A stretch of DNA of 64,000 bases, taken from contig JBGAMF010000007.1 of NCBI GenBank assembly GCA_044223185.1, positions 686 to 64,685 on the forward strand. The letters are read 5' to 3'. The notes under the pieces are model-generated. The model was not told where the DNA came from and did not search any database. It saw nothing but the letters and a program-made list of their open reading frames with translations. A program made the position numbers and the translations under genes. The DNA comes from Casimicrobiaceae bacterium (GTDB lineage: Bacteria > Pseudomonadota > Gammaproteobacteria > Burkholderiales > Casimicrobiaceae). Positions 1 through 64,000 of this stretch are shown piece after piece (positions within the stretch are counted from its first letter, which is position 1; each line of letters opens with the position of its first letter).

Positions 1-520
1 GCGCCGCCGCCCGCGTGATGCTGCGGACGGCGACTCGTGACAGCACCACCTTAGCAAGGCTCCGGCGCGGTTGCAAGCGAATTTGGCGCGGCGCACACAA
101 GAAATTCCTTTGGCTAATCAATTGGTTAAAAATGTTTTCCGCAAGGCGGAAAAATCGACGCCTGGAATGGCTTCCGATGTGCTGCGCAGCATTTATATCT
201 TATATAAGAGTTGAGCGACGTTGCTTGAGTTTGCATCGACAAGCCCTTGATCCGACAGGCGCCAATCCTGCACAGGCGCCACCCGAAGTGCCGTCACGGA
301 CTTCCGCCTGTCGGAATGTGATTCCAACCGAACGTGGAGGCCGTCATCGCCGCGGTTGCACGAATGCCACAGCCCGCGCCCGCGGCAGCGCCAGCGAACG
401 GTCCCGCCGTGTCGAATGCACCCGTCGGCAAGCCAACGTTCGCGTAACGGGTTTATGATTCCAATCAGAGCGCGAAGCGCGCCATCGCGGATCTTTCGTT
501 CAATTCTGGAGGGAACCACC

Positions 521-829
521 GTGCGAATGCCTGCAGTCGTCACGCCCGCGCTCCTCGCGCTGGTCGCCGCCGCCGCCGCGGCACAAGCCCCCGATCCCAA
601 TCTCGCGCGCAACCTTTCCGCCGCCTGCGCGAACTGCCACGGCACCAACGGCGTGAGCCAGGGCGGGACCATCTCGCTCGCGGGACAGCCCAAGGCGACG
701 CTGGTGCGCAAGATGCAGGACTACAAGGCGGGCCGCACGCCGTCGACGATCATGCAGCAGCTCGCCAAGGGCTACACCGACGAGCAGATCGAACTCATGG
801 CCGGCTGGTTCGCGGCGCAGAAGCCTTGA
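521..829 (+). CDS. fccA: Monoheme cytochrome c subunit of flavocytochrome c sulfide dehydrogenase
   Basis: GGAGG SD before GTG 521; signal peptide; one CANCH heme motif; directly upstream of the fccB-like gene. Confidence 0.85.
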   Translation: MRMPAVVTPALLALVAAAAAAQAPDPNLARNLSAACANCHGTNGVSQGGTISLAGQPKATLVRKMQDYKAGRTPSTIMQQLAKGYTDEQIELMAGWFAAQKP

Positions 830-843
830 AGAGGAGCCGCGAC

Positions 844-2121
844 ATGACCATGCAACGCCGGGATTTCCTGAAAGCGATCGGTGCAGGCGTCTCGACCGCC
901 GCGCTCGCCGCGTGCGCGGGCTCGCCCTCCCGTTCCGGAGCCAGGGTCGTCGTCGTCGGCGCGGGCTACGGCGGCGCCACCTGCGCGAAGTACCTGCGGA
1001 TGTGGAGCAACGGCACCGTCGACGTCACGCTGGTCGAGGCCAACCGCGCATTCGTCTCGTGCCCGCTGTCGAACCTCGTGCTCGGCGGCAGCAAGCAGAT
1101 CGCCGACCTCACGATCGGCTACGACGGCCTCGTCAAGCGCGGCGTGAACGTGATCAACGAGGTCGCGACCGTCGTCGACCCGGTGCGCCAGACGGTGCGC
1201 ATCCGCGACCAGCGGGATCTGCCGTACGACCGGCTGGTGCTCGCGCCCGGCATCGACTTCATGTTCGACCAGGTGGCGGGCCTCGGCAGCCCCGACGCGC
1301 AGGCGAAGGTCCTGCACGCGTGGAAGGCCGGGCCCCAGACGGTTGCGCTGCGCCAGCAGCTCGAGGCGATGCGCGACGGCGGCGTCTACGTGATCTCGAT
1401 CCCGAAGGCGCCGTACCGCTGCCCGCCCGGACCCTACGAGCGCGCCTGCCAGGTCGCGTGGTACTTCAAGCGCGCCAAGCCGCGCAGCAAGGTGCTGATC
1501 CTCGACGGCAACGAGGACGTCCAGTCGAAGAAGGGCCTGTTCATGAAGGCCTGGAACGAGGACTACAAGGGCATCGTCGAGTACCGGCCGAACTACGTGC
1601 TGACCGGCGTGGACGCCGCGACGCTGACCGCGCGGTTCGAGGTGCAGGAGAACGTGAAGGCCGACGTGCTCAACGTGATCCCGCCGCAGCGCGCGAACGA
1701 GATCGCGGCGCAGGCCGGCGTGATCACCGCCAACAACCGCTGGTGCGAGGTCGACTTCCTGTCGTTCGAGTCGGTCAAGGTGCCGAAGGTCCACGTGCTG
1801 GGCGACGCGATCCAGATCGCGCCGGGGATGCCGAAGTCGGGGCACATGGCGAACCAGCACGCGAAGGTGGCGGCGGCCGCGATCCTCAACGCGTTCGCGG
1901 GGCAGTCGCCGAACCCGACGCCTGCGATCAACAACACCTGCTACAGCTTCATCACCGACAAGGACGTCGTGCACGTCTGCTCGGTGCACCAGTACGACGC
2001 GGCGAAGAAGACGCTCCTGACGGTGCCGGGTTCCGGCGGCGTCTCGCCGGCGATGTCGGCGATGGAGGGCGAGTTCGCATTCGCGTGGGCCAAGAACATC
2101 TGGGCGGACACGCTGATGTGA
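844..2121 (+). CDS. fccB: Flavocytochrome c sulfide dehydrogenase flavoprotein subunit (FccB/SoxF family)
   Basis: Tat motif QRRDFLK; GAGYGG FAD motif; CPLSN, CPPGPYERA and NTCYS conserved Cys motifs. Confidence 0.92.
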   Translation: MTMQRRDFLKAIGAGVSTAALAACAGSPSRSGARVVVVGAGYGGATCAKYLRMWSNGTVDVTLVEANRAFVSCPLSNLVLGGSKQIADLTIGYDGLVKRGVNVINEVATVVDPVRQTVRIRDQRDLPYDRLVLAPGIDFMFDQVAGLGSPDAQAKVLHAWKAGPQTVALRQQLEAMRDGGVYVISIPKAPYRCPPGPYERACQVAWYFKRAKPRSKVLILDGNEDVQSKKGLFMKAWNEDYKGIVEYRPNYVLTGVDAATLTARFEVQENVKADVLNVIPPQRANEIAAQAGVITANNRWCEVDFLSFESVKVPKVHVLGDAIQIAPGMPKSGHMANQHAKVAAAAILNAFAGQSPNPTPAINNTCYSFITDKDVVHVCSVHQYDAAKKTLLTVPGSGGVSPAMSAMEGEFAFAWAKNIWADTLM

Positions 2122-2178
2122 CGCGGGTGCGGGACACCGTGCGTCCCGCACCTGCCCTGGAGTCGATCCCGCACGAAC

Positions 2179-2206
2179 GGAAACGGCGCCCGAGGGCGCC
2201 GTTTCC
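2179..2206. terminator. Bidirectional terminator-like hairpin between convergent fccB and clpA
   Basis: ggaaacggcgcc-cgag-ggcgccgtttcc perfect 12-bp stem. Confidence 0.65.
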
Positions 2207-2244
2207 TCTTCCATCGCCGCTGCGCGAGCGGCCGCCGCGCGACG

Positions 2245-4512
2245 CTACGCGACGGGCTCCGCCTCCTTGGGAGCCTCCTCGAACAGCAGCCGCACCTTCT
2301 CGTCGGCGTCGAGGTCGATCGTCACCCTGCCGCCGGCCGTCAGGTGGCCGAACAGCAGCTCGTCGGCGAGCGCCTTGCGGATGGTGTCCTGGATGAGCCG
2401 CGCCATCGGGCGCGCGCCCATCTGCGGATCGAAGCCCTTCTTCGCCAGGAACTCGCGCAGCGCCGGCGTGAACGACGCGTCGACCTTCTTCTCGTGCAGC
2501 TGGTTCTCGAGCTCGAGCAGGAACTTGTCGACGACGCGCAGGATGACGTCGTGGTCGAGCGCGGCGAACGAGATCGTCGCGTCGAGCCGGTTGCGGAACT
2601 CCGGCGTGAACAGCCGCTTGATTTCGGCCATCTCGTCGCCGGCGGCCTTGGTCTGCGTGAAGCCCATCGACGCCTTGGCGAGCTCTCCCGCGCCCGCGTT
2701 GGTCGTCATGATGATGATGACGTTGCGGAAGTCGGCCTTGCGGCCGTTGTTGTCGGTCAGCGTCCCGTGGTCCATCACCTGCAGGAGGATGTTGAAGATG
2801 TCCGGGTGCGCCTTCTCGATCTCGTCCATCAGCACGACGCTGTACGGGTGCTTGGTCACCGCCTCGGTGAGCTGCCCGCCCTGGTCGAAGCCGACGTACC
2901 CCGGCGGCGCGCCGATCAGCCGCGACACCGCGTGGCGCTCCATGTACTCGGACATGTCGAAGCGGATGAGCTCGACGCCCAGGCAGTAGGCGAGCTGGCG
3001 GGCGACCTCGGTCTTGCCCACGCCCGTCGGGCCGCTGAACAGGAAGTTGCCGATCGGCTTGCGCGGGTTGCCGAGGCCCGAGCGGGCCATGCGGATCGCG
3101 GACACCAGCGCGTCGATCGCGCGGTTCTGCCCGAACACGACGTTCTTCAGGTCGCGGTCGAGCGTCTTCAGCGCGTTGCGGTCGTCGGACGTGACGTTCT
3201 TGGCCGGGATGCGCGCGATCTTGGCGACGATCTCCTCGACCTCGGTCTTGCCGATCACCTTCTTCTGCCGGGACTTGGGCAGGATCTTCTGCGCCGCGCC
3301 GGCCTCGTCGATGACGTCGATGGCCTTGTCCGGCAGGTGGCGATCGTTGATGAAGCGGGCGGCGAGCTCCGCCGCGCTGGTCAGCGCCGCCGGCGCGTAC
3401 TTGACGCCGTGGTGCTGCTCGAAGCGGGACTTGAGGCCCTTGAGGATCTCGATCGTCTCGGCGATCGACGGCTCGGGCACGTCGACCTTCTGGAACCGCC
3501 GCGACAGCGCGTGGTCCTTCTCGAAGATCTGGCGGAACTCGTTGTACGTCGTCGCGCCGATGCACTTCAGCGCGCCGGTCGACAGCGCCGGCTTCAACAG
3601 GTTGGACGCGTCGAGCGTGCCGCCGGAGGCGGCGCCGGCGCCGATGATCGTGTGGATCTCGTCGATGAACAGGATCGACTTCGGGCTGTCGGCCAGCTGC
3701 TTCAGGACGGCCTTCAGCCGCTGCTCGAAGTCGCCGCGGTACTTGGTGCCGGCCAGCAGCGCGCCCATGTCGAGCGAGTACACCTGGTACTCGCGCAGCA
3801 GGTCGGGCACGTCGCCCTCGTTGATCCGGCGCGCGAGGCCCTCGGCGATCGCCGTCTTGCCGACGCCGGCCTCGCCGACCAGCAGCGGGTTGTTCTTGCG
3901 GCGCCGGCACAGCACCTGGATGACGCGCTCGAGCTCGTGCGCGCGGCCGATCAGCGGGTCGATCTTCCCGCTGCGCGCGAGCGCGTTGAGGTTCAGCGTG
4001 TAGGCGTCGAGCGCGCCCTGCGACTCGTTGCCGCCCTCGTCGTCGCCCTTCGCCTCCTGCTTCTCCTGCTTCTGCTGCGGCGACTTGGTGATCCCGTGGG
4101 CGATGTAGTTGACGACGTCGAGCCGGGTCACGCCACGCTGGTTCAGGAAGTAGACGGCGTGGGACTCCTTCTCGCCGAAGATCGCGACGAGCACGTTGGC
4201 GCCGGTGACCTCCTTCTTTCCCGACGACTGCACGTGCAGGATCGCGCGCTGGATCACCCGCTGGAAGCCCTGCGTCGGCTGGGTGTCGGCATCCGAGTGC
4301 GGCGCGAGCCGCGGCGTGTGCTCCTGGATGAAGTCCGACAGGACGCCGCGCAGCTCGTCCAGGTCGACGCCGCAGGCCTTCAGGACCTCGGCGGCCGACG
4401 GGTTGTCGAGCATGGCCAGCAGCAGGTGCTCGACCGTGATGAACTCGTGCTGCTTCTGCCTGGCCTCGACAAAGGCCATGTGGAGGGAGACTTCCAGTTC
4501 CTGCGCGATCAT
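2245..4512 (-). CDS. clpA: ATP-dependent Clp protease ATP-binding subunit ClpA
   Basis: Clp N-domain; two AAA+ modules (GEAGVGKT, GPTGVGKT); IGF-type loop; adjacent to clpS. Confidence 0.97.
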   Translation of the reverse strand: MIAQELEVSLHMAFVEARQKQHEFITVEHLLLAMLDNPSAAEVLKACGVDLDELRGVLSDFIQEHTPRLAPHSDADTQPTQGFQRVIQRAILHVQSSGKKEVTGANVLVAIFGEKESHAVYFLNQRGVTRLDVVNYIAHGITKSPQQKQEKQEAKGDDEGGNESQGALDAYTLNLNALARSGKIDPLIGRAHELERVIQVLCRRRKNNPLLVGEAGVGKTAIAEGLARRINEGDVPDLLREYQVYSLDMGALLAGTKYRGDFEQRLKAVLKQLADSPKSILFIDEIHTIIGAGAASGGTLDASNLLKPALSTGALKCIGATTYNEFRQIFEKDHALSRRFQKVDVPEPSIAETIEILKGLKSRFEQHHGVKYAPAALTSAAELAARFINDRHLPDKAIDVIDEAGAAQKILPKSRQKKVIGKTEVEEIVAKIARIPAKNVTSDDRNALKTLDRDLKNVVFGQNRAIDALVSAIRMARSGLGNPRKPIGNFLFSGPTGVGKTEVARQLAYCLGVELIRFDMSEYMERHAVSRLIGAPPGYVGFDQGGQLTEAVTKHPYSVVLMDEIEKAHPDIFNILLQVMDHGTLTDNNGRKADFRNVIIIMTTNAGAGELAKASMGFTQTKAAGDEMAEIKRLFTPEFRNRLDATISFAALDHDVILRVVDKFLLELENQLHEKKVDASFTPALREFLAKKGFDPQMGARPMARLIQDTIRKALADELLFGHLTAGGRVTIDLDADEKVRLLFEEAPKEAEPVA

Positions 4513-4573
4513 CGACCTTCCTTCATCCGGGACGCGCCGCCGGGCAACGCGCCCGGCCGTGCGGCTCTAACGC

Positions 4574-4882
4574 CTACGTCTCCTCCATCGTGCACTGCAG
4601 CGGGTGCTGGTGCTTGCGCGCGATGCCGATCACTTGCTCGACCTTCGCGGACGCCACCTCGCGCGTGTAGGTGCCGCAGACGCCCATGCCCTCGCGGTGG
4701 ACCTGCAGCATCACCTGCGTGGCCTTCTCGCGGCTCATGGCGAATACAGTTTGCAGGACGACGACGACGAAGTCCATCGGTGTGTAGTCGTCGTTCAGCA
4801 ACATGACCTTGTACAGTGGCGGCGGCTTGACCTTGGCCTTCTCGGCCTCGAGGACCGTGCCCTGCTGCTCCCGATTGCTCAT
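4574..4882 (-). CDS. clpS: Clp protease adaptor ClpS
   Basis: [20 protein letters not shown] signature; start re-called to ATG 4882. Confidence 0.96.
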
Positions 4883-5137
4883 GTCCCGCCACGATACTCC
4901 GGATCGATTTGGGGTCAATGTTTGATGATTGCAACAGTTTTTTCAAGGCCGCAGGCCGCCGCCGCCCCCCCGCTTGACGCTCCGGGGGGACGCGCGTAGA
5001 AAGCCCATGTTTGGCGCAACCGCGGTCGGCAGTCCCCGGCGCGCGGCCGGCCCCTCCACGGGAGGCGCCGGCCGGCCCGCGAATCCCCCGGACGCACCCG
5101 CCAGACACCCGTTCAAACACCTAAAGGAACACGCAGT

Positions 5138-5341
5138 ATGGCAACCGGTACCGTCAAGTGGTTCAACGATGCAAAGGGCTTTGGCTTCATCACCCCCGAC
5201 GGCGGTGGCGAAGACCTGTTCGCGCACTTCTCGGCGATCAACATGCAGGGGTTCAAGACGCTCAAGGAAGGCCAGAAGGTCTCGTTCGACGTCACGCAGG
5301 GCCCCAAGGGCAAGCAGGCGTCCAACATCCAGGCCGCCTGA
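5138..5341 (+). CDS. cspD: Cold-shock domain protein, CspD-like
   Basis: RNP1 KGFGFI and RNP2 LFAHF; conserved position divergent from clpS. Confidence 0.9.
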
Positions 5342-5395
5342 CGCCGCCCCCGCCGCCGACGGCATCCCGAGGGATGCCTTCGCCGCCGCCCTCAC

Positions 5396-5426
5396 AGGCC
5401 CGCTCGAGAGCGGGCCTTCTTGTTTT
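5396..5426 (+). terminator. Rho-independent terminator of cspD
   Basis: aggcccgct-cgag-agcgggcct stem followed by tcttgtttt. Confidence 0.75.
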
Positions 5427-5456
5427 CAGGAATCAGGATTCGGGGATCAGGGATCG

Positions 5457-5491
5457 GAAAAAGCAAAAGGCCCACCAGCAGGCAGGCCTTT
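5457..5491 (-). terminator. Rho-independent terminator of icd
   Basis: minus strand aaaggcc...ggcctttt followed by gcttttt. Confidence 0.65.
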
Positions 5492-5533
5492 CGCAGCAAG
5501 AGCCGACGAACGGTCGGCGACGCCCGTCGCTTC

Positions 5534-6793
5534 CTACATGCGCTCGATCATCGCCTGGCCGAAGCCCGAGCACGAGACCTGCTTCGCGCCGTCCATCAGG
5601 CGCGCGAAGTCGTACGTCACGACCTTGTCGGCGATGGACTTCTCGAGGCTCGACACGATGAGCGCCGCCGCCTCCTTCCAGCCCATGTGGATCAGCATCA
5701 TTTCGGCCGAGAGGATCTCGGAGCCGGGATTGACGTAGTCCTTGCCCGCGTACTTGGGCGCGGTCCCGTGCGTCGCCTCGAACATCGCGACGGAGTCGGA
5801 CAGGTTGGCCCCCGGGGCGATGCCGATGCCGCCCACCTCGGCGGCCAGCGCGTCGCTGATGTAGTCGCCGTTCAGGTTGAGCGTGGCGATCACGCTGTAC
5901 TCGGCCGGGCGCAGCAGGATCTGCTGCAGGAACGCGTCGGCGATCACGTCCTTGACCACGATGTCCCCGCCGGTCTTCGGGTTCCGGATCGTCATCCACG
6001 GGCCGCCGTCGAGCGGCTTGGCGCCGAACTCGCGCTGGGCGAGCGCGTAGCCCCAGTCGCGGAACGCGCCCTCCGTGTACTTCATGATGTTGCCCTTGTG
6101 CACCAGCGTGACCGACGGCTTGTCGTTGTCGATCGCATACTGGATGGCCTTGCGGACGAGCCGGTCGGTGCCCTCGCTCGACACCGGCTTGATGCCGATG
6201 CCCGAAGTGGCCGGGAAGCGGATCTTCTTGACGCCCATTTCCTTGACGAGGAATTCGATCACCTTCTTCGCCTGCGGCGAGTCGGCGGCCCACTCGATGC
6301 CGGCGTAGATGTCCTCCGAGTTCTCGCGGAAGATCACCATGTCGACCTTTTCCGGCGCCTTGACCGGCGAGGGCACGCCCTGGAACCAGCGCACCGGGCG
6401 CAGGCAGACGTAGAGGTCGAGTTCCTGGCGAAGCGCGACGTTGAGCGACCGGATGCCGCCGCCGACCGGCGTGGTCAGCGGGCCCTTGATCGACACGACG
6501 TAGTCCTTGAGGATGGCGAGCGTCTCCTCCGGCAGCCAGACGTCGGGGCCGTAGATCTTGGTCGACTTCTCGCCGGCGTAGATTTCCATCCAGGCGATCC
6601 TGCGCTTGCCGCCGTAGGCCTTCGCGACCGCCGCGTCGACGACCTTGATCATCACCGGCGTGATGTCGAACCCCGTGCCGTCACCCTCGATGTACGGAAT
6701 GATCGGGTTGTCCGGGACGTTGATGCTGTAGTCGGGGTTGACGGTGATCTTGGCGCCGCTCGCGGGCACCTTGACGTGTTGGTAGCTGGGCAT
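5534..6793 (-). CDS. icd: NADP-dependent isocitrate dehydrogenase
   Basis: [38 protein letters not shown] motifs; start re-called to ATG 6793. Confidence 0.97.
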
Positions 6794-6945
6794 GGATGCT
6801 CCTCTTGGGGGCGGGCGTCGGGAAGCCGGACGGCGCGCGCGGCGCAAGCCGCACGGCCGACGGAGGCTGGAATTCGGAAAACTCTTGATTATCCTCGAAC
6901 TTGACCTTTCCCGCCACGCGGCCGGGCACCGGAAATGCACGGTCC

Positions 6946-7479
6946 GTGATCCTGCTCAACAAGCCCTACGGCGTGCTCTGCCAGTTCACGGCCGCGGACG
7001 GCCGGCCGACGCTCGCCGACCACGTCGACGTGCCCGGCGTCTATCCGGCGGGCCGGCTCGACGCCGACAGCGAGGGCCTAGTCGTGCTGACCGCCGATGG
7101 CCGGCAGCAGGCGCGGATCGCCGACCCGCGCCACAAGCTGCCCAAGACCTACTGGGTGCAGGTGGAGGGCACGCCCGGCGCCGAGGCGCTGCAGGCCCTG
7201 GCCCGCGGCGTCGTGCTCGCCGACGGACCGACGCTGCCGGCACGGGCCCGCGTGCTGCCCGCGCCGGCCGTCTGGCCCCGCGATCCCCCGATCCGCGTAC
7301 GCCGGGCCATCCCCACCGCATGGCTCGAACTCACGCTGCGCGAAGGCCGCAACCGGCAGGTGCGGCGGATGACCGCCGCGGTCGGCCTGCCGACGCTGCG
7401 CCTCATCCGCTGGGCAATCGGCCCGTGGTCGCTGGCGGGGCTCGCCCCCGGCCAGTGGCGGGAGGCCGCCGTGCTATGA
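6946..7479 (+). CDS. rluE: rRNA pseudouridine synthase, RluE-like
   Basis: [19 protein letters not shown] and [10 protein letters not shown] motifs; start uncertain (6901 TTG or 6946 GTG). Confidence 0.85.
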
Positions 7480-7531
7480 TCGCGCGCCTTTCGCGGGGGC
7501 CCCGCCGCGTCCCGCATCGTCACCTCCCGCA

Positions 7532-8896
7532 ATGATCCGCCGCCTGCTCGCCCGCCTGATTCCCGGCCGGTCGGCACACACCCCCCGCGTCTACGGACCG
7601 GCCGACCACCCGGTCCGCAGCGACCAGGTGTCGCGGGGCGCGCGCACGGTCACCGCCAAGCTGCACGAGGCCGGGTTCAAGGCCTTCGTCGTCGGCGGTG
7701 CCGTGCGCGACCTCCTGCTCGGGCTCACGCCGAAGGACTTCGACATCGCGACCGACGCGACGCCCGAGCAGGTGAAGCCGCTGTTCCGGCGTGCCTACGT
7801 GATCGGCCGCCGGTTCCGGCTGGTCCACGTGCACGTCGGCGCGGAGGTGCTCGAGGTGTCGACGTTCCGCGCCGCCCAGACCGGCGACGACGCCACCGAC
7901 GAGCACGGCCGGCTGCTGTCGGACAACGTCTACGGCACGCAGGACGGCGACGCCGCGCGCCGGGACTTCACGATCAACGCGCTGTACTTCGACCCGCAAT
8001 CCGAGGAAATCTGGGACTACGTCGGCGGCGTCACCGACATCCGCGCGCGCCGGCTGAAGCTCATCGGCGCGCCGGTCACGCGCTTCCGCGAGGACCCGGT
8101 GCGGATGCTGCGCGCGGTCCGGCTGGCCGCGAAGGGTGGCCTCGCGATCGACCCGAAGACCGCGGCGCCGATCCCGAAGCTCGCGAGCCTGATCCAGAAC
8201 GTGCCGCCCGCGCGCCTGTTCGACGAGATGCAAAAGCTGCTGCTGTCGGGTCACGCGGCCGAGACGCTGGCGAGCCTGCGCGCGCACGGGCTCTCGCATG
8301 GCCTGCTGCCGCTGCTCGACGTGATCCTCGAGCAGCCGCTGGGCACGAAATTCATCGAGGTCGCGCTCGCCGGCACCGACGCCCGCGTGCGCGACGGCCG
8401 GCCGGTGTCGCCGGCGTTCCTGTTCGCCACGCTGCTCTGGCACGAGGTGCTGCAGCAGTGGAACGCGGCGAAGACGCGCGGCGAGAAGCCGCTTCCGGCG
8501 CTCTTCGACGCGATGGACCGCGTGCTCGGGACGCAGGCCGAGCGCATCGCGATCCCGCGCCGGTTCGAGGCGACCATCAAGGAAATCTGGGCGCTGCAGC
8601 CGCGCTTCGAGCAGCGGGCAGGGTCGCGTCCGTTCCGCCTGATGGAGCACGAGCGCTTCCGCGCCGCGTACGACTTCCTCGCGCTGCGCGCCGAGTCGGG
8701 CGAGGTCCCGCCGGACCTCGTCGACTGGTGGACGCGCTTCCAGGACGCCGGCGACGCCGAGCGCGCGGACATGCTGCGGCCCGACGAGGCGCCGAAGAAG
8801 GGTCGTCGCTCGCGTGGGCGCGGCCGCAAGCGGCGCGCGGACGCACACGGCCAGGACGGCGCGCCGCCCGCGGCCGACCCGCACGAAACCGGCTAG
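7532..8896 (+). CDS. pcnB: Poly(A) polymerase I
   Basis: VGGAVRDLLLG..PKDFDI, IGRRFRLVHV, RRDFTINAL, EDPVRMLRA; pcnB-folK synteny. Confidence 0.96.
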   Translation: MIRRLLARLIPGRSAHTPRVYGPADHPVRSDQVSRGARTVTAKLHEAGFKAFVVGGAVRDLLLGLTPKDFDIATDATPEQVKPLFRRAYVIGRRFRLVHVHVGAEVLEVSTFRAAQTGDDATDEHGRLLSDNVYGTQDGDAARRDFTINALYFDPQSEEIWDYVGGVTDIRARRLKLIGAPVTRFREDPVRMLRAVRLAAKGGLAIDPKTAAPIPKLASLIQNVPPARLFDEMQKLLLSGHAAETLASLRAHGLSHGLLPLLDVILEQPLGTKFIEVALAGTDARVRDGRPVSPAFLFATLLWHEVLQQWNAAKTRGEKPLPALFDAMDRVLGTQAERIAIPRRFEATIKEIWALQPRFEQRAGSRPFRLMEHERFRAAYDFLALRAESGEVPPDLVDWWTRFQDAGDAERADMLRPDEAPKKGRRSRGRGRKRRADAHGQDGAPPAADPHETG

Positions 8897-9068
8897 TGGC
8901 CCGTAACGGGGGAAGCGGGAGTGAGCGCACGCGGTATGACGCGGCCATTCGCGCCGAGGGCGAGGCGCCGTTGCGAAGCAATGGCCGGCCCCCTTGCGAG
9001 CACCGGCACCGAACCCATCGGCGCGAAGAGCAAGGGAGACACTTCCGATTCCCCCGTTACGGGCCACT
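8895..9068. mobile_element. MITE-like 174-bp element with 20-bp perfect terminal inverted repeats
   Basis: agtggcccgtaacgggggaa (8895-8914) is the exact reverse complement of ttcccccgttacgggccact (9049-9068); no coding interior. Confidence 0.6.
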
Positions 9069-9071
9069 GAC

Positions 9072-9571
9072 GTGATCGTTGCGTACGTCGGGCTCGGCAG
9101 CAACCTCGCGCACCCGCGCCGGCAGCTCGCGCGGGCAGTGGCCGCGCTTTCGCGGCTGCCGCGGACGACGGTCGTGATCGTGTCGCCGAACTTCGTCACC
9201 GCGCCGGTCGGCGCCGACGGCGCGCAACCCGACTACGTCAACGCGGTGGCCGCCGTGCGCACGGCGCTCGCGCCGCGCGCGCTCCTCGGGCGGCTGCACG
9301 CCATCGAGCGCCGGCAGCGCCGGCGCCGAGCGGAGGCCCCCGCAACGCGCCGCGGACGCTCGACCTCGATTTGCTACTATTCGGCTCCCGCAGGAGCGCG
9401 CTGCCCGGGCTGGCGGTGCCTCATCCGCGCATGCACGAGCGCGCGTTCGTGCTGGAACCGCTGGGCGCGATCGCCCCGGCGGCGCGGATCCCCGGCCGCG
9501 GGCTTGCCCGCCGCTTCCGGCCCGCGGTCCGCGGCCAGCGCATCGCCCGCACCCGCACGCATCATCTCTAG
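9072..9571 (+). pseudogene. folK: FolK (HPPK) with a one-base frameshift at C5 run 9337-9341; real lesion or assembly error
   Basis: AYVGLGSNL and QPDYVNAV in one frame; [14 protein letters not shown] and [15 protein letters not shown] in another; one added C restores a single ORF. Confidence 0.9.
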
Positions 9572-9572
9572 C

Positions 9573-10217
9573 ATGGATCTCGCGCGCTGCCGCTACATCG
9601 TCGTCGAGGGCCCGATCGGCGCGGGCAAGACGAGCCTCGCCCGCCAGATCGCCGAGCACCTCGACGCCGAGATGCTGCTCGAGCAGCCCGAGGACAACCC
9701 GTTCCTGTCGCGCTTCTACGACGACATGGCGCGCTTCGCGCTGCCCACGCAGCTCACGTTCCTGTTCCAGCGCGCCGACCAGCTGCGCGAGCTGACCCAG
9801 ATCGACATGTTCCGGCAGCCGACGGTCTCGGACTTCCTGCTCGACAAGGACCCGCTGTTCGCGCGGATCAACCTGACGGACGACGAGTACGCGCTGTACG
9901 AGAAGGTCTTCAAGCACTTGAAGCTCCAGACGGCGGTGCCGGACCTCGTCATCTACCTGCAGGCGCCCGTGGACACGCTGGTGTCGCGCGTGCGGCTGCG
10001 CGGCATCCCGTTCGAGCAGGCGATCCCGGACGACTACCTCGCGCGGATCGCCGACGCCTACGCGCGGTTCTTCTACCAGTACGACGAGGCGCCGACGCTC
10101 ATCATCAACAGCGAGCGGCTCAACTTCGTCGACAATCCCGCGCACATGAAGATGCTGCTGGACCGCGTGGCAGGCATGCGCGCGCGGCGGGAATTCTTCA
10201 ACCTGGGACAGGGGTGA
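9573..10217 (+). CDS. Deoxynucleoside kinase family protein
   Basis: [16 protein letters not shown]-loop; [21 protein letters not shown] 9573 two bases after the folK TAG. Confidence 0.92.
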
Positions 10218-11080
10218 CGCCGATGGACATCGTCCGTACCGCAGCGGAACTCGCGCAACGCGTCGCCGGCCGCGGCCGCGTCGCGTTCGTGCCCACGATG
10301 GGCAACCTGCACGAGGGCCACCTGCGCCTGTGCGAGATCGCGCGCGAGCACGGCGACGTGGTCGTGACCAGCATCTTCGTCAACCGGCTGCAGTTCGGGC
10401 CGAACGAGGACTTCGACCGGTACCCGCGCACGTTCGAGGCGGACACTGCGGCGCTGGAGCGCAAGGGCGTGGACGTGCTGTTCGCGCCGCTCGAGCACGA
10501 GATGTACCCGACGCCGCAGGTCTACCGCGTGCAGCCGCCGCCGCTCGGCAACGAGCTGGAAGGCGCGTTCCGGCCGGGGTTCTTCGACGGCGTGTGCACG
10601 GTCGTGCTGAAGCTCTTCAACCTGGTGCGGCCGGACGCGGCCGTGTTCGGCAAGAAGGACCGGCAGCAGCTCAAGATCGTCCGCGGGATGGTGCAGCAGT
10701 TCAACCTGCCGATCGAGATCGTGCCGGCGGAGACGGTGCGCGCGCCCGACGGGCTCGCGCTGTCGTCGCGCAACGGCTACCTGACGCCCGAGGAGCGGGC
10801 CGAGGCGCCGAACCTCTACCGCGTGCTGCGCGGCATCGCCGACGAGATCGTCGGCGGCCGCACCGACTACGCGAACCTCGAGGCGGCCGGGCGCGCCGAG
10901 CTCTCGTCCCGCGGCTGGAAGGTCGACTACATCGCCGTGCGCCACGGGCTCGCGCTGCGCATCCCGCACCCCGAGGGCTACGACCACCCCAACCTGCTGA
11001 TCGTGCTGGCGGCCGCCAAGCTCGGCAACACGCGGCTCATCGACAACGTCGACGTCGTGTGGCAGGAAGGCAAGGACTGA
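10214..11080 (+). CDS. panC: Pantoate-beta-alanine ligase
   Basis: [34 protein letters not shown] and RLIDN motifs. Confidence 0.97.
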
Positions 11081-11148
11081 CCTCCTGCGGCCTTCACGCC
11101 GCCGTCACCCGCGATCCCCCAACCTTCCGCTGTCCCGGAGGTGCGCCC

Positions 11149-12117
11149 ATGAAGATCGTCCGACTCGTCGCCGCGCTGGCCGTCGCCGCGCTCGTTCCCC
11201 TCGCCGCCCTTGCGCAGGATGCGTACCCGGCCAAGCCGATCCGGCTCGTCGTGCCGTTCCCGCCGGGTGCGGGCACCGACACCGTCGCGCGCTTCGTCGC
11301 GCAGAAGCTCGCCGAGACGACGAAGGCGTCGATCGTCGTCGAGAACAAGACCGGCGCCGGCGGCGCGATCGGCGCGGCCGAGGTCGCCGCCGCGGCGCCG
11401 GACGGCTACACGCTGCTGTTCGTCGCGTCCCCGTTCACGACGGTCGCCGCGGCCGCGAAGACCGCGGCCTACGACCCCATTCGCCAGTTCGTGCCGGTGG
11501 CGCCCATTGCTTCCGGACCGCTCGCGTTCGTCGTCAACAAGGATCTGCCGGTCAACTCGATGCGCGAGTTCGTGGCGCTGGCGAAGAAGGAGCCGGGCAA
11601 GCTCAACTACGGCTCGGCGGGCGCGGGCAGCGTCAACCACCTCGCGCTCGAGCTCATGAACGCGCGCGCCGACATCGTCGTCGTGCACGTGCCCTACCGC
11701 GGCATCGCCGACGCGACCAAGGACCTGCTGGGCGGCGCGATCCAGTCGATGACCGCGTCGATCCCCGCCACGCTGCCGCTCGTCGCCGAGAAGCGCGTCA
11801 AGGTGCTGGCCGTGACGGGCGCCAAGCGCATCCCGCAGCTCCCCGGCGTGCCCAGCTGGCAGGAGGAAGGCGTGCCCAACGCCAACGTGATCAACTACTG
11901 GGGCATCGTCGCCCCCGCCGGCACGCCGCCGGCGATCGTCGCGCGGCTGAACGCCGACGTGCAGAAGGTGCTCGCGCAGCCGGACGTGCGCGAGCGGCTG
12001 GAGAAGGAGGGCGCCGAGCTCATCCCGGGCCCGCCCGAGCGGCTGGGGTCGCTGATCGAGGCCGACTTGAACGGCTGGAGGAAGCTGATCGTCGAGGCGA
12101 AGCTGTCGTTCGAGTGA
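11149..12117 (+). CDS. Bug/TctC family tripartite tricarboxylate transporter substrate-binding protein
   Basis: Signal peptide; YPAKPIRLVVPFPPGAGTD, VENKTGAGGAIG, HVPYRG. Confidence 0.93.
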   Translation: MKIVRLVAALAVAALVPLAALAQDAYPAKPIRLVVPFPPGAGTDTVARFVAQKLAETTKASIVVENKTGAGGAIGAAEVAAAAPDGYTLLFVASPFTTVAAAAKTAAYDPIRQFVPVAPIASGPLAFVVNKDLPVNSMREFVALAKKEPGKLNYGSAGAGSVNHLALELMNARADIVVVHVPYRGIADATKDLLGGAIQSMTASIPATLPLVAEKRVKVLAVTGAKRIPQLPGVPSWQEEGVPNANVINYWGIVAPAGTPPAIVARLNADVQKVLAQPDVRERLEKEGAELIPGPPERLGSLIEADLNGWRKLIVEAKLSFE

Positions 12118-12178
12118 GGCGCTCGGCCCAACCGGAAGCCGGGGGGCCGGGCGCCGCCCCTGCGCTCAATGTCGCGCC

Positions 12179-12796
12179 ATGCTGAAGGTGATCGGCGCCG
12201 GATTCAGCCGGACCGGAACGTACTCGCTCAAGCAGGCGCTGGAAGCGGTCGGGTCCGGTCCGTGCTACCACATGCACGAGGTGTTCGGACGTCCGGAGCA
12301 CGTCGCGCTGTGGGCGAACGCCTCGTCGCGCGAGCCCGACTGGTCGACGATGTTCGCCGGCTACGCATCGGTGGCAGATGCGCCCGCCTGCCACTACTGG
12401 CGGCAGATCCGCAACGCCTTCCCCGGCGCGAAGGTGATCCTGACCGTACGCGATGCGGACTCGTGGTACACGAGCTTCAGCGCGACCGTACTCGAGGTGA
12501 TGCACCGGCCGGATCTCCTGCCGGTGTCGGCGCACCCGACACTGGCGATGGCGCGCAAGCTCGTGCTCGACGAAGTCTTCTCCGGCCGGATCGAGGACCG
12601 GGCTCATGCGATCGCCGTCTACGAATCCCACAATCGCGCGGTCATCGACTCGGTCGATGCGCAGCGCCTGCTCGTCTACCGCGTCAACGACGGGTGGGCG
12701 CCGCTGTGCGCCTTCCTCGAAGTGCCTGTTCCTGCGGGCCCGTTCCCGGCGACGAACGCGCGAGCGCAATTCCGAGCCAGGCTCGGACTTTCGTGA
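12179..12796 (+). CDS. Sulfotransferase-like P-loop protein
   Basis: KVIGAGFSRTGTYSL, PCYHM, DAPAC, GWAPLCAFL..PVP..PFP..N. Confidence 0.85.
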   Translation: MLKVIGAGFSRTGTYSLKQALEAVGSGPCYHMHEVFGRPEHVALWANASSREPDWSTMFAGYASVADAPACHYWRQIRNAFPGAKVILTVRDADSWYTSFSATVLEVMHRPDLLPVSAHPTLAMARKLVLDEVFSGRIEDRAHAIAVYESHNRAVIDSVDAQRLLVYRVNDGWAPLCAFLEVPVPAGPFPATNARAQFRARLGLS

Positions 12797-12809
12797 GTCG
12801 GCGTGACCG

Positions 12810-13682
12810 CTACGCCCGCGGCCTCAGCGCCAGCACGTTGCCCGCTATCGCGAGCGCGACGCCCAGCACCGCGACCCACGTCCAGCGGTAGCCCTCGAAC
12901 AGCGTCGACAGCAGCATCGCCACCACCGGCGTTGCCACGCCGACGAACGACGACGGGCCCGCGCCGACGCGCTTCAGCAGCGTCAGGTACGCGCCGAACG
13001 CGGCGATGCTGCCGAAGACGGCGAGGTACAGCAACGAGAGCACGTAGGGCGGCCGCGGGTCGAACGTCCACGCCGCGCCGGTGACGGCGGCCGACAGCGC
13101 GGCCGCGAGCGCACCGTAGGCCATCCCCCACGCGGTCGCGGGAAACGTCGGCAGGCCGGCCTGGTGGTTGCGCACGGCGAACAGGTTGCCGGCCGTGGCG
13201 ATGGCCGTCGACACCAGCGCGAACGCGATGCCGAGCGCGGCGCTGCCGCCGTGGCGCGCGGCGTCGAGCTCCGGCAGGAACAGCAGCGCCACGCCCGCGA
13301 CGCCGAGCGTGGCCGCGACGAGCGTGCGCGCCGACATGGGCGTCCCGAACGCGAGCCGCATGCCGACCGGGCTCATGAACACGATCGTGGAGAAGACGAC
13401 GGCGACGAGGCCGGACGGCACGAAGCGCTCGGCCCAGTAGACGGTCACGTAGTTGAAGCCGAACAGCGTCGCGCCGGTGCCGGCGAGGAACGCGTGGTCG
13501 CGCCGGGAAAACCGCAGCGGCACGCCGCGCCACGCGCACCACGCGGCCAGCAGCGCGGCGGCAAGCGCGAACCGGTAGGCGACCGACACCTCGGGCGGCA
13601 CGACGCCGAGCTGGAACGTGATGCCCAGCCACGTCGAGCCCCAGATCAGCGTGGCGGTGAGGAAGAGGGCGGGGTTGCTCAT
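12810..13682 (-). CDS. EamA/DMT family transporter
   Basis: About 10 TM helices; LIWGSTW; duplicated EamA pattern. Confidence 0.9.
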   Translation of the reverse strand: MSNPALFLTATLIWGSTWLGITFQLGVVPPEVSVAYRFALAAALLAAWCAWRGVPLRFSRRDHAFLAGTGATLFGFNYVTVYWAERFVPSGLVAVVFSTIVFMSPVGMRLAFGTPMSARTLVAATLGVAGVALLFLPELDAARHGGSAALGIAFALVSTAIATAGNLFAVRNHQAGLPTFPATAWGMAYGALAAALSAAVTGAAWTFDPRPPYVLSLLYLAVFGSIAAFGAYLTLLKRVGAGPSSFVGVATPVVAMLLSTLFEGYRWTWVAVLGVALAIAGNVLALRPRA

Positions 13683-13775
13683 GGGAGAGAGCGTGCCTCC
13701 AGCGGCGCCGGGCCCGGCCGGGCTGCAAGGGCCGGACCCCGATCGCGCGGACTCGAGGCCTGGGAGGGTCTGACC

Positions 13776-14945
13776 CTACGCGGCGCGGAGCGCGTCGACG
13801 ATCCTGAGCCGCGCCGCGCGGGCCGCGGGCAGGAAGCCGCCGACGAAGCCCATCAGCAGCGCGAAGCCGAGCGACGAAGCGACGATCTCCGGCGTCAGCG
13901 TGAACGAGAACGCGATCTCGGAGAAGGTCTGGAAGTTCGACGTCGAGATCGGCACCATCTGCATGAACGACGCCGCGAACAGGCCGGCGAGGCCGCCGAC
14001 CAGGCCCAGCAGCAGCGCCTCGCCGAGGAACGCGACCAGGATGGCCGCGCGCGAGAAGCCGAGCGCGCGCAACGTGCCGATCTCGGCCGTGCGCGACGCC
14101 ACGCTGGCGTACATCGTGATCATGGCCCCGATGATCGCGCCGATCGAGAAGATGACGGAGATGGTCGTGCCCAGGTACGAGATGAACTTGGCCATGACTT
14201 CCGACTGGTCGGCGTAGAACTGCGTCTCGCGCTTGACCTCCAGCGTGAGGCGCTGGTCGCCCTCGATTTCCTTCTTCACCGCGTCGAAGCTCGCGGGGTC
14301 GGCGAGCTTGAACAGGAGCGCCGAGAACCCGATCCGCCGGAACGACTGCAGCATCTGCTCGGCGTCGCCCCAGATCTCCGAGTTGAAGCCGGTGCGGCCG
14401 GCGTCGAACACGCCGACGACCGTCCAGTCGCGCTGGGCGAAGCGCAGCGTCTGCCCCAGCGACGCTCCGCGGAAGCCGTTGGCGATCGCGCGGCCGGCGA
14501 TGATCTCCGACGTGCCGGGCCGGAACATCCGCCCCTCGACGATCTGCGCCTGCGGCCGCAGCACGAGCCCTTCGGGCGTGACGCCGCGGATCACGACGTT
14601 CGACGGCGCGCCGGTCTCGCGCCGCGGCAGCGTGATCAGGACGACCGGCTCCTTCGAGAGGAGCTTGACGCCGCCCCCTCCGGCCGCGACCTGCGGCAGC
14701 GTCTCGACGATCGCCGCGGATGCGCGGTCGATGCCGCTCTGGATCTCGGTCTGCGAGCCGCGGCGGATCACCAGCACGTTGTCCGGCTGCCCGGTCGCCA
14801 CCAGCGTCTCGCGCAGGCCCGCGGAGAGCATCAGCACGGTGGTGAACACGAAGACGACGAGCGCCATGCCCGCCGCGGTGAGCGCCGTGGTGAGCTTGCG
14901 CGCGTACAGGTTGCGCGCGATGTAGGAGAACGGGATCGTGGTCAC
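13776..14945 (-). CDS. MacB/FtsX-like ABC transporter permease
   Basis: MacB periplasmic core; RTAEIGTLRALGF motif. Confidence 0.9.
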   Translation of the reverse strand: MTTIPFSYIARNLYARKLTTALTAAGMALVVFVFTTVLMLSAGLRETLVATGQPDNVLVIRRGSQTEIQSGIDRASAAIVETLPQVAAGGGGVKLLSKEPVVLITLPRRETGAPSNVVIRGVTPEGLVLRPQAQIVEGRMFRPGTSEIIAGRAIANGFRGASLGQTLRFAQRDWTVVGVFDAGRTGFNSEIWGDAEQMLQSFRRIGFSALLFKLADPASFDAVKKEIEGDQRLTLEVKRETQFYADQSEVMAKFISYLGTTISVIFSIGAIIGAMITMYASVASRTAEIGTLRALGFSRAAILVAFLGEALLLGLVGGLAGLFAASFMQMVPISTSNFQTFSEIAFSFTLTPEIVASSLGFALLMGFVGGFLPAARAARLRIVDALRAA

Positions 14946-14955
14946 GTGCAGGGCC

Positions 14956-16113
14956 TCACGCGACGGCGCGCAGGCCGTCGACGATGCGCACGTGGGCGGC
15001 GCGCCAGGCCGGGATCAGCGCCGCCACGACGCCGACGGTGAGCGCGGCGCCGACCTGCATCGCCACGGTGTCCGTCGAGACGAAGAACACCGGGAACAGC
15101 GTTCCCATCTGCCCGGCGAACCAGTCGGCGATCGGGAAGGTGAGCGCGATGCCGAGGGCGCCGCCGGCGAGCGCGATCCCCAGCGACTCGGCGAAGATCA
15201 GCAGCGCGACGAAGCCGTTGCCGAACCCGATCGCCTTCAGCGTCGCGTACTCGGAGTAGCGCTCGCGCGCGGTCATCGCCATCGTGTTGGCCATCACCGC
15301 CATGATGATCAGGATGATGACGAAGGAGACCGTCTCGATGGCGACGAGGATCGCCTCGGTCATCGCGACGAAGCCCAGCTGGAACGCCTTCTCGGTCTCG
15401 GTCAGCGTCTCGGCGAGCGAGTTGCGGAACGTCGCGTCGATGCGCTGCGAGATCTCGGCGGCCTGCGCCGGCTCGCGGATCTCGACCACGTAGAGCCCGG
15501 CCAGGTCCGCCCGCCGCGGGAAGCGCGCCTTGACCGTCTCGTTCAGGTAGTCCCAGTGGAAGAAGAACTGCGTCTCGTCGACCTTGTTGTCGGCGCCGTC
15601 GTAGATCGCGCGCAGCGTGAACGTCCAGGTCCCGGGGAAGATCGTCCCGCGCAGCGGGATGCGGTCGCCGACCTTCCAGCCGTACTTGTCGGCCAGCTTG
15701 CGGCCCACCACCGCGCCTCCGCGGTCGAGCAGGAACGCCTTGCGCTCGGCGTCGTCGAGCCGGTACTCCGGGTACATGCCGAGGAACGTCGGCGCGTCGA
15801 CGGCGAACTGCGGGAAGAAGTTGGCCTCGGTGATGTACACGCCGCCGAACCAGTTCATCCACGACACCGACTTCACGCCCTCGACCTGCCTGATCTTCTG
15901 CGCGTAGTTGAGCGGCAGGAAGAACACCAGCGAGATCGAGCTGCGGGTGATGAGCCGCGCCGACGACGAGGCCTCCGAGCCCGCGTACCACGCGTCGACG
16001 ATCGTGCGCAGCAGGCCGAAGGCGACGATGGCGACGACGATGCCGACCATCGTCAGCGTCGTCCGCAGCTTGTGGCGGAACGCGTTGCGCAGGACGAGGA
16101 ACGGTACGAACAA
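14956..16113 (-). CDS. MacB/FtsX-like ABC transporter permease (second)
   Basis: LRNAFRHKLRT N-terminus; ERYSEYATLKAIGF motif. Confidence 0.9.
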   Translation of the reverse strand: MFVPFLVLRNAFRHKLRTTLTMVGIVVAIVAFGLLRTIVDAWYAGSEASSSARLITRSSISLVFFLPLNYAQKIRQVEGVKSVSWMNWFGGVYITEANFFPQFAVDAPTFLGMYPEYRLDDAERKAFLLDRGGAVVGRKLADKYGWKVGDRIPLRGTIFPGTWTFTLRAIYDGADNKVDETQFFFHWDYLNETVKARFPRRADLAGLYVVEIREPAQAAEISQRIDATFRNSLAETLTETEKAFQLGFVAMTEAILVAIETVSFVIILIIMAVMANTMAMTARERYSEYATLKAIGFGNGFVALLIFAESLGIALAGGALGIALTFPIADWFAGQMGTLFPVFFVSTDTVAMQVGAALTVGVVAALIPAWRAAHVRIVDGLRAVA

Positions 16114-16134
16114 GGGCGGCGCGCGGGCGCGTCT

Positions 16135-16854
16135 TCAGTCGACGAGCACGCCCTTCTCGAGGTGGATGAGCCGCCGCGCCTTGCCGGCCGCCTTCGGGTC
16201 GTGCGTGACCATGATGATGCTCTTCCCGAGCTCGCGGTTGAGCGCGTCGAGCAGCGACAGGATCTCCTCCGCGGTGGTGCGGTCGAGGTCGCCGGTCGGC
16301 TCGTCGGCGACGATCACCGTCGGGTCCGCGATCAGCGCGCGCGCGATGGCGACGCGCTGCTGCTGGCCGCCGGAGAGCTCGTTCGGATAGTGCTCCATCC
16401 GGTCGGCCAGGCCGACCAGCGCCATCGTGTGCTCCACGCGCTCGCGCCGCTCGCGCCGGGACAGCGTCGTGAGCTGCAGCGGCAGCTCGACGTTCTGGAA
16501 CGCGGTCAGCACCGGCATCAGGTTGTAGAACTGGAAGATGAAGCCGACGTGCGTCGCGCGCCAGGCGGCGAGGTCCCCGTCGGACAGCGCGGCGATGTCC
16601 ACGCCGGCGACGCGCAGCTCGCCCGACGACGGCTTGTCGATGCCGGCGATCAGGTTGAGCAGCGTCGACTTGCCGGAGCCCGACGGGCCCATCAGCGCGA
16701 CGAAGTCGCCGACGTCGATGTCGAGGTTGATGTCGACCAGCACCGGGATGACCTGGTCGCCGCGCACGTAGTGCTTGGACAGGCCGCGGATCGCCACGAG
16801 CGAGCCGCGGCCGACGGCCGCACCGGCGGCGGTCTCGCTGGCGGGAGCGGTCAT
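16135..16854 (-). CDS. ABC transporter ATP-binding protein (LolD/MacB type)
   Basis: GPSGSGKST, LSGGQQQRVAIARA, ADEPTGDLD, VTHD. Confidence 0.95.
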   Translation of the reverse strand: MTAPASETAAGAAVGRGSLVAIRGLSKHYVRGDQVIPVLVDINLDIDVGDFVALMGPSGSGKSTLLNLIAGIDKPSSGELRVAGVDIAALSDGDLAAWRATHVGFIFQFYNLMPVLTAFQNVELPLQLTTLSRRERRERVEHTMALVGLADRMEHYPNELSGGQQQRVAIARALIADPTVIVADEPTGDLDRTTAEEILSLLDALNRELGKSIIMVTHDPKAAGKARRLIHLEKGVLVD

Positions 16855-16876
16855 GGGTCGAATGCGCCGGCGCGGC

Positions 16877-18100
16877 CTACTTGGCCGCGACGACCTTGAC
16901 CAGCGCGCCGGCCTGCAGCGTCTCCGGCGGCCGCAGCACGGCCCGGTCGCCCGCCTTCACGTCGCCGGCGATAGCGACCAGGTCGGAGAGCTTCGCGCCC
17001 TCGGTCACCGGAACGGCGACGGCGCGGTCGTCGCGCACGACGAACAGCACCGCCCGTCCGTCGCGCCGCACCAGCGCCGCCGGGTTCACCGCCAGCAGCG
17101 GCTTCTGCTGCTCGGCGGTCACGTCCTGCGACAGGAAACTCACCTTCGCGCTCATCTCCGGCAGCACGCGCGGGTCGATGGTGTCGAACCTGACCTTGGT
17201 CATCACCGTCGCCTTCGCACGGTCGATCGTCGGCACCATCCGGCTGATGCGGCCGCGGAAGCGCACGCCCGGCAGGGCGTCGAGGACGATCTCGGCCGGC
17301 TGCCCCACCTGGATCTTGGCGAGGCTCGCCTCCGACACGTCCGCCTCGACCTCCAGCGTGCTCATGTCCGCCATCGACACGACGGCACCCTTCGAGTCGG
17401 CCGCGTTGGAGAACGGCGTCACCAGGTCGCCGACGTTGGCGCTCTTCGACAGGATGACGCCGTCGAACGGCGCGCGAATGACCGTGTAGTCGACGGCGAC
17501 CAGCGCGTTGCGGGCGGCCGACTCGGCCGCGCCGATGTTCGCCTTCGCGCTGGCCACGCCCGCCACCGCGCGGTCGGCGCGGGCCTTCGCCGTGTCCACG
17601 GACGCGGCGGAGACGAAGCCCTTGGCGAGCAGGTCGTTCGCGCGCTTCAGCTGCGCGAGCGCGTCGGTCTCCTCGGCCTGCGCCTGCGCGAGCGCCGCCT
17701 GCGCGGCGCGCACGTTCGCCTGCGCCGCGTCCGCCTGCGCGACGACGTCGCGGGAATCGATGCGCGCGATGACGTCGCCTTCCTTCACGCGCGATCCCTC
17801 GGCGACGCCCAGCCACTCGACGCGGCCCGTCGCCTTCGACGAGATCGACGCCTTGCGCTGCGCGACCACGTAGCCGGTCGCGTTGAGGACCACGAACTGC
17901 TGCGACGGGTACGCGACGACGACCGGCGCCGCCTGCACCGCAAGCGCACGAGGCTGCAGTGCGAACCAGGCGCCGCCTGCCGCCAGCACGGCGACGAGGA
18001 GGCCGAGCCAGATCCATCGCCGGCGGCGGCGTGACCGGACGGGGGCCAGCTGGCGGTCGATCCGGAGCTTGCTGAGGTCGGGAGAGGTGTCCTGCTGCAT
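16877..18100 (-). CDS. Periplasmic adaptor (membrane fusion) protein of a MacAB-like exporter
   Basis: N-terminal TM; ATGYVVA, lipoyl halves, coiled coil, IRAPFDGVI. Confidence 0.92.
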   Translation of the reverse strand: MQQDTSPDLSKLRIDRQLAPVRSRRRRRWIWLGLLVAVLAAGGAWFALQPRALAVQAAPVVVAYPSQQFVVLNATGYVVAQRKASISSKATGRVEWLGVAEGSRVKEGDVIARIDSRDVVAQADAAQANVRAAQAALAQAQAEETDALAQLKRANDLLAKGFVSAASVDTAKARADRAVAGVASAKANIGAAESAARNALVAVDYTVIRAPFDGVILSKSANVGDLVTPFSNAADSKGAVVSMADMSTLEVEADVSEASLAKIQVGQPAEIVLDALPGVRFRGRISRMVPTIDRAKATVMTKVRFDTIDPRVLPEMSAKVSFLSQDVTAEQQKPLLAVNPAALVRRDGRAVLFVVRDDRAVAVPVTEGAKLSDLVAIAGDVKAGDRAVLRPPETLQAGALVKVVAAK

Positions 18101-18279
18101 GTGGGGTCGACGCCGTCGGTCGCGCCGCAGCGCGCCTTCACGGGCGCCTTTCGCGGCAAGCCGCCTATTCTACCGGCGCCCGCCGTCCGGACGCCTGCGC
18201 GGCGTGCTTACGCCTTCGCGGGCGCCCGCGCCCGCGCTTCCGCACGCAAGGGGTTGCATTGTCGGCCCCGGGGCACCAT

Positions 18280-18298
18280 CATGCGAATAGTTCTTATT
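18280..18298. promoter_or_regulatory. Putative Fur box upstream of bfd
   Basis: catgcgaatagttcttatt resembles AATGAGAATnATTCTCATT; AT-rich in GC-rich context; bfd is classically Fur-repressed. Confidence 0.7.
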
Positions 18299-18338
18299 TC
18301 CTGTCCCGCGCCGCGGGGGCAGGGCCCGAGGCACCGCC

Positions 18339-18533
18339 GTGTACGTGTGCATCTGCAACGCCGTCACCGATCGCGACATCCGCGGCGCGGTCGCGCGCGG
18401 CGCGCGCTCGCTCGACGACCTCGCGGCGACGCTCCGCGTCGCGACGCACTGCCGCAAGTGCGCCGAATGCGCGCGGGCCGTGCTCGCCGACGCCGTGGCC
18501 GCGCTGCCCTCGTGCGCCGCGGCCGACGACTGA
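18339..18533 (+). CDS. bfd: Bacterioferritin-associated ferredoxin
   Basis: MYVCICNAVTDRDI...CRKCAEC. Confidence 0.93.
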   Translation: MYVCICNAVTDRDIRGAVARGARSLDDLAATLRVATHCRKCAECARAVLADAVAALPSCAAADD

Positions 18534-18608
18534 CGGGCACGGGTCCCGCGCTCGCGCCAGCCGGCTTCCGCGCTAGACTGCGCGCTTCCGAACCGCGAGG
18601 AACACCCC

Positions 18609-19091
18609 GTGCGCAGCGATCCCGAAGTCATCCGTCACCTGAACGCCGTGCTCGCCAACGAGCTCACCGCGATCAACCAGTACTTCCTGCACGCGCGGAT
18701 GTTCGGAAACTGGGGCTTCGCGCGGCTGGAGGAAGTCGAGCGCAAGGCGTCGATCGACGAGATGAAGCACGCCGACGCGCTGATCGAGCGGATCCTGTTC
18801 CTCGAGGGCCTGCCGAACCTGCAGGACCTGCACAAGCTGATGATCGGCGAGAGCGTGCAGGAGGCGCTCGCGTGCGACCTCACGCTCGAGCAGGCGGCGC
18901 ACCCGGCGCTCAAGGCGGCCATCGCCCACTGCGAGAAGGTCGGCGACTACGTGAGCCGCGAACTCTTCGTCGACATCCTCGCTTCGGAGGAGGAGCACAT
19001 CGACTTCCTCGAGACGCAGCTCGCGCTCGTCGACAGGGTCGGCGCGCAGAACTACCTGCAGTCGCAGATGGGCGACGGCGGCGCGCCGTAG
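18609..19091 (+). CDS. bfr: Bacterioferritin
   Basis: [34 protein letters not shown] ferroxidase motifs. Confidence 0.96.
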
Positions 19092-19102
19092 CGCCGCCCA
19101 CC

Positions 19103-20041
19103 CTACCCGCCGTCGAGCGGCGTGGGCGCGGGCGGTTGCGGCTGCCCGCGGCGGGCCGCGCGCAGCGCTTCGATCGACACGATCACGAGGCCCGCGCCGA
19201 TCAGCGCGATGCCCGTCCATTCGTTCCCGGTCAGCCGCTCGCCGAACACCAGCATCGACGACACCAGCGCAATCACCGGGATCGCGAACATGTTGAGCGA
19301 CGCGGTGCCGGCCGGCAGGTGCCGCAGGACGGCGATCCACAGCATGAAGCCCAGCCCGGTCGACACGGCGCCGACGTAGAACAGGAGCAGCGCGAAGCCC
19401 GCGCTCCAGCGGGTGGCGGGGAAGTCGGCGAACGCCGGCAGCAGCGTCAGCGGCAGCACGCCGACCGCCATCTGCCACGCCATGAAGTTGAGCGGGTCGA
19501 AGCTCTTGCCGCGCTGGAAGTACTTGGTCGCGACGGTGCCCGCCGCCCAGCCGAAGCCCGACAGCACCGCCCACAGCTTGGGCGTCAGGTCGCCGGACCA
19601 GTCCCACGGCGCGACGACCAGCGTGAGGCCCGCGAACGCGAGCGCGACCGCCACCCACTGGCCGCCGCGCACGCGCTCGTGCAGCACCGGCCACGCGATC
19701 AGCAGCGTCCAGAACGGCATCGTGAACACCAGCACCGACGTGCGCCCCGCGCCGCCGCCGGCGAGCGCCATCGTCGTCGCGCCGAAGTTGATCGTCGTCT
19801 GGAAGAAGCCGGTGACGACGATGGCGAGCCACGACGCTGGCGCGAGCGGCCGGCCCTGCGCGATCAGCACCGCGAAGAGCACGATCGCCGCGAGCCACGT
19901 CCGCTGCACGTTGAGCACGACCGGATCGGCGTGCTGCAGCGCGGACTTCATCACGATCCAGTTGCTGCCCCAGATCAGCGTGAGCGCCGCCAGCGCCACG
20001 TAGGCGCCGCGCCGCGAGTGAATGCCCAACCGCGACCGCAT
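19103..20041 (-). CDS. EamA/DMT family transporter
   Basis: LIWGSNW; about 10 TM helices; ATG overlaps upstream TGA; real gene is the C-terminal part of the 1827-aa track ORF. Confidence 0.88.
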   Translation of the reverse strand: MRSRLGIHSRRGAYVALAALTLIWGSNWIVMKSALQHADPVVLNVQRTWLAAIVLFAVLIAQGRPLAPASWLAIVVTGFFQTTINFGATTMALAGGGAGRTSVLVFTMPFWTLLIAWPVLHERVRGGQWVAVALAFAGLTLVVAPWDWSGDLTPKLWAVLSGFGWAAGTVATKYFQRGKSFDPLNFMAWQMAVGVLPLTLLPAFADFPATRWSAGFALLLFYVGAVSTGLGFMLWIAVLRHLPAGTASLNMFAIPVIALVSSMLVFGERLTGNEWTGIALIGAGLVIVSIEALRAARRGQPQPPAPTPLDGG

Positions 20042-20958
20042 CAGGCGGCCGGCGCGGCCAGGAAGGCCTCCAGCGCGCGCGCCACCGCCTCCGGCTGGTC
20101 GTGGTGGAGCATGTGCCCGGCGTCGGGAATGGTGACGAGCCGGGCGCCCTCCACGTGCGCGAACCGGCGCGCGACCTCGGTCGCCGGGTCGCCGCCGGCG
20201 GCGAGCCACCTGGCGATGTGCGAGTCGGCGCCCGCGATCCAGAGGGTCGGTGCCGCGATCGCGCGCCACACCGCGTACATGTCCGCCATCCGGTAGGTCG
20301 TCGGGAACGGCAGCTTGTGCTTCGGGTCCGCGCGCAGGCGCGCGGTGCCGTCCGCCAGGCGCTCCGCCCAGTGCCCGGCGATGAACGCCGCCTTGTCGCG
20401 CGGCAGCCTGCGGTTGTTCTTCTGCAGCCGGTCGGTGACGGCGTCCATGTCGCGGTAGGGCGCGAAGCCCTCCGGCGCCGCCAGCGCGTCGAGCCAGTGG
20501 GTGAGCTTCTGCGGCGCCTGGTCCGCCGGCTGGTCGGGCACGCCGAAGCCGTCGAGCGCCGCGACGTGCGCGACGCTGCCCGGGCGCGCGCCGGCGTAGA
20601 GCAGCGCGACGTTCGCGCCGAGGCTGTGCCCGGCCAGCGCGATCTTCTCGCCCCCCGCCAGCGCGCGCACCAGCGCGTCGAGGTCGGCCACGTAGTCGAG
20701 GAACCAGTAGCCGTCCTGCGGCGTCTCCGACAGTCCGAAGCCGCGCCAGTCCGGCGCCAGCACGTGCCAGTCGCCGGCAAGCGCGTCGACCATGAACTGG
20801 AACGACGCGGAAACGTCCATCCACCCGTGGAGCAGGAAGAGCTTGCGCGCCGACGCGTCGCCCCACGTGCGCACGTGGTACGACAGCCCGCGCACGTCGA
20901 CGAAGCGCGACGCGGACGCCTTCACCGGCCGGTAGGCGTGCACGCGCTCGGCCGTCAC
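20041..20958 (-). CDS. Alpha/beta hydrolase
   Basis: LLHGWMD, APDWRGFG, GHSLGA nucleophile elbow, AGHMLHHD; GTGA overlap with upstream gene. Confidence 0.92.
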   Translation of the reverse strand: MTAERVHAYRPVKASASRFVDVRGLSYHVRTWGDASARKLFLLHGWMDVSASFQFMVDALAGDWHVLAPDWRGFGLSETPQDGYWFLDYVADLDALVRALAGGEKIALAGHSLGANVALLYAGARPGSVAHVAALDGFGVPDQPADQAPQKLTHWLDALAAPEGFAPYRDMDAVTDRLQKNNRRLPRDKAAFIAGHWAERLADGTARLRADPKHKLPFPTTYRMADMYAVWRAIAAPTLWIAGADSHIARWLAAGGDPATEVARRFAHVEGARLVTIPDAGHMLHHDQPEAVARALEAFLAAPAA

Positions 20959-21266
20959 TTTGCCGGCCCGCGACACTGCGCGAACCCGTCCTGCCAGCCG
21001 ACGCGGTAGTTGCCGTCGTTGGCGAAGCGCGCCGGGTCCTTCTTCTCGGCCCCGCGACCGGTCGCGCAGCCGTCGCCGAAGCCCAGCCGGTACGTCGGCG
21101 GGAAGCCCTGCAGGTTGACGGGCGGCGGCGGCGGCTCGACGTAGGGCGCCGGCTGCGACGGCGGCGGCTTCGCGGGAACCGGCGGTTGCGGCGTGCTCGC
21201 GCAACCCGCGATGACGGCCACCGGAAGCAGGACGCAGGCGCGCGCGGCGCGCGGCGGAATGCGCAT
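20955..21266 (-). CDS. Small hypothetical lipoprotein
   Basis: Signal with IAGC lipobox; Pro-rich linker; YRLGFGDGC..G and YRVGWQDGF..C repeats. Confidence 0.75.
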   Translation of the reverse strand: MRIPPRAARACVLLPVAVIAGCASTPQPPVPAKPPPSQPAPYVEPPPPPVNLQGFPPTYRLGFGDGCATGRGAEKKDPARFANDGNYRVGWQDGFAQCRGPAK

Positions 21267-21319
21267 GGCGATGAGGGCGCGGGCCGCGGCGGATGCCGCG
21301 GCGGCCGATGCGAACGGAG

Positions 21320-21329
21320 TAGAATTCTA
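21320..21329. promoter_or_regulatory. Palindromic TAGAATTCTA giving a -10 hexamer on both strands
   Basis: TAGAAT on + (21320-25) and on - (21329-24) in the short dnaE / lipoprotein spacer. Confidence 0.5.
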
Positions 21330-21349
21330 GCACCCTGCGCACGACCGAC

Positions 21350-24814
<3,465 letters not shown>

Positions 24815-24873
24815 TCCTTCGCCGCGGCGACGAGCCCGCGGCGCCGTACCGACCGACCGCGAGGAAGACCGCC

Positions 24874-25875
24874 ATGCCGTTGCCGAGCACGATGCGTTAC
24901 GTCGCCGTCCGCGAACCGGGGCCGCCCGACGTGCTGGTGCCGGCCGAAGGCCCGCTGCCCGTGCCGAAGCCCGGCGAGGTGCTGATCGAGGTCGCGTACG
25001 CCGGCGTCAACCGCCCCGACTGCCTGCAGCGGTCCGGCGCGTACCCGCCGCCGCCCGACGCGTCGCCGATCGTGGGACTGGAGGTCGCGGGCCGCATCGC
25101 CGCGCTCGGCGATGGCGTGACGGAGTGGCAGGCCGGCGACACCGTGTGCGCGCTGACGCCGGGCGGCGGGTACGCCGAGTACTGCACGGCACCCGCGGGC
25201 TTCTGCCTGCCGCCGCCGCCCGGGCTGTCGCTGGCGGAGGCCGCCTGCGTGCCCGAGAACTTCTTCACCGTCTGGTACAACCTCTTCGACCGCATCCGCT
25301 TCGCGGCGGGAGAATCGGTGCTGATCCACGGCGGCACCAGCGGGATCGGCCTCACGGCGATCCAGTTGTGCAAGGCGTTCGGCGCGATCGTGTACGCGAC
25401 GGCGGGCTCCGCCGAGAAGGTCGCGTTCTGCCGCACGCTGGGTGCCGACCACGCGTTCGACTACAAGACGCAGGACTGGTCGGCGGAGGTGTGGCGGCTC
25501 ACCGGCAAGCGCGGCGTGGACGTGGTGCTGGACATGGTCGGCGGCAGCTACGTCGAGCGCAACCTGCGTTCGCTGGCGCCGGAAGGCCGCCTCGTGCAGA
25601 TCGCGTTTCTCGAGGGCAGCCGGGTCGAGGTCGACCTGCGGCACGTCATGATGAAGCGGCTGACGGTGACCGGCTCGACGCTGCGCGCGAGCCCGCAGGC
25701 GCGCAAGGTCGCGCTGGCGCAGGCGCTGCGCGCGAACGTCTGGCCGCTGTTCGCGCAGGGCAGGTTGAAGGTCGTGCTCAACCGGACGTTCCCGCTCGCG
25801 GACGCGGCGGCAGCACACGCGCTCATGGAGTCCGGCACGCTGATCGGCAAGGTGGTGCTCGCGTTGCGCGGCTGA
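24874..25875 (+). CDS. NAD(P)H-quinone oxidoreductase (zeta-crystallin/PIG3-like)
   Basis: AGVNRPD, GLEVAG, IHGGTSGIG, VLDMVGG. Confidence 0.93.
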   Translation: MPLPSTMRYVAVREPGPPDVLVPAEGPLPVPKPGEVLIEVAYAGVNRPDCLQRSGAYPPPPDASPIVGLEVAGRIAALGDGVTEWQAGDTVCALTPGGGYAEYCTAPAGFCLPPPPGLSLAEAACVPENFFTVWYNLFDRIRFAAGESVLIHGGTSGIGLTAIQLCKAFGAIVYATAGSAEKVAFCRTLGADHAFDYKTQDWSAEVWRLTGKRGVDVVLDMVGGSYVERNLRSLAPEGRLVQIAFLEGSRVEVDLRHVMMKRLTVTGSTLRASPQARKVALAQALRANVWPLFAQGRLKVVLNRTFPLADAAAAHALMESGTLIGKVVLALRG

Positions 25876-25892
25876 CACGCCCGATCCGCACA

Positions 25893-26127
25893 CCCCTCAC
25901 CCCAACCCTGTCCCCGCACGCGGGGAGAGGGAGCGTGCCTGCGCGATCCGCGGCGACGATCCGGCGCGCCGATCGGCAAGGTCGTGCTCGCGGTGCGCGG
26001 CTGACACGCCCGATCCGCGCACCCCTCACCCCAACCCTCTCCCCGCACGCGGGGAGAGGAAGAGTGAAGGCGCACGTCGCGCCGATGCGCTCCCTCTCCC
26101 GCTTGCGGGAGAGGGTTGGGGTGAGGG
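25893..26127. repeat. Cluster of three REP-like palindromes (CCCTCACCCCAACCCTCTCCC...GGGAGAGG), BIME-like
   Basis: Direct copies 25893-25933 and 26022-26059; inverted copy 26090-26127; each has a GC stem. Confidence 0.85.
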
Positions 26128-26132
26128 CGTCG

Positions 26133-26879
26133 TCAGTACGTGGCTCGTCCGCCCGACAGGTCGAACACCGCCCCGGTCGAGAACGAGCAGTCCTCGCTCG
26201 CCAGCCAGCAGACGAGCGCGGCGATCTCGTCGACGGTGCCGAACCGCCCCATCGGAATCTTCGCCAGCATGAAGTCGATGTGCTGCTGCGTCATCTGGTC
26301 GAAGATCGCCGTGCGCACGGCGGCGGGGGTCACGCAGTTGACGCGGATGCCGGTGCGCGCGAGCTCCTTGCCCAGCGACTTGGTGAGCCCGATCACCGCC
26401 GCCTTCGACGCGCTGTACGCCGACGCGTTCGGGTTGCCCTCCTTGCCGGCGACCGACGCGATGTTGACGATCCGCCCGTAGTCCTTCGCCTTCATCAGCG
26501 GCACGACGGCGCGGTTGCACAGGAACACGCCGTGAACGTTCACGTCGAACACGCGCTTCCAGTCGTCGACCGGGTAGTCGGCGAGCGGCACGTTCGGCCC
26601 CGTGATGCCCGCCGAGCACACGAGCACGTCGACGGCGCCCAGCGCCTCGGCCGTCGCCCGCGCGGTGCGCTCGACCGCGGCCGCGTCGGCGACGTCCACG
26701 GCGAACGTGCGGACGTCGCCGGCGATCGCGGCCGCCGCCGCTGCAAGCGCCCGCTCGTCGCGGTCCCACAGCGCGACTCGCGCGCCACCCGCCGCCAGCC
26801 GCTGCGCGACCGCGAGGCCGATGCCCATGGCGCCGCCGGTGACGGCCGCGGTCCGGCCTGCGAAATCGAGCTGGTTCAT
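26133..26879 (-). CDS. SDR family oxidoreductase
   Basis: TGGAMGIG, YSASK (YxxxK), IPMGRFG. Confidence 0.93.
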   Translation of the reverse strand: MNQLDFAGRTAAVTGGAMGIGLAVAQRLAAGGARVALWDRDERALAAAAAAIAGDVRTFAVDVADAAAVERTARATAEALGAVDVLVCSAGITGPNVPLADYPVDDWKRVFDVNVHGVFLCNRAVVPLMKAKDYGRIVNIASVAGKEGNPNASAYSASKAAVIGLTKSLGKELARTGIRVNCVTPAAVRTAIFDQMTQQHIDFMLAKIPMGRFGTVDEIAALVCWLASEDCSFSTGAVFDLSGGRATY

Positions 26880-26929
26880 CGTCGTTCTCCGCGTTCGGGC
26901 AAGGGGCGGAGGATAGCAACCCGCGCGCG

Positions 26930-27637
26930 TCAGCGGAAGAACACGGCGATCCCGACGAGCAGCGCCGCGACCGCGACGATGCCGAGGACGAGCAGCACGC
27001 CGAACATCGTGTGTCGCGTGTCGCTCTGGAACACCAGCATGTCGTCCATCAGTTCGGCGACCTGCGCGTTGGTCGCGGGCGCCGGCGGCGGCGGCTCCTC
27101 CGCGGCCGTGCCGGCGGCAACGGCACCGGCGGCGGGGGCGGCGGTCGGCACGTCGATCGGCAGGATCATCACGAAGTTCGTCACCGGCAGCGTGCGGTGC
27201 GCGTGGTTGTCCCACGCCTTGACCCGCGTGCCGGAGCGCATCCGATAGCCGAGCGCCGCAGCGTCGGCACCGGACTTGCGGTCGCCGGTGTCGACGAAGA
27301 AGCGGGTCGGCAGGCGGCCGGCGTTGGCGACGCGCAGGAGTGTGGCGAACTTGTCCGCGGCCATGGCGACGTTGACCTGGAACTTGCCCGGGGCCTCCGC
27401 GGAGCCGGCTCCCGCCTCCGCGACATAGACGAGCGAGCCGATCGCACCGCCGCCCTCGGGCGCGTGATTGCGCCGCTCGCGGATGCGCAGCACGCCGGCG
27501 AGCTGCTGGAGGGTACCGCCGGTCGCGAGCTCGACCGCGTCGTCGCCGTCCTGCACCACCTTCATCACGAGGACGCTGTCCTTGTCGTCCTCCATGACGA
27601 GCCGGGCCTTGGTCGGCCGGAAACCCAGCAGCGGCAT
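26930..27637 (-). CDS. Hypothetical protein with C-terminal TM anchor
   Basis: GC3-rich codon usage; C-terminal hydrophobic helix; no family recognised. Confidence 0.65.
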   Translation of the reverse strand: MPLLGFRPTKARLVMEDDKDSVLVMKVVQDGDDAVELATGGTLQQLAGVLRIRERRNHAPEGGGAIGSLVYVAEAGAGSAEAPGKFQVNVAMAADKFATLLRVANAGRLPTRFFVDTGDRKSGADAAALGYRMRSGTRVKAWDNHAHRTLPVTNFVMILPIDVPTAAPAAGAVAAGTAAEEPPPPAPATNAQVAELMDDMLVFQSDTRHTMFGVLLVLGIVAVAALLVGIAVFFR

Positions 27638-27917
27638 GGCGCGAGTCCGTGGTGGTTGCGTGCGCGCGGAACCTGCAGCGTACAAGCCGCAACACTTCCG
27701 CGCCGACCGGATTCTATGTCATCCGTCGCCCGGTGTTGGTGCGGGAAGACCGGCGGCAGGCGGCGCCGCTGCCCCCCGCTCCGCTGTCGTGGGCAGGCGG
27801 AACCGTCGCTGCCAAGCGAACATTCGCGTCGCGGCGGCCGTCCGATGCCGTTGTCATCGCCGACGTCCCGGGCGACAATCGTCCCGGTTCCAGCCCCGCC
27901 CATTCCGAGGAGGCGCC

Positions 27918-29198
27918 ATGCCCCGTCCCGCTCTTGCCGCCGTCGCCGTCATCGCCACACTGGCCTTCGCCGCCACCGCCCTCGCGCAGGGACGTCCGGT
28001 GCCGGCCAACCCGCCGAAGCTCACGCCCCGGGTCAGCCTCGTCACTCAGAACGCCAACGCCGCGGCACTGGCGGCGCAACTGGTCGGCCCCGGCGTGACG
28101 GTCAGCAACGCGCGGTTCACCGGGAACGCCAATTCCGCCGGCACGTTCGTCGGGGGCTCGGCGAGCGTGGGCATCGACACGGGCGTGGTCCTGTCGACCG
28201 GCTGGGCCGAGGACGCCCGCGGCCCGAACCAGGCCAGCGACTGGAGCGAGATCATGGGCACGCCCGGCGACGCCCAGCTCGACGCGCTCGTCGCGCCCGA
28301 GGTGACGTTCGACGCCGCGATCCTCGAGTTCGACGTGACGCCGGTGGCCAACACGATCGCGATCCGGTTCGTGTTCGCGTCCGAGGAGTACCAGGAGTTC
28401 GTCGGCTCGCCGTTCAACGACGTGATCGCGATCTTCGTCAACGGCTTCAACTGCGCGAACTACAACGGCCGGCCGGTCAGCGTCAACTCGATCAACGCCG
28501 ACGTCAATTCCGCGCTGTTCATCAACAACGAGGGCGGCACGCGCAACACCGAGTTCGACGGCATGACGGTCCCGCTCGACTGCGTCGCCGCGGTCACGCC
28601 GGGCGTGCCCAACCGGGTGAAGATCGCGATCGCCGACACCGCCGACCCGATCTACGACGCCGGCGTGTTCCTCGCCACCGGCGGCGTCCGCTCGCCTGGC
28701 AGCGGCCCGGTCACGGGCAGCAACGTGATCAAGGCGATCGAGTACTACCACGCCGGGTTCAAGCACTACTTCGTCACGGCGATCCCCGGCGAGATCGCGC
28801 TGCTCGACGCCGGCGCTTTCGCGGGCTGGGCGCGGACCGGCAAGGCGTTCAACGTGTTCGTGCTGGGTACCGCCGGGACCGTCGGCGTGTCGCGCTTCTT
28901 CAGCACCGCGCTCGTCAGCACGGTCATCAGCACGCACTTCTACTCGCTGAACGCCGCCGAGGTCGCGGGCCTCAAGGTCAACCCGAGGTGGACCTTCGAG
29001 GACACGGTGTTCGGCATCATGCCGCCGGTGCCGCTGTGCCCGACCGGGATGACGGCGCTATACCGCGTGTACAACAACGGCATGGGCGGCGTGCCCAACC
29101 ACCGGTTCTTCACCGAGGTCGCGGTCCTCAACTTCATGATCGCGACCGGGTGGATCCAGGAGGGGGACTACGGGATGATGGGCTGCGTGCCGCTGTAG
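27918..29198 (+). CDS. Secreted choice-of-anchor-L-like protein with C-terminal EYYH-HYF domain
   Basis: GAGGAG SD; signal peptide; FDAAILEFD, FVFASEEY.EF, FND..AIFVNG, IAIAD..D.IYDAGVF; C-terminal AIEYYHAGFKHYFVT...YRVYNN...PNHRF. Confidence 0.75.
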   Translation: MPRPALAAVAVIATLAFAATALAQGRPVPANPPKLTPRVSLVTQNANAAALAAQLVGPGVTVSNARFTGNANSAGTFVGGSASVGIDTGVVLSTGWAEDARGPNQASDWSEIMGTPGDAQLDALVAPEVTFDAAILEFDVTPVANTIAIRFVFASEEYQEFVGSPFNDVIAIFVNGFNCANYNGRPVSVNSINADVNSALFINNEGGTRNTEFDGMTVPLDCVAAVTPGVPNRVKIAIADTADPIYDAGVFLATGGVRSPGSGPVTGSNVIKAIEYYHAGFKHYFVTAIPGEIALLDAGAFAGWARTGKAFNVFVLGTAGTVGVSRFFSTALVSTVISTHFYSLNAAEVAGLKVNPRWTFEDTVFGIMPPVPLCPTGMTALYRVYNNGMGGVPNHRFFTEVAVLNFMIATGWIQEGDYGMMGCVPL

Positions 29199-29250
29199 CG
29201 CGCGGCAGTGGCGACCGCGCCGTGCGCCCGCACGGCGCGGAGCGAGGTGC

Positions 29251-29324
29251 GGTGCCGGCAGTAGGAATCGAACCCACGACCAACGGTTTACAAAACCGCT
29301 GCTCTACCCCTGAGCTATGCCGGC
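29251..29324 (-). tRNA. tRNA-Thr(UGU)
   Basis: Cloverleaf with GCCGGCA/TGCCGGC acceptor, anticodon loop TTTGTAA, T loop TTCGATT; genomic 3' end reads ACCG, so CCA is not fully encoded. Confidence 0.97.
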
Positions 29325-29495
29325 ACGGGGTGCGATTCTACCGCGCGCGCCGTGCGCGGTCTCACCGCGGGCGGCCGCAAGGCGCCCGGCGCCCGCATTC
29401 GTGAGGGGAAAATCACGGCGCAAGCGCGGGAGCGCGCGAGCGCTGGAATCCCGCTTTCGCGGGGCCGGCCCGGGGCGCGCCTTGCGCGACCCGGC

Positions 29496-29942
29496 TTACT
29501 TGATGATCTGCAGGTGCGACGGGCGCGGCTTGCGCTTGCCGGGCTCGCCGCCGTCCTTGTCCGTCGGCTCGGCCGCGGCCTTCTCAGGCTCGCGCGGCGC
29601 CGTGGCGGCGGCCAGCGAGGCGACCGGGTCCTGCGGCGACGTGAACGCGAAGCCGTAGCCGGTCTCCTTCGCGAAGATCCCGGACACGGCGTTCATCGGC
29701 ACCGCGACTTCCTGCGACGCGCCGTTGAAGCGCGCGGTGAACTGGATCCACTCGTTGTCGATGGTGAGCTTGCGCGTCGCGGTGCCGCTGACGTTGAGCA
29801 CGATCTCGCCGTTCTTGACGAACGCGGCGGGCACGCGCGTCTCCGCGTTCACCTTGACCGCGAGGTAGGGCGTCAGCGCATTGTCCGCGCACCACTCGCA
29901 GATGGCGCGGATCAGGTACGGCTTGGCGGATTGCTCGGACAT
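29496..29942 (-). CDS. sspB: ClpXP adaptor SspB
   Basis: KPYLIRAICEWCADN, EIVLNVS, FTARFNG, C-terminal HLQIIK. Confidence 0.95.
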   Translation of the reverse strand: MSEQSAKPYLIRAICEWCADNALTPYLAVKVNAETRVPAAFVKNGEIVLNVSGTATRKLTIDNEWIQFTARFNGASQEVAVPMNAVSGIFAKETGYGFAFTSPQDPVASLAAATAPREPEKAAAEPTDKDGGEPGKRKPRPSHLQIIK

Positions 29943-30015
29943 GGGGCAGACATAGTACGCAGCCCTGCCGCCGCGTCAAGGGCGGCGCCGCCGGCCGCGG
30001 CCGGGGCGCCGCGGG

Positions 30016-30615
30016 TCACTTCCGCATGCCGCGCTCGGCCGACGTCAGCGCCTCGGAGAACGCCGGGCGCGCGAACAGGCGCTCGGCGTACTTCATCAGC
30101 GGGGCGGCCTGCTTGGGCATCTGGATGCCGTAGTAGTCGAGCCGCCACAGCAGCGGCGTGATCGCGACGTCGAGCATCGAGTAGTCCTCGCCCAGCATGT
30201 GCTTGTGCTTGGCGAACACCGGCGTGATCTGCAGCAGCGCGTCGCGGACGAGGCCGCGCGCCTTGTCGGCGCTCTTCTGGTTGTTCCCCTCGAGCGCGTC
30301 GATGTGGCAGAACAGCTCCTTCTCGAAGCGGTGCAGGAACAGCCGCGCGCGCGCGCGCATCACCGGGTCCGCGGGCATCAGCTGCGGGTGCGGGAAGCGC
30401 TCGTCGATGTACTCGTTGATGATGTTCGACTCGTGCAGCACGAGGTCGCGCTCGACCAGCACCGGGACCTGGTTGTACGGGTTCATCACCGCGAGGTCCT
30501 CGGGCTTGTGGTCGAGGTCGACGTCGATGATCTGGAAGTCCATCCCCTTCTCGTGCAGCACGATGCGGCAGCGCTGCGAGAAGGGGTCGGTGGTCCCGGA
30601 GTAGAGCGTCATCAT
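30016..30615 (-). CDS. sspA: Stringent starvation protein A (GST-like)
   Basis: MMTLYSG.TDPFSQRCRIVL.EKG, NPYNQVPVLVER. Confidence 0.95.
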   Translation of the reverse strand: MMTLYSGTTDPFSQRCRIVLHEKGMDFQIIDVDLDHKPEDLAVMNPYNQVPVLVERDLVLHESNIINEYIDERFPHPQLMPADPVMRARARLFLHRFEKELFCHIDALEGNNQKSADKARGLVRDALLQITPVFAKHKHMLGEDYSMLDVAITPLLWRLDYYGIQMPKQAAPLMKYAERLFARPAFSEALTSAERGMRK

Positions 30616-30730
30616 GATGGGATTCTCCTCGCCGTGGGCGGGCAATCTCTCGATATGGGGCGAAGGGCCCGGAATGAAACCGGGGCACGGGCGCCGCCCG
30701 TACCCCGCGCGGTCGGTGCGCGACGGCGGC

Positions 30731-31537
30731 CTAGTGGACGTCCTTCCAGTACGAGCGCTTCAGCGCGTAGACGAACGCGAACAGCACGCCGAGGTAGAGC
30801 AGCACGACGATGCCGAGGCTGATCCGCTTGTTGCGCACGGGCTCGGCCACGTAGTCCATGAAGTTGACGAGGTCGGCGACGAACGCCTCGTACTGCACCT
30901 GCGTCATCGTGCCGGGCGCCGCGGGATCGGCGGCGACCGTCCGCACGAGCCACTTGCCGCCCGGGGCCGGGTCGACGCGGACGAGGCCTTTCTTCCCGAT
31001 GGCGGCGGCGGTGGCCTTCTCGTGGTCGGTGAACTCCGTCGTCACGAGCCTGGGCGTGCCGGAGAGCTCCCACAGCGCGTGCGGCATGCCCACGTTGGGG
31101 AACACGAGGTTGTTCCACCCCGTCGCCGACTGCTCGTCGCGGTAGAACGACAGGAAGTAGTTGTACAGCCAGTCGCTGCCGCGGACGCGCGCCTGCACCG
31201 ACAGGTCGGGCGGCATCGTCCCGAACGCGGACTTGGCGAGCCCCGCGGGCATCGCCACGGTCATCGTCGAGCCGATCTTGTCGGTCCCGAACATCAGGTT
31301 GTCGCGGATCTGGTCGGCCGTCAGCCCGATGTCGGTCAGCCGCTCGTAGCGCATGAACTTCGCGCTGTGGCAGTTGAGGCAGTAGTTGACGAAGTTGCGG
31401 GCGCCACGCTGCAGCGACTCGACGTCGAGACGGTGCACCGGCGCCGGCTCGAGGCGCAGGCCGGCGCCGCCGGAGGCGGCGGCCGCCCCGGCGACCGCGA
31501 ACAGCAGCGCCGCGGAGAGGGAGGCGATCTTCTTCAT
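30731..31537 (-). CDS. petC: Cytochrome c1
   Basis: YCLNCH heme motif, PPDLS, C-terminal TM. Confidence 0.95.
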   Translation of the reverse strand: MKKIASLSAALLFAVAGAAAASGGAGLRLEPAPVHRLDVESLQRGARNFVNYCLNCHSAKFMRYERLTDIGLTADQIRDNLMFGTDKIGSTMTVAMPAGLAKSAFGTMPPDLSVQARVRGSDWLYNYFLSFYRDEQSATGWNNLVFPNVGMPHALWELSGTPRLVTTEFTDHEKATAAAIGKKGLVRVDPAPGGKWLVRTVAADPAAPGTMTQVQYEAFVADLVNFMDYVAEPVRNKRISLGIVVLLYLGVLFAFVYALKRSYWKDVH

Positions 31538-31540
31538 TCG

Positions 31541-32827
31541 TCAGGTCGTCCTATCCGGAACGGGCTTGGTCTTGTCGCGCACCGTGTACCAGGGCATCAG
31601 CAGGAAGAACAGGAAGTACACGACCGTGAGCAGGCGCGCGACCACCGTCGCCTTGTCGGCGCCGCCGAGCAGCGGCCAGCCGTCGGCGAACTGCCCCCAG
31701 ATGGTGACCGGGACCACGCCGAGGTAGCCCAGCAGCAGGAACGAGATCACGAACGCGGCAAGCCACGACTTGTAGAGCGTGCCGCGGTAGCGGATCGACT
31801 TCACGGCGCCGCGGTCGAGCCACGGCAGGAAGAAGAAGATCAGCACGGCGGCGCCCATCGCGACGACGCCGTAGAACTGCGTCGCCGGCAGGAACGGCAC
31901 CAGCTCCGACGGGACCGCGCGGAGGATCGCGTAGTACGGCGTGAAGTACCACACCGGCGCGATGTGCTCGGGCGTCTTCAGCGGGTCGGCCGGGATGAAG
32001 TTGTTGGCCTCGAGGAAGTAGCCGCCCATCTCCGGCACGAAGAACATGATCGCCGAGAACACCGCGAGGAAGAACACGACGCCGACGATGTCCTTGATCG
32101 TGTAGTACGGATGGCTGTTGATGCCGTCGAGGTAGAGCCCGGTCTTCGGGTCCTTCGGCTGCTTCTTGATCTCGATGCCGTCCGGGTTGTTGGAGCCGAC
32201 TTCGTGCAGCGCCATGAGGTGCGCGGCAACCAGCCCCAGGAGGACCAGCGGGAAGGCGATCACGTGGAACGCGAAGAAGCGGTTCAGCGTGATGTCGGAG
32301 ATCGTGTAGTCGCCGCGGATCCAGACGCCCAGGCCCTCGCCGATGAACGGGACCGTCGCGAACAGGTTGACGATGACCTGCGCGCCCCAGTAGGACATCT
32401 GCCCCCACGGGAGCAGGTAGCCGAAGAACGCCTCGCCCATCAGCGTCAGGTAGATGAGGCAGCCGATGATCCACAGGAGCTCGCGCGGCTTGCGGTAGCT
32501 GCCGTACATGAGGCCGCGGAACATGTGCAGGTAGACGACGACGAAGAACATCGACGCGCCCGTCGAGTGCATGTAGCGGATGAGCCACCCCCACTCGACG
32601 TCGCGCATGATGTACTCGACCGACTCGAACGCCTTGGTCGCGTCGGGCTTGTAGTTCATCGTCAGGAAGATGCCGGTGACGATCTGCATCACCAGCACCA
32701 GCGTGGCGAGGGACCCGAAGTAGTACCAGAAGTTGAAGTTCTTCGGCGCGACGTACTTGCCCCACTGCGACTCCCACAGCGAGGTCAGCGGGAAGCGCGC
32801 GTCGATCCAGTTCAGTAGCTTGTCCAT
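31541..32827 (-). CDS. petB: Cytochrome b
   Basis: RYMHSTGAS, LPWGQMSYWGAQVI, TLNRFFAFH, PEHIAPVWYF. Confidence 0.98.
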   Translation of the reverse strand: MDKLLNWIDARFPLTSLWESQWGKYVAPKNFNFWYYFGSLATLVLVMQIVTGIFLTMNYKPDATKAFESVEYIMRDVEWGWLIRYMHSTGASMFFVVVYLHMFRGLMYGSYRKPRELLWIIGCLIYLTLMGEAFFGYLLPWGQMSYWGAQVIVNLFATVPFIGEGLGVWIRGDYTISDITLNRFFAFHVIAFPLVLLGLVAAHLMALHEVGSNNPDGIEIKKQPKDPKTGLYLDGINSHPYYTIKDIVGVVFFLAVFSAIMFFVPEMGGYFLEANNFIPADPLKTPEHIAPVWYFTPYYAILRAVPSELVPFLPATQFYGVVAMGAAVLIFFFLPWLDRGAVKSIRYRGTLYKSWLAAFVISFLLLGYLGVVPVTIWGQFADGWPLLGGADKATVVARLLTVVYFLFFLLMPWYTVRDKTKPVPDRTT

Positions 32828-33438
32828 CAGCTATCCTTGCCGTCCTGGCCCACGCCGATGACGATCTTCGTGTCCGTCAGGTACTTGTGCGGGGGAATCA
32901 CGAGGTTGGTCGGCGCGGGCACGCCGCGGTAGACGCGGCCCGCAAGGTCGAACTTCGACTGGTGGCACGGGCAGAAGAAGCCGCCGAGCCAGTCGGGCCC
33001 GAGGTCGGCCGGCGCGATCTCCGGCCGGAACGTCGGCGAGCAGCCAAGGTGCGTGCAGATGCCGATGGCGACCCACATCGAGTCCTTGATCGACCGGTGC
33101 TCGTTCTTGCAGTACGGCGGCTGCTGCGGCACGTTCGAATTCGGGTCCGCGAGCCGGCTGTCGAGCTTCGGCAGCGACTCCAGCATCGGCTTGGTGCGGT
33201 TCAGCACCCAGCACACCTTGCCGCGCCACTCGACGGTGATGAGCTGCCCCGCCTCGATCTTGCCGATGTCCACCTCGACCGGCGCGCCGGCGGCGCGCGC
33301 GCGCGCGGAAGGCCAGAACGACATCACGAACGGCGTGGCGGCGGCGACGACGCCGATCCCGCCCACCGCACTGCTGGCCGTGATCAGGAACCGGCGCTTG
33401 TTGGTGTCGACCGTTTGATTGAGCGCAGCGTCAGCCAT
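32827..33438 (-). CDS. petA: Rieske Fe-S subunit of ubiquinol-cytochrome c reductase
   Basis: KRRFL Tat anchor; CTHLGC and CPCHQS motifs. Confidence 0.97.
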   Translation of the reverse strand: MADAALNQTVDTNKRRFLITASSAVGGIGVVAAATPFVMSFWPSARARAAGAPVEVDIGKIEAGQLITVEWRGKVCWVLNRTKPMLESLPKLDSRLADPNSNVPQQPPYCKNEHRSIKDSMWVAIGICTHLGCSPTFRPEIAPADLGPDWLGGFFCPCHQSKFDLAGRVYRGVPAPTNLVIPPHKYLTDTKIVIGVGQDGKDS

Positions 33439-33683
33439 CCCCGTGTCCCGAGAAGCGCGAAGACCGAAAGTGGGCAGGCCGCCGGGATGGCGGCTGCCCG
33501 CCGTCTTCGCGGCAGGTTCGCAAAACCTGCCGATTATACGGGATTTGCCCGTCCCGCCGGAAGTCCGGCAGTAGGCCGGCCCCGGAATCCGGATGCAAAT
33601 CAGTCGGTTGCGGCCATGTCGCGCAAGGCGCCGGGGCCGGCCCCCGACCCTCGGAACGACCGTCTGCCTCTATACTTGACGGC

Positions 33684-34835
33684 ATGGTTCGCCGGTTCTG
33701 GCTGCTCTTCGCGCAGGCGTGCACGCTGTGCCTCGCCGCGCTTTTCGTCGTCGTCACGCTGCGGCCGGACCTCCTCCCGCGCGGCAGCGGGCGTACGGGC
33801 GCCGTCGTCGTCACCCAGGAAACCGCAACGCCGGTGACGGCCACCCGCGTGGCGAGCTACGCCGACGCCGCGAAGAAGGCCATGCCGGCGGTCGTGAACC
33901 TCTACACGAGCAAGGAAGTGCGCGCGCGGAACCCGCTCGCCGAGGATCCGCTCTTCCGCCGCTACTTCCCGGAACTCGACCGCGGCACCGGCCGCCGCCA
34001 GACGAGCCTCGGATCGGGCGTCATCGTCTCGCCGGAAGGCTACGTGCTGACCAACCACCACGTGATCGAGGGCGCCGACGACATCCAGCTCGTGCTCGCG
34101 GACGGTCGCCGGATCTCCGCGCGGGTCCGCGGCACCGACCCGGAGTCCGACCTCGCGGTGCTGAAGGCCGACGCCGAAGGGCTGCCGGCGATGACGTTCG
34201 CGAGCGCCGACAACCTGCAGGTCGGCGACGTCGTGCTGGCGATCGGCAACCCGTTCGGCCTCGGCAATACCGTCACCTTCGGCATCGTCAGCGCGATGGG
34301 CCGCAACTACCTGGGCGTCAACCGCTTCGAGGACTTCATCCAGACCGACGCGGCGATCAACCCGGGCAACTCCGGCGGCGCGCTGGTCGACACGGCCGGC
34401 AACCTCGTCGGCATCAACAGCACGATCTACTCGCAGTCGGGCGGCTCGCTGGGCATCGCGTTCTCGATCCCGGTGTCGCTCGCGCGCAGCGTGTTCGAGC
34501 AGATCGTCCGCGACGGCGAGGTGACGCGCGGCTGGCTGGGCATCGTTCCGGCGCCGGTCACCGCCGAGGCGGCGAAGGCGCTGGCGCTCGCGCGCGCCGA
34601 GGGTGTGGTCATCCGCGAAATGGAGCAGGGAGGCCCGGCGGCCCGCGCCGGCATGCAGGTGTTCGACGTCGTCGTGGAGATCGCCGGCAAGCCGACGCGC
34701 AACGTGCCGCAGCTGCTCGCGCGCATCGCCGAACTGCCGCCCGGCTCCGTCGCCAGGGTGCACGTCGTGCGCGGGGGCAAGGAAGCGCAGGTCGACGTCA
34801 CCGTCGGCAAGCGGCCGCCGCCCGAGCGGCAGTGA
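33684..34835 (+). CDS. HtrA/DegS-like periplasmic serine protease with one PDZ domain
   Basis: TNHHV, DLAVLK, INPGNSGG triad motifs; N-terminal TM; TATACT 7 nt before ATG suggests a leaderless mRNA. Confidence 0.93.
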   Translation: MVRRFWLLFAQACTLCLAALFVVVTLRPDLLPRGSGRTGAVVVTQETATPVTATRVASYADAAKKAMPAVVNLYTSKEVRARNPLAEDPLFRRYFPELDRGTGRRQTSLGSGVIVSPEGYVLTNHHVIEGADDIQLVLADGRRISARVRGTDPESDLAVLKADAEGLPAMTFASADNLQVGDVVLAIGNPFGLGNTVTFGIVSAMGRNYLGVNRFEDFIQTDAAINPGNSGGALVDTAGNLVGINSTIYSQSGGSLGIAFSIPVSLARSVFEQIVRDGEVTRGWLGIVPAPVTAEAAKALALARAEGVVIREMEQGGPAARAGMQVFDVVVEIAGKPTRNVPQLLARIAELPPGSVARVHVVRGGKEAQVDVTVGKRPPPERQ

Positions 34836-34863
34836 ACCGCCCCGCGCGGGCGCGCGCGGACCG

Positions 34864-35634
34864 CTAGTTCGCCGCCGCCTCTTCCGCTTCCCCGTCCTTC
34901 TTCGGGACGGACACGAACCGCGCGAGGAACAGCCCCAGCTCGTAGAGGAGCCACAGGGGCATCGCGAGCATGAACTGCGAGAGCACGTCGGGCGGCGTGA
35001 AGATCGCCGCGACCACGAAGGCGCCGACGATCACGTAGGAGCGGGCCGCCCGCAGCTTCTCGAGGCTGACCACGCGCATCCGGACGAGGACGATCACGAC
35101 GACCGGCGTCTCGAACGTGAGGCCGAACGCGAGGAACATCGTGAGGACGAACGACAGGTACTTGTCGATGTCCGTCATCATCTGCACGCCGGCGGGCGTG
35201 TAGCCGGCGAAGAAGCCGAACATCACCGGGAACACGAAGAAGTACGCGAACGCCATGCCGATCGCGAAGAACACGACGCTGGAGACGATGACCGGCAGCG
35301 CGAGCCGCTTCTCGTGCTGGTAGAGGCCCGGCGCGACGAACGCCCACGCCTGCCACAGCACGTACGGCAGCGCGATCAGGAACGCCGCCATCAGCGTGAC
35401 CTTGAGCGGGACGAGAAACGTGCCGGTGACGTCCGTCGCGATCATCGTCGCGCCCTGCGGCAGCGCCCGCAGCAGCGGCTGCGCCAGCAGCGCGTAGATG
35501 TCCTTCGCGAACGGGAACAGCGCGAACACCACGACGAGGATCGCGATGACCGAGTGCAGCAGCCGCGTGCGCAGCTCGACGAGGTGCGAGAGGAACGTCT
35601 CCTGCGCGGTGTTGTCGGGCGTGGGTTCCGTCAT
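34864..35634 (-). CDS. tatC: Tat translocase TatC
   Basis: HLVELRTRL, APGLYQHEK, FETPV, TPPDVLSQ. Confidence 0.96.
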   Translation of the reverse strand: MTEPTPDNTAQETFLSHLVELRTRLLHSVIAILVVVFALFPFAKDIYALLAQPLLRALPQGATMIATDVTGTFLVPLKVTLMAAFLIALPYVLWQAWAFVAPGLYQHEKRLALPVIVSSVVFFAIGMAFAYFFVFPVMFGFFAGYTPAGVQMMTDIDKYLSFVLTMFLAFGLTFETPVVVIVLVRMRVVSLEKLRAARSYVIVGAFVVAAIFTPPDVLSQFMLAMPLWLLYELGLFLARFVSVPKKDGEAEEAAAN

Positions 35635-35644
35635 CGCCGGCCGT

Positions 35645-36070
35645 TCAGATCCGGTCGAAGCCGGGCAGCGAGGGCTGCCGCGGCGGCTCGGCGGGCGTCG
35701 CGTCGGCGAGCTGCCCGCCCGGCTCGCCGGGGAGCGGCGCGGGCTCCGCGCCCGGCGCCGGCGCGGCCTCGGCCGCGCCGGCGTTGAGCTCGTTCTCGAC
35801 GCTGCGCACGCCCGTCTCGACGTCGCGGGCGGCGGTCTCGACGGACGACTTCAAGTCGTGCGCCGCGGTCTGCACCTCGCGCTGCAGCTTGCGCAGTTCC
35901 TCGAGCTCCATCTCGCGGCTGATGTCGGACTTCACGTCGTTGACGTACCGCTGCAGGCGGCCGAACAGGTGACCCATCGTGCGCGCCGCCTTCGGCAGCC
36001 TTTCGGGGCCGATGACGATCAGCGCGACGACGGCGATGACGACGAGCTCGGAGAAGCCGATGTCGAACAT
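35645..36070 (-). CDS. tatB: Tat translocase TatB
   Basis: MFDIGFSEL...GPERLP. Confidence 0.96.
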   Translation of the reverse strand: MFDIGFSELVVIAVVALIVIGPERLPKAARTMGHLFGRLQRYVNDVKSDISREMELEELRKLQREVQTAAHDLKSSVETAARDVETGVRSVENELNAGAAEAAPAPGAEPAPLPGEPGGQLADATPAEPPRQPSLPGFDRI

Positions 36071-36121
36071 GGGAAGGCGACGGGCGCGGCGGCGATGGCG
36101 CCCGGCGGCGCGGACGTCCGG

Positions 36122-36355
36122 TTACGACTTGGTCGTTTCCTTCTTCGCTTCCGCGTCGATCGTCTTGCCCGGGATCTGCTGCGCCGCCTGCGGCGCGTCG
36201 CCGCCCGCGGCGTCGTCGCTGGTCTTCATCCCTTCCTTGAATCCCTTGACCGCGCCGCCCAGGTCCTGGCCGATGTTGCGCAGCTTCTTGGTCCCGAAGA
36301 TGAGGACGACGACGACGAGGACGATCAGCCAGTGCCAGATGCTCAAGCCACCCAT
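36122..36355 (-). CDS. tatA: Tat translocase TatA
   Basis: SIWHWLIV...FGTKKL...GFKEGM. Confidence 0.96.
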
Positions 36356-36366
36356 GGTGTGCTCCT

Positions 36367-36735
36367 TCAGTGCTTGCCGCGCACGATCATCGGCCCCAAC
36401 GGCTCGGGACCGCCGATCACGTGCACGTGGACGTGCGGGACGTCCTGCCGCCCGACACGCCCGGTGTTGACGATCGTGCGGAAGCCGTCGCCCGCACCCT
36501 GCTCGCGCGCCAGGCGGCCGGCGAGCGTCATGATCTTGCCCATCGCCGGCGCGTCGGCGGCGGTCAGGTCGTACATCGACGCGACGTGCTTCTTCGGGAT
36601 CAGCATGAAGTGAACGGGCGCCACCGGCTGGATGTCGTGGAACGCGAGCACGTCCTCGTCCTCGTAGACCTTCCGGCCCGGGATCTCGCCGCGCACGATC
36701 TTGCAGAAGATGCAGTTCGGGTCCGTCGCCGCCAT
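36367..36735 (-). CDS. Histidine triad (HIT) nucleotide-binding protein
   Basis: [16 protein letters not shown]. Confidence 0.93.
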
Positions 36736-36874
36736 TTGCCGTTCGTCTCCGTACAGGTCGCGCACCGCGCCGTGGCGGAAGCCTCCGCCGGCGCCACGTC
36801 CGCGCAACCCCGCCATTGTAGCGTCCCCGGGGCTTCCCGCCCTGCGGGCGCCGCAGCCGGGCGGGCCGCGGGCG

Positions 36875-37216
36875 TCAGCGGCCGCGGGCCGCCTTCTCCG
36901 CGTGCCCGGACGTGCCCTCGCGCCGCACGAGCTCGGCCAGCACGTCCGCGGGCGAGAGCCCGTGGCGCGCCAGCAGCACGAGGCAGTGGAACCAGAGGTC
37001 GGCCACCTCCGCCGTGATGCGCACCGGGTCGCCGTCCTTGGCGGCCAGCACGGTCTCGGTCGCTTCCTCGCCGATCTTCTTGAGGATCGCGTCGTCGCCC
37101 TTCGCGAACAGCGACGCCACGTAGGACGTCGCGGGGTCCGCGCCGGCCCGCGCCGCGACCGTCGCCGCCACGCGGGCAAGCACGCCGTCGTCGTTCGCGC
37201 CGTCAGCCTTCGCCAT
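36875..37216 (-). CDS. hisE: Phosphoribosyl-ATP pyrophosphohydrolase
   Basis: [26 protein letters not shown]. Confidence 0.95.
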
Positions 37217-37601
37217 AGATCGCCTTCGGGTCCTTGACCACCGGCTCGACGTCCCGCCACGCGCCGCCGTCGAGCCGGCGGAAGAAGCAGCGCTCGCGGC
37301 CGGTGTGGCAGGCGATGCCGCCGACCTGCTCGACCAGGAGCAGGATCGCGTCGTGGTCGCAGTCGAGGCGGACCTCGCGCACGCGCTGCACGTGGCCCGA
37401 CGACTCGCCCTTGCGCCACAGCTTGCCGCGCGAGCGCGACCAGTAGTGCGCCTCACCGGTGTCGGCGGTCGCCTTCAGCGCGTCGCGGTTCATCCACGCG
37501 AGCGTCAGCACCGCCCGCGACGTCGCGTCCTGCGCGATGGCCGGGACGAGCCCGTCCGCGTTCCAGCGGACGTCGTCGAGCCAGTCGGTGCCGGATGTCA
37601 C
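37203..37601 (-). CDS. hisI: Phosphoribosyl-AMP cyclohydrolase
   Basis: YWSRSR..LW.KGESSGH, DCD.D, ACHTG...CF. Confidence 0.95.
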
Positions 37602-37668
37602 AGGAGACGCAGAGGCGCAGAGAAGACCGGGCTCATGCCGTTCCCGGCGCCTCTGCGCCTCTTTGTGA
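37598..37668. repeat. REP-like palindrome A (TCAC..AG.CGCAGAG.CGC / GCG.CTCTGCG.CT..GTGA) between hisF and hisI
   Basis: Imperfect inverted arms 37598-37618 and 37647-37668; same family as 38458-38574. Confidence 0.8.
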
Positions 37669-37682
37669 AAGGAATTTCCGCG

Positions 37683-38444
37683 TCACGCCCGTACCTCGAT
37701 GCCCGCCGCGGCCATCGCGGCCTTCGCCTGCCCGATCGTGTACTCGCCGTAGTGGAAGATCGACGCGGCGAGCACCGCGTCGGCGCCGCCGACGCGGATG
37801 CCGTCGACGAGGTCGGCGAGGCTGCCCACGCCGCCCGACGCGATCACCGGGACGTCGACGGCGTCGACGACCGCCCGGGTCAGGCGGAGGTCGAAGCCGG
37901 TGCGCGCGCCGTCGCGGTCCATGCTCGTCAGCAGGATCTCGCCGGCGCCCTGCGCGACCACCTCCTCCGCCCACTCCACGGCGTCGATGCCGGTGGGCGT
38001 CCGGCCGCCGTGGACGTAGACCTGCCACGCGTCGACCGCGTACTTCTTGGCGTCGATCGCGGCGACGATGCACTGCGCGCCGTAGCGCGCCGCCGCCTCG
38101 GCGAAGAGCTCCGGCCGGTCGACGCCGGCCGTGTTGATGCTGACCTTGTCAGCGCCGGCGTTGAGCAGCGCGCGGATGTCGTCGACGCTGTTGACGCCGC
38201 CGCCGACGGTGAGCGGGATGAACACCTGCGACGCGACGGCCTCGATCATGTCGTAGAGCAGCCCGCGCTTCTCGACGCTCGCGCGGATGTCGAGGAACGC
38301 GAGCTCGTCGGCACCCTGCTCGTCGTACCGGCGCGCGACCTCGACCGGGTCACCGGCGTCGCGCAGGTTGACGAAGTTGACGCCCTTGACGACGCGGCCG
38401 TCGGCGACGTCGAGGCAGGGGATGATGCGCTTGGCGAGGCCCAT
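37683..38444 (-). CDS. hisF: Imidazole glycerol phosphate synthase subunit HisF
   Basis: [29 protein letters not shown]. Confidence 0.97.
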
Positions 38445-38457
38445 TGGACGGATGTTT

Positions 38458-38574
38458 TCACAGGAGGCGCAGAGACGCAGAGAAATTCCTCCGGCCGCAT
38501 CAGGCAACGGGAAGCCGCACGGTTCGGCGCCTGCCCCGAAACGCCTTTCTCGGCGTCTCTGCGTCTCTTCGTGA
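38458..38574. repeat. REP-like palindrome B between hisA and hisF
   Basis: Arms tcacaggaggcgcagagacgcagagaaa and tttctcggcgtctctgcgtctcttcgtga. Confidence 0.8.
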
Positions 38575-38596
38575 GAGGATTTCGCCGCGCGGCGCG

Positions 38597-39331
38597 TCAG
38601 CCGCCGGCGGCGGCCTTCAGCGCGTCCTTGAAGTTGAGCGTGCCTTCGTAGATCGCGCGGCCCGCGATCGCGCCGATGATGCCGTCGGCCTCGTGCTGCG
38701 CGAGCGCCCGCACGTCCGCGAGGGACGACAGGCCGCCCGAGGCGATGACCGGCACCTTGATCTCCCGCGCGAGCCGGACCGTCGCCTCGATGTTGATGCC
38801 GGTGAGCATGCCGTCGCGGCCGATGTCGGTATAGATGACGCCTTCGACGCCGTAGTCCTCGAACTTGCGCGCGAGGTCCACGACGTCGTGGCCGGTCATC
38901 TTCGACCAGCCGTCGGTCGCCACCTTGCCCTCGCGCGCGTCGAGTCCGACCAGGATGTGGCCGGGGAACGCCGAGCACGCGTCGTGCAGGAAACCGGGGT
39001 TCTTGACCGCCGCGGTGCCGATGACGACGTAGCTGATGCCGTCGTCGAGGTAGCGCTCGATCGTGTCGAGGTCGCGGATGCCGCCGCCCAGCTGGACCGG
39101 GATCTCCTCGCCGATCACGCTCACCACCTCGCGGATCGCGAGCTCGTTGCGCGGCTTGCCGGCGACGGCGCCGTTCAGGTCGACGAGGTGCAGCCGCTGC
39201 GCGCCCTGCTCGAGCCAGTGCTGCGCCATCGCAGCCGGGTCCTCCGAGAACACGGTGACCGACTGCATGTCGCCCTGCTTCAGGCGGACGCAGTGCCCGT
39301 CCTTGATGTCGATCGCGGGAATGATCTGCAT
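38597..39331 (-). CDS. hisA: ProFAR isomerase
   Basis: [31 protein letters not shown]. Confidence 0.97.
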
Positions 39332-39390
39332 GGCGGGGCAGCAGTAGGGGCTGCGTGGGCGGGGCGACGGGGTGGTCGCGTGGGCAGGGA

Positions 39391-40038
39391 CTAGCCGGGA
39401 CGGCCGTCCCAGCTGACGAAATTGGCGAGGAGTGCCAGTCCAGCGCGCTGACTCTTTTCCGGGTGGAATTGGGTGGCGAAGATATTATCCCGCGCAATCG
39501 CGCAAGTAAACGGCGCCGGGTAGTCGGCGGTGCCCACGGTGACCGCGGGGTCGTCGGGCACCGGATGGTAGCTGTGGGCGAAATAGAAGCGGGCCCCGTC
39601 GTCGATCCCGCGCCAGAGCGGATGCGGCCGGACCTGGCGCACCCGGCTCCAGCCCATGTGCGGCACCTTGAGCCGCTCGCCGGCGGCCGAGATCATCACC
39701 TCGTCCCGGAAGCGCAGGACGCGCCCGGGGATCGTGCCGAGGCACTCGGTCGGGCCTTCTTCGCTGCGGTCGAAGAGCATCTGCAGGCCGAGGCAGATGC
39801 CGAGGAACGGCCGGTCGGCCATCGCCGCGCGCACGGCGTCGGCGAGCCCGCTCCCCAGCAGCCCCGCCATGCAGTCGGGCATCGCGCTCTGGCCGGGCAG
39901 CACGATCCGGTCGGCGGCGCGGATCGCCGCCGCGTCCGCGGACACGACGACGTCCCGGTCGGGCGCGACGTGCGCGAGCGCCTTGGCGACCGAGCGCAGG
40001 TTGCCCATGCCGTAGTCGACGACGACGATGCGCTTCAT
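39391..40038 (-). CDS. hisH: Imidazole glycerol phosphate synthase glutaminase subunit
   Basis: [23 protein letters not shown]. Confidence 0.97.
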
Positions 40039-40039
40039 C

Positions 40040-40134
40040 GGGGATCAGGCATCAGGTATCGGGAATCAGCAACTGCGCGCGGGCCGGGGGCCGGGTCGGG
40101 GTCTCTGATCCCTGATGCCTGACCTCTGATCCCC
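40040..40134. repeat. Heptad-periodic inverted repeat ((G/A)NATCAG)n ... (CTGATNC)n between hisB and hisH
   Basis: Left ggggatcaggcatcaggtatcgggaatcag, right ctgatccctgatgcctgacctctgatcccc; half-copy at about 5427-5456. Confidence 0.7.
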
Positions 40135-40155
40135 GGACCGCGGGCCGAGAATCGG

Positions 40156-40767
40156 CTAGAGAGCGCCCTTCGTCGAGGGAATCGCAGCCCCGGCCCGTGG
40201 GTCGAGCGCCACCGCCATCCGCAGCGCCCGCGCGAACGCCTTGAACACGGTCTCCGCCTGATGGTGCGCGTTGTCGCCGCGGAGGTTGTCGACGTGCAGC
40301 GTCAGCTGCGCGTGGTTGACGAAGCCCTGGAAGAACTCGCGCGTCAGGTCGACGTCGAACGCGCCGATCATCGCGCGCGTGAACGGCACGTGGAATTCGA
40401 GCCCCGGGCGTCCCGACAGGTCGACGACGACGCGCGACAGCGCCTCGTCCAGCGGGACGTAGGCGTGCCCGTAGCGCGCGATGCCCTTCTTGTCGCCAAC
40501 CGCGGCGCGCAACGCCTGGCCCAGCGTGATGCCGATGTCCTCGACCGTGTGGTGCGCGTCGATGTGCAGGTCGCCGGTGGCGCGGACCGCAAGGTCGACC
40601 ATGCCGTGCCGCGCGAGCTGGTCGAGCATGTGGTCGAGGAAAGGCACGCCGGTGGCGAGCTCGGCGCGGCCGGTGCCGTCGAGGTCGAGCACGACGGCGA
40701 TCCGCGTCTCGGCCGTGTTGCGCTCGATCCGGGCGGTGCGGGCGGGGACTTCGGCGGGGGCGTTCAT
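40156..40767 (-). CDS. hisB: Imidazoleglycerol-phosphate dehydratase
   Basis: [23 protein letters not shown]. Confidence 0.97.
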
Positions 40768-40794
40768 GCGCCGCTATCGTACTCCAGGACCCCG

Positions 40795-41907
40795 CTACGC
40801 GTAGCGGGCGAGCGCTTCGAGCAGCGCGTTGTTCTCGGCCGGCGTGCCGATCGTGATCCGCAGGCAGTTGGCGAGCAGCGGGTGCCAGCGCCCGACGTTC
40901 TTCACCAGGATGCCGGCGTCCTTCAGCGTCTCGAACCAGAGGTCGGCGTCGGGCACGCGGGCGAGGACGAAGTTCGCGTGCGACGGGAACACGGTCACGC
41001 CGCGCAGGCCGGCGAGCGCTGCCGCGACGCGCGCGCGCTCGCGGCGGATCGCCGCCGCCTGCTCCGCCAGCAGGTCGCCGTGCGCGAGCAGCACCGGCAC
41101 GACCGCCTGCGTCAGCGCGTTCACGTTGTACGGCGGGCGCACCTTGTCGAGCTCGGCGATCCACGCCGGGTGCGCCGCCGCGTACCCCAGGCGGACGCCC
41201 GCCATGCCGATCTTCGACACCGTGCGCACGACGACGAGGTTGGGGAACTCGAGCACGCGCGGCAGGAACGACGCGTCGGCGAACGCGTAGTACGCCTCGT
41301 CGACGGCGACCACGCCGGGAGCCGCGCGGACGATCCGCTCGATGTCGTCCGCCGCGAACAGCGTGCCGGTCGGGTTGTTCGGGTACGCGAGCCAGACGAG
41401 CGCGGGCCGCTCGCGCGCGATCGCCGCGAGCATCGCGTCGACGTCGAGCGTCAGGTCGGCGGCGAGCGGGACGCCGACGAAGCGCAGGTTGGCGAGCTCC
41501 GCGTTGGTCCGGTAGAGGACGAACGACGGGTCGGGCGCCAGCACGACGGCGCCGGGCTTCGCGACGACGGCGGTCAGCATCGTCAGCAGCTCGTCGGACC
41601 CGTTGCCGAGGATCAGCGCGACGCCGTCCGGCAGCGCGAGCGAGCGGCGCAGCGCCGCCTTCACCTCGTCCCCGGCGCCGTCCGGGTAGCGGTTGATGCG
41701 CACGTTGGCGACGGCCGCCGCGATGGCCGCGCGCGCCTCTCCGGTCAGCCCGTACGGATTCTCCATCGCGTCGAGCTTGATCATCCCGACCGCCTTGGCG
41801 ACCGGGTACGCGGACATGGCGCGGATCTTCGGCCGGATGGTCGCCTTGACGCGGGCGGCAACGTCGGCGTCGGCCGCGACCGGCCGTGGACTTCGCGGGT
41901 CGTTCAT
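40795..41907 (-). CDS. hisC: Histidinol-phosphate aminotransferase
   Basis: KLDAMENP, GNGSDE, YPNNPTG, DEAY, RTVSK. Confidence 0.95.
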   Translation of the reverse strand: MNDPRSPRPVAADADVAARVKATIRPKIRAMSAYPVAKAVGMIKLDAMENPYGLTGEARAAIAAAVANVRINRYPDGAGDEVKAALRRSLALPDGVALILGNGSDELLTMLTAVVAKPGAVVLAPDPSFVLYRTNAELANLRFVGVPLAADLTLDVDAMLAAIARERPALVWLAYPNNPTGTLFAADDIERIVRAAPGVVAVDEAYYAFADASFLPRVLEFPNLVVVRTVSKIGMAGVRLGYAAAHPAWIAELDKVRPPYNVNALTQAVVPVLLAHGDLLAEQAAAIRRERARVAAALAGLRGVTVFPSHANFVLARVPDADLWFETLKDAGILVKNVGRWHPLLANCLRITIGTPAENNALLEALARYA

Positions 41908-41914
41908 CGCCGGG

Positions 41915-42223
41915 TCACACGCTCTTCGTGTCGGCAAAGTAGATCACGGCGCCGCCGGTCGCGAAGTTCGCGAGGTCGTTGGCGGTGGCCTGGCCCTCGG
42001 GCGACGCCAGCGCCGCGTGCACGGCCGCCAGCGAGTCGAACGTCAGCGTGGCGATCAGGTGGTACGGCGCCCCGCCGTCGTACGAGTGGACCGGGCCGCT
42101 CGTCACCTCGTAGTGGCGCAGGCCCGGGATCCGCTTCGCGATCGGCACGTGCGTGCCGAAGTAGTAGCGGTCGAACGCCGCGACGTCCGCGGGGGTCTTG
42201 TACATCGCGATGACCTTCGCCAT
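41915..42223 (-). CDS. EthD family protein (dimeric alpha+beta barrel)
   Basis: FDRYYFGTHVPIA..IPGL, IATLTFDS, GQATANDLANFA. Confidence 0.85.
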   Translation of the reverse strand: MAKVIAMYKTPADVAAFDRYYFGTHVPIAKRIPGLRHYEVTSGPVHSYDGGAPYHLIATLTFDSLAAVHAALASPEGQATANDLANFATGGAVIYFADTKSV

Positions 42224-42233
42224 GCCGTCTCCT

Positions 42234-43544
42234 TCAGGTCTTCGTCACGCGCGCCTCGGCCGACCGCGCGTGCGCGGTCAGGCCCTCGCCGTGGGCGAGC
42301 GTCGCGGCCACCGGGCCCAGCGCCTGCGCCGCCGCGCGGGACAGCTTGAGCACGCTCGACCGCTTCTCGAAGTCGTAGACGCCGAGCGGCGACGAGAAGC
42401 GCGCGGTGCGGCCGGTGGGCAGCACGTGGTTCGGCCCCGCGCAGTAGTCGCCGAGCGACTCGGACGCGTAGTGGCCCATGAAGATCGCGCCGGCGTGGCG
42501 GATCAGCGGCAGCAGCGCGTCGGGATCGGCGACCGCGAGCTCCAGGTGCTCGGGCGCGATCCGGTTGACGACGGCGCACGCGTCGGCCAGGTCGCGCGTC
42601 GTCACCAGCGCGCCGCGGCGCGCGAGCGAGGCGGCGATGATCTGCGCGCGCGGCATGTCGGCGATGAGCCGGCGCGCGCTCGCCTCGACGCGGTCCGCAA
42701 GCGCGGCGTCGGGGGTGAGCAGGATCGCCTGCGCCATCTCGTCGTGCTCGGCCTGCGAGAAGAGGTCGAGCGCGACCCAGTCGGGGTTCGCGGTCGCGTC
42801 GGCGACGACGACGATCTCGGAGACGCCGGCCACCATGTCGATGCCGACGACGCCGAACACGCGGCGCTTGGCGGCGGCGACGTATGCGTTGCCGGGGCCG
42901 CAGATCTTGTCGACGGCGGGAATCGTGGCGGTGCCGTAGGCGAGCGCCGCGACTGCCTGCGCACCGCCGACGGTGAACGCGCGCGTGACGCCGGCCAGGT
43001 GCGCGGCCGCGAGCACCAGCGGGTTGCGCACGCCGTCGGGCGTGGGCACGACCATGACGATCTCCGCCACGCCGGCGACCTGCGCGGGGATCGCGTTCAT
43101 CAGCACCGACGACGGGTAGGCGGCCTTGCCGCCGGGCACGTAGATGCCGACGCGGTCGAGCGGCGTCACCCGCTGGCCGAGCTCGCTGCCGTCGGCCTCG
43201 GTGACGCGGAAGCCCTGGCCCTTCTGCCGCTCGTGGAAGGCGCGCACGCGCTCGGCCGCGCGCACCAGCGCGGCGCGCTGGTCGGCCGGCAGCCCGTCGA
43301 ACGCGGCGCGCATCGCGGCGGCCGGAATCTCCAGGGCGGCGGCTTCGGCCACCGCGAGCCGGTCGAAGCGCTGCGTGTACTCCAGCACCGCGGCGTCGCC
43401 GCGGGCGCGGACGTCGGCGACGATCGCCGCCACAGCGGCGTCGATCGCGGCGTCCTGCGCCGACTCGAACGCGACCAGCGCGCCGAGCGCGGCGTCGAAG
43501 CCCGGCGCCGCCGTGTCGAGGCGGCGCAGCGTGAGCGTCGCCAT
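42234..43544 (-). CDS. hisD: Histidinol dehydrogenase
   Basis: [41 protein letters not shown]. Confidence 0.97.
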
Positions 43545-43546
43545 GG

Positions 43547-44200
43547 TCAGGCCGCCGCGGCGTGCGTCGCCGCCGCCAGCGCGTCGATCAGCGGCTGCAT
43601 CGCGGCGCGCTTCAGCTTGAGCGCGCCCGGGTGGACGACCAGCCGCGACGTGATCGGCACGATGTCCTCGACGGCCACGAGGTCGTTCGCCTTCAGCGTG
43701 TTGCCGGTCGACACGAGGTCGACGATCGCGTCGGCGAGGCCGACGAGCGGGGCCAGCTCCATCGAGCCGTACAGCTTGATGAGGTCGACGTGCATGCCCT
43801 TCGCCGCGAAGTGCTCGCGTGCGGTGCGCACGTACTTGGTCGCCACGCGAATCCGCGCGCCGCGCTGGACGGTGCCCGCCCAGTCGTACGAGCGCATCGT
43901 GGCGACGACCAGCCGGCAGCGGCCGATACCGAGGTCGAGCGGCTGGTAGAGCCCCTCGCCGCCGTGCTCGAGCAGCACGTCCTTGCCGGCCACCCCCGCG
44001 TCGGCGGCCCCGTATTGCACGTAGGTGGGCACGTCGGTCGGGCGCACGACGACGAAGGAGACGCCGGGCCGGTTGGTCGGCAGGATCAGCTTGCGCGACG
44101 TCTCGGGATCCTCGGCCGGCACGATGCCGGCCGCCGCGAACAGCGGCAGCGCTTCTTCGAGGATGCGGCCCTTGGACAGGGCGATCGTCAGCGACGACAC
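43547..44200 (-). CDS. hisG: ATP phosphoribosyltransferase, short form
   Basis: [31 protein letters not shown]; about 217 aa, no C-terminal regulatory domain; start uncertain. Confidence 0.95.
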
Positions 44201-44298
44201 GGCGGGCAGGTCACGAGGCAAAAGGCCATTCTAACCCAGCGATTTCGCGGCCCTGCCCCGCCCTGCAGCGGATCGCCCGCCGCGCCCGCGGCGCACGC

Positions 44299-44751
44299 CT
44301 ACCCGCTGCCGCCCGCGCGCCGCAGGATGGCGAGCGTGGCGGCGTCCGGAACCCCGTCGAAGAACCGGGCGAGCGCCGCGTGGAACACCGAGCCCTCGCC
44401 CGCGACCTGCGCGAAGAGCGTCACGCACGAGTGGAACTTCATCGCGTCGACGCCGCCGAGGATCGACGCCGCGCTGCGGCCCGCGTGGCCGTTCATCGCG
44501 GCGACGCACTCGCGCAGTCGCGCGCCCAGCACCGGGTGGTCGAGGTAGGCCTTCGCCTCGGGCAGCCCGGAGAGCGCGTAGCGCACCGCCATGCCGCTGG
44601 AGCCAAGCCCGCGGAGCTGCGGCAGGACGTACCAGCTCCAGTGCGTGACCTTCCGCCCGGCGCGCAACTCGGCCAGCGCGTCGGCGTAGTTGACCGCCTG
44701 CGCCCGCACGAAGCGGTCGAGGTCGAAGGGGTCGGCGGCGTGCCGGGGCAT
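44299..44751 (-). CDS. DUF1810 family protein
   Basis: DPFDLDRFV.AQ, GRK..HW.WYV.PQL.GLG.S, EA.AYL.HPVLG.RL. Confidence 0.88.
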   Translation of the reverse strand: MPRHAADPFDLDRFVRAQAVNYADALAELRAGRKVTHWSWYVLPQLRGLGSSGMAVRYALSGLPEAKAYLDHPVLGARLRECVAAMNGHAGRSAASILGGVDAMKFHSCVTLFAQVAGEGSVFHAALARFFDGVPDAATLAILRRAGGSG

Positions 44752-44779
44752 CGCGGCAACGGCCGCACGCGGCGTCGCG

Positions 44780-45775
44780 TCAGGCGATCACCGTGTCCGC
44801 GCGCGCCAGCAGGGCTTGCGGAACGGTGACGCCGAGCGCCTTCGCCGTCCGGAGGTTGACGACCAGGTCGAACTTCGTCGGCTGCTCGAGCGGGAGGTCG
44901 CCCGGACGCGCGCCGCGCAGGATGCGGTCGACGTACCGCGCGTGCTGCCGCTCCAGCGCGGGCCAGTCGGGTCCGTACGACAGCAATCCCCCCGCCTCGG
45001 CGTATTCGCGCAGCGTGAACGCGCCCGGCAGGCGGTGCTCGAGCGCGATCGCGGCGATCCGGCTGCGGTTCCGGAACGTGAGGAAGTGCGGCTCCAGCAC
45101 GAACGCCTGCACGTGCGCGCGCGCCATCGCCGGCAGCGCCGCATCCACTTCGTCCGGGCTCGCGTAGTAGAAGAACTCGAGCGCAACGCCGACCGCGCGC
45201 GCGGAGGCGCGCAGACGCCCCTCGTACTTCTCCCGCTGGCCGGGATCGGCGCGCGCGTTGGCAAGCGCGCCGAAGCGTGTTGCCGCCGGCAGGGTCTCCC
45301 TGAGGTAGGCGAGGCGCTTCGCGTCGGTCTCGCCCAGCATCCGCGACACGCCGGTGACGTTGCCGCCCGGCTTCGCGAAGCTCGCGGCGAAGCCCTCCTC
45401 CACCGGATCGACGCCGCTGAACACCATCACGATCGGAACGGCCGAGGTCGCCTGCATCGCGGCAAGCGTGTCCGATCCGCCGAAGGTGGCGATGACGTCC
45501 ACGTTGGCGCGCACGAGCTCGCGCGCCAGTGCGGGCACGAGATCCGCCTTGCCGTCCGCCGCGCGCCGCTCGAAGACCACGTTCTGCCCGTCGACCCAGC
45601 CGAGGTCGCGCAGGGCGAGCACCCAGTTCGACTGCCGGAACTCGGCGTCCGTCCGCATCCCCCCACTGGAGAGCAGGCCCACCCTGCGCACGTTCGCGGC
45701 CGGTTGCGCGCCGGCGGCCGGCACCCACGCGCCGAAGCCCAACGCGGCGCCGGCGACGAACTTGCGGCGGTCCAT
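44780..45775 (-). CDS. Orphan ABC substrate-binding protein (COG2984-like), copy 1
   Basis: MDRRKF leader; LRDLGWVDGQN, PGGNVTG, GGLLSYGPD, PGDLPLEQPTKFDLVVNL.TA. Confidence 0.88.
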   Translation of the reverse strand: MDRRKFVAGAALGFGAWVPAAGAQPAANVRRVGLLSSGGMRTDAEFRQSNWVLALRDLGWVDGQNVVFERRAADGKADLVPALARELVRANVDVIATFGGSDTLAAMQATSAVPIVMVFSGVDPVEEGFAASFAKPGGNVTGVSRMLGETDAKRLAYLRETLPAATRFGALANARADPGQREKYEGRLRASARAVGVALEFFYYASPDEVDAALPAMARAHVQAFVLEPHFLTFRNRSRIAAIALEHRLPGAFTLREYAEAGGLLSYGPDWPALERQHARYVDRILRGARPGDLPLEQPTKFDLVVNLRTAKALGVTVPQALLARADTVIA

Positions 45776-45917
45776 CACCGAGCGGCCCGGTCCACCCGGT
45801 GCGGCCACGACGGCGCGGCCACGGTTCCGCAATCGCACGCCAACCTCGAGCTCACCCCGCCTCCCCGGCCGAAATCCGGAATCGCCCGGGCCACGCTACG
45901 CCGACGCGATCCGGTGG

Positions 45918-47261
45918 TCAATCGTCAGCGCCGCCGGGCCCGCGACGACCCGGAGCATCCCGATCGTAGGCGAGGTTGCCGCCCACGTACGTCGCCCGGA
46001 TCGCGCGATCGCCGGCCAGCGCCATCTGCACGGCCAGCGCCTCGTCGACGTCGTCGACGTCGCGCATGCGGAAGTCGATCAGCGGCGTCGAGCGGAGGTC
46101 GAGCACCGCGAGGTCCGCGTCCATGCCGGGCGCGACGCTGCCGATGCGGTCGTCGACGTCGAGCGCGCGGGCGGCGCCGCGCGTGGCGAGGTAGAGCGCG
46201 CCCGCCGGCGACAGCGGCGCGCCGGCCATCTGCGCCACCTCGCACGCGGCCTGCATCGTCCGCAGCATCGAGAGGCTGGTCCCGCCGCCGACGTCGGTCG
46301 CGAGCCCGACGCGCACCGGCCGTCGAGGGTCGGTGGCGGTCGCCAGCGGGAACAGGCCGCTGCCGAGGAAGTTGTTCGACGTCGGGCAGTGCGCGAGCGC
46401 AGTCCCGGCCGCGTGCAGCGCGCGAAAGTCCGCCTCGGCGAGGTGCACGCCGTGGCCGTAGATCGTGCGCGGTCCGGTCAGGCCGTACTTCGCGTAGACG
46501 TCGAGGTACGACGCCGCGTCGGGAAAGAGCTCGGCGACGCGCGCGATCTCCGCCCGGTTCTCCGCAAGGTGCGACTGCACGTAGGCGTCGGGGTGCTCGC
46601 GCTTCAGCGCGCCCGCCGCCTCCAGCTGCGCCGGGCTCGACGTCACCGCGAAGCGCGGCGTGATCGCGTACGCGAGCCGTCCCCGGCCGTGCCAGCGCGC
46701 GATCAGCCGCTTCGACTCGTCGTAGCCGCGCTGCGCCGTGTCGAGCAAAGCGGCCGGCGCGTTGCGGTCCATCAGCACCTTGCCGGCGACCATGCGCAGG
46801 CCGAGCGCGTCGGCCTCCTCGAACAGCACGTCGACGGACGCCGCGTGCACGGTGGCGAACACCGCCGCCGTCGTGATGCCGTGGCGCAGGCTCTCGCGCA
46901 GGTAGACGCGCGCGACGGCGCGCGCGTAGGCGGCGTCGGCGAACCGCGCCTCGGCGGGAAAGGTGTACGTCGCGAGCCAGTCGAGGAGCGGCTTGCCGCC
47001 GGCGCCGATGATCGGCAACTGCGGGTAGTGGACGTGCGCGTCCACGAAGCCCGCCGTGATCAGCGCGTTCGCGTAGGCGGTCACCGGCACGCCGGCGGCG
47101 AGCCGCCGCGCCACGTCCGTCGCGGGGCCGCAGTCGCGCACGCGGCCGTCCTCGACCACGACGATGGCGTCCGGCTCGTAGCGGCGGGTAGCCGCGATCC
47201 CGTCGACGAACGGGTCGCCGGCGAAGGTGACGAGCGCGCCGCGCAGCGCGAAGGCGGTCAT
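45918..47261 (-). CDS. guaD: Guanine deaminase
   Basis: GFVDAHVHYPQ, YAITPRFA, QSHLAEN, HCPTSN.FLGSG, VGLATDVGGG. Confidence 0.92.
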   Translation of the reverse strand: MTAFALRGALVTFAGDPFVDGIAATRRYEPDAIVVVEDGRVRDCGPATDVARRLAAGVPVTAYANALITAGFVDAHVHYPQLPIIGAGGKPLLDWLATYTFPAEARFADAAYARAVARVYLRESLRHGITTAAVFATVHAASVDVLFEEADALGLRMVAGKVLMDRNAPAALLDTAQRGYDESKRLIARWHGRGRLAYAITPRFAVTSSPAQLEAAGALKREHPDAYVQSHLAENRAEIARVAELFPDAASYLDVYAKYGLTGPRTIYGHGVHLAEADFRALHAAGTALAHCPTSNNFLGSGLFPLATATDPRRPVRVGLATDVGGGTSLSMLRTMQAACEVAQMAGAPLSPAGALYLATRGAARALDVDDRIGSVAPGMDADLAVLDLRSTPLIDFRMRDVDDVDEALAVQMALAGDRAIRATYVGGNLAYDRDAPGRRGPGGADD

Positions 47262-47289
47262 CGCGTCGGCGGCCGCAGGCGGCCGGACG

Positions 47290-47697
47290 TCACGGCCCCA
47301 TTTCCGGCGGCCACTGCGCGTACTGCGGCAGCGCGTCCGTGATCTCGTGCCACGGGGCCTTCGATCCCACGAAGATGTGCTCGCGCGGTCGCACGCCCGG
47401 ATCGCCGTCGAGGGTACCCGCGGCCACCTCGCCGACGACCCCATCGTGCGTGCTGACGAGCGGCGATCCGCAGTTCCTGCAGAAGCACCGCTGCCTGCCG
47501 GGCGAGGATTCGTACCCCTGGACGAACTCCGCTCCGGACGTCCAGCGGAACTGGTCGGGGTCGAGGATCCCCCACGTCGCGAACGCCGCGCCGTGGGACT
47601 TCCGGCACTGCGAGCAGTGGCAATTGCCCAGGAACCGGAGCGACCCTGCGACTTCGTACCGCACGGATCCGCACAGGCAACTTCCGCTCAGTGCCAT
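47290..47697 (-). CDS. GFA family Zn-binding protein
   Basis: GSCLCG.VRY, CHCSQCRK, FC..CGS. Confidence 0.9.
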   Translation of the reverse strand: MALSGSCLCGSVRYEVAGSLRFLGNCHCSQCRKSHGAAFATWGILDPDQFRWTSGAEFVQGYESSPGRQRCFCRNCGSPLVSTHDGVVGEVAAGTLDGDPGVRPREHIFVGSKAPWHEITDALPQYAQWPPEMGP

Positions 47698-47791
47698 CGG
47701 GCCTCCCTCTGGGCGATCACGACGCGTGTGGGCACGCGTCCCGGGCGGCGCGTGCCCGCGGCCGACCCGCGTTCGGGCGCGGTGCCGGAGT

Positions 47792-48130
47792 TCATCGGAC
47801 CGGCCCCGTCCTGCCGCCACCCGGCGCGTCGGAGCTTGCCGAGCCCGCCCACGACGCCTTGCCCGTGAACCGGTGCACGAGCACGGGCTCCTTCGCCACG
47901 GTGCCCGCGTAGCCGACCTTGAGCGGGAACGCCCAGTAGTCGCCCTGCAGCGTCGGCTCGGCGACCGCGGCCTCCATCCGGAGTTCGGTGGCGACGAAGC
48001 GCCGCGCCACGACGGCCGCCTCGGCCTTGCCGAGGCCGCCGGCCTTCGGCGCGTCCGCGGCGATCGCCCGCGCACCCGGCCCGAGGGCCGCGCACGAAAC
48101 GAGCAGGCGGATGAAGGTGCGTCGACGCAT
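47792..48130 (-). CDS. Hypothetical exported protein
   Basis: MRRRTF Tat-like leader; short; family not recognised. Confidence 0.5.
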   Translation of the reverse strand: MRRRTFIRLLVSCAALGPGARAIAADAPKAGGLGKAEAAVVARRFVATELRMEAAVAEPTLQGDYWAFPLKVGYAGTVAKEPVLVHRFTGKASWAGSASSDAPGGGRTGPVR

Positions 48131-48209
48131 CGGTGGCGGGCTCCGGCGCCATGCTACCCGGGATGCCCCGGCATCGCCCAGGGCGAAGCGCCGGCGGAGC
48201 GGCGACGCG

Positions 48210-48641
48210 CTACGTCGCGCCCGGCGGCGGCTTCACCGGCACCGGCTGCCGGTCGCTGCGCACGAGCGCCGGATCGAGGCAGGCCCAGCCGGGCGCCATC
48301 GACGTCCAGATGTTCGCGGCCGGCTTGACCGAAGAGGGGTCGTCGAGCGTGCCCACGCGCACGACCGTGACGCCCGGGTAGCCGGACGACTCGGCGAACA
48401 GGTGGCATCCGCACTCCGGGCAGAAGCGGCGGCTGACGCGGTTGCCGCTCTCGGCGGTGCGGACGTACTCGCGGGTCGCACCGGTGACCGCGAGCGCCGG
48501 CGTGGGAAAGAGCGCGTTGACGAGCCCGTTGCCCGCGATGTGCTGGCAGTCGCGGCACCAGCAGATCCTTGCGCCGACGGGCTCCGCGGTGAGCCGGTAG
48601 CGTACGTGCCCGCAAAGGCATCCGCCGGTTCGTTCGGTCAT
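48210..48641 (-). CDS. GFA family Zn-binding protein
   Basis: GGCLCG.VRY, CWCRDCQ, RRFCPECG. Confidence 0.9.
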   Translation of the reverse strand: MTERTGGCLCGHVRYRLTAEPVGARICWCRDCQHIAGNGLVNALFPTPALAVTGATREYVRTAESGNRVSRRFCPECGCHLFAESSGYPGVTVVRVGTLDDPSSVKPAANIWTSMAPGWACLDPALVRSDRQPVPVKPPPGAT

Positions 48642-48755
48642 CGGGTCATCCTCGCGCGTGGAAGGTGGTGGGAAAGGCGGGAGCGCCGTGGACGGCGCAG
48701 GGCAACGCGATCGAACGGCGGACGCCGGGCGCGCCGACGCGGCGACGGGCGGGCG

Positions 48756-49277
48756 TCATTGCGGGGCCTTGCGGCGGGTGTACCTGCCGTCGAACGCAAC
48801 GGTCCACTCGCCCTTGTCGTTCGTGCTCTCCCACAGCTGGCGCACCGAGCCGTCCGCATCGGGAGTCCAGGTGATGCGGTGACGCGTGCGGCTTCCGTCG
48901 GCGCCGCGGACCTCGCCCTCCAGCACCATCCGGTTCGCGCGGAACGCGCCTTCGAGCACGAGCAGCAGGCCGCCGCTGTCGACCCACGTCTGGTGCCAGA
49001 CCTGGCGGCCCGCGTCGTAGACGTTGAGGCTCTCGCCCCGGTAGCCGCGCTGGGTCTCGTACCGTTCGTGGACGACGCAGCCGTCGTATTCGCTGGCGAT
49101 GCGGTTGATGCCCGCCAGCCGACCGGCCGGGCCGCGCACCTCCCACTCGCCGAGCCAGAAGTCGAACTGCCGGTGATCGGCGGTCGCGCAGGGGGTCGGC
49201 CGGGGCTGCGCGAAGCAGGCCGCTGCCGCAACCAGCAGCACGACACCCAGCGAGCGAGCGACGCGGGCAACCATCAT
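48756..49277 (-). CDS. Secreted DUF1579-like protein
   Basis: Signal peptide; QFDFWLGEW.V, W.QTWVD..G, W..AFDG.Y.R. Confidence 0.75.
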   Translation of the reverse strand: MMVARVARSLGVVLLVAAAACFAQPRPTPCATADHRQFDFWLGEWEVRGPAGRLAGINRIASEYDGCVVHERYETQRGYRGESLNVYDAGRQVWHQTWVDSGGLLLVLEGAFRANRMVLEGEVRGADGSRTRHRITWTPDADGSVRQLWESTNDKGEWTVAFDGRYTRRKAPQ

Positions 49278-49457
49278 TCGACCGACTCCTGTGGCACGGC
49301 ATCGGGAACCGCAGCCAGCGCGGGCCGGCAGTGCGCGACGGCGCACGGCGGCGGCTCGCCATCCATGCTACTACCGTCTCCGGCCAGGCGGCCCGGCGCG
49401 GACGGCCAAGATAGTTCGCCGTGCGGCGGCTCGTTCCCTGCGGCCGGCCGTGTTCGG

Positions 49458-49847
49458 TCAGGACATGGCGTCGCAGTCACGCGGCACGTTCTGGGCGATG
49501 CGCCACAGGACACCGGAGGGATCGAAGAGGACGAAGTCACGCATGCGCCAGGGCTGAAGCTCGACCGGGCCGACCTCGACGCCGTACCTGGCGGCAATAC
49601 CGGCGTCCGTGATGGCCGTGTGCCAGGCGTCCACGTCCTCGACCAGCAGGTGCATCATGAAATTCCCGGCCAGCGCCTCGGTGAAGTAGTCCTGCAGCAG
49701 GAAGCTCGCGTCCCCGTGATGGAAGTAGGCAACGCCGTCGTCATCCGACGCCATCGTGAAGCCGATGTCCCGGTAGAAGCGCTTCGACAGCGCGAAATCC
49801 TTCGCGGGCACGAAGGCCTTGATCTCGACGACGCGCAGGTCAGGCAC
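49458..49847 (-). CDS. VOC/glyoxalase family protein
   Basis: AFVPAKDF.LSKRFY, QPW.MRDF.L.DPSGVLW. Confidence 0.85.
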   Translation of the reverse strand: MPDLRVVEIKAFVPAKDFALSKRFYRDIGFTMASDDDGVAYFHHGDASFLLQDYFTEALAGNFMMHLLVEDVDAWHTAITDAGIAARYGVEVGPVELQPWRMRDFVLFDPSGVLWRIAQNVPRDCDAMS

Positions 49848-49921
49848 GGGGGTCCTCTCGGTGATGCCCGACGGCCGGCGCGCCACCGCGGCGGCGCTCC
49901 GTTCGAGCAGGGTCCGGCGCG

Positions 49922-50746
49922 TCACTTTGCGCCATTGCCGTTCGCTTCGGCGGGCAGCGCCGCGATGGAGCGAAGGACCGCCCGCACGATGGCCTGCCGC
50001 TTGTCGAGGTCGCCGGTCCTGTTCGGCGTATCGATGTTGAGCGCAAAGAAGACCGGCCCGGCAGGCCATTCGACCCAGCCGACCCACCAGCCGACCTTGC
50101 CGTCCCACCCGGTCTTGGCGCGCAGTATCCAGTCGAACTCCGCCTCGTTGATCATGAGGTCCTTGACCAGCCTCTGGTGCTCGACGCGAAACGGCAGCGC
50201 GTTCCGGTAGAGCTTGCGCAGGAACGCGACCTGTTCCTGCGCCGAGATCGCGAGGTTGCCGTCGACCCAGTAGTCGCCGGCCCGCGCCGTCGGATCCGCG
50301 TTGCCGTAGTCGGCCTCGGCGAGGTACTTCCTCGCCCGCGGCTCCCCGATCCGCTTGGCGAGGATCTGGTACACCCAGAGTGCCGACGTGCGCATCGCGG
50401 ATCGGAGGTCCTGATCCTGGTTGTGGCCCGGCCAGCGGCGCTTCACCCCGTCCCATGGAAAGACCTGGAACTCGTCGCGCACGGCGCCCGCTTCCAGCGC
50501 GAACAGCGTGTGGGGGACCTTGAACGTCGACGCCGGCGAGTACCGAGTCCCGGCGCGATGCGCGTCGTAGACGAGATGCGCCCGGCGACGCGCGCGCTCG
50601 TCGACCACGACGATCGTGCCGGTGGCGCCGGCAGCGTCGAAGTGCGTCTTCCAGTCGGGGCGCTCGGTCTGCGCCTCCCCTGCGGCACGGGCGGCCGGGA
50701 ACGAGAACAGCACGGCGGCGGCCAGGGCGACGCAGCGGATGGTCAT
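49922..50746 (-). CDS. blaOXA: Class D (OXA) beta-lactamase, OXA-2-like group
   Basis: Signal peptide; SPASTFK, S-A-L at the SxV position, YGN, KTG; long stretches match my recollection of OXA-2. Confidence 0.93.
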   Translation of the reverse strand: MTIRCVALAAAVLFSFPAARAAGEAQTERPDWKTHFDAAGATGTIVVVDERARRRAHLVYDAHRAGTRYSPASTFKVPHTLFALEAGAVRDEFQVFPWDGVKRRWPGHNQDQDLRSAMRTSALWVYQILAKRIGEPRARKYLAEADYGNADPTARAGDYWVDGNLAISAQEQVAFLRKLYRNALPFRVEHQRLVKDLMINEAEFDWILRAKTGWDGKVGWWVGWVEWPAGPVFFALNIDTPNRTGDLDKRQAIVRAVLRSIAALPAEANGNGAK

Positions 50747-50939
50747 CAGCCGTTGGCTCGACGCCCGGGCACGAGTCGACGGGCGCGCAGCGGCAAGGCT
50801 GCCCGGCCGCTTGCCCGGCGGGCCAAGCGACACCGGCGGGCGCCGCGCGCGGCCGACAATCGCCAGCGGCGGTTCGGCAGGTGGAAGCCCGGCATCCGCC
50901 GCGTGGGTGGCCGGGTTTGCCGAAAGCGCCATGCGTCGG

Positions 50940-51623
50940 TCAGAACGCCTTGGGGTCGATGCCGACCACCGGGTCCCTGGACTCCAGTGCCGGTGAATCG
51001 ACCGCCTTCACGACATGGTCGTCCTCGACGTACCCGGAGATCCTGATCGGCTGCGACCGCCCGCCGATCGAGGGGCGCCGGATCGGCAGGTACCGGATCT
51101 CGTAGGTCCCGGCAGGCAGGTCACGGAACGCGAACACGCTTCGTTCCTGCACGAACGCGTGGCGCAGACCGGGACAAGACTGCTTGCCGGCTTCGCAGAG
51201 CTTCACGTAGATCCCGTGGGAACTTGCCCTCACCACGATTACACCATGACCACCCTGCGCCGCCTGCCGCATGTCGAGGTAACCGGTGCTCGCGGGCCAC
51301 GACTTTCCGACGGGAGGCGCAAGAGGCGCGATGCTGGCGTCTCTCGTGGAGGTCGAACGATAGGACTTGAAGGCGTTCGACGGCTCAGCGGGAGCGAGGG
51401 CCAGGTAAGCCGTCGCCAGGGCCGCGGCTACGACCGCAAGCACCACGAGAATCGTGGTCCCGGCGTTGCGCTTGCCGGTCTTGTCGCTCCGGCGGGCGGC
51501 GACCCACGAAATGACGGCGAGCAGCGCGAGCACGGGAGCCAGGACGAGCGCAAACTCGCCGGCCGCATGGACGACCAGCTTCGGGAATGCGCCGATCATG
51601 AAGCGCCAATCCGGGCCGACCAT
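50940..51623 (-). CDS. Hypothetical membrane-anchored protein
   Basis: AAAGGA SD before ATG 51623; two N-terminal TM helices; WP..TGY, YVKL, PAG.YEIRY soluble domain. Confidence 0.6.
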   Translation of the reverse strand: MVGPDWRFMIGAFPKLVVHAAGEFALVLAPVLALLAVISWVAARRSDKTGKRNAGTTILVVLAVVAAALATAYLALAPAEPSNAFKSYRSTSTRDASIAPLAPPVGKSWPASTGYLDMRQAAQGGHGVIVVRASSHGIYVKLCEAGKQSCPGLRHAFVQERSVFAFRDLPAGTYEIRYLPIRRPSIGGRSQPIRISGYVEDDHVVKAVDSPALESRDPVVGIDPKAF

Positions 51624-51903
51624 GTCCTTTTGCGCGTGCACGGGCCGCGCGACCAGCAGTGCAAGCGTCGACCATGCGGGCTCTCCCCGACGCCACGTCG
51701 CCGCGCGCTTGCCGCCCGAAACGATCGGCACACGGCCGACACCGAATCGGCGTCGACACCGACCGCAACTGGCCCGCCGCGCCCGTCGGACCAACGACGG
51801 CAGGCTCGATCCTTCGTGCAGAAGCCGTCGGTCGGCCTCGTGCCCTGCCGGATTTCGACCCGCTCCGATCACTGCAATTTCGCCATTGCAGACATGCGCG
51901 GCC

Positions 51904-52881
51904 CTACTGGATGACCCTGTCTGCACGCGCGAGGACGCCGGGCGGGATCGTCAGGCCGATCCTCCTGGCGGTGTTCAGATTGACGACCAACTCGAACTTC
52001 GCCGGCTGGAGGACCGGGAGATCGGCGGGCTTCGCGCCATTGAGTATTCTGGCCACGTAGAGGGCGGCCTGACGATCGCGGTCCGCGATGCTCTGGGTGT
52101 AGGCCAACAGGCCGCCAGCGTCCGCAAAGCCCTGCCCGGGGGAGGACGACGCGAGCCGATGCTGCATCGCCAGCTCGACGGCACGCTTGTGCGGAAGGCT
52201 CGGCTGGACGATGAGGGCGCTTGCTCGCGCCTTGCCTATGTCCTCGAAGGCGGCGTCCAGCGGCTCGCCGCCGCGCACCGAGAAGATGCGCAGCTCGATG
52301 CCCAGCGACCGGGCGGCGAACTGGTTCTGTTCCAGGAACGTCTTCGTGAAGGTGTCCGCCGCGTTCACGAGCACGGCGACGTGCCTCGCGGAGGGCACGA
52401 TCTGCCGGATCAATTCGAGGTTCTTGGCCGCAAGCTCCGCGGTTGCACTGGATATTCCCGTGACGTTGCCACCGGGCCGGGCGAGGCTGGCGACGAGCCC
52501 CGTTCCCACCGGATCGGCTGCCGCCGCCATGACGATCGGAATCGTCGTCGTGGCCCGTTTGGCCGCCAGGGCGGCCGGTGTCTGGAACGAAACGATGACG
52601 TCGACGTTCAGGCGCACGAGCTCGACGGCCAGCTCGGCCAGACGATCGTTGTTACCTTCAGCCCAGCGCGACTCGACAGCGAGGTTCGTGCCTTCGACAT
52701 AGCCATGGTCCCGCAGGTTCGCCACCAGGGCGGGGGCCCAGCTCGTGCCGCCGGCAACGAAGCCCGGCCCCAGCAGACCGATACGCGCGGGCTTCGCGGC
52801 AGGCGCCTGCGCCAGCACCGACAACGGCGCGGCGAAGGCGCCGGCACCCAGCGCGATGACCAGTTTGCGGCGATGGCTCAA
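51904..52881 (-). CDS. Orphan ABC substrate-binding protein (COG2984-like), copy 2
   Basis: GGAG SD and TTG start; LRDHGYVEGTNL, DPVGTGLVASLARPGGNVTG, PADLPV.QP.KFELVVNL. Confidence 0.88.
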   Translation of the reverse strand: MSHRRKLVIALGAGAFAAPLSVLAQAPAAKPARIGLLGPGFVAGGTSWAPALVANLRDHGYVEGTNLAVESRWAEGNNDRLAELAVELVRLNVDVIVSFQTPAALAAKRATTTIPIVMAAAADPVGTGLVASLARPGGNVTGISSATAELAAKNLELIRQIVPSARHVAVLVNAADTFTKTFLEQNQFAARSLGIELRIFSVRGGEPLDAAFEDIGKARASALIVQPSLPHKRAVELAMQHRLASSSPGQGFADAGGLLAYTQSIADRDRQAALYVARILNGAKPADLPVLQPAKFELVVNLNTARRIGLTIPPGVLARADRVIQ

Positions 52882-53086
52882 TTCGGCTCCTCGGAGGGCT
52901 GCCATTATGTCAAGTTGCGCCGAGGGCAGCATACGAAGGGCTCGCGGCCGGATGCGGGCGCCGATCGGCGATCGAATGCAAACCGGCATGCACTGCCGCG
53001 TGACCCCGGTCGCCGTACGGCAGGTTACGGCACGGCGCCGGCTCGTCATGGAACGACGAAACGGATGGCAATGCGGTGTTCGCGCG

Positions 53087-53176
53087 GCCTGACGGAATGG
53101 CTGACCGGCGGGCCGCGCCAGTGCGGACCAACGTCGAGCCGCATGCCGGCGCGTCCGCTCGAGTGCACGGGCGGGC
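53087..53176 (-). repeat. Degenerate attC (core GTCAGGC, inverse core eroded)
   Basis: GCCTGAC-ggaat-ggctgaccgg...ccgctcgagt-gcacg-GGCGGGC; arm layout like 63511-63591. Confidence 0.55.
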
Positions 53177-53213
53177 CGAAACGCATCGTCCGGCTCGACT
53201 CGATGCAGCACGC

Positions 53214-53316
53214 TCAGTCGGGAAACAGGACTTCGAAGAGCGCCCTGGCCTTTGGCGACAGGTTCCTGGGGTCCGGACGAAGCAGATCGTCGTCGGGCAC
53301 CAATCGGAACCCGGCG
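53214..53316 (-). pseudogene. 3' remnant of an unidentified gene (...AGFRLVPDDDLLRPDPRNLSPKARALFEVLFPD*)
   Basis: Protein-like C-terminus with no start, between the YciI stop and a degenerate attC. Confidence 0.35.
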
Positions 53317-53658
53317 TCAGGACTCCGGATCGTACTGGAACACGCGCAGCTCCTGGTCGCAGCGGCAGGCCTTCGCGATGCGAGCGGCCCATTCGACTGC
53401 CTCCTTGCGCGAGGGAAGTTCGAGCACGGCGAATCCGCCGTCGAGAGGAGCGGCCCACGGATATCCGCCCTCGGCGACTGCGCCATCACCCGAGACGAGT
53501 GCGGGACGAACGGTCTCGTCGATGCCGCCTGCGAAGACATAGACGCCGGCGGCCTTCGCCTCGCCGATCACCGCGTGCGCGTCGCGGCCCACCGTCTCCC
53601 ACTCGCCGTCGGGCACCGCCATCGCCGCGCTTGGAAACGAGATCAGGTACTTGGCCAT
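53317..53658 (-). CDS. YciI/DGPF family protein
   Basis: AAGGAG SD; MAKYLI, AGVYVFAGG, GGFAVLELPSR.EA.EWAA. Confidence 0.85.
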   Translation of the reverse strand: MAKYLISFPSAAMAVPDGEWETVGRDAHAVIGEAKAAGVYVFAGGIDETVRPALVSGDGAVAEGGYPWAAPLDGGFAVLELPSRKEAVEWAARIAKACRCDQELRVFQYDPES

Positions 53659-53693
53659 GCGATTCTCCTTCGGCGAGTAAAGTCGCGGGCCTC

Positions 53694-53795
53694 GGCGAAC
53701 GGTTCCTGCCGGCCGGCGAGCCGGGGAAGGCGGCGGCCCGCCGCGAGCGAAAACCGCGGCTGCAGTGCAGCGTCCGCTTGCGTGGATCGTCAGAC
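53694..53795 (-). repeat. Degenerate attC (inverse core GTCTGAC holding the upstream TGA; core GTTCGCC)
   Basis: Minus strand GTCTGAC-gatcc-acgcaagcggacg...gccggccggcaggaacc-GTTCGCC. Confidence 0.45.
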
Positions 53796-54287
53796 CGTCG
53801 TCCGGCCACGAACCGCCGCCTCGATCACCGCGACGTCGATCTTCTTCATCGTCATCATTGCATCGAAGGCACGCTTGGCTGCGGAGCGATCCGGACCGGT
53901 ATACGCTTTGGTCAACGCGATTGGCGTGATCTGCCAGGAGATGCCCCACTTGTCTTTGCACCAGCCGCATTCGCTCTCCTGGCCGCCGTTGGAGACGATC
54001 GCGTTCCAGTAGCGATCCGTTTCGGCCTGATCCTCGGTGGCGACCTGGAACGAGAACGCTTCGCTGTGCTTGAACGCAGGCCCGCCGTTCAGCCCGAGAC
54101 AGCGAACACCCATCACGGTGAACTCTACCGTCAGCACGTCCCCCAGCCTGCCCGACGGAAAGTCGCCGGGGGCGCGATGAACCGCGCCGAGGGACGAATC
54201 GGGAAAGGTGTCGGCGTAGAACTGCGCAGCTTCCTCGGCATCGCGTTCGTACCAGAGGCAAATCGTATTCTTTGCAATCCTCGTCAT
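53790..54287 (-). CDS. PhnB-like VOC family protein (3-demethylubiquinone-9 3-methyltransferase domain)
   Basis: ICLWY...AEEAA.FY, GLNGGP.F..SEAFSF, CGWCKDKWGISWQI. Confidence 0.9.
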   Translation of the reverse strand: MTRIAKNTICLWYERDAEEAAQFYADTFPDSSLGAVHRAPGDFPSGRLGDVLTVEFTVMGVRCLGLNGGPAFKHSEAFSFQVATEDQAETDRYWNAIVSNGGQESECGWCKDKWGISWQITPIALTKAYTGPDRSAAKRAFDAMMTMKKIDVAVIEAAVRGRTTV

Positions 54288-54485
54288 GCCGCTCTCCCAT
54301 CGAGATCGGAGCGAGCGCCTGCGCCGCTCCCGGATGAAGTCGCCGTGGGTTCCCAGGACCTGGCTGGCAGGTCAGGAGTCCGGGCTTCCCGGAGGTCCGA
54401 CATCCTGCCAGCCAGGTTGGGCATGTTCGGTCGCCGACATTCTCTCCTGACACGCCGGACATCTCGGTAGCGCCACCGTCCTTCC

Positions 54486-54564
54486 GCCAAACGCCCAAAC
54501 TCAGCCGTGGCGCCAGCTTCGCGCAAGCAGATCTGGTGAGGTCGGCTGGAGTGCGTCGTTGGGC
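54486..54564 (-). repeat. attC site
   Basis: GCCAAAC...actcagccg / cggctgGagt (extrahelical G)...GTTGGGC; 79 bp. Confidence 0.8.
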
Positions 54565-54604
54565 GGCATCCGTGAAGAGTCCGCCATCCTCTGAACGAGC
54601 GCGA

Positions 54605-55066
54605 CTACGCCTCGTTGTAGGCTCTCTCGAGCTCGGCCACGTCGAGCTTCACCATCGTCATCATGGCTTCCATCACGGCCTTCACCTTCCTGGGGTTCCT
54701 ATCACGGATCAGCTCGGTGAATCGTCGGGGGACGATTTGCCAGGAAAGACCGAACGGGTCCTTGATCCAACCGCATTGCGTGGGCTTCGCTCCTGCCTTC
54801 ACGAGCTTTTCCCAGTACTCATCCACTTCATCCTGATCCGCGCAGTCCACGTAGAGCGAAACCCCCTCGGAGAAGCTGAAGTACGGACCTCCGTTGTAGC
54901 CCATGAAGCGTTGACCGCCGACGACGAACTCGGCGGAACTGACAGGACCGTCCCTGCCCGTGCGGGCGACGTTGCGTACTTCGGAGTCGGGAAACGTCGC
55001 GGTGTAGAACTCGATGGCCGCTTCGAGCTGGTCGTTGAACATGAGGAAGGGCGTCACCTTGTTCAT
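54605..55066 (-). CDS. PhnB-like VOC family protein
   Basis: KVTPFLMF, YNGGPYF, CGWIKDPFGLSWQIVP; start re-called to ATG 55066. Confidence 0.9.
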   Translation of the reverse strand: MNKVTPFLMFNDQLEAAIEFYTATFPDSEVRNVARTGRDGPVSSAEFVVGGQRFMGYNGGPYFSFSEGVSLYVDCADQDEVDEYWEKLVKAGAKPTQCGWIKDPFGLSWQIVPRRFTELIRDRNPRKVKAVMEAMMTMVKLDVAELERAYNEA

Positions 55067-55102
55067 GGGAATGTCTTCTCCGTGAGTGCGATGCTCTTCT
55101 CC

Positions 55103-55159
55103 GCCCAACGTAGAGTTCGGCGGCGGCCGGCGGCCGTCCGTTGCAACGGCCTGTTGGGC
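55103..55159 (-). repeat. attC site (short, 57 bp)
   Basis: GCCCAAC-gtaga-gttcggcgg...ccgttGcaac-ggcct-GTTGGGC. Confidence 0.9.
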
Positions 55160-55232
55160 AGCTTCTTCACTCGTGCCTTGCCACGGCCGGGTGGTGTCCC
55201 GATTGCGGTGGAAACGGCGGCGCGGCCTTCGG

Positions 55233-55400
55233 TCATTGAATGACGTGATCCGCCCGCAGCAGCACCGACTGCGGGAGGGTGAGGCCCAGGGCCTTCGCGG
55301 TCTTCATGTTGATCACGAGTTCGAATTCGGTCGGCAGCTCGGCGGGCTTTGCCCCCTTGAGGATCTTGTCCACATAGGTGGCGTCCCGCCGGAAGAGTTC
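55233..55400 (-). pseudogene. 3' fragment of COG2984-like substrate-binding protein (copy 3)
   Basis: [55 protein letters not shown]; no 5' part; lacks the usual VEQP. Confidence 0.85.
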
Positions 55401-55559
55401 GACAAAGCTCGGTGCCGGTGACCGTCCCCGCCGACTCCTGGGCCAGGATGCCGACGATCTGCTCATCTGAAAACTTGCTCTTGCGCATGGGCTCCTCCGG
55501 TGGTCAATATACCCGGCAGAGCGTCACCTACCTTGGCCTGGAATTCGGGCGGAAAGTCA
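55400..55559 (-). mobile_element. Truncated IS3-family element (left end plus 30 codons of OrfA)
   Basis: TG-initiated end at 55559; [37 protein letters not shown] then abrupt junction. Confidence 0.8.
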
Positions 55560-55720
55560 AACCCGATCCGCTGCCGCCAGCCACCAGGCGGAAGAGCGGG
55601 ACCGGTGCCGCCTCCTCGGTGCGCAGCGAGCCTTGCATCCAGGAAGACCCCGGCCATTCGCGCAATGCCGCCGGCCAGCGGTGCCGGGAACAGCGCGGCG
55701 ACAATGCGCGATCGCATCAC

Positions 55721-55789
55721 GCCCACCGTTCGAGGAAACGCGGGACCAGCATTGGGACGCCTGGCCCGCCGCTGGGCCTCGTGTTGGCC
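55721..55789 (-). repeat. Possible heavily degenerate attC
   Basis: Minus strand GGCCAAC 14 nt after a stop, cagcggcgggcc arm, GTGGGC end; poor pairing. Confidence 0.3.
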
Positions 55790-55802
55790 GAGGGGTAGGG
55801 AT

Positions 55803-56315
55803 TCACTGCCTGCCAACAGCAGCAGGCTGCCTTTTGGCCACTGCTTGATCCGAGCGCAGGAAGAAGTCCGCAGGCGAGCGGAGCCATTCCCTCTTCTGGT
55901 TATCCCAGTGCGCGCGTTGCCAGCCATTGGGCTCTACGAGGGTCGAGGCCCAGGACGGGACCTCTTCTCCCGGTGCTTGTCCAAGCCCCGCCAAAAAGCA
56001 AACTTCCTCGCCGGTCCGGGTCCTGACGCGTCTTGTTCCAAAGGTGAAAGGCGACTCCAGACCGCTGAAGTCGCGCGCGGTTGTTCCACCGTAGACCTTG
56101 CGGCTTCCCGCAAGGCAGACCACATGGCTGCGTAGACAGGCCAGGAAAGCCTTACACAAGCCCTTCATGGGCTCGTCACTGCAGCCTTTGTTTCCCGTTA
56201 GATTGGGGATGACCAAACCACCGGCCGTCTCCGCAGCCTCGCAGGTGTTCGCATCGGCGGGACTGCAGGTCAGCGCGACAGCGGTGAACGCTGCGATGGC
56301 AATTGACAGGTTCAT
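55803..56315 (-). CDS. Hypothetical secreted Cys-containing protein (cassette)
   Basis: Starts 7 nt after a core site; signal peptide; several Cys; no family recognised. Confidence 0.6.
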   Translation of the reverse strand: MNLSIAIAAFTAVALTCSPADANTCEAAETAGGLVIPNLTGNKGCSDEPMKGLCKAFLACLRSHVVCLAGSRKVYGGTTARDFSGLESPFTFGTRRVRTRTGEEVCFLAGLGQAPGEEVPSWASTLVEPNGWQRAHWDNQKREWLRSPADFFLRSDQAVAKRQPAAVGRQ

Positions 56316-56321
56316 TGCGAG

Positions 56322-56405
56322 GCCTGACGGACAAAGCCAATCGGCCGCGAGCGGACGGCGCGCCAGCGCCGCCGGCGGGCGGTCCGGTTGAGCGAGGGTT
56401 CAGGC
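56322..56405 (-). repeat. attC-like site with GAC/GTC variant R boxes
   Basis: GCCTGAC-ggaca-aagccaatcgg-ccgc...gcggT-ccggttGagc-gagg-GTTCAGGC; both extrahelical bases present. Confidence 0.7.
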
Positions 56406-56427
56406 CGCAAGCAATGCCGCGAGGCGC

Positions 56428-56880
56428 TCATCGGATGAGGCGTGCACGCGCTTGAAGGACTTGCGGAATCGTGAGCCCGAGCGACTTCGCGGTCGCCATG
56501 TTTATGGAGAGCTCGAACCCGGTGGCCTGCTGGATCGGCAGATCACCGGGTTCGCCCCCTTCAGCAACTTGTCCACCAACGCGCCAGCGCGTCGATACCC
56601 TTCGAGCCGGTACGGGCCGTAGCCGATCACGCCGCCGGCGTCGGCGTACTCGTTGATCGCGGACGCCGAAACCAATCGATGCTTCAATGTCGACTCGGCG
56701 ACGGCTCGGGCGTTTACGGCGAACATGGTATCGCCTTGCACGAGCGCGGTATCGCACCGCGCTCTCTCAGCCTTGTCAAGGAAACCGGCGAGCTCAGCCG
56801 GCGTCCGCGCCTCGAACATCGACAGACGATTCTTGAACCACGCCGCCGTAGACTGCATCGCCGGCGTGCTTGTCGTGTGA
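56428..56880 (-). pseudogene. 3' half of COG2984-like substrate-binding protein (copy 4), frameshifted near 56549
   Basis: EYADAGGVIGYGP...VDKLLKGANP / GDLPIQQATGFELSINMATAKSLG in two frames; no start. Confidence 0.8.
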
Positions 56881-56910
56881 TCCGCAGGATTGGCAAGGTA
56901 CGCTACGCGC

Positions 56911-56917
56911 GTTAGGC
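56911..56917 (-). repeat. Isolated inverse core (GCCTAAC) of a truncated attC
   Basis: GTTAGGC on + strand, 7 nt beyond the dehydrogenase stop; no matching arm. Confidence 0.5.
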
Positions 56918-56924
56918 GTCAACA

Positions 56925-57872
56925 TCAATGTTGCTCGACGAAGCGCGGAACACTGTCACCGCTCAGATGTTTCAACAGTACATCGGCGACAGCGTCGGCA
57001 AAGTCCTCGTACTTCTTGTCGGTGGGCCAACCCAAATGCGGCGTGAGAATGACGTTTGGCAACGTCAACAAAGGATGACCGCGCGGTAGCGGCTCGCAGT
57101 CGAATACATCGAGACCGGCGCCTGCAATTCGACCGTCCGCCAGCACCGAAACCAGCGCAGCTTCATCAACGATCGGCCCACGAGCGGTGTTGATCAAACA
57201 GGCGGTAGGTTTCATGAGCCGAAGCCGCCGAGCGTCAAGCAACCCTCGCGTCTCGGGTGCGAGCGTCGCGTGCACTGAAACGACATCCGATTCCCGCATC
57301 AGATGATCCAGATCGCACCACTCTGCACCCAGCGACGCCGCGGCGCCATCGTCGCGACGACGGCTCCAGGCGAGGACTCGCATGTCGAAGGCTCGTGCGA
57401 TCTTCGCGACATGCATACCAACGTGCCCGAGTCCGATGACGCCAAGCGTCTTGCCATTGAGCTCGTGACCCAACGGGGCAGGCCAATGTCCGGACTTCAC
57501 GGCAGCGTCAGCCGCCGGTATGTGTCGCAGCAACGCAATGGTGAGGCCGATGGCCAATTCCGCCGCACCGGTGGAGAAGCCACCGCTCGCCTTTGCCACA
57601 ATCACCCCGCGCTCCCGGGCGGCCGCCAAATCGACGTGGTAAGCGTGGTTCCCGGTCTGCGCGAGAATCCGGAGATCGGGCAATCGCTCGAAGAGCGCCC
57701 GAGTGAATTTTGTGCGTTCGCGGTTCGCTACGAGGGCATCGAATCCACGCAATGCCGCTGCATCGCCAAATGGACCGACGAATATCCGAACCTCGGCTCG
57801 CTCCCTCAGCCGTCGGACGGCCTCGGTACGCTCATACGCCTGGTGGATATCATCAAGAATGGCGACATGCAC
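56925..57872 (-). CDS. D-2-hydroxyacid dehydrogenase family protein (cassette)
   Basis: GGAGG SD and GTG; VAILDD, GVIGLGHVG, LINTARG, LDVF..EP, TPHLG. Confidence 0.92.
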   Translation of the reverse strand: MHVAILDDIHQAYERTEAVRRLRERAEVRIFVGPFGDAAALRGFDALVANRERTKFTRALFERLPDLRILAQTGNHAYHVDLAAARERGVIVAKASGGFSTGAAELAIGLTIALLRHIPAADAAVKSGHWPAPLGHELNGKTLGVIGLGHVGMHVAKIARAFDMRVLAWSRRRDDGAAASLGAEWCDLDHLMRESDVVSVHATLAPETRGLLDARRLRLMKPTACLINTARGPIVDEAALVSVLADGRIAGAGLDVFDCEPLPRGHPLLTLPNVILTPHLGWPTDKKYEDFADAVADVLLKHLSGDSVPRFVEQH

Positions 57873-57889
57873 CTGCTGCCTCCATTGAC

Positions 57890-57979
57890 GCCTGACGAAA
57901 AAGGCGAGCGGCGCGCCGCCGCGGCGCCCGCCAAGTAGAAGCTGCGTACCGACGCGTCCGCTCGACCGCAGGATCAGGC
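57890..57979 (-). repeat. attC-like site with GAC/GTC variant R boxes
   Basis: GCCTGAC-gaaaa-aggcgagcgg-cgcg...cgcgT-ccgctcgAcc-gcagg-ATCAGGC; holds the hicB TGA. Confidence 0.75.
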
Positions 57980-58185
57980 CGGTACGTCGACGCACCGAAC
58001 CGAGCCAGTTGGCGCGGGAATGGGGGTACCATCTTCGCGCATGCCCTCAAGGTGAACTCGATAGCGTCGCGGATCTCCCGCTCGACTTCCTCGACGGTCG
58101 CGCCTGTAGCAACGCAGCCGGGAAGATCAGGAACGTCTGCCGAGTAGTTGGGCCCGGCGCTTTCGATCACGATCGCGTAGCGCAT
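57974..58185 (-). pseudogene. hicB: HicB antitoxin, frameshifted near 58053
   Basis: MRYAIVIE...YSADVPDLPGCVATG.T..E....I..AIEF / HLEGMREDGTPIP.P in two frames. Confidence 0.88.
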
Positions 58186-58195
58186 CTGGTTCCCC

Positions 58196-58383
58196 TCACC
58201 TCGTCGCGCCCGCCTGCTCTCGAATGCTATCGAGTGTCCCAGGAGCGCGTTCGTCGCTTGGCTTGCCAGGAACAGTGACTCGCCGGGTTTCGGCGGATGC
58301 TTGAACCGACGATGACTTCCGCGAGTGGCGACCAGGAACCACCTCTCGTCAGCAAGCAGCGGGAGCATCTCGCCCACCTTAAC
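58196..58383 (-). pseudogene. hicA: HicA mRNA interferase, frameshifted near 58281, start codon degraded
   Basis: W.LVATRGSHR.FKHP.KPG / RVTVPGKPSDE.APGTL.SI in two frames. Confidence 0.88.
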
Positions 58384-58426
58384 GCGCGGGATTATGCGCT
58401 CTCGGCCACGAGCTTCTCAACCTGAG

Positions 58427-58445
58427 GCCAAACGGGATTCAGGCC
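58427..58445 (-). repeat. Collapsed attC (both R boxes, central stem deleted)
   Basis: Minus strand GCCTGAA-tccc-GTTTGGC containing the SMI1/KNR4 stop. Confidence 0.5.
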
Positions 58446-59059
58446 TCAGTGCGGACAGCGTTGCCACGGTTGTCCTTTAGTTCGTTGATCCACCATTGGC
58501 GATTCTCGTCAGGGGTCACAAACCTCATGTGGCTCGCGATTGCAGTTAGTCGCGAAGTGTCCAGGTCCAGATTTCTCTTGACGAAGTCCGGCAAGCTCTG
58601 ACCCAACTCGACGAACTCGAATCCATCGTGTTCGAACTCGAAGACCCTTCCCGTGTATGGCCCGGCAGCAGGTACCAGGAGATAGTTGCCGCTTCGCGGA
58701 ATCTCTCCAACTACCAGGCAGTTCTTGATCCAGTCCGGCAGATAGTCTTCTTCCTCGTCCTCTTCGATACATTCCAGCCATGGCCTGAAACAACTATCCA
58801 GCTCGGGCCACTGTGAAGGACTTGCAATGAAGAAAGCGGCGTCTCCGCTCTCCTCCTCAAAATAGAGTGTGAGCTGCGCAAACGTGTCGTAGAAGTCCCG
58901 AAGTCCTTGAACGTCGGGCACGTCAACACTGGGGTCCGGTGGAAATGCAGCGTGACGGAAGCTCACGGCCTTGGTGTTCTTCTCGCTATGAATCTCACTG
59001 CAGATGAACTGCCCGACGTGTGACTGCACTTCGGAGCGTAGTGATTCGAGTGTGGGCAT
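58439..59059 (-). CDS. SMI1/KNR4 (SUKH) family immunity-like protein (cassette)
   Basis: L.DFY, VGEIP.SGNYLL, G.VFEFEHDG, SL.DFV; acidic. Confidence 0.7.
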   Translation of the reverse strand: MPTLESLRSEVQSHVGQFICSEIHSEKNTKAVSFRHAAFPPDPSVDVPDVQGLRDFYDTFAQLTLYFEEESGDAAFFIASPSQWPELDSCFRPWLECIEEDEEEDYLPDWIKNCLVVGEIPRSGNYLLVPAAGPYTGRVFEFEHDGFEFVELGQSLPDFVKRNLDLDTSRLTAIASHMRFVTPDENRQWWINELKDNRGNAVRTEA

Positions 59060-59092
59060 TGATCTTCCGAGGCGACGAACGGTGATTCGGAG

Positions 59093-59170
59093 GCCTAACG
59101 TTCGAGTTCACTCGCAGCCGGAAGCAGGCGAAGCCTGCTGGAGGCTGTCGGGTGCAACGACGGGTTAGCC
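59093..59170 (-). repeat. attC site
   Basis: GCCTAAC-gttcg-agttcactcg-cagcc...ggctgT-cgggtGcaac-gacgg-GTTAGCC; 78 bp. Confidence 0.95.
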
Positions 59171-59179
59171 CGCACGCTG

Positions 59180-59389
59180 CTACTTCCAGGCGAGGTTGAG
59201 CTTCTTACCAGATGCTGCGCACTCCTTGAGATAGAGGTTGATCAGACTCTGGTAAGGGATGCCGGTCTCGGCCGACATGGACTTGAAGTACGTGATTGAC
59301 TGTTCGTCAAGCCGAATGGTCACCGGCTTCTTAAGTTGCGACGCGTACGGGTTCTTTCGGGAAGCGCTGAAGTCATACTGCTTGCGCAT
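59180..59389 (-). CDS. brnA: BrnA/CopG-like antitoxin
   Basis: MRKQYDFS..RKNPY, KKPVTIRLD, GIPYQSLINLYL. Confidence 0.9.
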   Translation of the reverse strand: MRKQYDFSASRKNPYASQLKKPVTIRLDEQSITYFKSMSAETGIPYQSLINLYLKECAASGKKLNLAWK

Positions 59390-59397
59390 GGTGTCAC

Positions 59398-59676
59398 CTA
59401 TCGGTAGAAGCCCTGTTCCTCGCGCGTGGCCTTGCGCGCGGAGATGATACGGATGATGCCTCCTGCTTCACGATAGCAGTGCGCTACGACCAGTAGGCGC
59501 AAGCTGCTGCTGAGGCCAAGGAGAAGAAAGCGCTCTTCGTCTACCGAGTGGTCCGGATCATCGATCAGGCGGGCGCGCTCATCGGCAAACACGGACTCCG
59601 CGTCCTCGAACGACACGCCGTGCTTGCGGAAATTGGCCGCCGCCTTGCGAGGGTCCCACTCAAAGCGCAGGCTCAT
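59398..59676 (-). CDS. brnT: BrnT toxin
   Basis: FEWDPRKA..N.RKHGVSFE.A, D.DHS..E.RF, IRIISARKAT. Confidence 0.93.
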   Translation of the reverse strand: MSLRFEWDPRKAAANFRKHGVSFEDAESVFADERARLIDDPDHSVDEERFLLLGLSSSLRLLVVAHCYREAGGIIRIISARKATREEQGFYR

Positions 59677-59712
59677 GCCGACATTGTATGTACAACGTAC
59701 GTATACCGCAAC
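59677..59712 (-). promoter_or_regulatory. Cassette-borne brnTA promoter/operator
   Basis: TACAAT -10 just before the ATG; ttgta-tg-tacaa inverted repeat. Confidence 0.55.
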
Positions 59713-59728
59713 CCGGGGCCTTCGTGCG

Positions 59729-59815
59729 GGCTAACGCTACCAGCTAACCGGCGCGTGCCAGCGGCCGCCGAAGGACGGCCGCGGGACACGCGTGCGGTTG
59801 AGCGCCGGGTTAGGC
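59729..59815 (-). repeat. attC site
   Basis: GGCTAAC...agctaaccgg / gcggttGagc...GTTAGGC; holds the higA TAA; 87 bp. Confidence 0.95.
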
Positions 59816-60070
59816 CGCAGATTCAAGGGGCACTTCCCAACCTGGAAACACCAGCACGGCTGGGTGACACTTGAGCGCCCGGGCAAGTGCCTTTGCGCGT
59901 TCAACACCCAGATTCACTCGGCCGTTCTCGATTGCGGAAATGGTGGCCTGCGAGATTCCCGTCAGATCAGCGAGTTGGCTCTGGCTCAGTTCCTGAAGCT
60001 CGCGCAGGATCCGCACAGACTCACCAGGAGTGACATCGATACGATTCTTGGCAGGACGAAATGATTTCAT
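59810..60070 (-). CDS. higA: HigA-like XRE HTH antitoxin
   Basis: LSQSQLADLTGISQATISAIENG HTH. Confidence 0.85.
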   Translation of the reverse strand: MKSFRPAKNRIDVTPGESVRILRELQELSQSQLADLTGISQATISAIENGRVNLGVERAKALARALKCHPAVLVFPGWEVPLESAA

Positions 60071-60071
60071 A

Positions 60072-60356
60072 TCAAGGCTTTCGATAATCGTGCGGAGTTA
60101 CGTGAATCACTTGAATCAATAGCACTTCAGCAGAGACGCGATAGATCACGCGCCACTGCAAGCCAAGTCGAGATGAACGATGACCCTTCCATTCACCCGA
60201 CAGGGCCTCGTCGTGGAATCCCTTAATCATTCTCAGCCCGGGAGGTCCCGAGAGTCTGGCAACGTCCTTCCACTTTTCGTACCGCTTCAGAATCTCGATG
60301 GGGACCGCGCCAGCAAGTTGCTTGTCGACGCGACGATGCTCTTCGATCCGCCACAT
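60072..60356 (-). CDS. higB: HigB/RelE-superfamily mRNA interferase
   Basis: GFHDEALSGEWKGHRSSRL..QWRVIY; toxin-first order. Confidence 0.85.
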   Translation of the reverse strand: MWRIEEHRRVDKQLAGAVPIEILKRYEKWKDVARLSGPPGLRMIKGFHDEALSGEWKGHRSSRLGLQWRVIYRVSAEVLLIQVIHVTPHDYRKP

Positions 60357-60359
60357 GCC

Positions 60360-60391
60360 ATATTATGTATATATCTAATATGGCATGTCAA
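60360..60391 (-). promoter_or_regulatory. Cassette-borne higBA sigma70 promoter with operator
   Basis: TTGACA-N18-CATAAT on minus strand; ATATTA-N10-TAATAT inverted repeat over it. Confidence 0.7.
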
Positions 60392-60419
60392 GCTCGCGGC
60401 GCGGCTCCAGTGCCGTTCG

Positions 60420-60510
60420 GCCTAACGTTCAAGTTAACCGGCGCCCGGCCACCAGCGGTCGGAAACAAGAAACCATGTGCCCGGGCGTCCGGTTGAACGC
60501 AGAGTTAGGC
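60420..60510 (-). repeat. attC site
   Basis: GCCTAAC-gttca-agttaaccgg-cgcccgg...ccgggcgT-ccggttGaac-gcaga-GTTAGGC; 91 bp. Confidence 0.96.
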
Positions 60511-60527
60511 CTGAAATGGGGAGCCAA

Positions 60528-61580
60528 TCAAGCTCCACCACCAAGGATTTTGATATAGCTCTGCTCTTTATCTCGAAGGTCCCATGTTGCCTGGATATGT
60601 CGCGTTAACTCCGGCAAATCGGTTTCAATCGTAGTCCGCCAGAGATGTGCTTTGTACTCAAAGACACGCAACATGTTGTCCACATCAAATACGCGACCCG
60701 TTCCCGTAGCCTTGATGATCGAAACCGGCCTATTCGTCATCATGCGAATGCCTAGCTCGAACAGCACATTAGGATTGTGTTCCGTCAAGTCGCATATGAC
60801 GAGATCAGCCTCCAACAACTCCTTGATGATGGTCGATTGGATCAGGTCGCTGCCTTGTCGGTTTGCCGTTCTTACTTGGAAACCTGCTTCGACTGCCGCC
60901 GGTGTGATAAGGCTTCGGAGCACTTCGGTGAAGAACCCGCTAGCATGTGTTGCTTCTCGTTCTACAAACGGCATGATCACAAAAGCTACAAGATTTGATG
61001 CTGTCTTCGGTTCGCCTACCACAACCGTGGTCTTGGTCTCGGCGGCCCTTTGCGGCGGCGAGCCAGGAGCATCACCGGCCTTGATTCCAAGATACTCGGA
61101 ATTGGCTCGAAAGAGCTTTGAAAATTCTTCGTGCTGCTCGGGCAGGAGTCCAAACTCTCTCTCCAGCGTGTTACCGAGATACTTCATTTCTGGCAGATCA
61201 CTGCCCTTGTAGTGATCGAACACTCGACGAAAGATGTCGACCCCCAGGAATGCTTCCGTTTTCTTTTCTAGCTCAGCTGCCGGGTCCGGAGCGTAAACAA
61301 TCGCTCTGCCCAGATCGGTGAGCTCCACCTTCGGGGTATTTCGAGTGCCGATCGTCAGTCCGAAGTCACGGGAAGCGGCGGTCGTGTAGTAAAACTTGTT
61401 GGTCTTGTGGCTCATGCTCAAGGCTGCGGCTAGATCCTCCACAGCCCATGGATTGCCACCATTCTTCTCCTTGATCGCGACTGGGACTTCTAGCGCTATC
61501 TCAAGAGGCAGGGTCGGAAAGGTGACCTTCGGCTTTTCCGCCTTCGGTGCAGTCTTTTTCGTACCTTTCTTCGCCGCCAC
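60528..61580 (-). CDS. Winged-helix plus nucleoside 2-deoxyribosyltransferase-like (NDT) two-domain protein (cassette)
   Basis: N-terminal FP...LE.AL, FGLT.G, VELT.LG.AI; C-terminal AFVIMPF, ADLVICDLTEHNPNVLFELG. Confidence 0.7.
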   Translation of the reverse strand: MAAKKGTKKTAPKAEKPKVTFPTLPLEIALEVPVAIKEKNGGNPWAVEDLAAALSMSHKTNKFYYTTAASRDFGLTIGTRNTPKVELTDLGRAIVYAPDPAAELEKKTEAFLGVDIFRRVFDHYKGSDLPEMKYLGNTLEREFGLLPEQHEEFSKLFRANSEYLGIKAGDAPGSPPQRAAETKTTVVVGEPKTASNLVAFVIMPFVEREATHASGFFTEVLRSLITPAAVEAGFQVRTANRQGSDLIQSTIIKELLEADLVICDLTEHNPNVLFELGIRMMTNRPVSIIKATGTGRVFDVDNMLRVFEYKAHLWRTTIETDLPELTRHIQATWDLRDKEQSYIKILGGGA

Positions 61581-61604
61581 AATTTTCTCCCTCTGAATAT
61601 TCGA

Positions 61605-61629
61605 ATCTAACGTTGGACTTCACCCGGTC
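61605..61629 (-). repeat. Half attC (core GTTAGAT plus one L arm); other half deleted at the upstream stop codon
   Basis: ATCTAAC-gttgg-acttcacccgg parallels the matching arms at 59093, 60420 and 63005, then runs straight into TGA 61630. Confidence 0.7.
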
Positions 61630-62976
61630 TCACCAGCGCACTTTCCACATTCCGCCTCCGGTGCAGGTGCCGCAATGCTGCAAACTCTTCCAGTCGTTGC
61701 GCCCCGTGACCTTCTCAAGCCCCTTTCTTGCCTTGTCGGCTTTCGCCGATCCTTGCCAAGACGTGTGACCACAGTCTGCGACCTCGACTAAGACATCGTA
61801 TGCGCCCTTGCTATGGGTTTTCTTGTAGAAGCGCACCTCACCCGACCCGGGGTCGGTGGACTCTGAAACGGTGGTGGTTTCGTCCGGGTCTTGGATCTCT
61901 GGCGCCTTCAGCTGGCTAAGTGCGTGTTCAGCCATGTCAGCACGAGCCGCAGTTCGAGCGAGTTCGCTCTGTAGTTGCTCCACTGTGTTCTTGAGATCCT
62001 GGTTCTCATTGATGTACAGACGAGCAATTGCGAGTTCTTCAGAGTTGGGCGCTGCGCGCGCCTCAAGTTCCTCAATCCGACCGCGCGCAACGGCATCCCG
62101 GACTTCTCGAATTCCAACGGGCGGGGTAATTGAGAGCGCAGCCGTCGACATCAGCATTCTGCGCAATGTGGATCTGAGACGATTGAGACCTTTCCCGTCG
62201 CGGTCATTGGACAGGAGCACAGATGCGGTCCAGACGGTACTATTGAAGGTTCCGTCTGGCCTGTTGCGAGGGGGCCAATAGAGGCGGACCGCGCCGCGAT
62301 AACACGAATGCAGTTTCCCGACCTCATCAGACAGGGTCCAGGTTGCATCGTCATCAATCGAGATCACATGGGCAAGACCTGCGAGGTCGAAAGCAAGTTC
62401 TTCTGCGAGCCTGGGCCAGAGTTGTTCACCCTCGATCTGTGACACGACCACGATGGGTAGGCTGCGGTTCCCGCTCCGAATCTCATTGGCAAGTTCCTTA
62501 CCGCCCGTCTCACCAGCGAGGGAGCGTGGCGTAGTTCCACCTATTGTAGTGCCGTTGAGAGTCCAGTCGGCGAACTGATCCAGCAGGGTCCGGACAATCG
62601 ACGGGCACCGCGGGTCGTTCGGCAGCGGAGCAACAATACTGGCAGAGTTCGCAACGCTCAGCGTGCAGTAGATTCTGAGTCGCCCGGCGACCGCCACCGC
62701 TGAGATATGTGTCGTGAAGATCTGACCGGCCCGCGTGAACTCCTCGAGTCGAACTTCGTGAAGGGCGCCGAGATGGACTATCTGCTCCTCGCGGGAGAAA
62801 ACTCCACTCCCATCCTTCGTCAGAGACTCGAACTCACCCGCGTTGAGCGAAGGATCGGCTGCCCCCTTACTTTGGAGCCAGGTAGACATGTTGTGGCGAA
62901 CGGCATCCAATCGACCCTGAAGCTCAGCGTCGGAGAATGTCGGGGATTCGAGAAGGTATGCCGAAAGCACTTGCAT
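61630..62976 (-). CDS. Hypothetical 448-aa protein with coiled coil and C-terminal Cys/His cluster (cassette)
   Basis: Begins 28 nt after the core at 63005; LPIVVVS, LAGLAHV, CYRGAVRLYWP; DCGH...HCGTC. Confidence 0.85.
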   Translation of the reverse strand: MQVLSAYLLESPTFSDAELQGRLDAVRHNMSTWLQSKGAADPSLNAGEFESLTKDGSGVFSREEQIVHLGALHEVRLEEFTRAGQIFTTHISAVAVAGRLRIYCTLSVANSASIVAPLPNDPRCPSIVRTLLDQFADWTLNGTTIGGTTPRSLAGETGGKELANEIRSGNRSLPIVVVSQIEGEQLWPRLAEELAFDLAGLAHVISIDDDATWTLSDEVGKLHSCYRGAVRLYWPPRNRPDGTFNSTVWTASVLLSNDRDGKGLNRLRSTLRRMLMSTAALSITPPVGIREVRDAVARGRIEELEARAAPNSEELAIARLYINENQDLKNTVEQLQSELARTAARADMAEHALSQLKAPEIQDPDETTTVSESTDPGSGEVRFYKKTHSKGAYDVLVEVADCGHTSWQGSAKADKARKGLEKVTGRNDWKSLQHCGTCTGGGMWKVRW

Positions 62977-63004
62977 AGTGGCAGGGAGGCTTTAGGTGCG
63001 TCGG

Positions 63005-63073
63005 GCCTAACGTTTGACATGAGGGGCTTGACCCGGCTTGCCGGGGCAAGTCCCCTCGATGGAAGGGTTAGGC
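63005..63073 (-). repeat. attC site
   Basis: GCCTAAC-gtttg-acatgagggg-cttg...caagT-cccctcGatg-gaagg-GTTAGGC; holds the upstream TAA; 69 bp. Confidence 0.96.
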
Positions 63074-63487
63074 CGCACTGTGATGGCCCAACTGCTTAAG
63101 CCCGGCTAGGTTGTCCCACTCCGCCCAAGCCTCGACGATGCGCTCGTTCTCGATGCGATAGATGGCCAGATACGCAGCGTCAAGCACTCGCCCAGAGGCA
63201 GGGTAGGGCCCCATTGAACCGAGCTGGGTTCCTCGAAACTGATGCCTGGCGGCGACTTTGTCATCTTCTGCCACGAGGTCCAAGAGCGTTTCGCGTGCGT
63301 CTGGGAACGTAGCGAACTCCATCTTAAGAAATGCAACCAACGCCTCGGCGGACTGAACGCTCGATTCGCCTGCGGCGACGCTGTGCCTGACGAAACGCTC
63401 ACCGATGAGGCCACGGAGCCGAGGCCAGTCTTGCTCGTTGATTGCCTCAACGAAAGCGCTGACTAGAGCTTTGTTCTTCTCGGACAT
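63068..63487 (-). CDS. SnoaL-like ester cyclase family protein (cassette)
   Basis: NKALV..FVEAIN, FPD, LVAEDDKVAAR..F.GT..G, YRIEN.RIVE.W. Confidence 0.88.
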   Translation of the reverse strand: MSEKNKALVSAFVEAINEQDWPRLRGLIGERFVRHSVAAGESSVQSAEALVAFLKMEFATFPDARETLLDLVAEDDKVAARHQFRGTQLGSMGPYPASGRVLDAAYLAIYRIENERIVEAWAEWDNLAGLKQLGHHSAA

Positions 63488-63510
63488 AGTGAGGTGTTGG
63501 TTCTTGTGCG

Positions 63511-63591
63511 GGCTAACGAAAAAGGTGACCGGCGCGCGAAAGGCGGGCGAAGCCACGCCGAGGCGCGTCCGCGTTGACCGCCGGGTTAGGT
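63511..63591 (-). repeat. attC site
   Basis: GGCTAAC-gaaaa-aggtgaccgg-cgcgc...gcgcgT-ccgcgttgacc-gccgg-GTTAGGT; 81 bp. Confidence 0.9.
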
Positions 63592-63601
63592 TGCATAGGC
63601 G

Positions 63602-63871
63602 CTACCGCGACTTGCTAAGCCGCTCGGCCATTCGGGTCTGCCAGCCTGGGCCGGTAGCTTTCCAGCGCTCGATGACGTCGACCGGCAGGCGGATGGAGAT
63701 GAGCTTGCGCGGATTCGCCGACAGCGGACGTCCGCCCTTGTTCACGACGGCGCGAGCCAAAGCCTGCTCCGTCAAAGCCGGCAACTCCGTGTACTCGTGC
63801 GCCCGTATCGAGTGAGCATCGACCTTGGTGAGGTCAGATTTCAAAGAACGGCGCGAGGCGGTCTTTCTCAC
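63602..63871 (-). CDS. brnA: BrnA antitoxin (DUF4415 type)
   Basis: GGRP....RKLISIRLP.DVIE.WKATG.GWQTRM. Confidence 0.92.
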   Translation of the reverse strand: MRKTASRRSLKSDLTKVDAHSIRAHEYTELPALTEQALARAVVNKGGRPLSANPRKLISIRLPVDVIERWKATGPGWQTRMAERLSKSR

Positions 63872-64000
63872 GTTGGTTGGCCTTTCGCATGCTGAAAATG
63901 TGGCGAGCGTTTCCTCTCGGCGTGTAGCCGACGACGACTAGGCGGCCGCCAAGCATGCCGTAGCAGATGATGCGCGGCTCGCCATAGTTCCTGCGCAGGT
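63834..64000 (-). CDS. brnT: BrnT toxin, 5' part outside window
   Basis: Manual translation LRRNYGEPRIICYGMLGGRLVVVGYTPRGNARHIFSMRKANQRE...*. Confidence 0.88.
   Translation of the reverse strand, partial: LRRNYGEPRIICYGMLGGRLVVVGYTPRGNARHIFSMRKANQREKDRLAPFFEI

What the first reader, a model, noticed from the sequence alone, without database searches (positions are those of the whole stretch)
60528..62976. Two cassettes locked together by attC deletion: candidate two-gene defence unit
Seen: between the 448-aa gene and the wHTH-NDT gene only the core-side half of an attC remains (61605-61629), starting immediately after the TGA. Both outer attC sites (63005 and 60420) are intact. Inference: the pair can now excise and move only as one 2.6-kb cassette and is probably co-transcribed. 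Both genes are AT-rich and unlike metabolic cassettes. Established: integron arrays carry anti-phage genes. A sensor (coiled coil plus Zn finger) with a nucleotide-degrading effector (NDT) is a plausible, possibly undescribed system, but this is a hypothesis.
Basis: partly seen in the sequence, partly recalled or inferred. Interest (0 to 1): 0.75.

Follow-up and report, generated by a model that had tools for sequence, protein, structure and literature searches.

The report
Two integron cassettes fused by attC loss
Two unrelated single-gene integron cassettes, each a plausible stand-alone anti-phage gene, have been welded into one 2.6-kb cassette by loss of half of the recombination site between them; this is a known kind of accident, and nothing indicates that the two genes work together.

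Summary
Both genes lie on the minus strand (448 aa, 61630-62976; 350 aa, 60528-61580). Complete attC sites flank the pair (63005-63073 and 60420-60510). Only the L'-R' arm of an attC survives between the genes (61605-61628), starting 1 nt after the TGA. The R''-L'' arm is absent and no hairpin can form. The junction is identical in at least 11 independent metagenome assemblies, so it is not an assembly artefact.

The "sensor plus effector" reading is not supported. No relative of the 350-aa protein lies within 6 kb of 44 genomic relatives of the 448-aa protein. No relative of the 448-aa protein lies on 80 metagenomic loci of the 350-aa family. Neither family has any conserved neighbour. Each occurs elsewhere as a single-gene cassette with its own attC sites.

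The 448-aa protein is a variant of PADLOC HEC-07, a validated single-gene defence, with a conserved Cys/His domain in place of the RelE domain. The 350-aa protein has a winged-helix-like N-terminal domain and an NDT/DNPH1/MilB-like N-glycosidase domain that keeps the catalytic Glu.

Most likely this is an accidental fused cassette of two autonomous candidate defence genes. Fused cassettes are already described in class 1 integrons.

The parts
63005..63073 (-). Complete attC upstream of the fused cassette. Crossover G at 63011; the cassette starts at 63010.
   Evidence: CM R1 63.2 bits, E 8.6e-14; hairpin with R''/R' paired.
61630..62976 (-). 448-aa gene (P0001), a HEC-07-like protein. Domains: N-terminal alpha/beta domain, thioredoxin-like domain, long coiled coil (residues 263-356), linker, and a 70-aa Cys/His domain with invariant C402, H404, H434, C435 and C438.
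   Evidence: PADLOC HEC-07 PDLC04161 E 3.7e-26, aligned to profile positions 137-372 of 553. Full length and conserved to the last residue in 20 relatives. AF2 pLDDT 82.7. Thioredoxin hits in Foldseek, prob 0.97-1.0.
61605..61629 (-). attC remnant of the 448-aa cassette. Only the L' box, spacer and R' (GTTAGAT, 61611-61605) remain. The R''-L'' arm and the loop are deleted.
   Evidence: 3'-arm PWM 18.7 bits, one of 5 positions in 127,954. No CM hit. 5'-arm best score -3.4 bits. No hairpin.
61581..61610 (-). Start of the 350-aa cassette (TTAGAT...) and its 5' UTR, with Shine-Dalgarno GAGGGAG at 61593-61587, 6 nt before the GTG start.
   Evidence: Read from the sequence. Relatives of the 350-aa gene in other arrays also start at G|TTAGA[TC] (L051, L065, L095, L099).
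60528..61580 (-). 350-aa gene (P0002). N-terminal winged-helix-like helical domain (about residues 20-165) plus a C-terminal NDT-superfamily N-glycosidase-like domain (about 185-335). E275 in the motif NPNVLFELG is invariant.
   Evidence: Foldseek: MilB 4ohb E 9e-4, DNPH1/Rcl prob 1.0, TM(target) 0.6-0.69. Profile alignment puts FELG on Rcl's YELG. PF05014 only 13.8 bits. PADLOC 'Effector TIR' 6e-6. E275 invariant in 20 relatives.
60420..60510 (-). Complete attC of the 350-aa cassette. Crossover G at 60426 is the end of the fused cassette.
   Evidence: CM R1 69.7 bits, E 2.5e-15.
60426..63010 (-). The fused two-gene cassette as a whole, 2585 bp.
   Evidence: Derived from the two crossover points. 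Contiguous in all 11 independent contigs that span it.

Best explanation
Two independent single-gene integron cassettes that happened to be neighbours in a chromosomal array became one cassette. A deletion removed the short 3' UTR, the R''-L'' arm and the loop of the first cassette's attC. The deletion probably arose by slippage at the hairpin; this step is inferred. IntI recombines the folded bottom strand of attC, which needs both arms (established integron biochemistry, from my own knowledge). The remnant therefore cannot recombine, and the 448-aa and 350-aa genes can be excised or captured only together, using the sites at 63005-63073 and 60420-60510. With no hairpin, promoter-like site or terminator-like site between them, they are read on the same read-through transcript, and the 350-aa gene has its own Shine-Dalgarno sequence.

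Functionally the two genes are autonomous.

The 448-aa protein is a variant of the single-protein defence HEC-07. It keeps the conserved N-terminal, thioredoxin-like and coiled-coil regions. It carries a highly conserved Cys/His, probably zinc-binding, 70-aa domain in the position where HEC-07 has its RelE RNase. That domain is presumably the output module (inferred).

The 350-aa protein joins a winged-helix-like domain to an NDT/DNPH1/MilB-type N-glycosidase domain with the catalytic Glu intact. It presumably cleaves the base from a nucleotide or nucleotide-like metabolite. This would parallel the NDT effector of retron Ec86, which is reported to deplete adenine derivatives (bioRxiv 10.1101/2023.08.16.553469). 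The substrate, the trigger and a defence role are all inferred.
For: Anatomy: searches show complete outer attC sites, a 3' arm only at 61605-61628, no 5' arm and no hairpin.

Real junction: 11 independent contigs at 99.5-100% identity.

The 448-aa family as an independent cassette: it is flanked by attC sites on both sides in L003 (Acidovorax sp.) and L036 (Planctomycetaceae MAG). In L004 (Burkholderiaceae MAG, 69% identity) its own complete attC follows 17 nt after the stop.

The 350-aa family as an independent cassette: it is flanked on both sides in L120, and attC sites lie directly downstream in L049, L067, L069, L074, L099 and L119.

No co-occurrence: 0 of 44 genome loci and 0 of 80 metagenome loci. 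No conserved neighbour for either family.

The 448-aa protein is full length to its last residue, so the deletion spared the gene.

Recombination at true attC sites is seen in the population, because flanking cassettes differ in L056 and L064 exactly at crossover points. No contig breaks at 61605-61629.

Modular C-terminus: relatives of about 500-530 aa match the profile only over positions 1 to about 365. They match PADLOC HEC-07 end to end.

Precedent: blaGES-1/aacA4 has a truncated attC, is excised only as a unit and is transcribed polycistronically (PMC4670013).

No promoter-like or terminator-like site lies inside the pair.
Against: No integrase gene is on the contig, which ends inside the array, so current mobility is unproven.

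All contigs carrying the pair show the same array context. Movement of the pair as a unit to another position has not been observed.

A truncated attC was once reported to be excised by IntI1 (Ramirez et al., as cited in PMC4670013), so 'cannot recombine' is not absolute.

A defence function for either protein rests on homology and context only. The 448-aa protein lacks the RelE domain of the tested HEC-07. The 350-aa protein falls below Pfam's NDT threshold.

Lack of co-occurrence elsewhere does not exclude a recent, lineage-specific functional interplay.
Confidence: 0.8

Rival explanations
1. The pair is a genuine two-gene defence system. The 448-aa protein senses infection and activates the 350-aa nucleotide-degrading effector, and the attC loss was selected because it keeps the partners together.
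For: The genes are adjacent, in the same orientation and only 49 nt apart, with no site, promoter or terminator between them. The pair is maintained unchanged in many samples. The 448-aa protein has no recognisable catalytic domain. Two-gene defence cassettes exist in integrons (bioRxiv 10.1101/2024.07.02.601719).
Against: The families do not co-occur in 44 genome loci or 80 metagenome loci, and neither has a conserved partner. Each occurs as a single-gene cassette with its own attC sites. HEC-07, the closest known relative of the 448-aa protein, works as a single gene (bioRxiv 10.1101/2024.01.29.577857). The closest relatives of the 350-aa gene (79-88% identity) have other upstream neighbours.
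Confidence: 0.07
2. The attC between the genes is still functional. It is either an unusual site whose 5' arm is hidden in the end of the 448-aa coding sequence, or a half site that IntI can still use, so the genes remain separate cassettes.
For: R' (GTTAGAT) and L' are well preserved. One truncated attC has been reported to be excised (cited in PMC4670013). A weak RYYYAAC-like GCGCAAC lies about 85 nt upstream on the coding strand (read).
Against: No CM hit with filters off. The 5'-arm PWM is at background, -3.4 bits. The fold leaves R' unpaired with z = -1.5. The coding sequence there is constrained by an invariant protein C-terminus. No population contig breaks at this point, while contigs do break at true attC sites.
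Confidence: 0.05
3. The fusion is real, but one or both genes have nothing to do with phage defence. For example, the 350-aa protein could be a nucleotide-salvage or modified-nucleotide-sanitising enzyme with a DNA-binding regulatory domain.
For: The closest solved folds, DNPH1 and MilB, are metabolic enzymes. PADLOC support for the 350-aa protein is weak, 6e-6 to a TIR effector model. The 448-aa subfamily itself has never been tested. Most integron cassettes have unknown functions.
Against: HEC-07 homology is strong, 3.7e-26. Both genes are patchy accessory genes, absent from 36 same-genus and 24 same-order genomes. They sit among toxin-antitoxin cassettes (BrnT/BrnA, HicB-like, HTH pairs). 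NDT-type effectors are known in retron defence (bioRxiv 10.1101/2023.08.16.553469).
Confidence: 0.3
4. The missing attC half is an assembly artefact.
For: Repeated attC sites commonly break or mis-join short-read assemblies, and the genome is a 192-contig draft.
Against: The same junction appears in 11 contigs from different samples, sources and assemblers, including contigs that consist of the pair alone.
Confidence: 0.01

Closest known systems
Fused gene cassettes of class 1 integrons, e.g. blaGES-1/aacA4 (Fonseca and Vicente, PMC4670013)
   Same: Partial loss of the first cassette's attC, both coding regions intact, and an intact attC at the outer end. In the published case the pair is excised only as a unit and transcribed as one mRNA.
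   Different: Here the R''-L'' (left-hand) arm is lost and the L'-R' arm is kept; in blaGES-1 the 2L core and the right-hand domain are lost. The array here is chromosomal and environmental, in a 72% GC draft genome. The cargo is candidate defence genes, not resistance genes. Neither excision nor transcription has been tested.
HEC-07 (PADLOC; Payne et al., bioRxiv 10.1101/2024.01.29.577857)
   Same: A single-gene unit. The N-terminal domain, thioredoxin-like domain and coiled coil are homologous (E 3.7e-26). There is no conserved partner gene.
   Different: The C-terminal RelE-like RNase domain of HEC-07 is replaced by a 70-aa Cys/His domain that matches no Pfam family. This subfamily has not been tested against phages.
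NDT superfamily N-glycosidases (DNPH1/Rcl, MilB) and the NDT effector of retron Ec86
   Same: The fold and the catalytic Glu in the (F/Y)ELG motif. The retron effector shows that this fold can act as a nucleotide-depleting immune effector (bioRxiv 10.1101/2023.08.16.553469).
   Different: Sequence similarity is below Pfam's threshold. There is an extra N-terminal winged-helix-like domain. No reverse transcriptase or ncRNA is nearby, and no PADLOC retron model is hit. The substrate is unknown.
Two-gene phage-resistance integron cassettes (BRiCs; Kieffer et al., bioRxiv 10.1101/2024.07.02.601719)
   Same: Two genes between one pair of attC sites in an integron, with possible defence content.
   Different: In this window the two genes come from two separate cassettes, and a visible attC remnant lies between them. 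Their families never co-occur elsewhere.

Membership tests
Fused integron gene cassette | Complete attC sites at both outer boundaries | tested here: met
   CM R1 63.2 and 69.7 bits.
Fused integron gene cassette | Internal attC partly or wholly lost, with both ORFs intact and in the same orientation | tested here: met
   3' arm 18.7 bits, 5' arm -3.4 bits, no CM hit, no hairpin. Both proteins are full length against their families.
Fused integron gene cassette | Each component exists elsewhere as a separate cassette | tested here: met
   L003, L004 and L036 for the 448-aa family; L120, L049, L067, L069, L074, L099 and L119 for the 350-aa family.
Fused integron gene cassette | Excised by IntI only as one unit | not testable with these tools
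   Needs inverse PCR or long reads. No integrase is on the contig, which ends inside the array.
HEC-07 (PADLOC) | AdoMetDC-like N-terminal domain plus thioredoxin-like domain | tested here: met
   PDLC04161 E 3.7e-26 and PDLC04159 E 9.5e-10. Foldseek thioredoxin hits, prob 0.97-1.0.
HEC-07 (PADLOC) | C-terminal RelE-family RNase domain with a conserved His | tested here: not met
   The alignment to the profile stops at position 372 of 553. True HEC-07-type relatives align to the profile end and also hit NsnC. The C-terminus here is a Cys/His domain with no family match.
HEC-07 (PADLOC) | Stand-alone single gene | tested here: met
   No conserved neighbour in 44 genome loci.
NDT superfamily (PF05014; DNPH1/MilB-like) | Flavodoxin-like NDT fold | tested here: met
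   Foldseek: MilB E 9e-4, many DNPH1 chains prob 1.0, TM(target) 0.6-0.69.
NDT superfamily (PF05014; DNPH1/MilB-like) | Catalytic Glu nucleophile | tested here: met
   E275 is invariant in 20 relatives and aligns with the Glu of Rcl's YELG.
NDT superfamily (PF05014; DNPH1/MilB-like) | Score above Pfam's gathering threshold | tested here: not met
   13.8 bits against 28.8.
Two-gene sensor-effector defence system | The partners co-occur across lineages | tested here: not met
   0 of 44 and 0 of 80 loci. The closest relatives of the 350-aa gene have other neighbours.
Retron type II (NDT effector) | Reverse transcriptase and ncRNA next to the NDT gene | tested here: not met
   The neighbours are the HEC-07-like gene and a toxin-antitoxin-like cassette. 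P0002 hits no PADLOC retron model.

The most novel reading that the evidence does not exclude
The fusion is not neutral. Locking a HEC-07-like protein, whose RelE output is replaced by a Cys/His domain, to a winged-helix/NDT N-glycosidase may have created a co-mobilised, co-expressed defence duo in this lineage. The two could cooperate, or act synergistically against different phages. If so, this would be a snapshot of how integrons assemble multi-gene immune systems from single-gene parts. A more modest version is that each gene founds an untested single-gene defence family. One would be a new output domain for the HEC-07 scaffold. The other would be an NDT enzyme that might deplete normal or phage-modified nucleotides.
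Probability: 0.1. Interest if true: 0.6.

Novelty: new member of a known kind. Interest (0 to 1): 0.3.

Why it matters
As a structure it is a clean natural example, reproduced across many samples, of how attC decay turns two mobile units into one operon-like unit in an environmental chromosomal integron. That mechanism is already documented for resistance cassettes.

The more useful output is the two proteins. One belongs to a large unannotated subfamily of the HEC-07 defence scaffold with a new, very conserved Cys/His C-terminal domain. A profile of this family finds 2107 representative clusters at E <= 0.001, which include the longer RelE-type HEC-07 relatives. The other belongs to a large unannotated winged-helix/NDT family, with more than 2000 relatives. 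Both families travel repeatedly as integron cassettes in several phyla, and both are cheap to test as single genes.

The result also warns against reading adjacency inside cassette arrays as functional linkage.

Tried and rejected
1. I looked for a hidden complete attC overlapping the end of the 448-aa gene. The CM with filters off, the 5'-arm PWM and a DNA fold were all negative.

2. A CM search on the isolated 70-nt stretch, meant to obtain a truncated-model hit, gave only trivial core matches of 3.1 and 2.0 bits and was uninformative. The PWM test replaced it.

3. My first regular-expression and fold scans for attC sites were too strict and missed several sites. The CM superseded them.

4. 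Identifying the 70-aa Cys/His domain failed. Pfam at E <= 10 on four fragments, a PDB profile search and whole-model Foldseek gave nothing. A region-restricted homology search found the domain only in proteins of the same architecture. I considered His-Me finger, zinc-ribbon and RelE-like folds from the secondary-structure pattern, but none could be supported.

5. NCBIfam gave no meaningful hit for either protein.

6. I searched for the integron integrase. No tyrosine recombinase is on contig C53, and a genome-wide PWM scan found no second attC cluster, so the proximal end of the array is not assembled.

8. Insertion of the 350-aa cassette at a secondary site was considered and rejected. An L' box and spacer typical of an attC precede the GTT, which a secondary site would not provide.
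Full report
**What is there.** The last 11 kb of the window is the distal part of an integron cassette array, with its genes on the minus strand. The host genome is 72% GC. The array is 60% GC, the 448-aa gene 58.2% and the 350-aa gene 52.6%. 'AT-rich' therefore holds relative to the host only.

I built a covariance model from 13 attC sites: 8 from this array and 5 from two arrays that carry relatives of the 448-aa gene. RNAalifold recovered the R''/R' and L''/L' helices, and 9 of 16 pairs show compensatory changes. With filters off, the model finds complete sites on the minus strand at these positions:
- 63511-63591
- 63005-63073 (63.2 bits)
- 60420-60510 (69.7 bits)
- 59729-59815
- 59093-59170
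- 57890-57979
- 56322-56405
- 55721-55800
- 55103-55159
- 54486-54564
- 53087-53176

It finds nothing between the two genes.

**The half site.** On the coding strand the 448-aa gene ends ...CGC TGG TGA. Then follows G ACCGGGTGAAG TCCAAC GTTAGAT TCGAATATTCAGAGGGAGAAAATT GTG, where the GTG is the start of the 350-aa gene.
- A weight matrix of the last 24 nt of the 13 attC sites scores 61605-61628 at 18.7 bits.
- Only five of 127,954 positions in the window reach that score. The other four are true attC sites.
- A matrix of the first 24 nt (R''-L'') peaks at -3.4 bits anywhere in the 225 nt upstream. True sites score 17-31 bits.
- Folded as single-stranded DNA, the region leaves GTTAGAT unpaired, with z = -1.5. 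Three true attC sites give z = -3.3 to -5.6.

Only the core-side (L'-R') arm remains, starting 1 nt after the stop codon. The fused unit runs from 63010 to 60426, which is 2585 bp.

**Not an artefact.** The exact 350-aa protein is indexed in 98 blocks of the public assembly collection. In all 10 places shown for it, and in the one contig that carries the exact 448-aa protein, the 448-aa gene (or its cut-off end) lies 49 nt upstream of the 350-aa gene. All are 99.5-100% identical to the window. They come from ENA, JGI and Logan assemblies of different samples.

These contigs also show that recombination at real attC sites goes on in the population:
- L056 carries a different cassette directly after the GTTAGGC of attC 59093-59170.
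- L064 has a different cassette upstream of about position 64214.
- Several contigs end at the outer sites of the pair, for example L060, which spans 63012-60396.
- None breaks at 61605-61629.

**Are the two genes a system?** The 448-aa protein belongs to a well-conserved family of about 450 aa. Twenty diverse members align end to end, including the last residues ...CTGGGMWKVRW. The deletion therefore did not truncate the gene.
- In 44 genome loci with full or nearly full matches, spread over several phyla, no relative of the 350-aa protein lies within 6 kb (tblastn best E 0.58).
- Clustering all flanking ORFs gives no conserved neighbour; only shadow ORFs inside the gene itself cluster.
- Conversely, 80 metagenome loci of the 350-aa family contain no relative of the 448-aa protein (best E 2.3) and no conserved neighbour.
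- The closest relatives of the 350-aa gene, at 79-88% identity, have other upstream genes.

Both families occur elsewhere as ordinary single-gene cassettes.
- The 448-aa family lies between two attC sites in L003 (Acidovorax sp.) and L036 (a Planctomycetaceae MAG). In L004 (a Burkholderiaceae MAG, 69% identity) its own complete attC follows 17 nt after the stop.
- The 350-aa family lies between two sites in L120. attC sites lie directly downstream in L049, L067, L069, L074, L099 and L119.
- Cassettes of the 350-aa family start with G|TTAGA[TC] in L051, L065, L095 and L099, as in the window. The TTAGAT at 61610-61605 therefore belongs to the 350-aa cassette, and the L' box and spacer upstream of it belong to the 448-aa cassette.
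- Neither gene is present in 36 same-genus or 24 same-order species genomes.

**What the proteins are: the 448-aa protein.** It hits the four PADLOC HEC-07 models. The best is E 3.7e-26, over residues 118-355 and profile positions 137-372 of 553.

HEC-07 is a single-gene system that reduced plaquing of phages in E. coli. It is described as an AdoMetDC-like domain, a thioredoxin-like domain and a C-terminal RelE-family RNase (bioRxiv 10.1101/2024.01.29.577857).

The AlphaFold model (pLDDT 82.7) shows five parts:
- an N-terminal alpha/beta domain
- a thioredoxin-like domain (Foldseek prob up to 1.0)
- a helical, coiled-coil region (residues 263-356)
- a disordered linker
- a small beta-beta-beta-alpha-beta-beta domain

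That last domain carries the invariant C402, H404, H434, C435 and C438. It matches no Pfam family. It is the best conserved part of the protein, at 65-87% identity where whole proteins are 45-70% identical.

A profile search of 1.8 billion representatives finds two groups. Beside the ~450-aa type there are many 500-530-aa proteins that match only positions 1 to about 365. These align to HEC-07 models end to end, and their C-termini also match PADLOC NsnC. The scaffold is thus modular, with a swappable C-terminal module. The 448-aa protein is a complete single-protein variant, not a sensor that lacks an effector. What its Cys/His domain does is unknown. I infer that it is the output or nucleic-acid-binding module.

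**What the proteins are: the 350-aa protein.**
- Its model has pLDDT 81.3. It shows a helical, winged-helix-like N-terminal domain at pLDDT above 90; the winged-helix assignment rests only on the order of secondary-structure elements.
- The C-terminal domain's best structural matches are MilB CMP/hmCMP N-glycosidase (E 9e-4) and many DNPH1/Rcl chains (prob 1.0, target TM 0.6-0.69).
- A profile alignment places the invariant NPNVLFELG on Rcl's ...VGYELG, so E275 corresponds to the catalytic nucleophile.
- Pfam's NDT model scores only 13.8 bits against a cut-off of 28.8.
- PADLOC gives a weak TIR-effector hit of 6e-6.
- Two phage protein families of unknown function match the domain; phrog_3634 scores 5e-19.

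NDT-type effectors are known in immunity. The retron Ec86 effector is reported to deplete adenine derivatives (bioRxiv 10.1101/2023.08.16.553469). A defence role by nucleotide cleavage is therefore plausible but untested.

**How it most likely works.**

Shown:
- two complete genes, one dead internal site and two live outer sites
- no promoter-like or terminator-like site inside the unit
- a good Shine-Dalgarno sequence (GAGGGAG) 6 nt before the GTG start of the 350-aa gene

Inferred:
- A deletion at the hairpin removed the 5' arm.
- The pair now behaves as one cassette for IntI and is read from one read-through transcript coming from upstream.
- Losing the hairpin may even improve expression of the second gene. 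That attC structures can dampen downstream expression is my recollection of the literature and was not checked here.

The published fused cassette blaGES-1/aacA4 shows exactly this behaviour. Circles form only for the fused unit, and the mRNA is polycistronic (PMC4670013). The same paper notes one reported exception in which a truncated attC was still excised.

**Verdict.** The mobility and co-transcription inference is reasonable and has precedent. The sensor-effector hypothesis is not supported. This is a fused cassette, which is a known if rare kind of structure. It is made of two autonomous genes that are each good candidates for single-gene phage defence. Two-gene defence cassettes in integrons are already described (bioRxiv 10.1101/2024.07.02.601719). 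Even the more exciting reading would therefore be a new member of a known kind rather than a new kind.

Noticed in passing
window 59093-59170 and about 64214 (locus L056 3934-4052; L064 1-248): Other samples carry different cassettes joined exactly at the GTTAGGC/GTTAGGT crossover of true attC sites. Cassette shuffling is therefore visible in the natural population of this lineage.
   Followed up: partly
proteins P0304-P0385; PADLOC NsnC models: HEC-07-type relatives of about 500-530 aa share positions 1 to about 365 with the 448-aa family. Their C-terminal domain also matches PADLOC NsnC. Further C-terminal variants exist (P0257, 467 aa; P0320, 445 aa). The HEC-07 scaffold seems to carry interchangeable C-terminal modules.
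   Followed up: partly
window 60362-60391 (-): A near-consensus sigma-70-like promoter (TTGACA, 18 nt, CATAAT; 11 of 12) lies in front of the next cassette. That cassette encodes a 94-aa protein and an 86-aa HTH protein, and the arrangement looks like a toxin-antitoxin cassette with its own promoter.
   Followed up: no
window 53087-53176, 56322-56405, 57890-57979: Distal attC sites score lower in the model (25-42 bits) and have GTC/GAC instead of GTT/AAC at the core, for example CGTCAGGC. The distal array may be decaying.
   Followed up: no
L001 2219-2260, L002 2855-2900, L007 3209-3250, L011 7357-7400: Relatives of the 448-aa gene that have no model-detected attC downstream are still followed by short R''-like motifs a few nucleotides after the stop (GTCTAAC, GCCTAAA, GTATAAC). 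These may be relics of former attC sites.
   Followed up: partly
window 60528-61580 (protein P0002): The NDT-like domain matches phage-encoded families of unknown function: phrog_3634 at 5e-19 and phrog_10872 at 9e-10. Phages therefore carry relatives of this domain.
   Followed up: no
genome G000, contig C53 end (window 64000 to about 65198): The contig ends inside the array, with more attC sites at 64188-64268 and 64347-64469. No integron integrase is on the contig, so the proximal end of the integron is not assembled.
   Followed up: partly

Follow-up and report, generated by a model that had tools for sequence, protein, structure and literature searches.

The gene P0001, located in the 64-kb stretch of DNA analyzed here (the window), encodes a protein in which a TIR/NDT-like N-glycosidase domain is joined to a new winged-helix module. 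The gene is carried in a chromosomal integron cassette and belongs to a large, uncharacterized and horizontally mobile family. A function as a single-gene phage-defence enzyme is plausible. The reading that we favor, tentatively, is that P0001 is an autoinhibited stand-alone N-glycosidase acting on NAD+ or a nucleotide in abortive infection, the latter role being suggested by its context.

P0001 is a genuine gene with an undescribed N-terminal module

P0001 is a 350-aa ORF with a GTG start codon and a strong Shine-Dalgarno sequence (Table 1). An earlier note on this DNA had reported an ORF at 60528-61580 with no strand given; the gene proved to be real and lies on the minus strand, as do all ORFs from 58.4 to 64 kb. 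Full-length database matches were found in more than 2,139 clusters, with E values down to 1e-190, and an alignment of 40 family sequences contained 88 invariant positions. Therefore, P0001 is a genuine gene and not a chance ORF. A search against NCBIfam returned only noise.

The three-part layout read from the sequence in the earlier note (a winged-helix-like region, a linker and a Rossmann-like region) was borne out by the AlphaFold model. Residues 1 to 16 were disordered and Lys rich. Residues ~25 to 98 formed three helices and a beta hairpin, corresponding to a winged helix, and further helices extended up to residue 164. After a low-confidence linker at residues 168 to 181, the region from 185 to 350 was Rossmann-like, with beta/alpha alternation over residues 185 to 334. 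The two quoted motifs were present at residues 200 to 205 (FVIMPF) and 258 to 277 (ADLVICDLTEHNPNVLFELG).

Table 1. Coordinates of P0001, its parts and the surrounding cassette features in the window
Feature	Position	Strand	Remarks
attC closing the P0001 cassette	60420..60510		GCCTAAC...GTTAGGC; 91 bp; 17 nt past the stop codon
P0001 ORF	60528..61580	-	Lys-rich tail, winged helix, helical bundle, linker, NDT/TIR-like domain
P0001 stop codon TGA	60528-60530	-	
Residues 185-350, NDT/DrHyd/TIR-like Rossmannoid	60531..61028	-	predicted N-glycosidase domain
E275 codon	60756..60758	-	invariant Glu of the FELG motif; HMMER alignments
Residues 167-184, low-complexity linker	61029..61082	-	variable alignment columns; pLDDT <50 at 168-181
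Residues 99-166, acidic helical bundle	61083..61286	-	conserved YKGSDLPEMKYLGNTLEREFGL motif
Residues 20-98, winged helix-turn-helix	61287..61523	-	three helices and a beta hairpin; AF2 pLDDT 97
Residues 1-19, disordered Lys/Arg-rich tail	61524..61580	-	7 K+R of 19; pI 10.4
P0001 start codon GTG	61578-61580	-	
Shine-Dalgarno GAGGGAG	61587..61593	-	6-nt spacer to GTG; read from the sequence
Collapsed attC	61605..61618		minus strand GTCCAAC|GTTAGAT; inverse core abutting core; in the 49-bp spacer
P0002, 448-aa gene upstream of P0001	61630..62976	-	same cassette now; middle part HEC-07-like
attC opening the fused cassette	63005..63073		69 bp

The N-terminal module, consisting of a basic tail, a winged helix and a helical bundle, has not been described before. 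The tail varied in length across the family (median of 34 aa, maximum of 156) and contained about 30% K+R. The winged helix and the helical bundle were modelled at pLDDT 97, and the presence of the winged helix was further supported by weak matches to winged helices in PDB and BFVD. Nine of its residues were invariant (N40, G42, W45, Y65, A68, R71, D72, G78 and G91). No significant structural or Pfam relative of the N-terminal part was found: the only hits of a PDB profile search were to a TetR HTH and a designed repeat (E of ~0.006), and the matches of Foldseek in PDB and BFVD were limited to generic winged helices (E of ≥0.03). The winged helix and the bundle together weakly matched DUF7226 in 16 of 38 members (best E of 1.9e-4). 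DUF7226 is a haloarchaeal DUF, and a literature search on it returned nothing. Kinship with the C-terminal extension of a sister family was also considered and rejected, as hhalign found no relation. Since the winged helix has little net charge (median pI of 7.2, near neutral), DNA binding by this domain is only putative.

The C-terminal domain has a TIR/NDT-class fold and keeps the catalytic glutamate

The C-terminal domain carries the signature FVIMPFxE ... GFFxEV ... RQGSDxIQSTI ... ADLVIxDLTxHNPNVLFELG ... KPVxLIK ... FDVDN. It belongs to the TIR-DrHyd(NDT)-SLOG class of folds, in agreement with the earlier assignment as NDT/TIR-like, which was supported by both PF05014 and Foldseek. The best Foldseek match was DNPH1 (9da6_B, TMt of 0.63), followed by MilB (0.59) and NDT (8qc0, 0.51); E values were only ~1e-3, and generic Ras-like folds scored about equally. 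DNPH1 acts on hmdUMP and MilB on hmCMP. PF05014 was matched by all 40 family C-domains examined at an E of ≤0.1 (best, 2.3e-7), below the Pfam threshold: P0001 scored 13.8 bits as a whole protein and 15.7 bits with the C-domain alone, against a gathering threshold of 28.8. P0265 scored 26.4 bits.

According to HMMER alignments, E275 corresponds to the catalytic nucleophile Glu in the YELG motif of DNPH1/Rcl. The residue was invariant (40/40 and 40/40 sequences), and its xELG motif sits at the end of strand 4. P0001 thus resembles DNPH1/Rcl, MilB and the NDTs (PF05014; the DrHyd superfamily of Burroughs/Aravind) in its three-layer alpha/beta Rossmannoid fold (TMt of 0.59 to 0.64), in a catalytic Glu that follows strand 4 within a hydrophobic-E-L/I-G motif, and in the weak Pfam match shared by every family member. 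Unlike these enzymes, the family has a signature of its own (FVIMPF, RQGSDxIQSTI, HNPNVLFELG and FDVDN) and a fused 165-residue N-terminal module, is mobile and rare rather than housekeeping, and does not keep the phosphate-loop residues. The sugar/base-binding Asp (D69 in rat and D80 in human DNPH1; D72 in NDT) seems to have no match in P0001 either; the DNPH1 residue (IHEQDL) falls on the invariant QSTI, at the hydrophobic I251, in a HMMER alignment that is short and possibly shifted. Because the general-acid Asp of DNPH1 aligns with a hydrophobic residue, the chemistry and substrate of P0001 may differ. This difference and the sub-threshold PF05014 score weigh against the reading of P0001 as an autoinhibited N-glycosidase.

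A search of P0001 against PADLOC 2.0 gave a single weak match, to PDLC00733, "Effector TIR" (CBASS-style), over residues 232 to 330 (E of 6.1e-6); no known anti-phage system was matched beyond it. PF10137 was touched by only 4 of 40 family members (E of ≤0.1; best, 0.035).

Given that DNPH1 and MilB, the closest matches in both structure and sequence, are monophosphate N-hydrolases of modified pyrimidines, P0001 could instead be a nucleotide or DNA glycosylase for modified bases, hydrolyzing modified (d)NMP or removing modified bases from phage DNA. In that case, the protein would be tethered to nucleic acid by its tail and winged helix, and protection would be achieved through restriction or precursor destruction and not through abortive infection. 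Such a function would be in line with the Lys-rich tail and winged helix of the family, and its high conservation would suit a conserved small-molecule or DNA substrate. We nevertheless regard it as unlikely: the DNPH1 Asp and the phosphate-loop residues are not kept in the alignment, the PADLOC match is a TIR effector, and we know of no NDT-fold enzyme that acts on polymeric DNA.

P0001 belongs to a rare and mobile family of stand-alone proteins

The P0001 family comprises more than 2,100 clusters and spans at least 15 phyla at 50 to 65% identity. A survey of species gave 209 hits, with 48 to 63% identity, and the family is present in about 0.1% of species. The gene was absent from all 60 relatives of the source genome examined, 36 of them species of its own genus, and its GC content was 0.52 to 0.56, compared with 0.74 for the backbone. 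The phylum spread, the absence from relatives, the low GC content, the flanking attC sites and the presence of an integron integrase gene (see below) indicate that P0001 is a mobile accessory gene. Both of its domains are more conserved than is usual in a defence protein, with a mean column identity of 64% and 69%, and the conservation analysis revealed no sign of a diversifying sensor, which counts against a role in defence.

The ORFs of 80 loci were clustered all against all, and 132 immediate neighbors of family members were scanned with Pfam and PADLOC. Shadow ORFs aside, no neighbor family occurred at more than 5 of 77 genome loci. The immediate neighbors were heterogeneous, and many were housekeeping genes (chaperonin, TrpA, RNR and GyrB), which does not favor a defence role. 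In a Treponemataceae MAG, the P0001 homologue is alone in a one-gene integron cassette. P0001 is therefore a stand-alone protein, one of the two options offered in the earlier note.

Alternatively, P0001 might have no part in defence at all. It might act as a ligand-sensing DNA-binding regulator or as a nucleoid-associated protein, in either case with the NDT-like domain binding a nucleotide, or else as a salvage enzyme with an added regulatory part. Regulators commonly combine a winged helix with a ligand-binding Rossmannoid, the basic tail is histone-like, and both the very high conservation across phyla and the housekeeping neighbors would fit. However, the catalytic Glu and the motif around it are invariant, the 77 loci have no conserved target operon or neighbor, and the gene is rare and missing from close relatives. 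Its carriage in integron cassettes, which generally have no promoter of their own, and the fusion of relatives of its catalytic domain to TPR-S, with TIR/SLATT genes alongside, also argue against such a function. A function outside defence is thus quite improbable.

P0001 shares an integron cassette with P0002 through a collapsed attC site

The attC site at the end of the P0001 cassette had RYYYAAC/GTTRRRY cores that were complementary at 7/7 positions. Folded as single-strand DNA, it formed bulged stems with a z score of -5.0, and none of 200 shuffled sequences was equally stable. An integron integrase was found in the genome (TIGR02249, 470 bits against a cut-off of 265) on contig C164, the cassette itself being on contig C53. 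The source genome acquired the P0001 gene as such a cassette. The surrounding cassettes are toxin-antitoxin and defence-like, and defence systems are abundant in integron cassettes (bioRxiv 10.1101/2024.07.02.601686).

The gene upstream, P0002, matches the defence candidate HEC-07 (PADLOC PDLC04161, E of 3.7e-26). P0001 and P0002 are co-oriented in one cassette and 49 bp apart, and at the 8 places listed for the identical protein, the gene upstream, where that flank was present, either encoded the 448-aa protein or was a truncated ORF in the corresponding position. The two might therefore be a two-gene unit, with P0002 sensing infection or neutralizing P0001, similar to the partner-gated alternative of the earlier note. 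However, the identical-protein places have the same neighboring genes, so that apparently one array was sampled repeatedly. In addition, an inverse core and a core abut in the spacer, which marks it as the former boundary of two cassettes; RYYYAACGTTRRRY, found at this collapsed attC, occurs once in 64 kb versus 0.02 expected. The two families are also found independently of each other. Homologues of P0002 occur without P0001 relatives, one of them as a one-gene cassette followed by an Mrr gene (L097/L098), and a P0002-like neighbor was found at none of the 77 P0001 homologue loci; the Treponemataceae homologue described above has its cassette to itself. At the locus of a 79%-identical homologue (L008), the two upstream genes are unrelated to P0002 and had no Pfam match. 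P0002 was therefore rejected as a conserved partner, and a two-gene unit is very unlikely. The pair is instead an example of cassette fusion through attC collapse.

Proposed mechanism and relation to known systems

If P0001 is an autoinhibited N-glycosidase, the invariant E275 would serve to break the bond between base and ribose in a nucleotide. By analogy with TIR, Retron-Eco1 and Swarozyc effectors, the substrate would most likely be NAD(P)+; a (deoxy)nucleotide, as for DNPH1/MilB, would be the alternative. The N-terminal module would keep the enzyme inactive until it bound a conserved ligand appearing upon infection, which might be a conserved macromolecule or else nucleic acid recognized through the basic tail. 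The bound protein would oligomerize, with active sites forming where subunits meet, as is the case for NDT and TIR enzymes, and depletion of the essential nucleotide would then stop the growth of the infected cell, resulting in abortive infection.

Several known systems share part of this logic. The TIR effectors of CAP12/Pycsar and CBASS (PF10137; PDLC00733) show a weak match in the core that includes the NV(L/I)FELG-type motif; they are gated by a cyclic-nucleotide sensor and have an adjoining cyclase, whereas P0001 has no linked cyclase. The earlier note had pointed to the toxic effector of Retron-Eco1 (Ec86; PDB 8QBM), which hydrolyzes NAD(P)+ (PMC12673091) and combines an NDT-like N-glycosidase domain with a nucleic-acid-binding part, a layout that the one proposed for P0001 resembles in general. 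This effector requires its RT-msDNA partner. As noted earlier, the window contains no reverse transcriptase, a finding that now extends to the whole 4.18-Mb assembly (93% complete), where PF00078 (RVT_1) had no match; reverse transcriptases made up 2 of the 132 immediate family neighbors, at 2 of 77 loci. The reversed domain order, also pointed out before, was confirmed by the AlphaFold model, in which the NDT-like domain is C-terminal. The proposed link to Eco1 itself did not hold: no PADLOC retron-effector model was matched at an E of ≤1, the Eco1 N-glycosidase was neither among the PDB profile hits (E of ≤10) nor among the 50 listed matches of Foldseek, and no sequence relation was found beyond the superfamily level. 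The idea that P0001 is an orphan or permuted type II (Ec86/Eco1-like) retron effector with its RT-msDNA partner encoded elsewhere is thus already largely refuted and hardly credible.

Swarozyc is a single gene in which a TIR-like NADase is joined to a winged-helix auxiliary domain that binds the phage portal, its trigger (bioRxiv 10.64898/2026.05.01.722283). Like P0001, it follows a Glu-dependent TIR/NDT-like N-glycosidase logic with a winged-helix auxiliary part and has a patchy distribution through horizontal gene transfer. Unlike Swarozyc, P0001 has the opposite domain order, is much more conserved and has no DUF4062 (PF13271), which was unmatched by P0001 at an E of ≤1 and by 40 C-domains at an E of ≤0.1. 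The resemblance is confined to logic.

The same catalytic domain as in P0001 was found in DrHyd-like proteins with a TPR-S sensor, such as the "TRAFs-binding domain-containing protein" WP_017097460.1 of the V. harveyi plasmid pVH3 (hhalign probability of 98.7%, E of 4e-16, 34% identity, with the FVIM and NPN..ELG motifs). There, the catalytic domain is N-terminal and TPR-S C-terminal, unlike the N-terminal winged-helix module of P0001, and TIR and DUF4231/SLATT genes adjoin. Literature searches gave no relevant paper on a defence role of DUF4071/TRAFs-binding proteins. Thousands of other proteins, E. coli prophage genes among them, carry the domain with variable C-terminal extensions. The TPR-S fusion beside TIR and DUF4231/SLATT genes and the occurrences in prophages suggest a catalytic domain of the kind employed in conflict systems.

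The "FVIMP...NPNVLFELG" domain clade contains more than 5,000 clusters at 50% identity, including unannotated E. coli prophage genes and the TPR-S fusions. It is possible, if on the doubtful side, that this is an unrecognized, very large clade of TIR/NDT-like N-glycosidases serving as a swappable executioner of single-gene antiviral systems, and that the wHTH-fused subfamily is a new defence system whose highly conserved N-module responds to a conserved signal, either nucleic acid or host derived, rather than to a variable phage protein. As a defence system, P0001 would represent a compact one-gene NAD+- or nucleotide-depleting immune protein in at least 15 bacterial phyla, with a sensor module without structural precedent, and the unusual degree of conservation would suggest that its trigger is difficult for phages to alter. 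A name and a testable activity would also become available for thousands of "hypothetical proteins" with the same catalytic domain, including those encoded in E. coli prophages.

A conserved gene encoding a winged-helix module and an NDT/TIR-like domain

The earlier note had described an ORF at positions 60528 to 61580 (here P0001) with two motifs. The ORF was confirmed, on the minus strand and with a product of 350 aa, and so were both motifs: FVIMPF at residues 200 to 205 and ADLVICDLTEHNPNVLFELG at residues 258 to 277. The start codon is a GTG (61578 to 61580), with GAGGGAG upstream at a spacing of 6 nt. More than 2,139 clusters at 90% identity matched P0001 across its full length, and an alignment of 40 family members contained 88 invariant columns distributed across both halves. 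P0001 is a real gene.

The AlphaFold model of the full-length protein, based on the 40-sequence alignment, had a mean pLDDT of 81. When residues 20 to 166 were modelled separately (pLDDT of 97, pTM of 0.89), they formed three helices and a beta hairpin, i.e., a winged helix, followed by five further helices. The tail of P0001, with a pI of 10.4, is basic; tails in the family have a median of 34 aa (maximum, 156 aa) and a K+R content of about 30%. The family's winged helix has a median pI of 7.2, close to neutral, and its helical bundle is acidic. A profile search of the N-terminal module against the PDB yielded nothing beyond a TetR HTH and one designed repeat (E about 0.006), and Foldseek against the PDB and BFVD returned only generic winged helices (E≥0.03), including O-methyltransferase dimerisation domains, MarR, DtxR, and Z-binding domains. 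Pfam DUF7226 matched weakly in 16 of 38 N-terminal modules of the family; of 14 control genomes, Haloferax volcanii alone gave a match to its profile, and the literature searched did not mention it. In these searches, the module has no significant relative. One metagenomic family member of 566 aa (P0265) contained the full winged-helix/NDT-like body plus an additional C-terminal domain of about 200 residues, which had no match in a Pfam search and is possibly another fusion to an effector or sensor.

Features of P0001, its surroundings, and two relatives
Feature	Position	Strand	Remarks
P0001 disordered tail	residues 1-16		Lys-rich; AlphaFold
P0001 helical region	between tail and linker		AlphaFold
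P0001 linker	residues 168-181		low-confidence; AlphaFold
P0001 alternating beta/alpha domain	residues 185-350		AlphaFold
HicB-like gene	57853-58377	-	
206-aa protein	58439-59059	-	weak SUKH/SMI1 match
BrnT/BrnA	59180-59676 and 63602-63998	-	
RelE/HigB-like 94-aa gene and XRE-HTH 86-aa gene	59810-60356	-	
attC GCCTAAC...GTTAGGC	60420-60510		canonical; 17 nt past P0001 stop; 7/7 complementary cores
Second attC	63005-63073		upstream of 448-aa gene
SnoaL-like cassette	63068-63556		
One-gene cassette of the Treponemataceae homologue (L038)	attC 5771-5895, gene 5989-7056, attC from 7082		
305-aa "hypothetical protein," Escherichia phage vB_EcoM-689R2 (L101)	3932-4849		catalytic domain N-terminal

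The C-terminal domain is assigned to the TIR-DrHyd(NDT)-SLOG class

P0001 alone scored 13.8 bits against Pfam PF05014, below the cut-off of 28.8 bits. However, PF05014 was matched by 40 of 40 C-terminal domains of the family at E≤0.1 (best E, 2.3e-7); the sole other recurring Pfam family, PF10137 (CAP12/Pycsar TIR), was touched by 4 of the 40. PADLOC gave one match, to its "Effector/TIR" model (E 6e-6). In a Foldseek search against the PDB, DNPH1 came top (TMt 0.63), and the 50 matches listed included MilB (0.59) and an NDT (0.51), with E-values of about 1e-3 and Ras-like folds scoring similarly. PDB sequences searched with phmmer and hmmsearch gave DNPH1/Rcl only, aside from marginal noise at E≥0.7 (with the profile, an asparaginase). 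In these alignments, the invariant E275 lined up with the YELG glutamate, the catalytic nucleophile of the DNPH1/Rcl family, and the DNPH1 Asp fell on a hydrophobic position of P0001. Because of these matches and the alignment of E275, we assign the domain as a divergent member of the TIR-DrHyd(NDT)-SLOG class (PMC9503650) that keeps the catalytic Glu. The NDT/TIR-like fold proposed in the earlier note was thus borne out, by the DNPH1 match and PF05014.

The proposed analogy with the effector of retron Ec86/Eco1 was not. That effector, an N-glycosidase, forms a filament together with RT-msDNA in which it hydrolyzes NAD(P)+ (PMC12673091), and P0001 resembles it at the superfamily level only. 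No PADLOC retron effector model matched P0001; the Eco1 effector was absent from the PDB sequence matches (E≤10) and from the 50 Foldseek matches listed; and the lack of a reverse transcriptase, already remarked for the window, extended to the whole genome (93% complete), where no RVT_1 was found. On these searches, kinship with the retron effector does not hold.

P0001 occurs without a recurring partner gene

A scan of GTDB species representatives yielded 209 relatives of P0001. The best 80 were 48 to 63% identical to it over nearly the entire length and came from Acidobacteriota, Verrucomicrobiota, Planctomycetota, Bacteroidota, Chlorobiota/Ignavibacteriota, Armatimonadota, Gemmatimonadota, Nitrospirota, Actinomycetota, Spirochaetota, several proteobacterial classes, and others. 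Among relatives of the genome that carries the window, 60 were searched (36 species of its own genus and 24 further genera of the order), and the gene was found in none. When all ORFs of the 80 loci were clustered, setting aside antisense shadow ORFs within the P0001-type gene, no neighbor family was present in more than 5 loci. The 132 immediate neighbors were heterogeneous, including housekeeping genes (chaperonin, TrpA, RNR, GyrB, and DHDPS) and mobile or defense-type genes (resolvases, two RTs, type I R-M subunits, SMODS cyclase, type IV restriction, and mad2), and the contexts read individually were consistent with this. Since no neighbor family recurs in more than 5 loci and the contexts are heterogeneous, P0001 works without a dedicated partner gene; of the "stand-alone or partner-gated" protein that had been suggested, the first option is retained and the second is not.

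The adjacent upstream gene (61630 to 62976, minus strand) encodes a 448-aa protein. The 49-bp spacer between it and P0001 carries RYYYAACGTTRRRY (61605 to 61618), the sole such 14-mer in the 64-kb window (0.02 expected by chance), where an inverse core abuts a core and the entire central part is absent. We interpret this sequence as a collapsed attC, through which two integron cassettes were fused into one. In agreement with this interpretation, homologues of both families occur separately: one homologue of the 448-aa protein (69% identity) makes up a cassette by itself, flanked by attC sites of 128 to 129 bp and followed by an Mrr gene; another lies in an unrelated context; and a 57%-identical P0001 homologue from a Treponemataceae MAG is a one-gene cassette in an integron-like array (3899 to 9853) with attC sites of about 125 bp. 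The identical P0001 protein had, in the 8 places shown, the same neighboring genes and, upstream, either the 448-aa gene or, instead of it, a truncated ORF; this looks like repeated sampling of a single array. The pairing therefore reflects chance in the history of the cassettes, not a conserved operon, and gating by the adjacent gene is rejected.

The 448-aa protein, with at least 275 homologues, matched the middle of the PADLOC defense candidate HEC-07 (positions 137 to 372 of 553; E 3.7e-26). The match ends ahead of the C-terminal RelE RNase domain of HEC-07 (bioRxiv 10.1101/2024.01.29.577857), and the protein has instead a coiled-coil-like stretch and a Cys/His-rich C-terminal 70 residues.

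P0001 lies in an integron cassette array

The single-strand fold of the attC site following P0001 had a z of -5.0. An integron integrase (TIGR02249, 470 bits) was found on a small separate contig of the same genome (C164:453-1394), which may lie beyond the right end of the window, with the array reading away from that end. The GC content was about 0.74 in the backbone and 0.52 to 0.56 over P0001, with a gradient from about 0.74 (40 to 49 kb) through 0.63 to 0.70 (49 to 58 kb) to 0.52 to 0.62 (58 to 64 kb). This gradient fits recently acquired cassettes beside older or host-like sequence. The flanking cassettes, with HigB/HigA-like, BrnT/BrnA, and HicB-like pairs, form a run of toxin-antitoxin-type cassettes on the minus strand (57853 to 60356 and 63602 to 63998).

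A candidate single-gene nucleotide-depleting defense

The invariant Glu and the fold argue for cleavage of an N-glycosidic bond by the C-terminal domain. The analogy of TIR, Eco1, and Swarozyc (a single-gene TIR-like NADase with a winged-helix domain) favors NAD(P)+ as the substrate; the main alternative is a modified (d)NMP, as suggested by the DNPH1 and MilB matches. A stand-alone N-glycosidase would have to be held inactive, and the conserved N-terminal module and basic tail would be the obvious regulators. The active sites of NDT and TIR proteins form between subunits, so the likeliest switch would be ligand-driven oligomerization. Because the N-terminal module is strongly conserved, a variable phage protein is an unlikely ligand, and a nucleic acid or an otherwise conserved ligand is favored. 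This large family is a good candidate for a new single-gene defense that would deplete NAD+ or nucleotides; the earlier interpretation survives in its fold and stand-alone status, stripped of retron kinship and partner-gating.

The catalytic domain recurs with other appendages

A profile of the C-terminal domain retrieved 5,149 representatives at 50% identity (E≤1e-10): first about 70 clusters of the winged-helix-fused type, then a much larger set of 260- to 330-aa proteins with the catalytic domain N-terminal and a variable extension behind it. The latter share the motifs FVIMP, GHF, NPNVLFELG, KPV, and IFD and had only weak database matches, to PF05014 and PDLC00733. Plasmid proteins with the same catalytic domain were annotated "TRAFs-binding domain-containing protein." On Vibrio harveyi pVH3 (L102), the domain (hhalign probability, 98.7%) is fused to the TPR-S sensor repeat (PF20308), and the fusion gene clusters with two TIR genes and a DUF4231 (SLATT-type) gene (2875 to 6209) in what looks like a nucleotide-based conflict locus. 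One gene of the larger set (hhalign probability for the catalytic domain, 99.1%) lies in an E. coli prophage, where its neighbors include a TIR-like gene and a nuclease. One catalytic domain with interchangeable appendages in conflict-type neighborhoods would be typical of immune effectors, in accord with the framework of PMC9503650. Of 5,426 complete E. coli genomes, 24 carried this prophage relative, and the 8 records listed call it a "hypothetical protein." The same 305-aa protein, whose gene in Escherichia phage vB_EcoM-689R2 has a nuclease/TIR-like gene cluster on one side and a helicase gene on the other, is an E. coli relative tractable in experiments.
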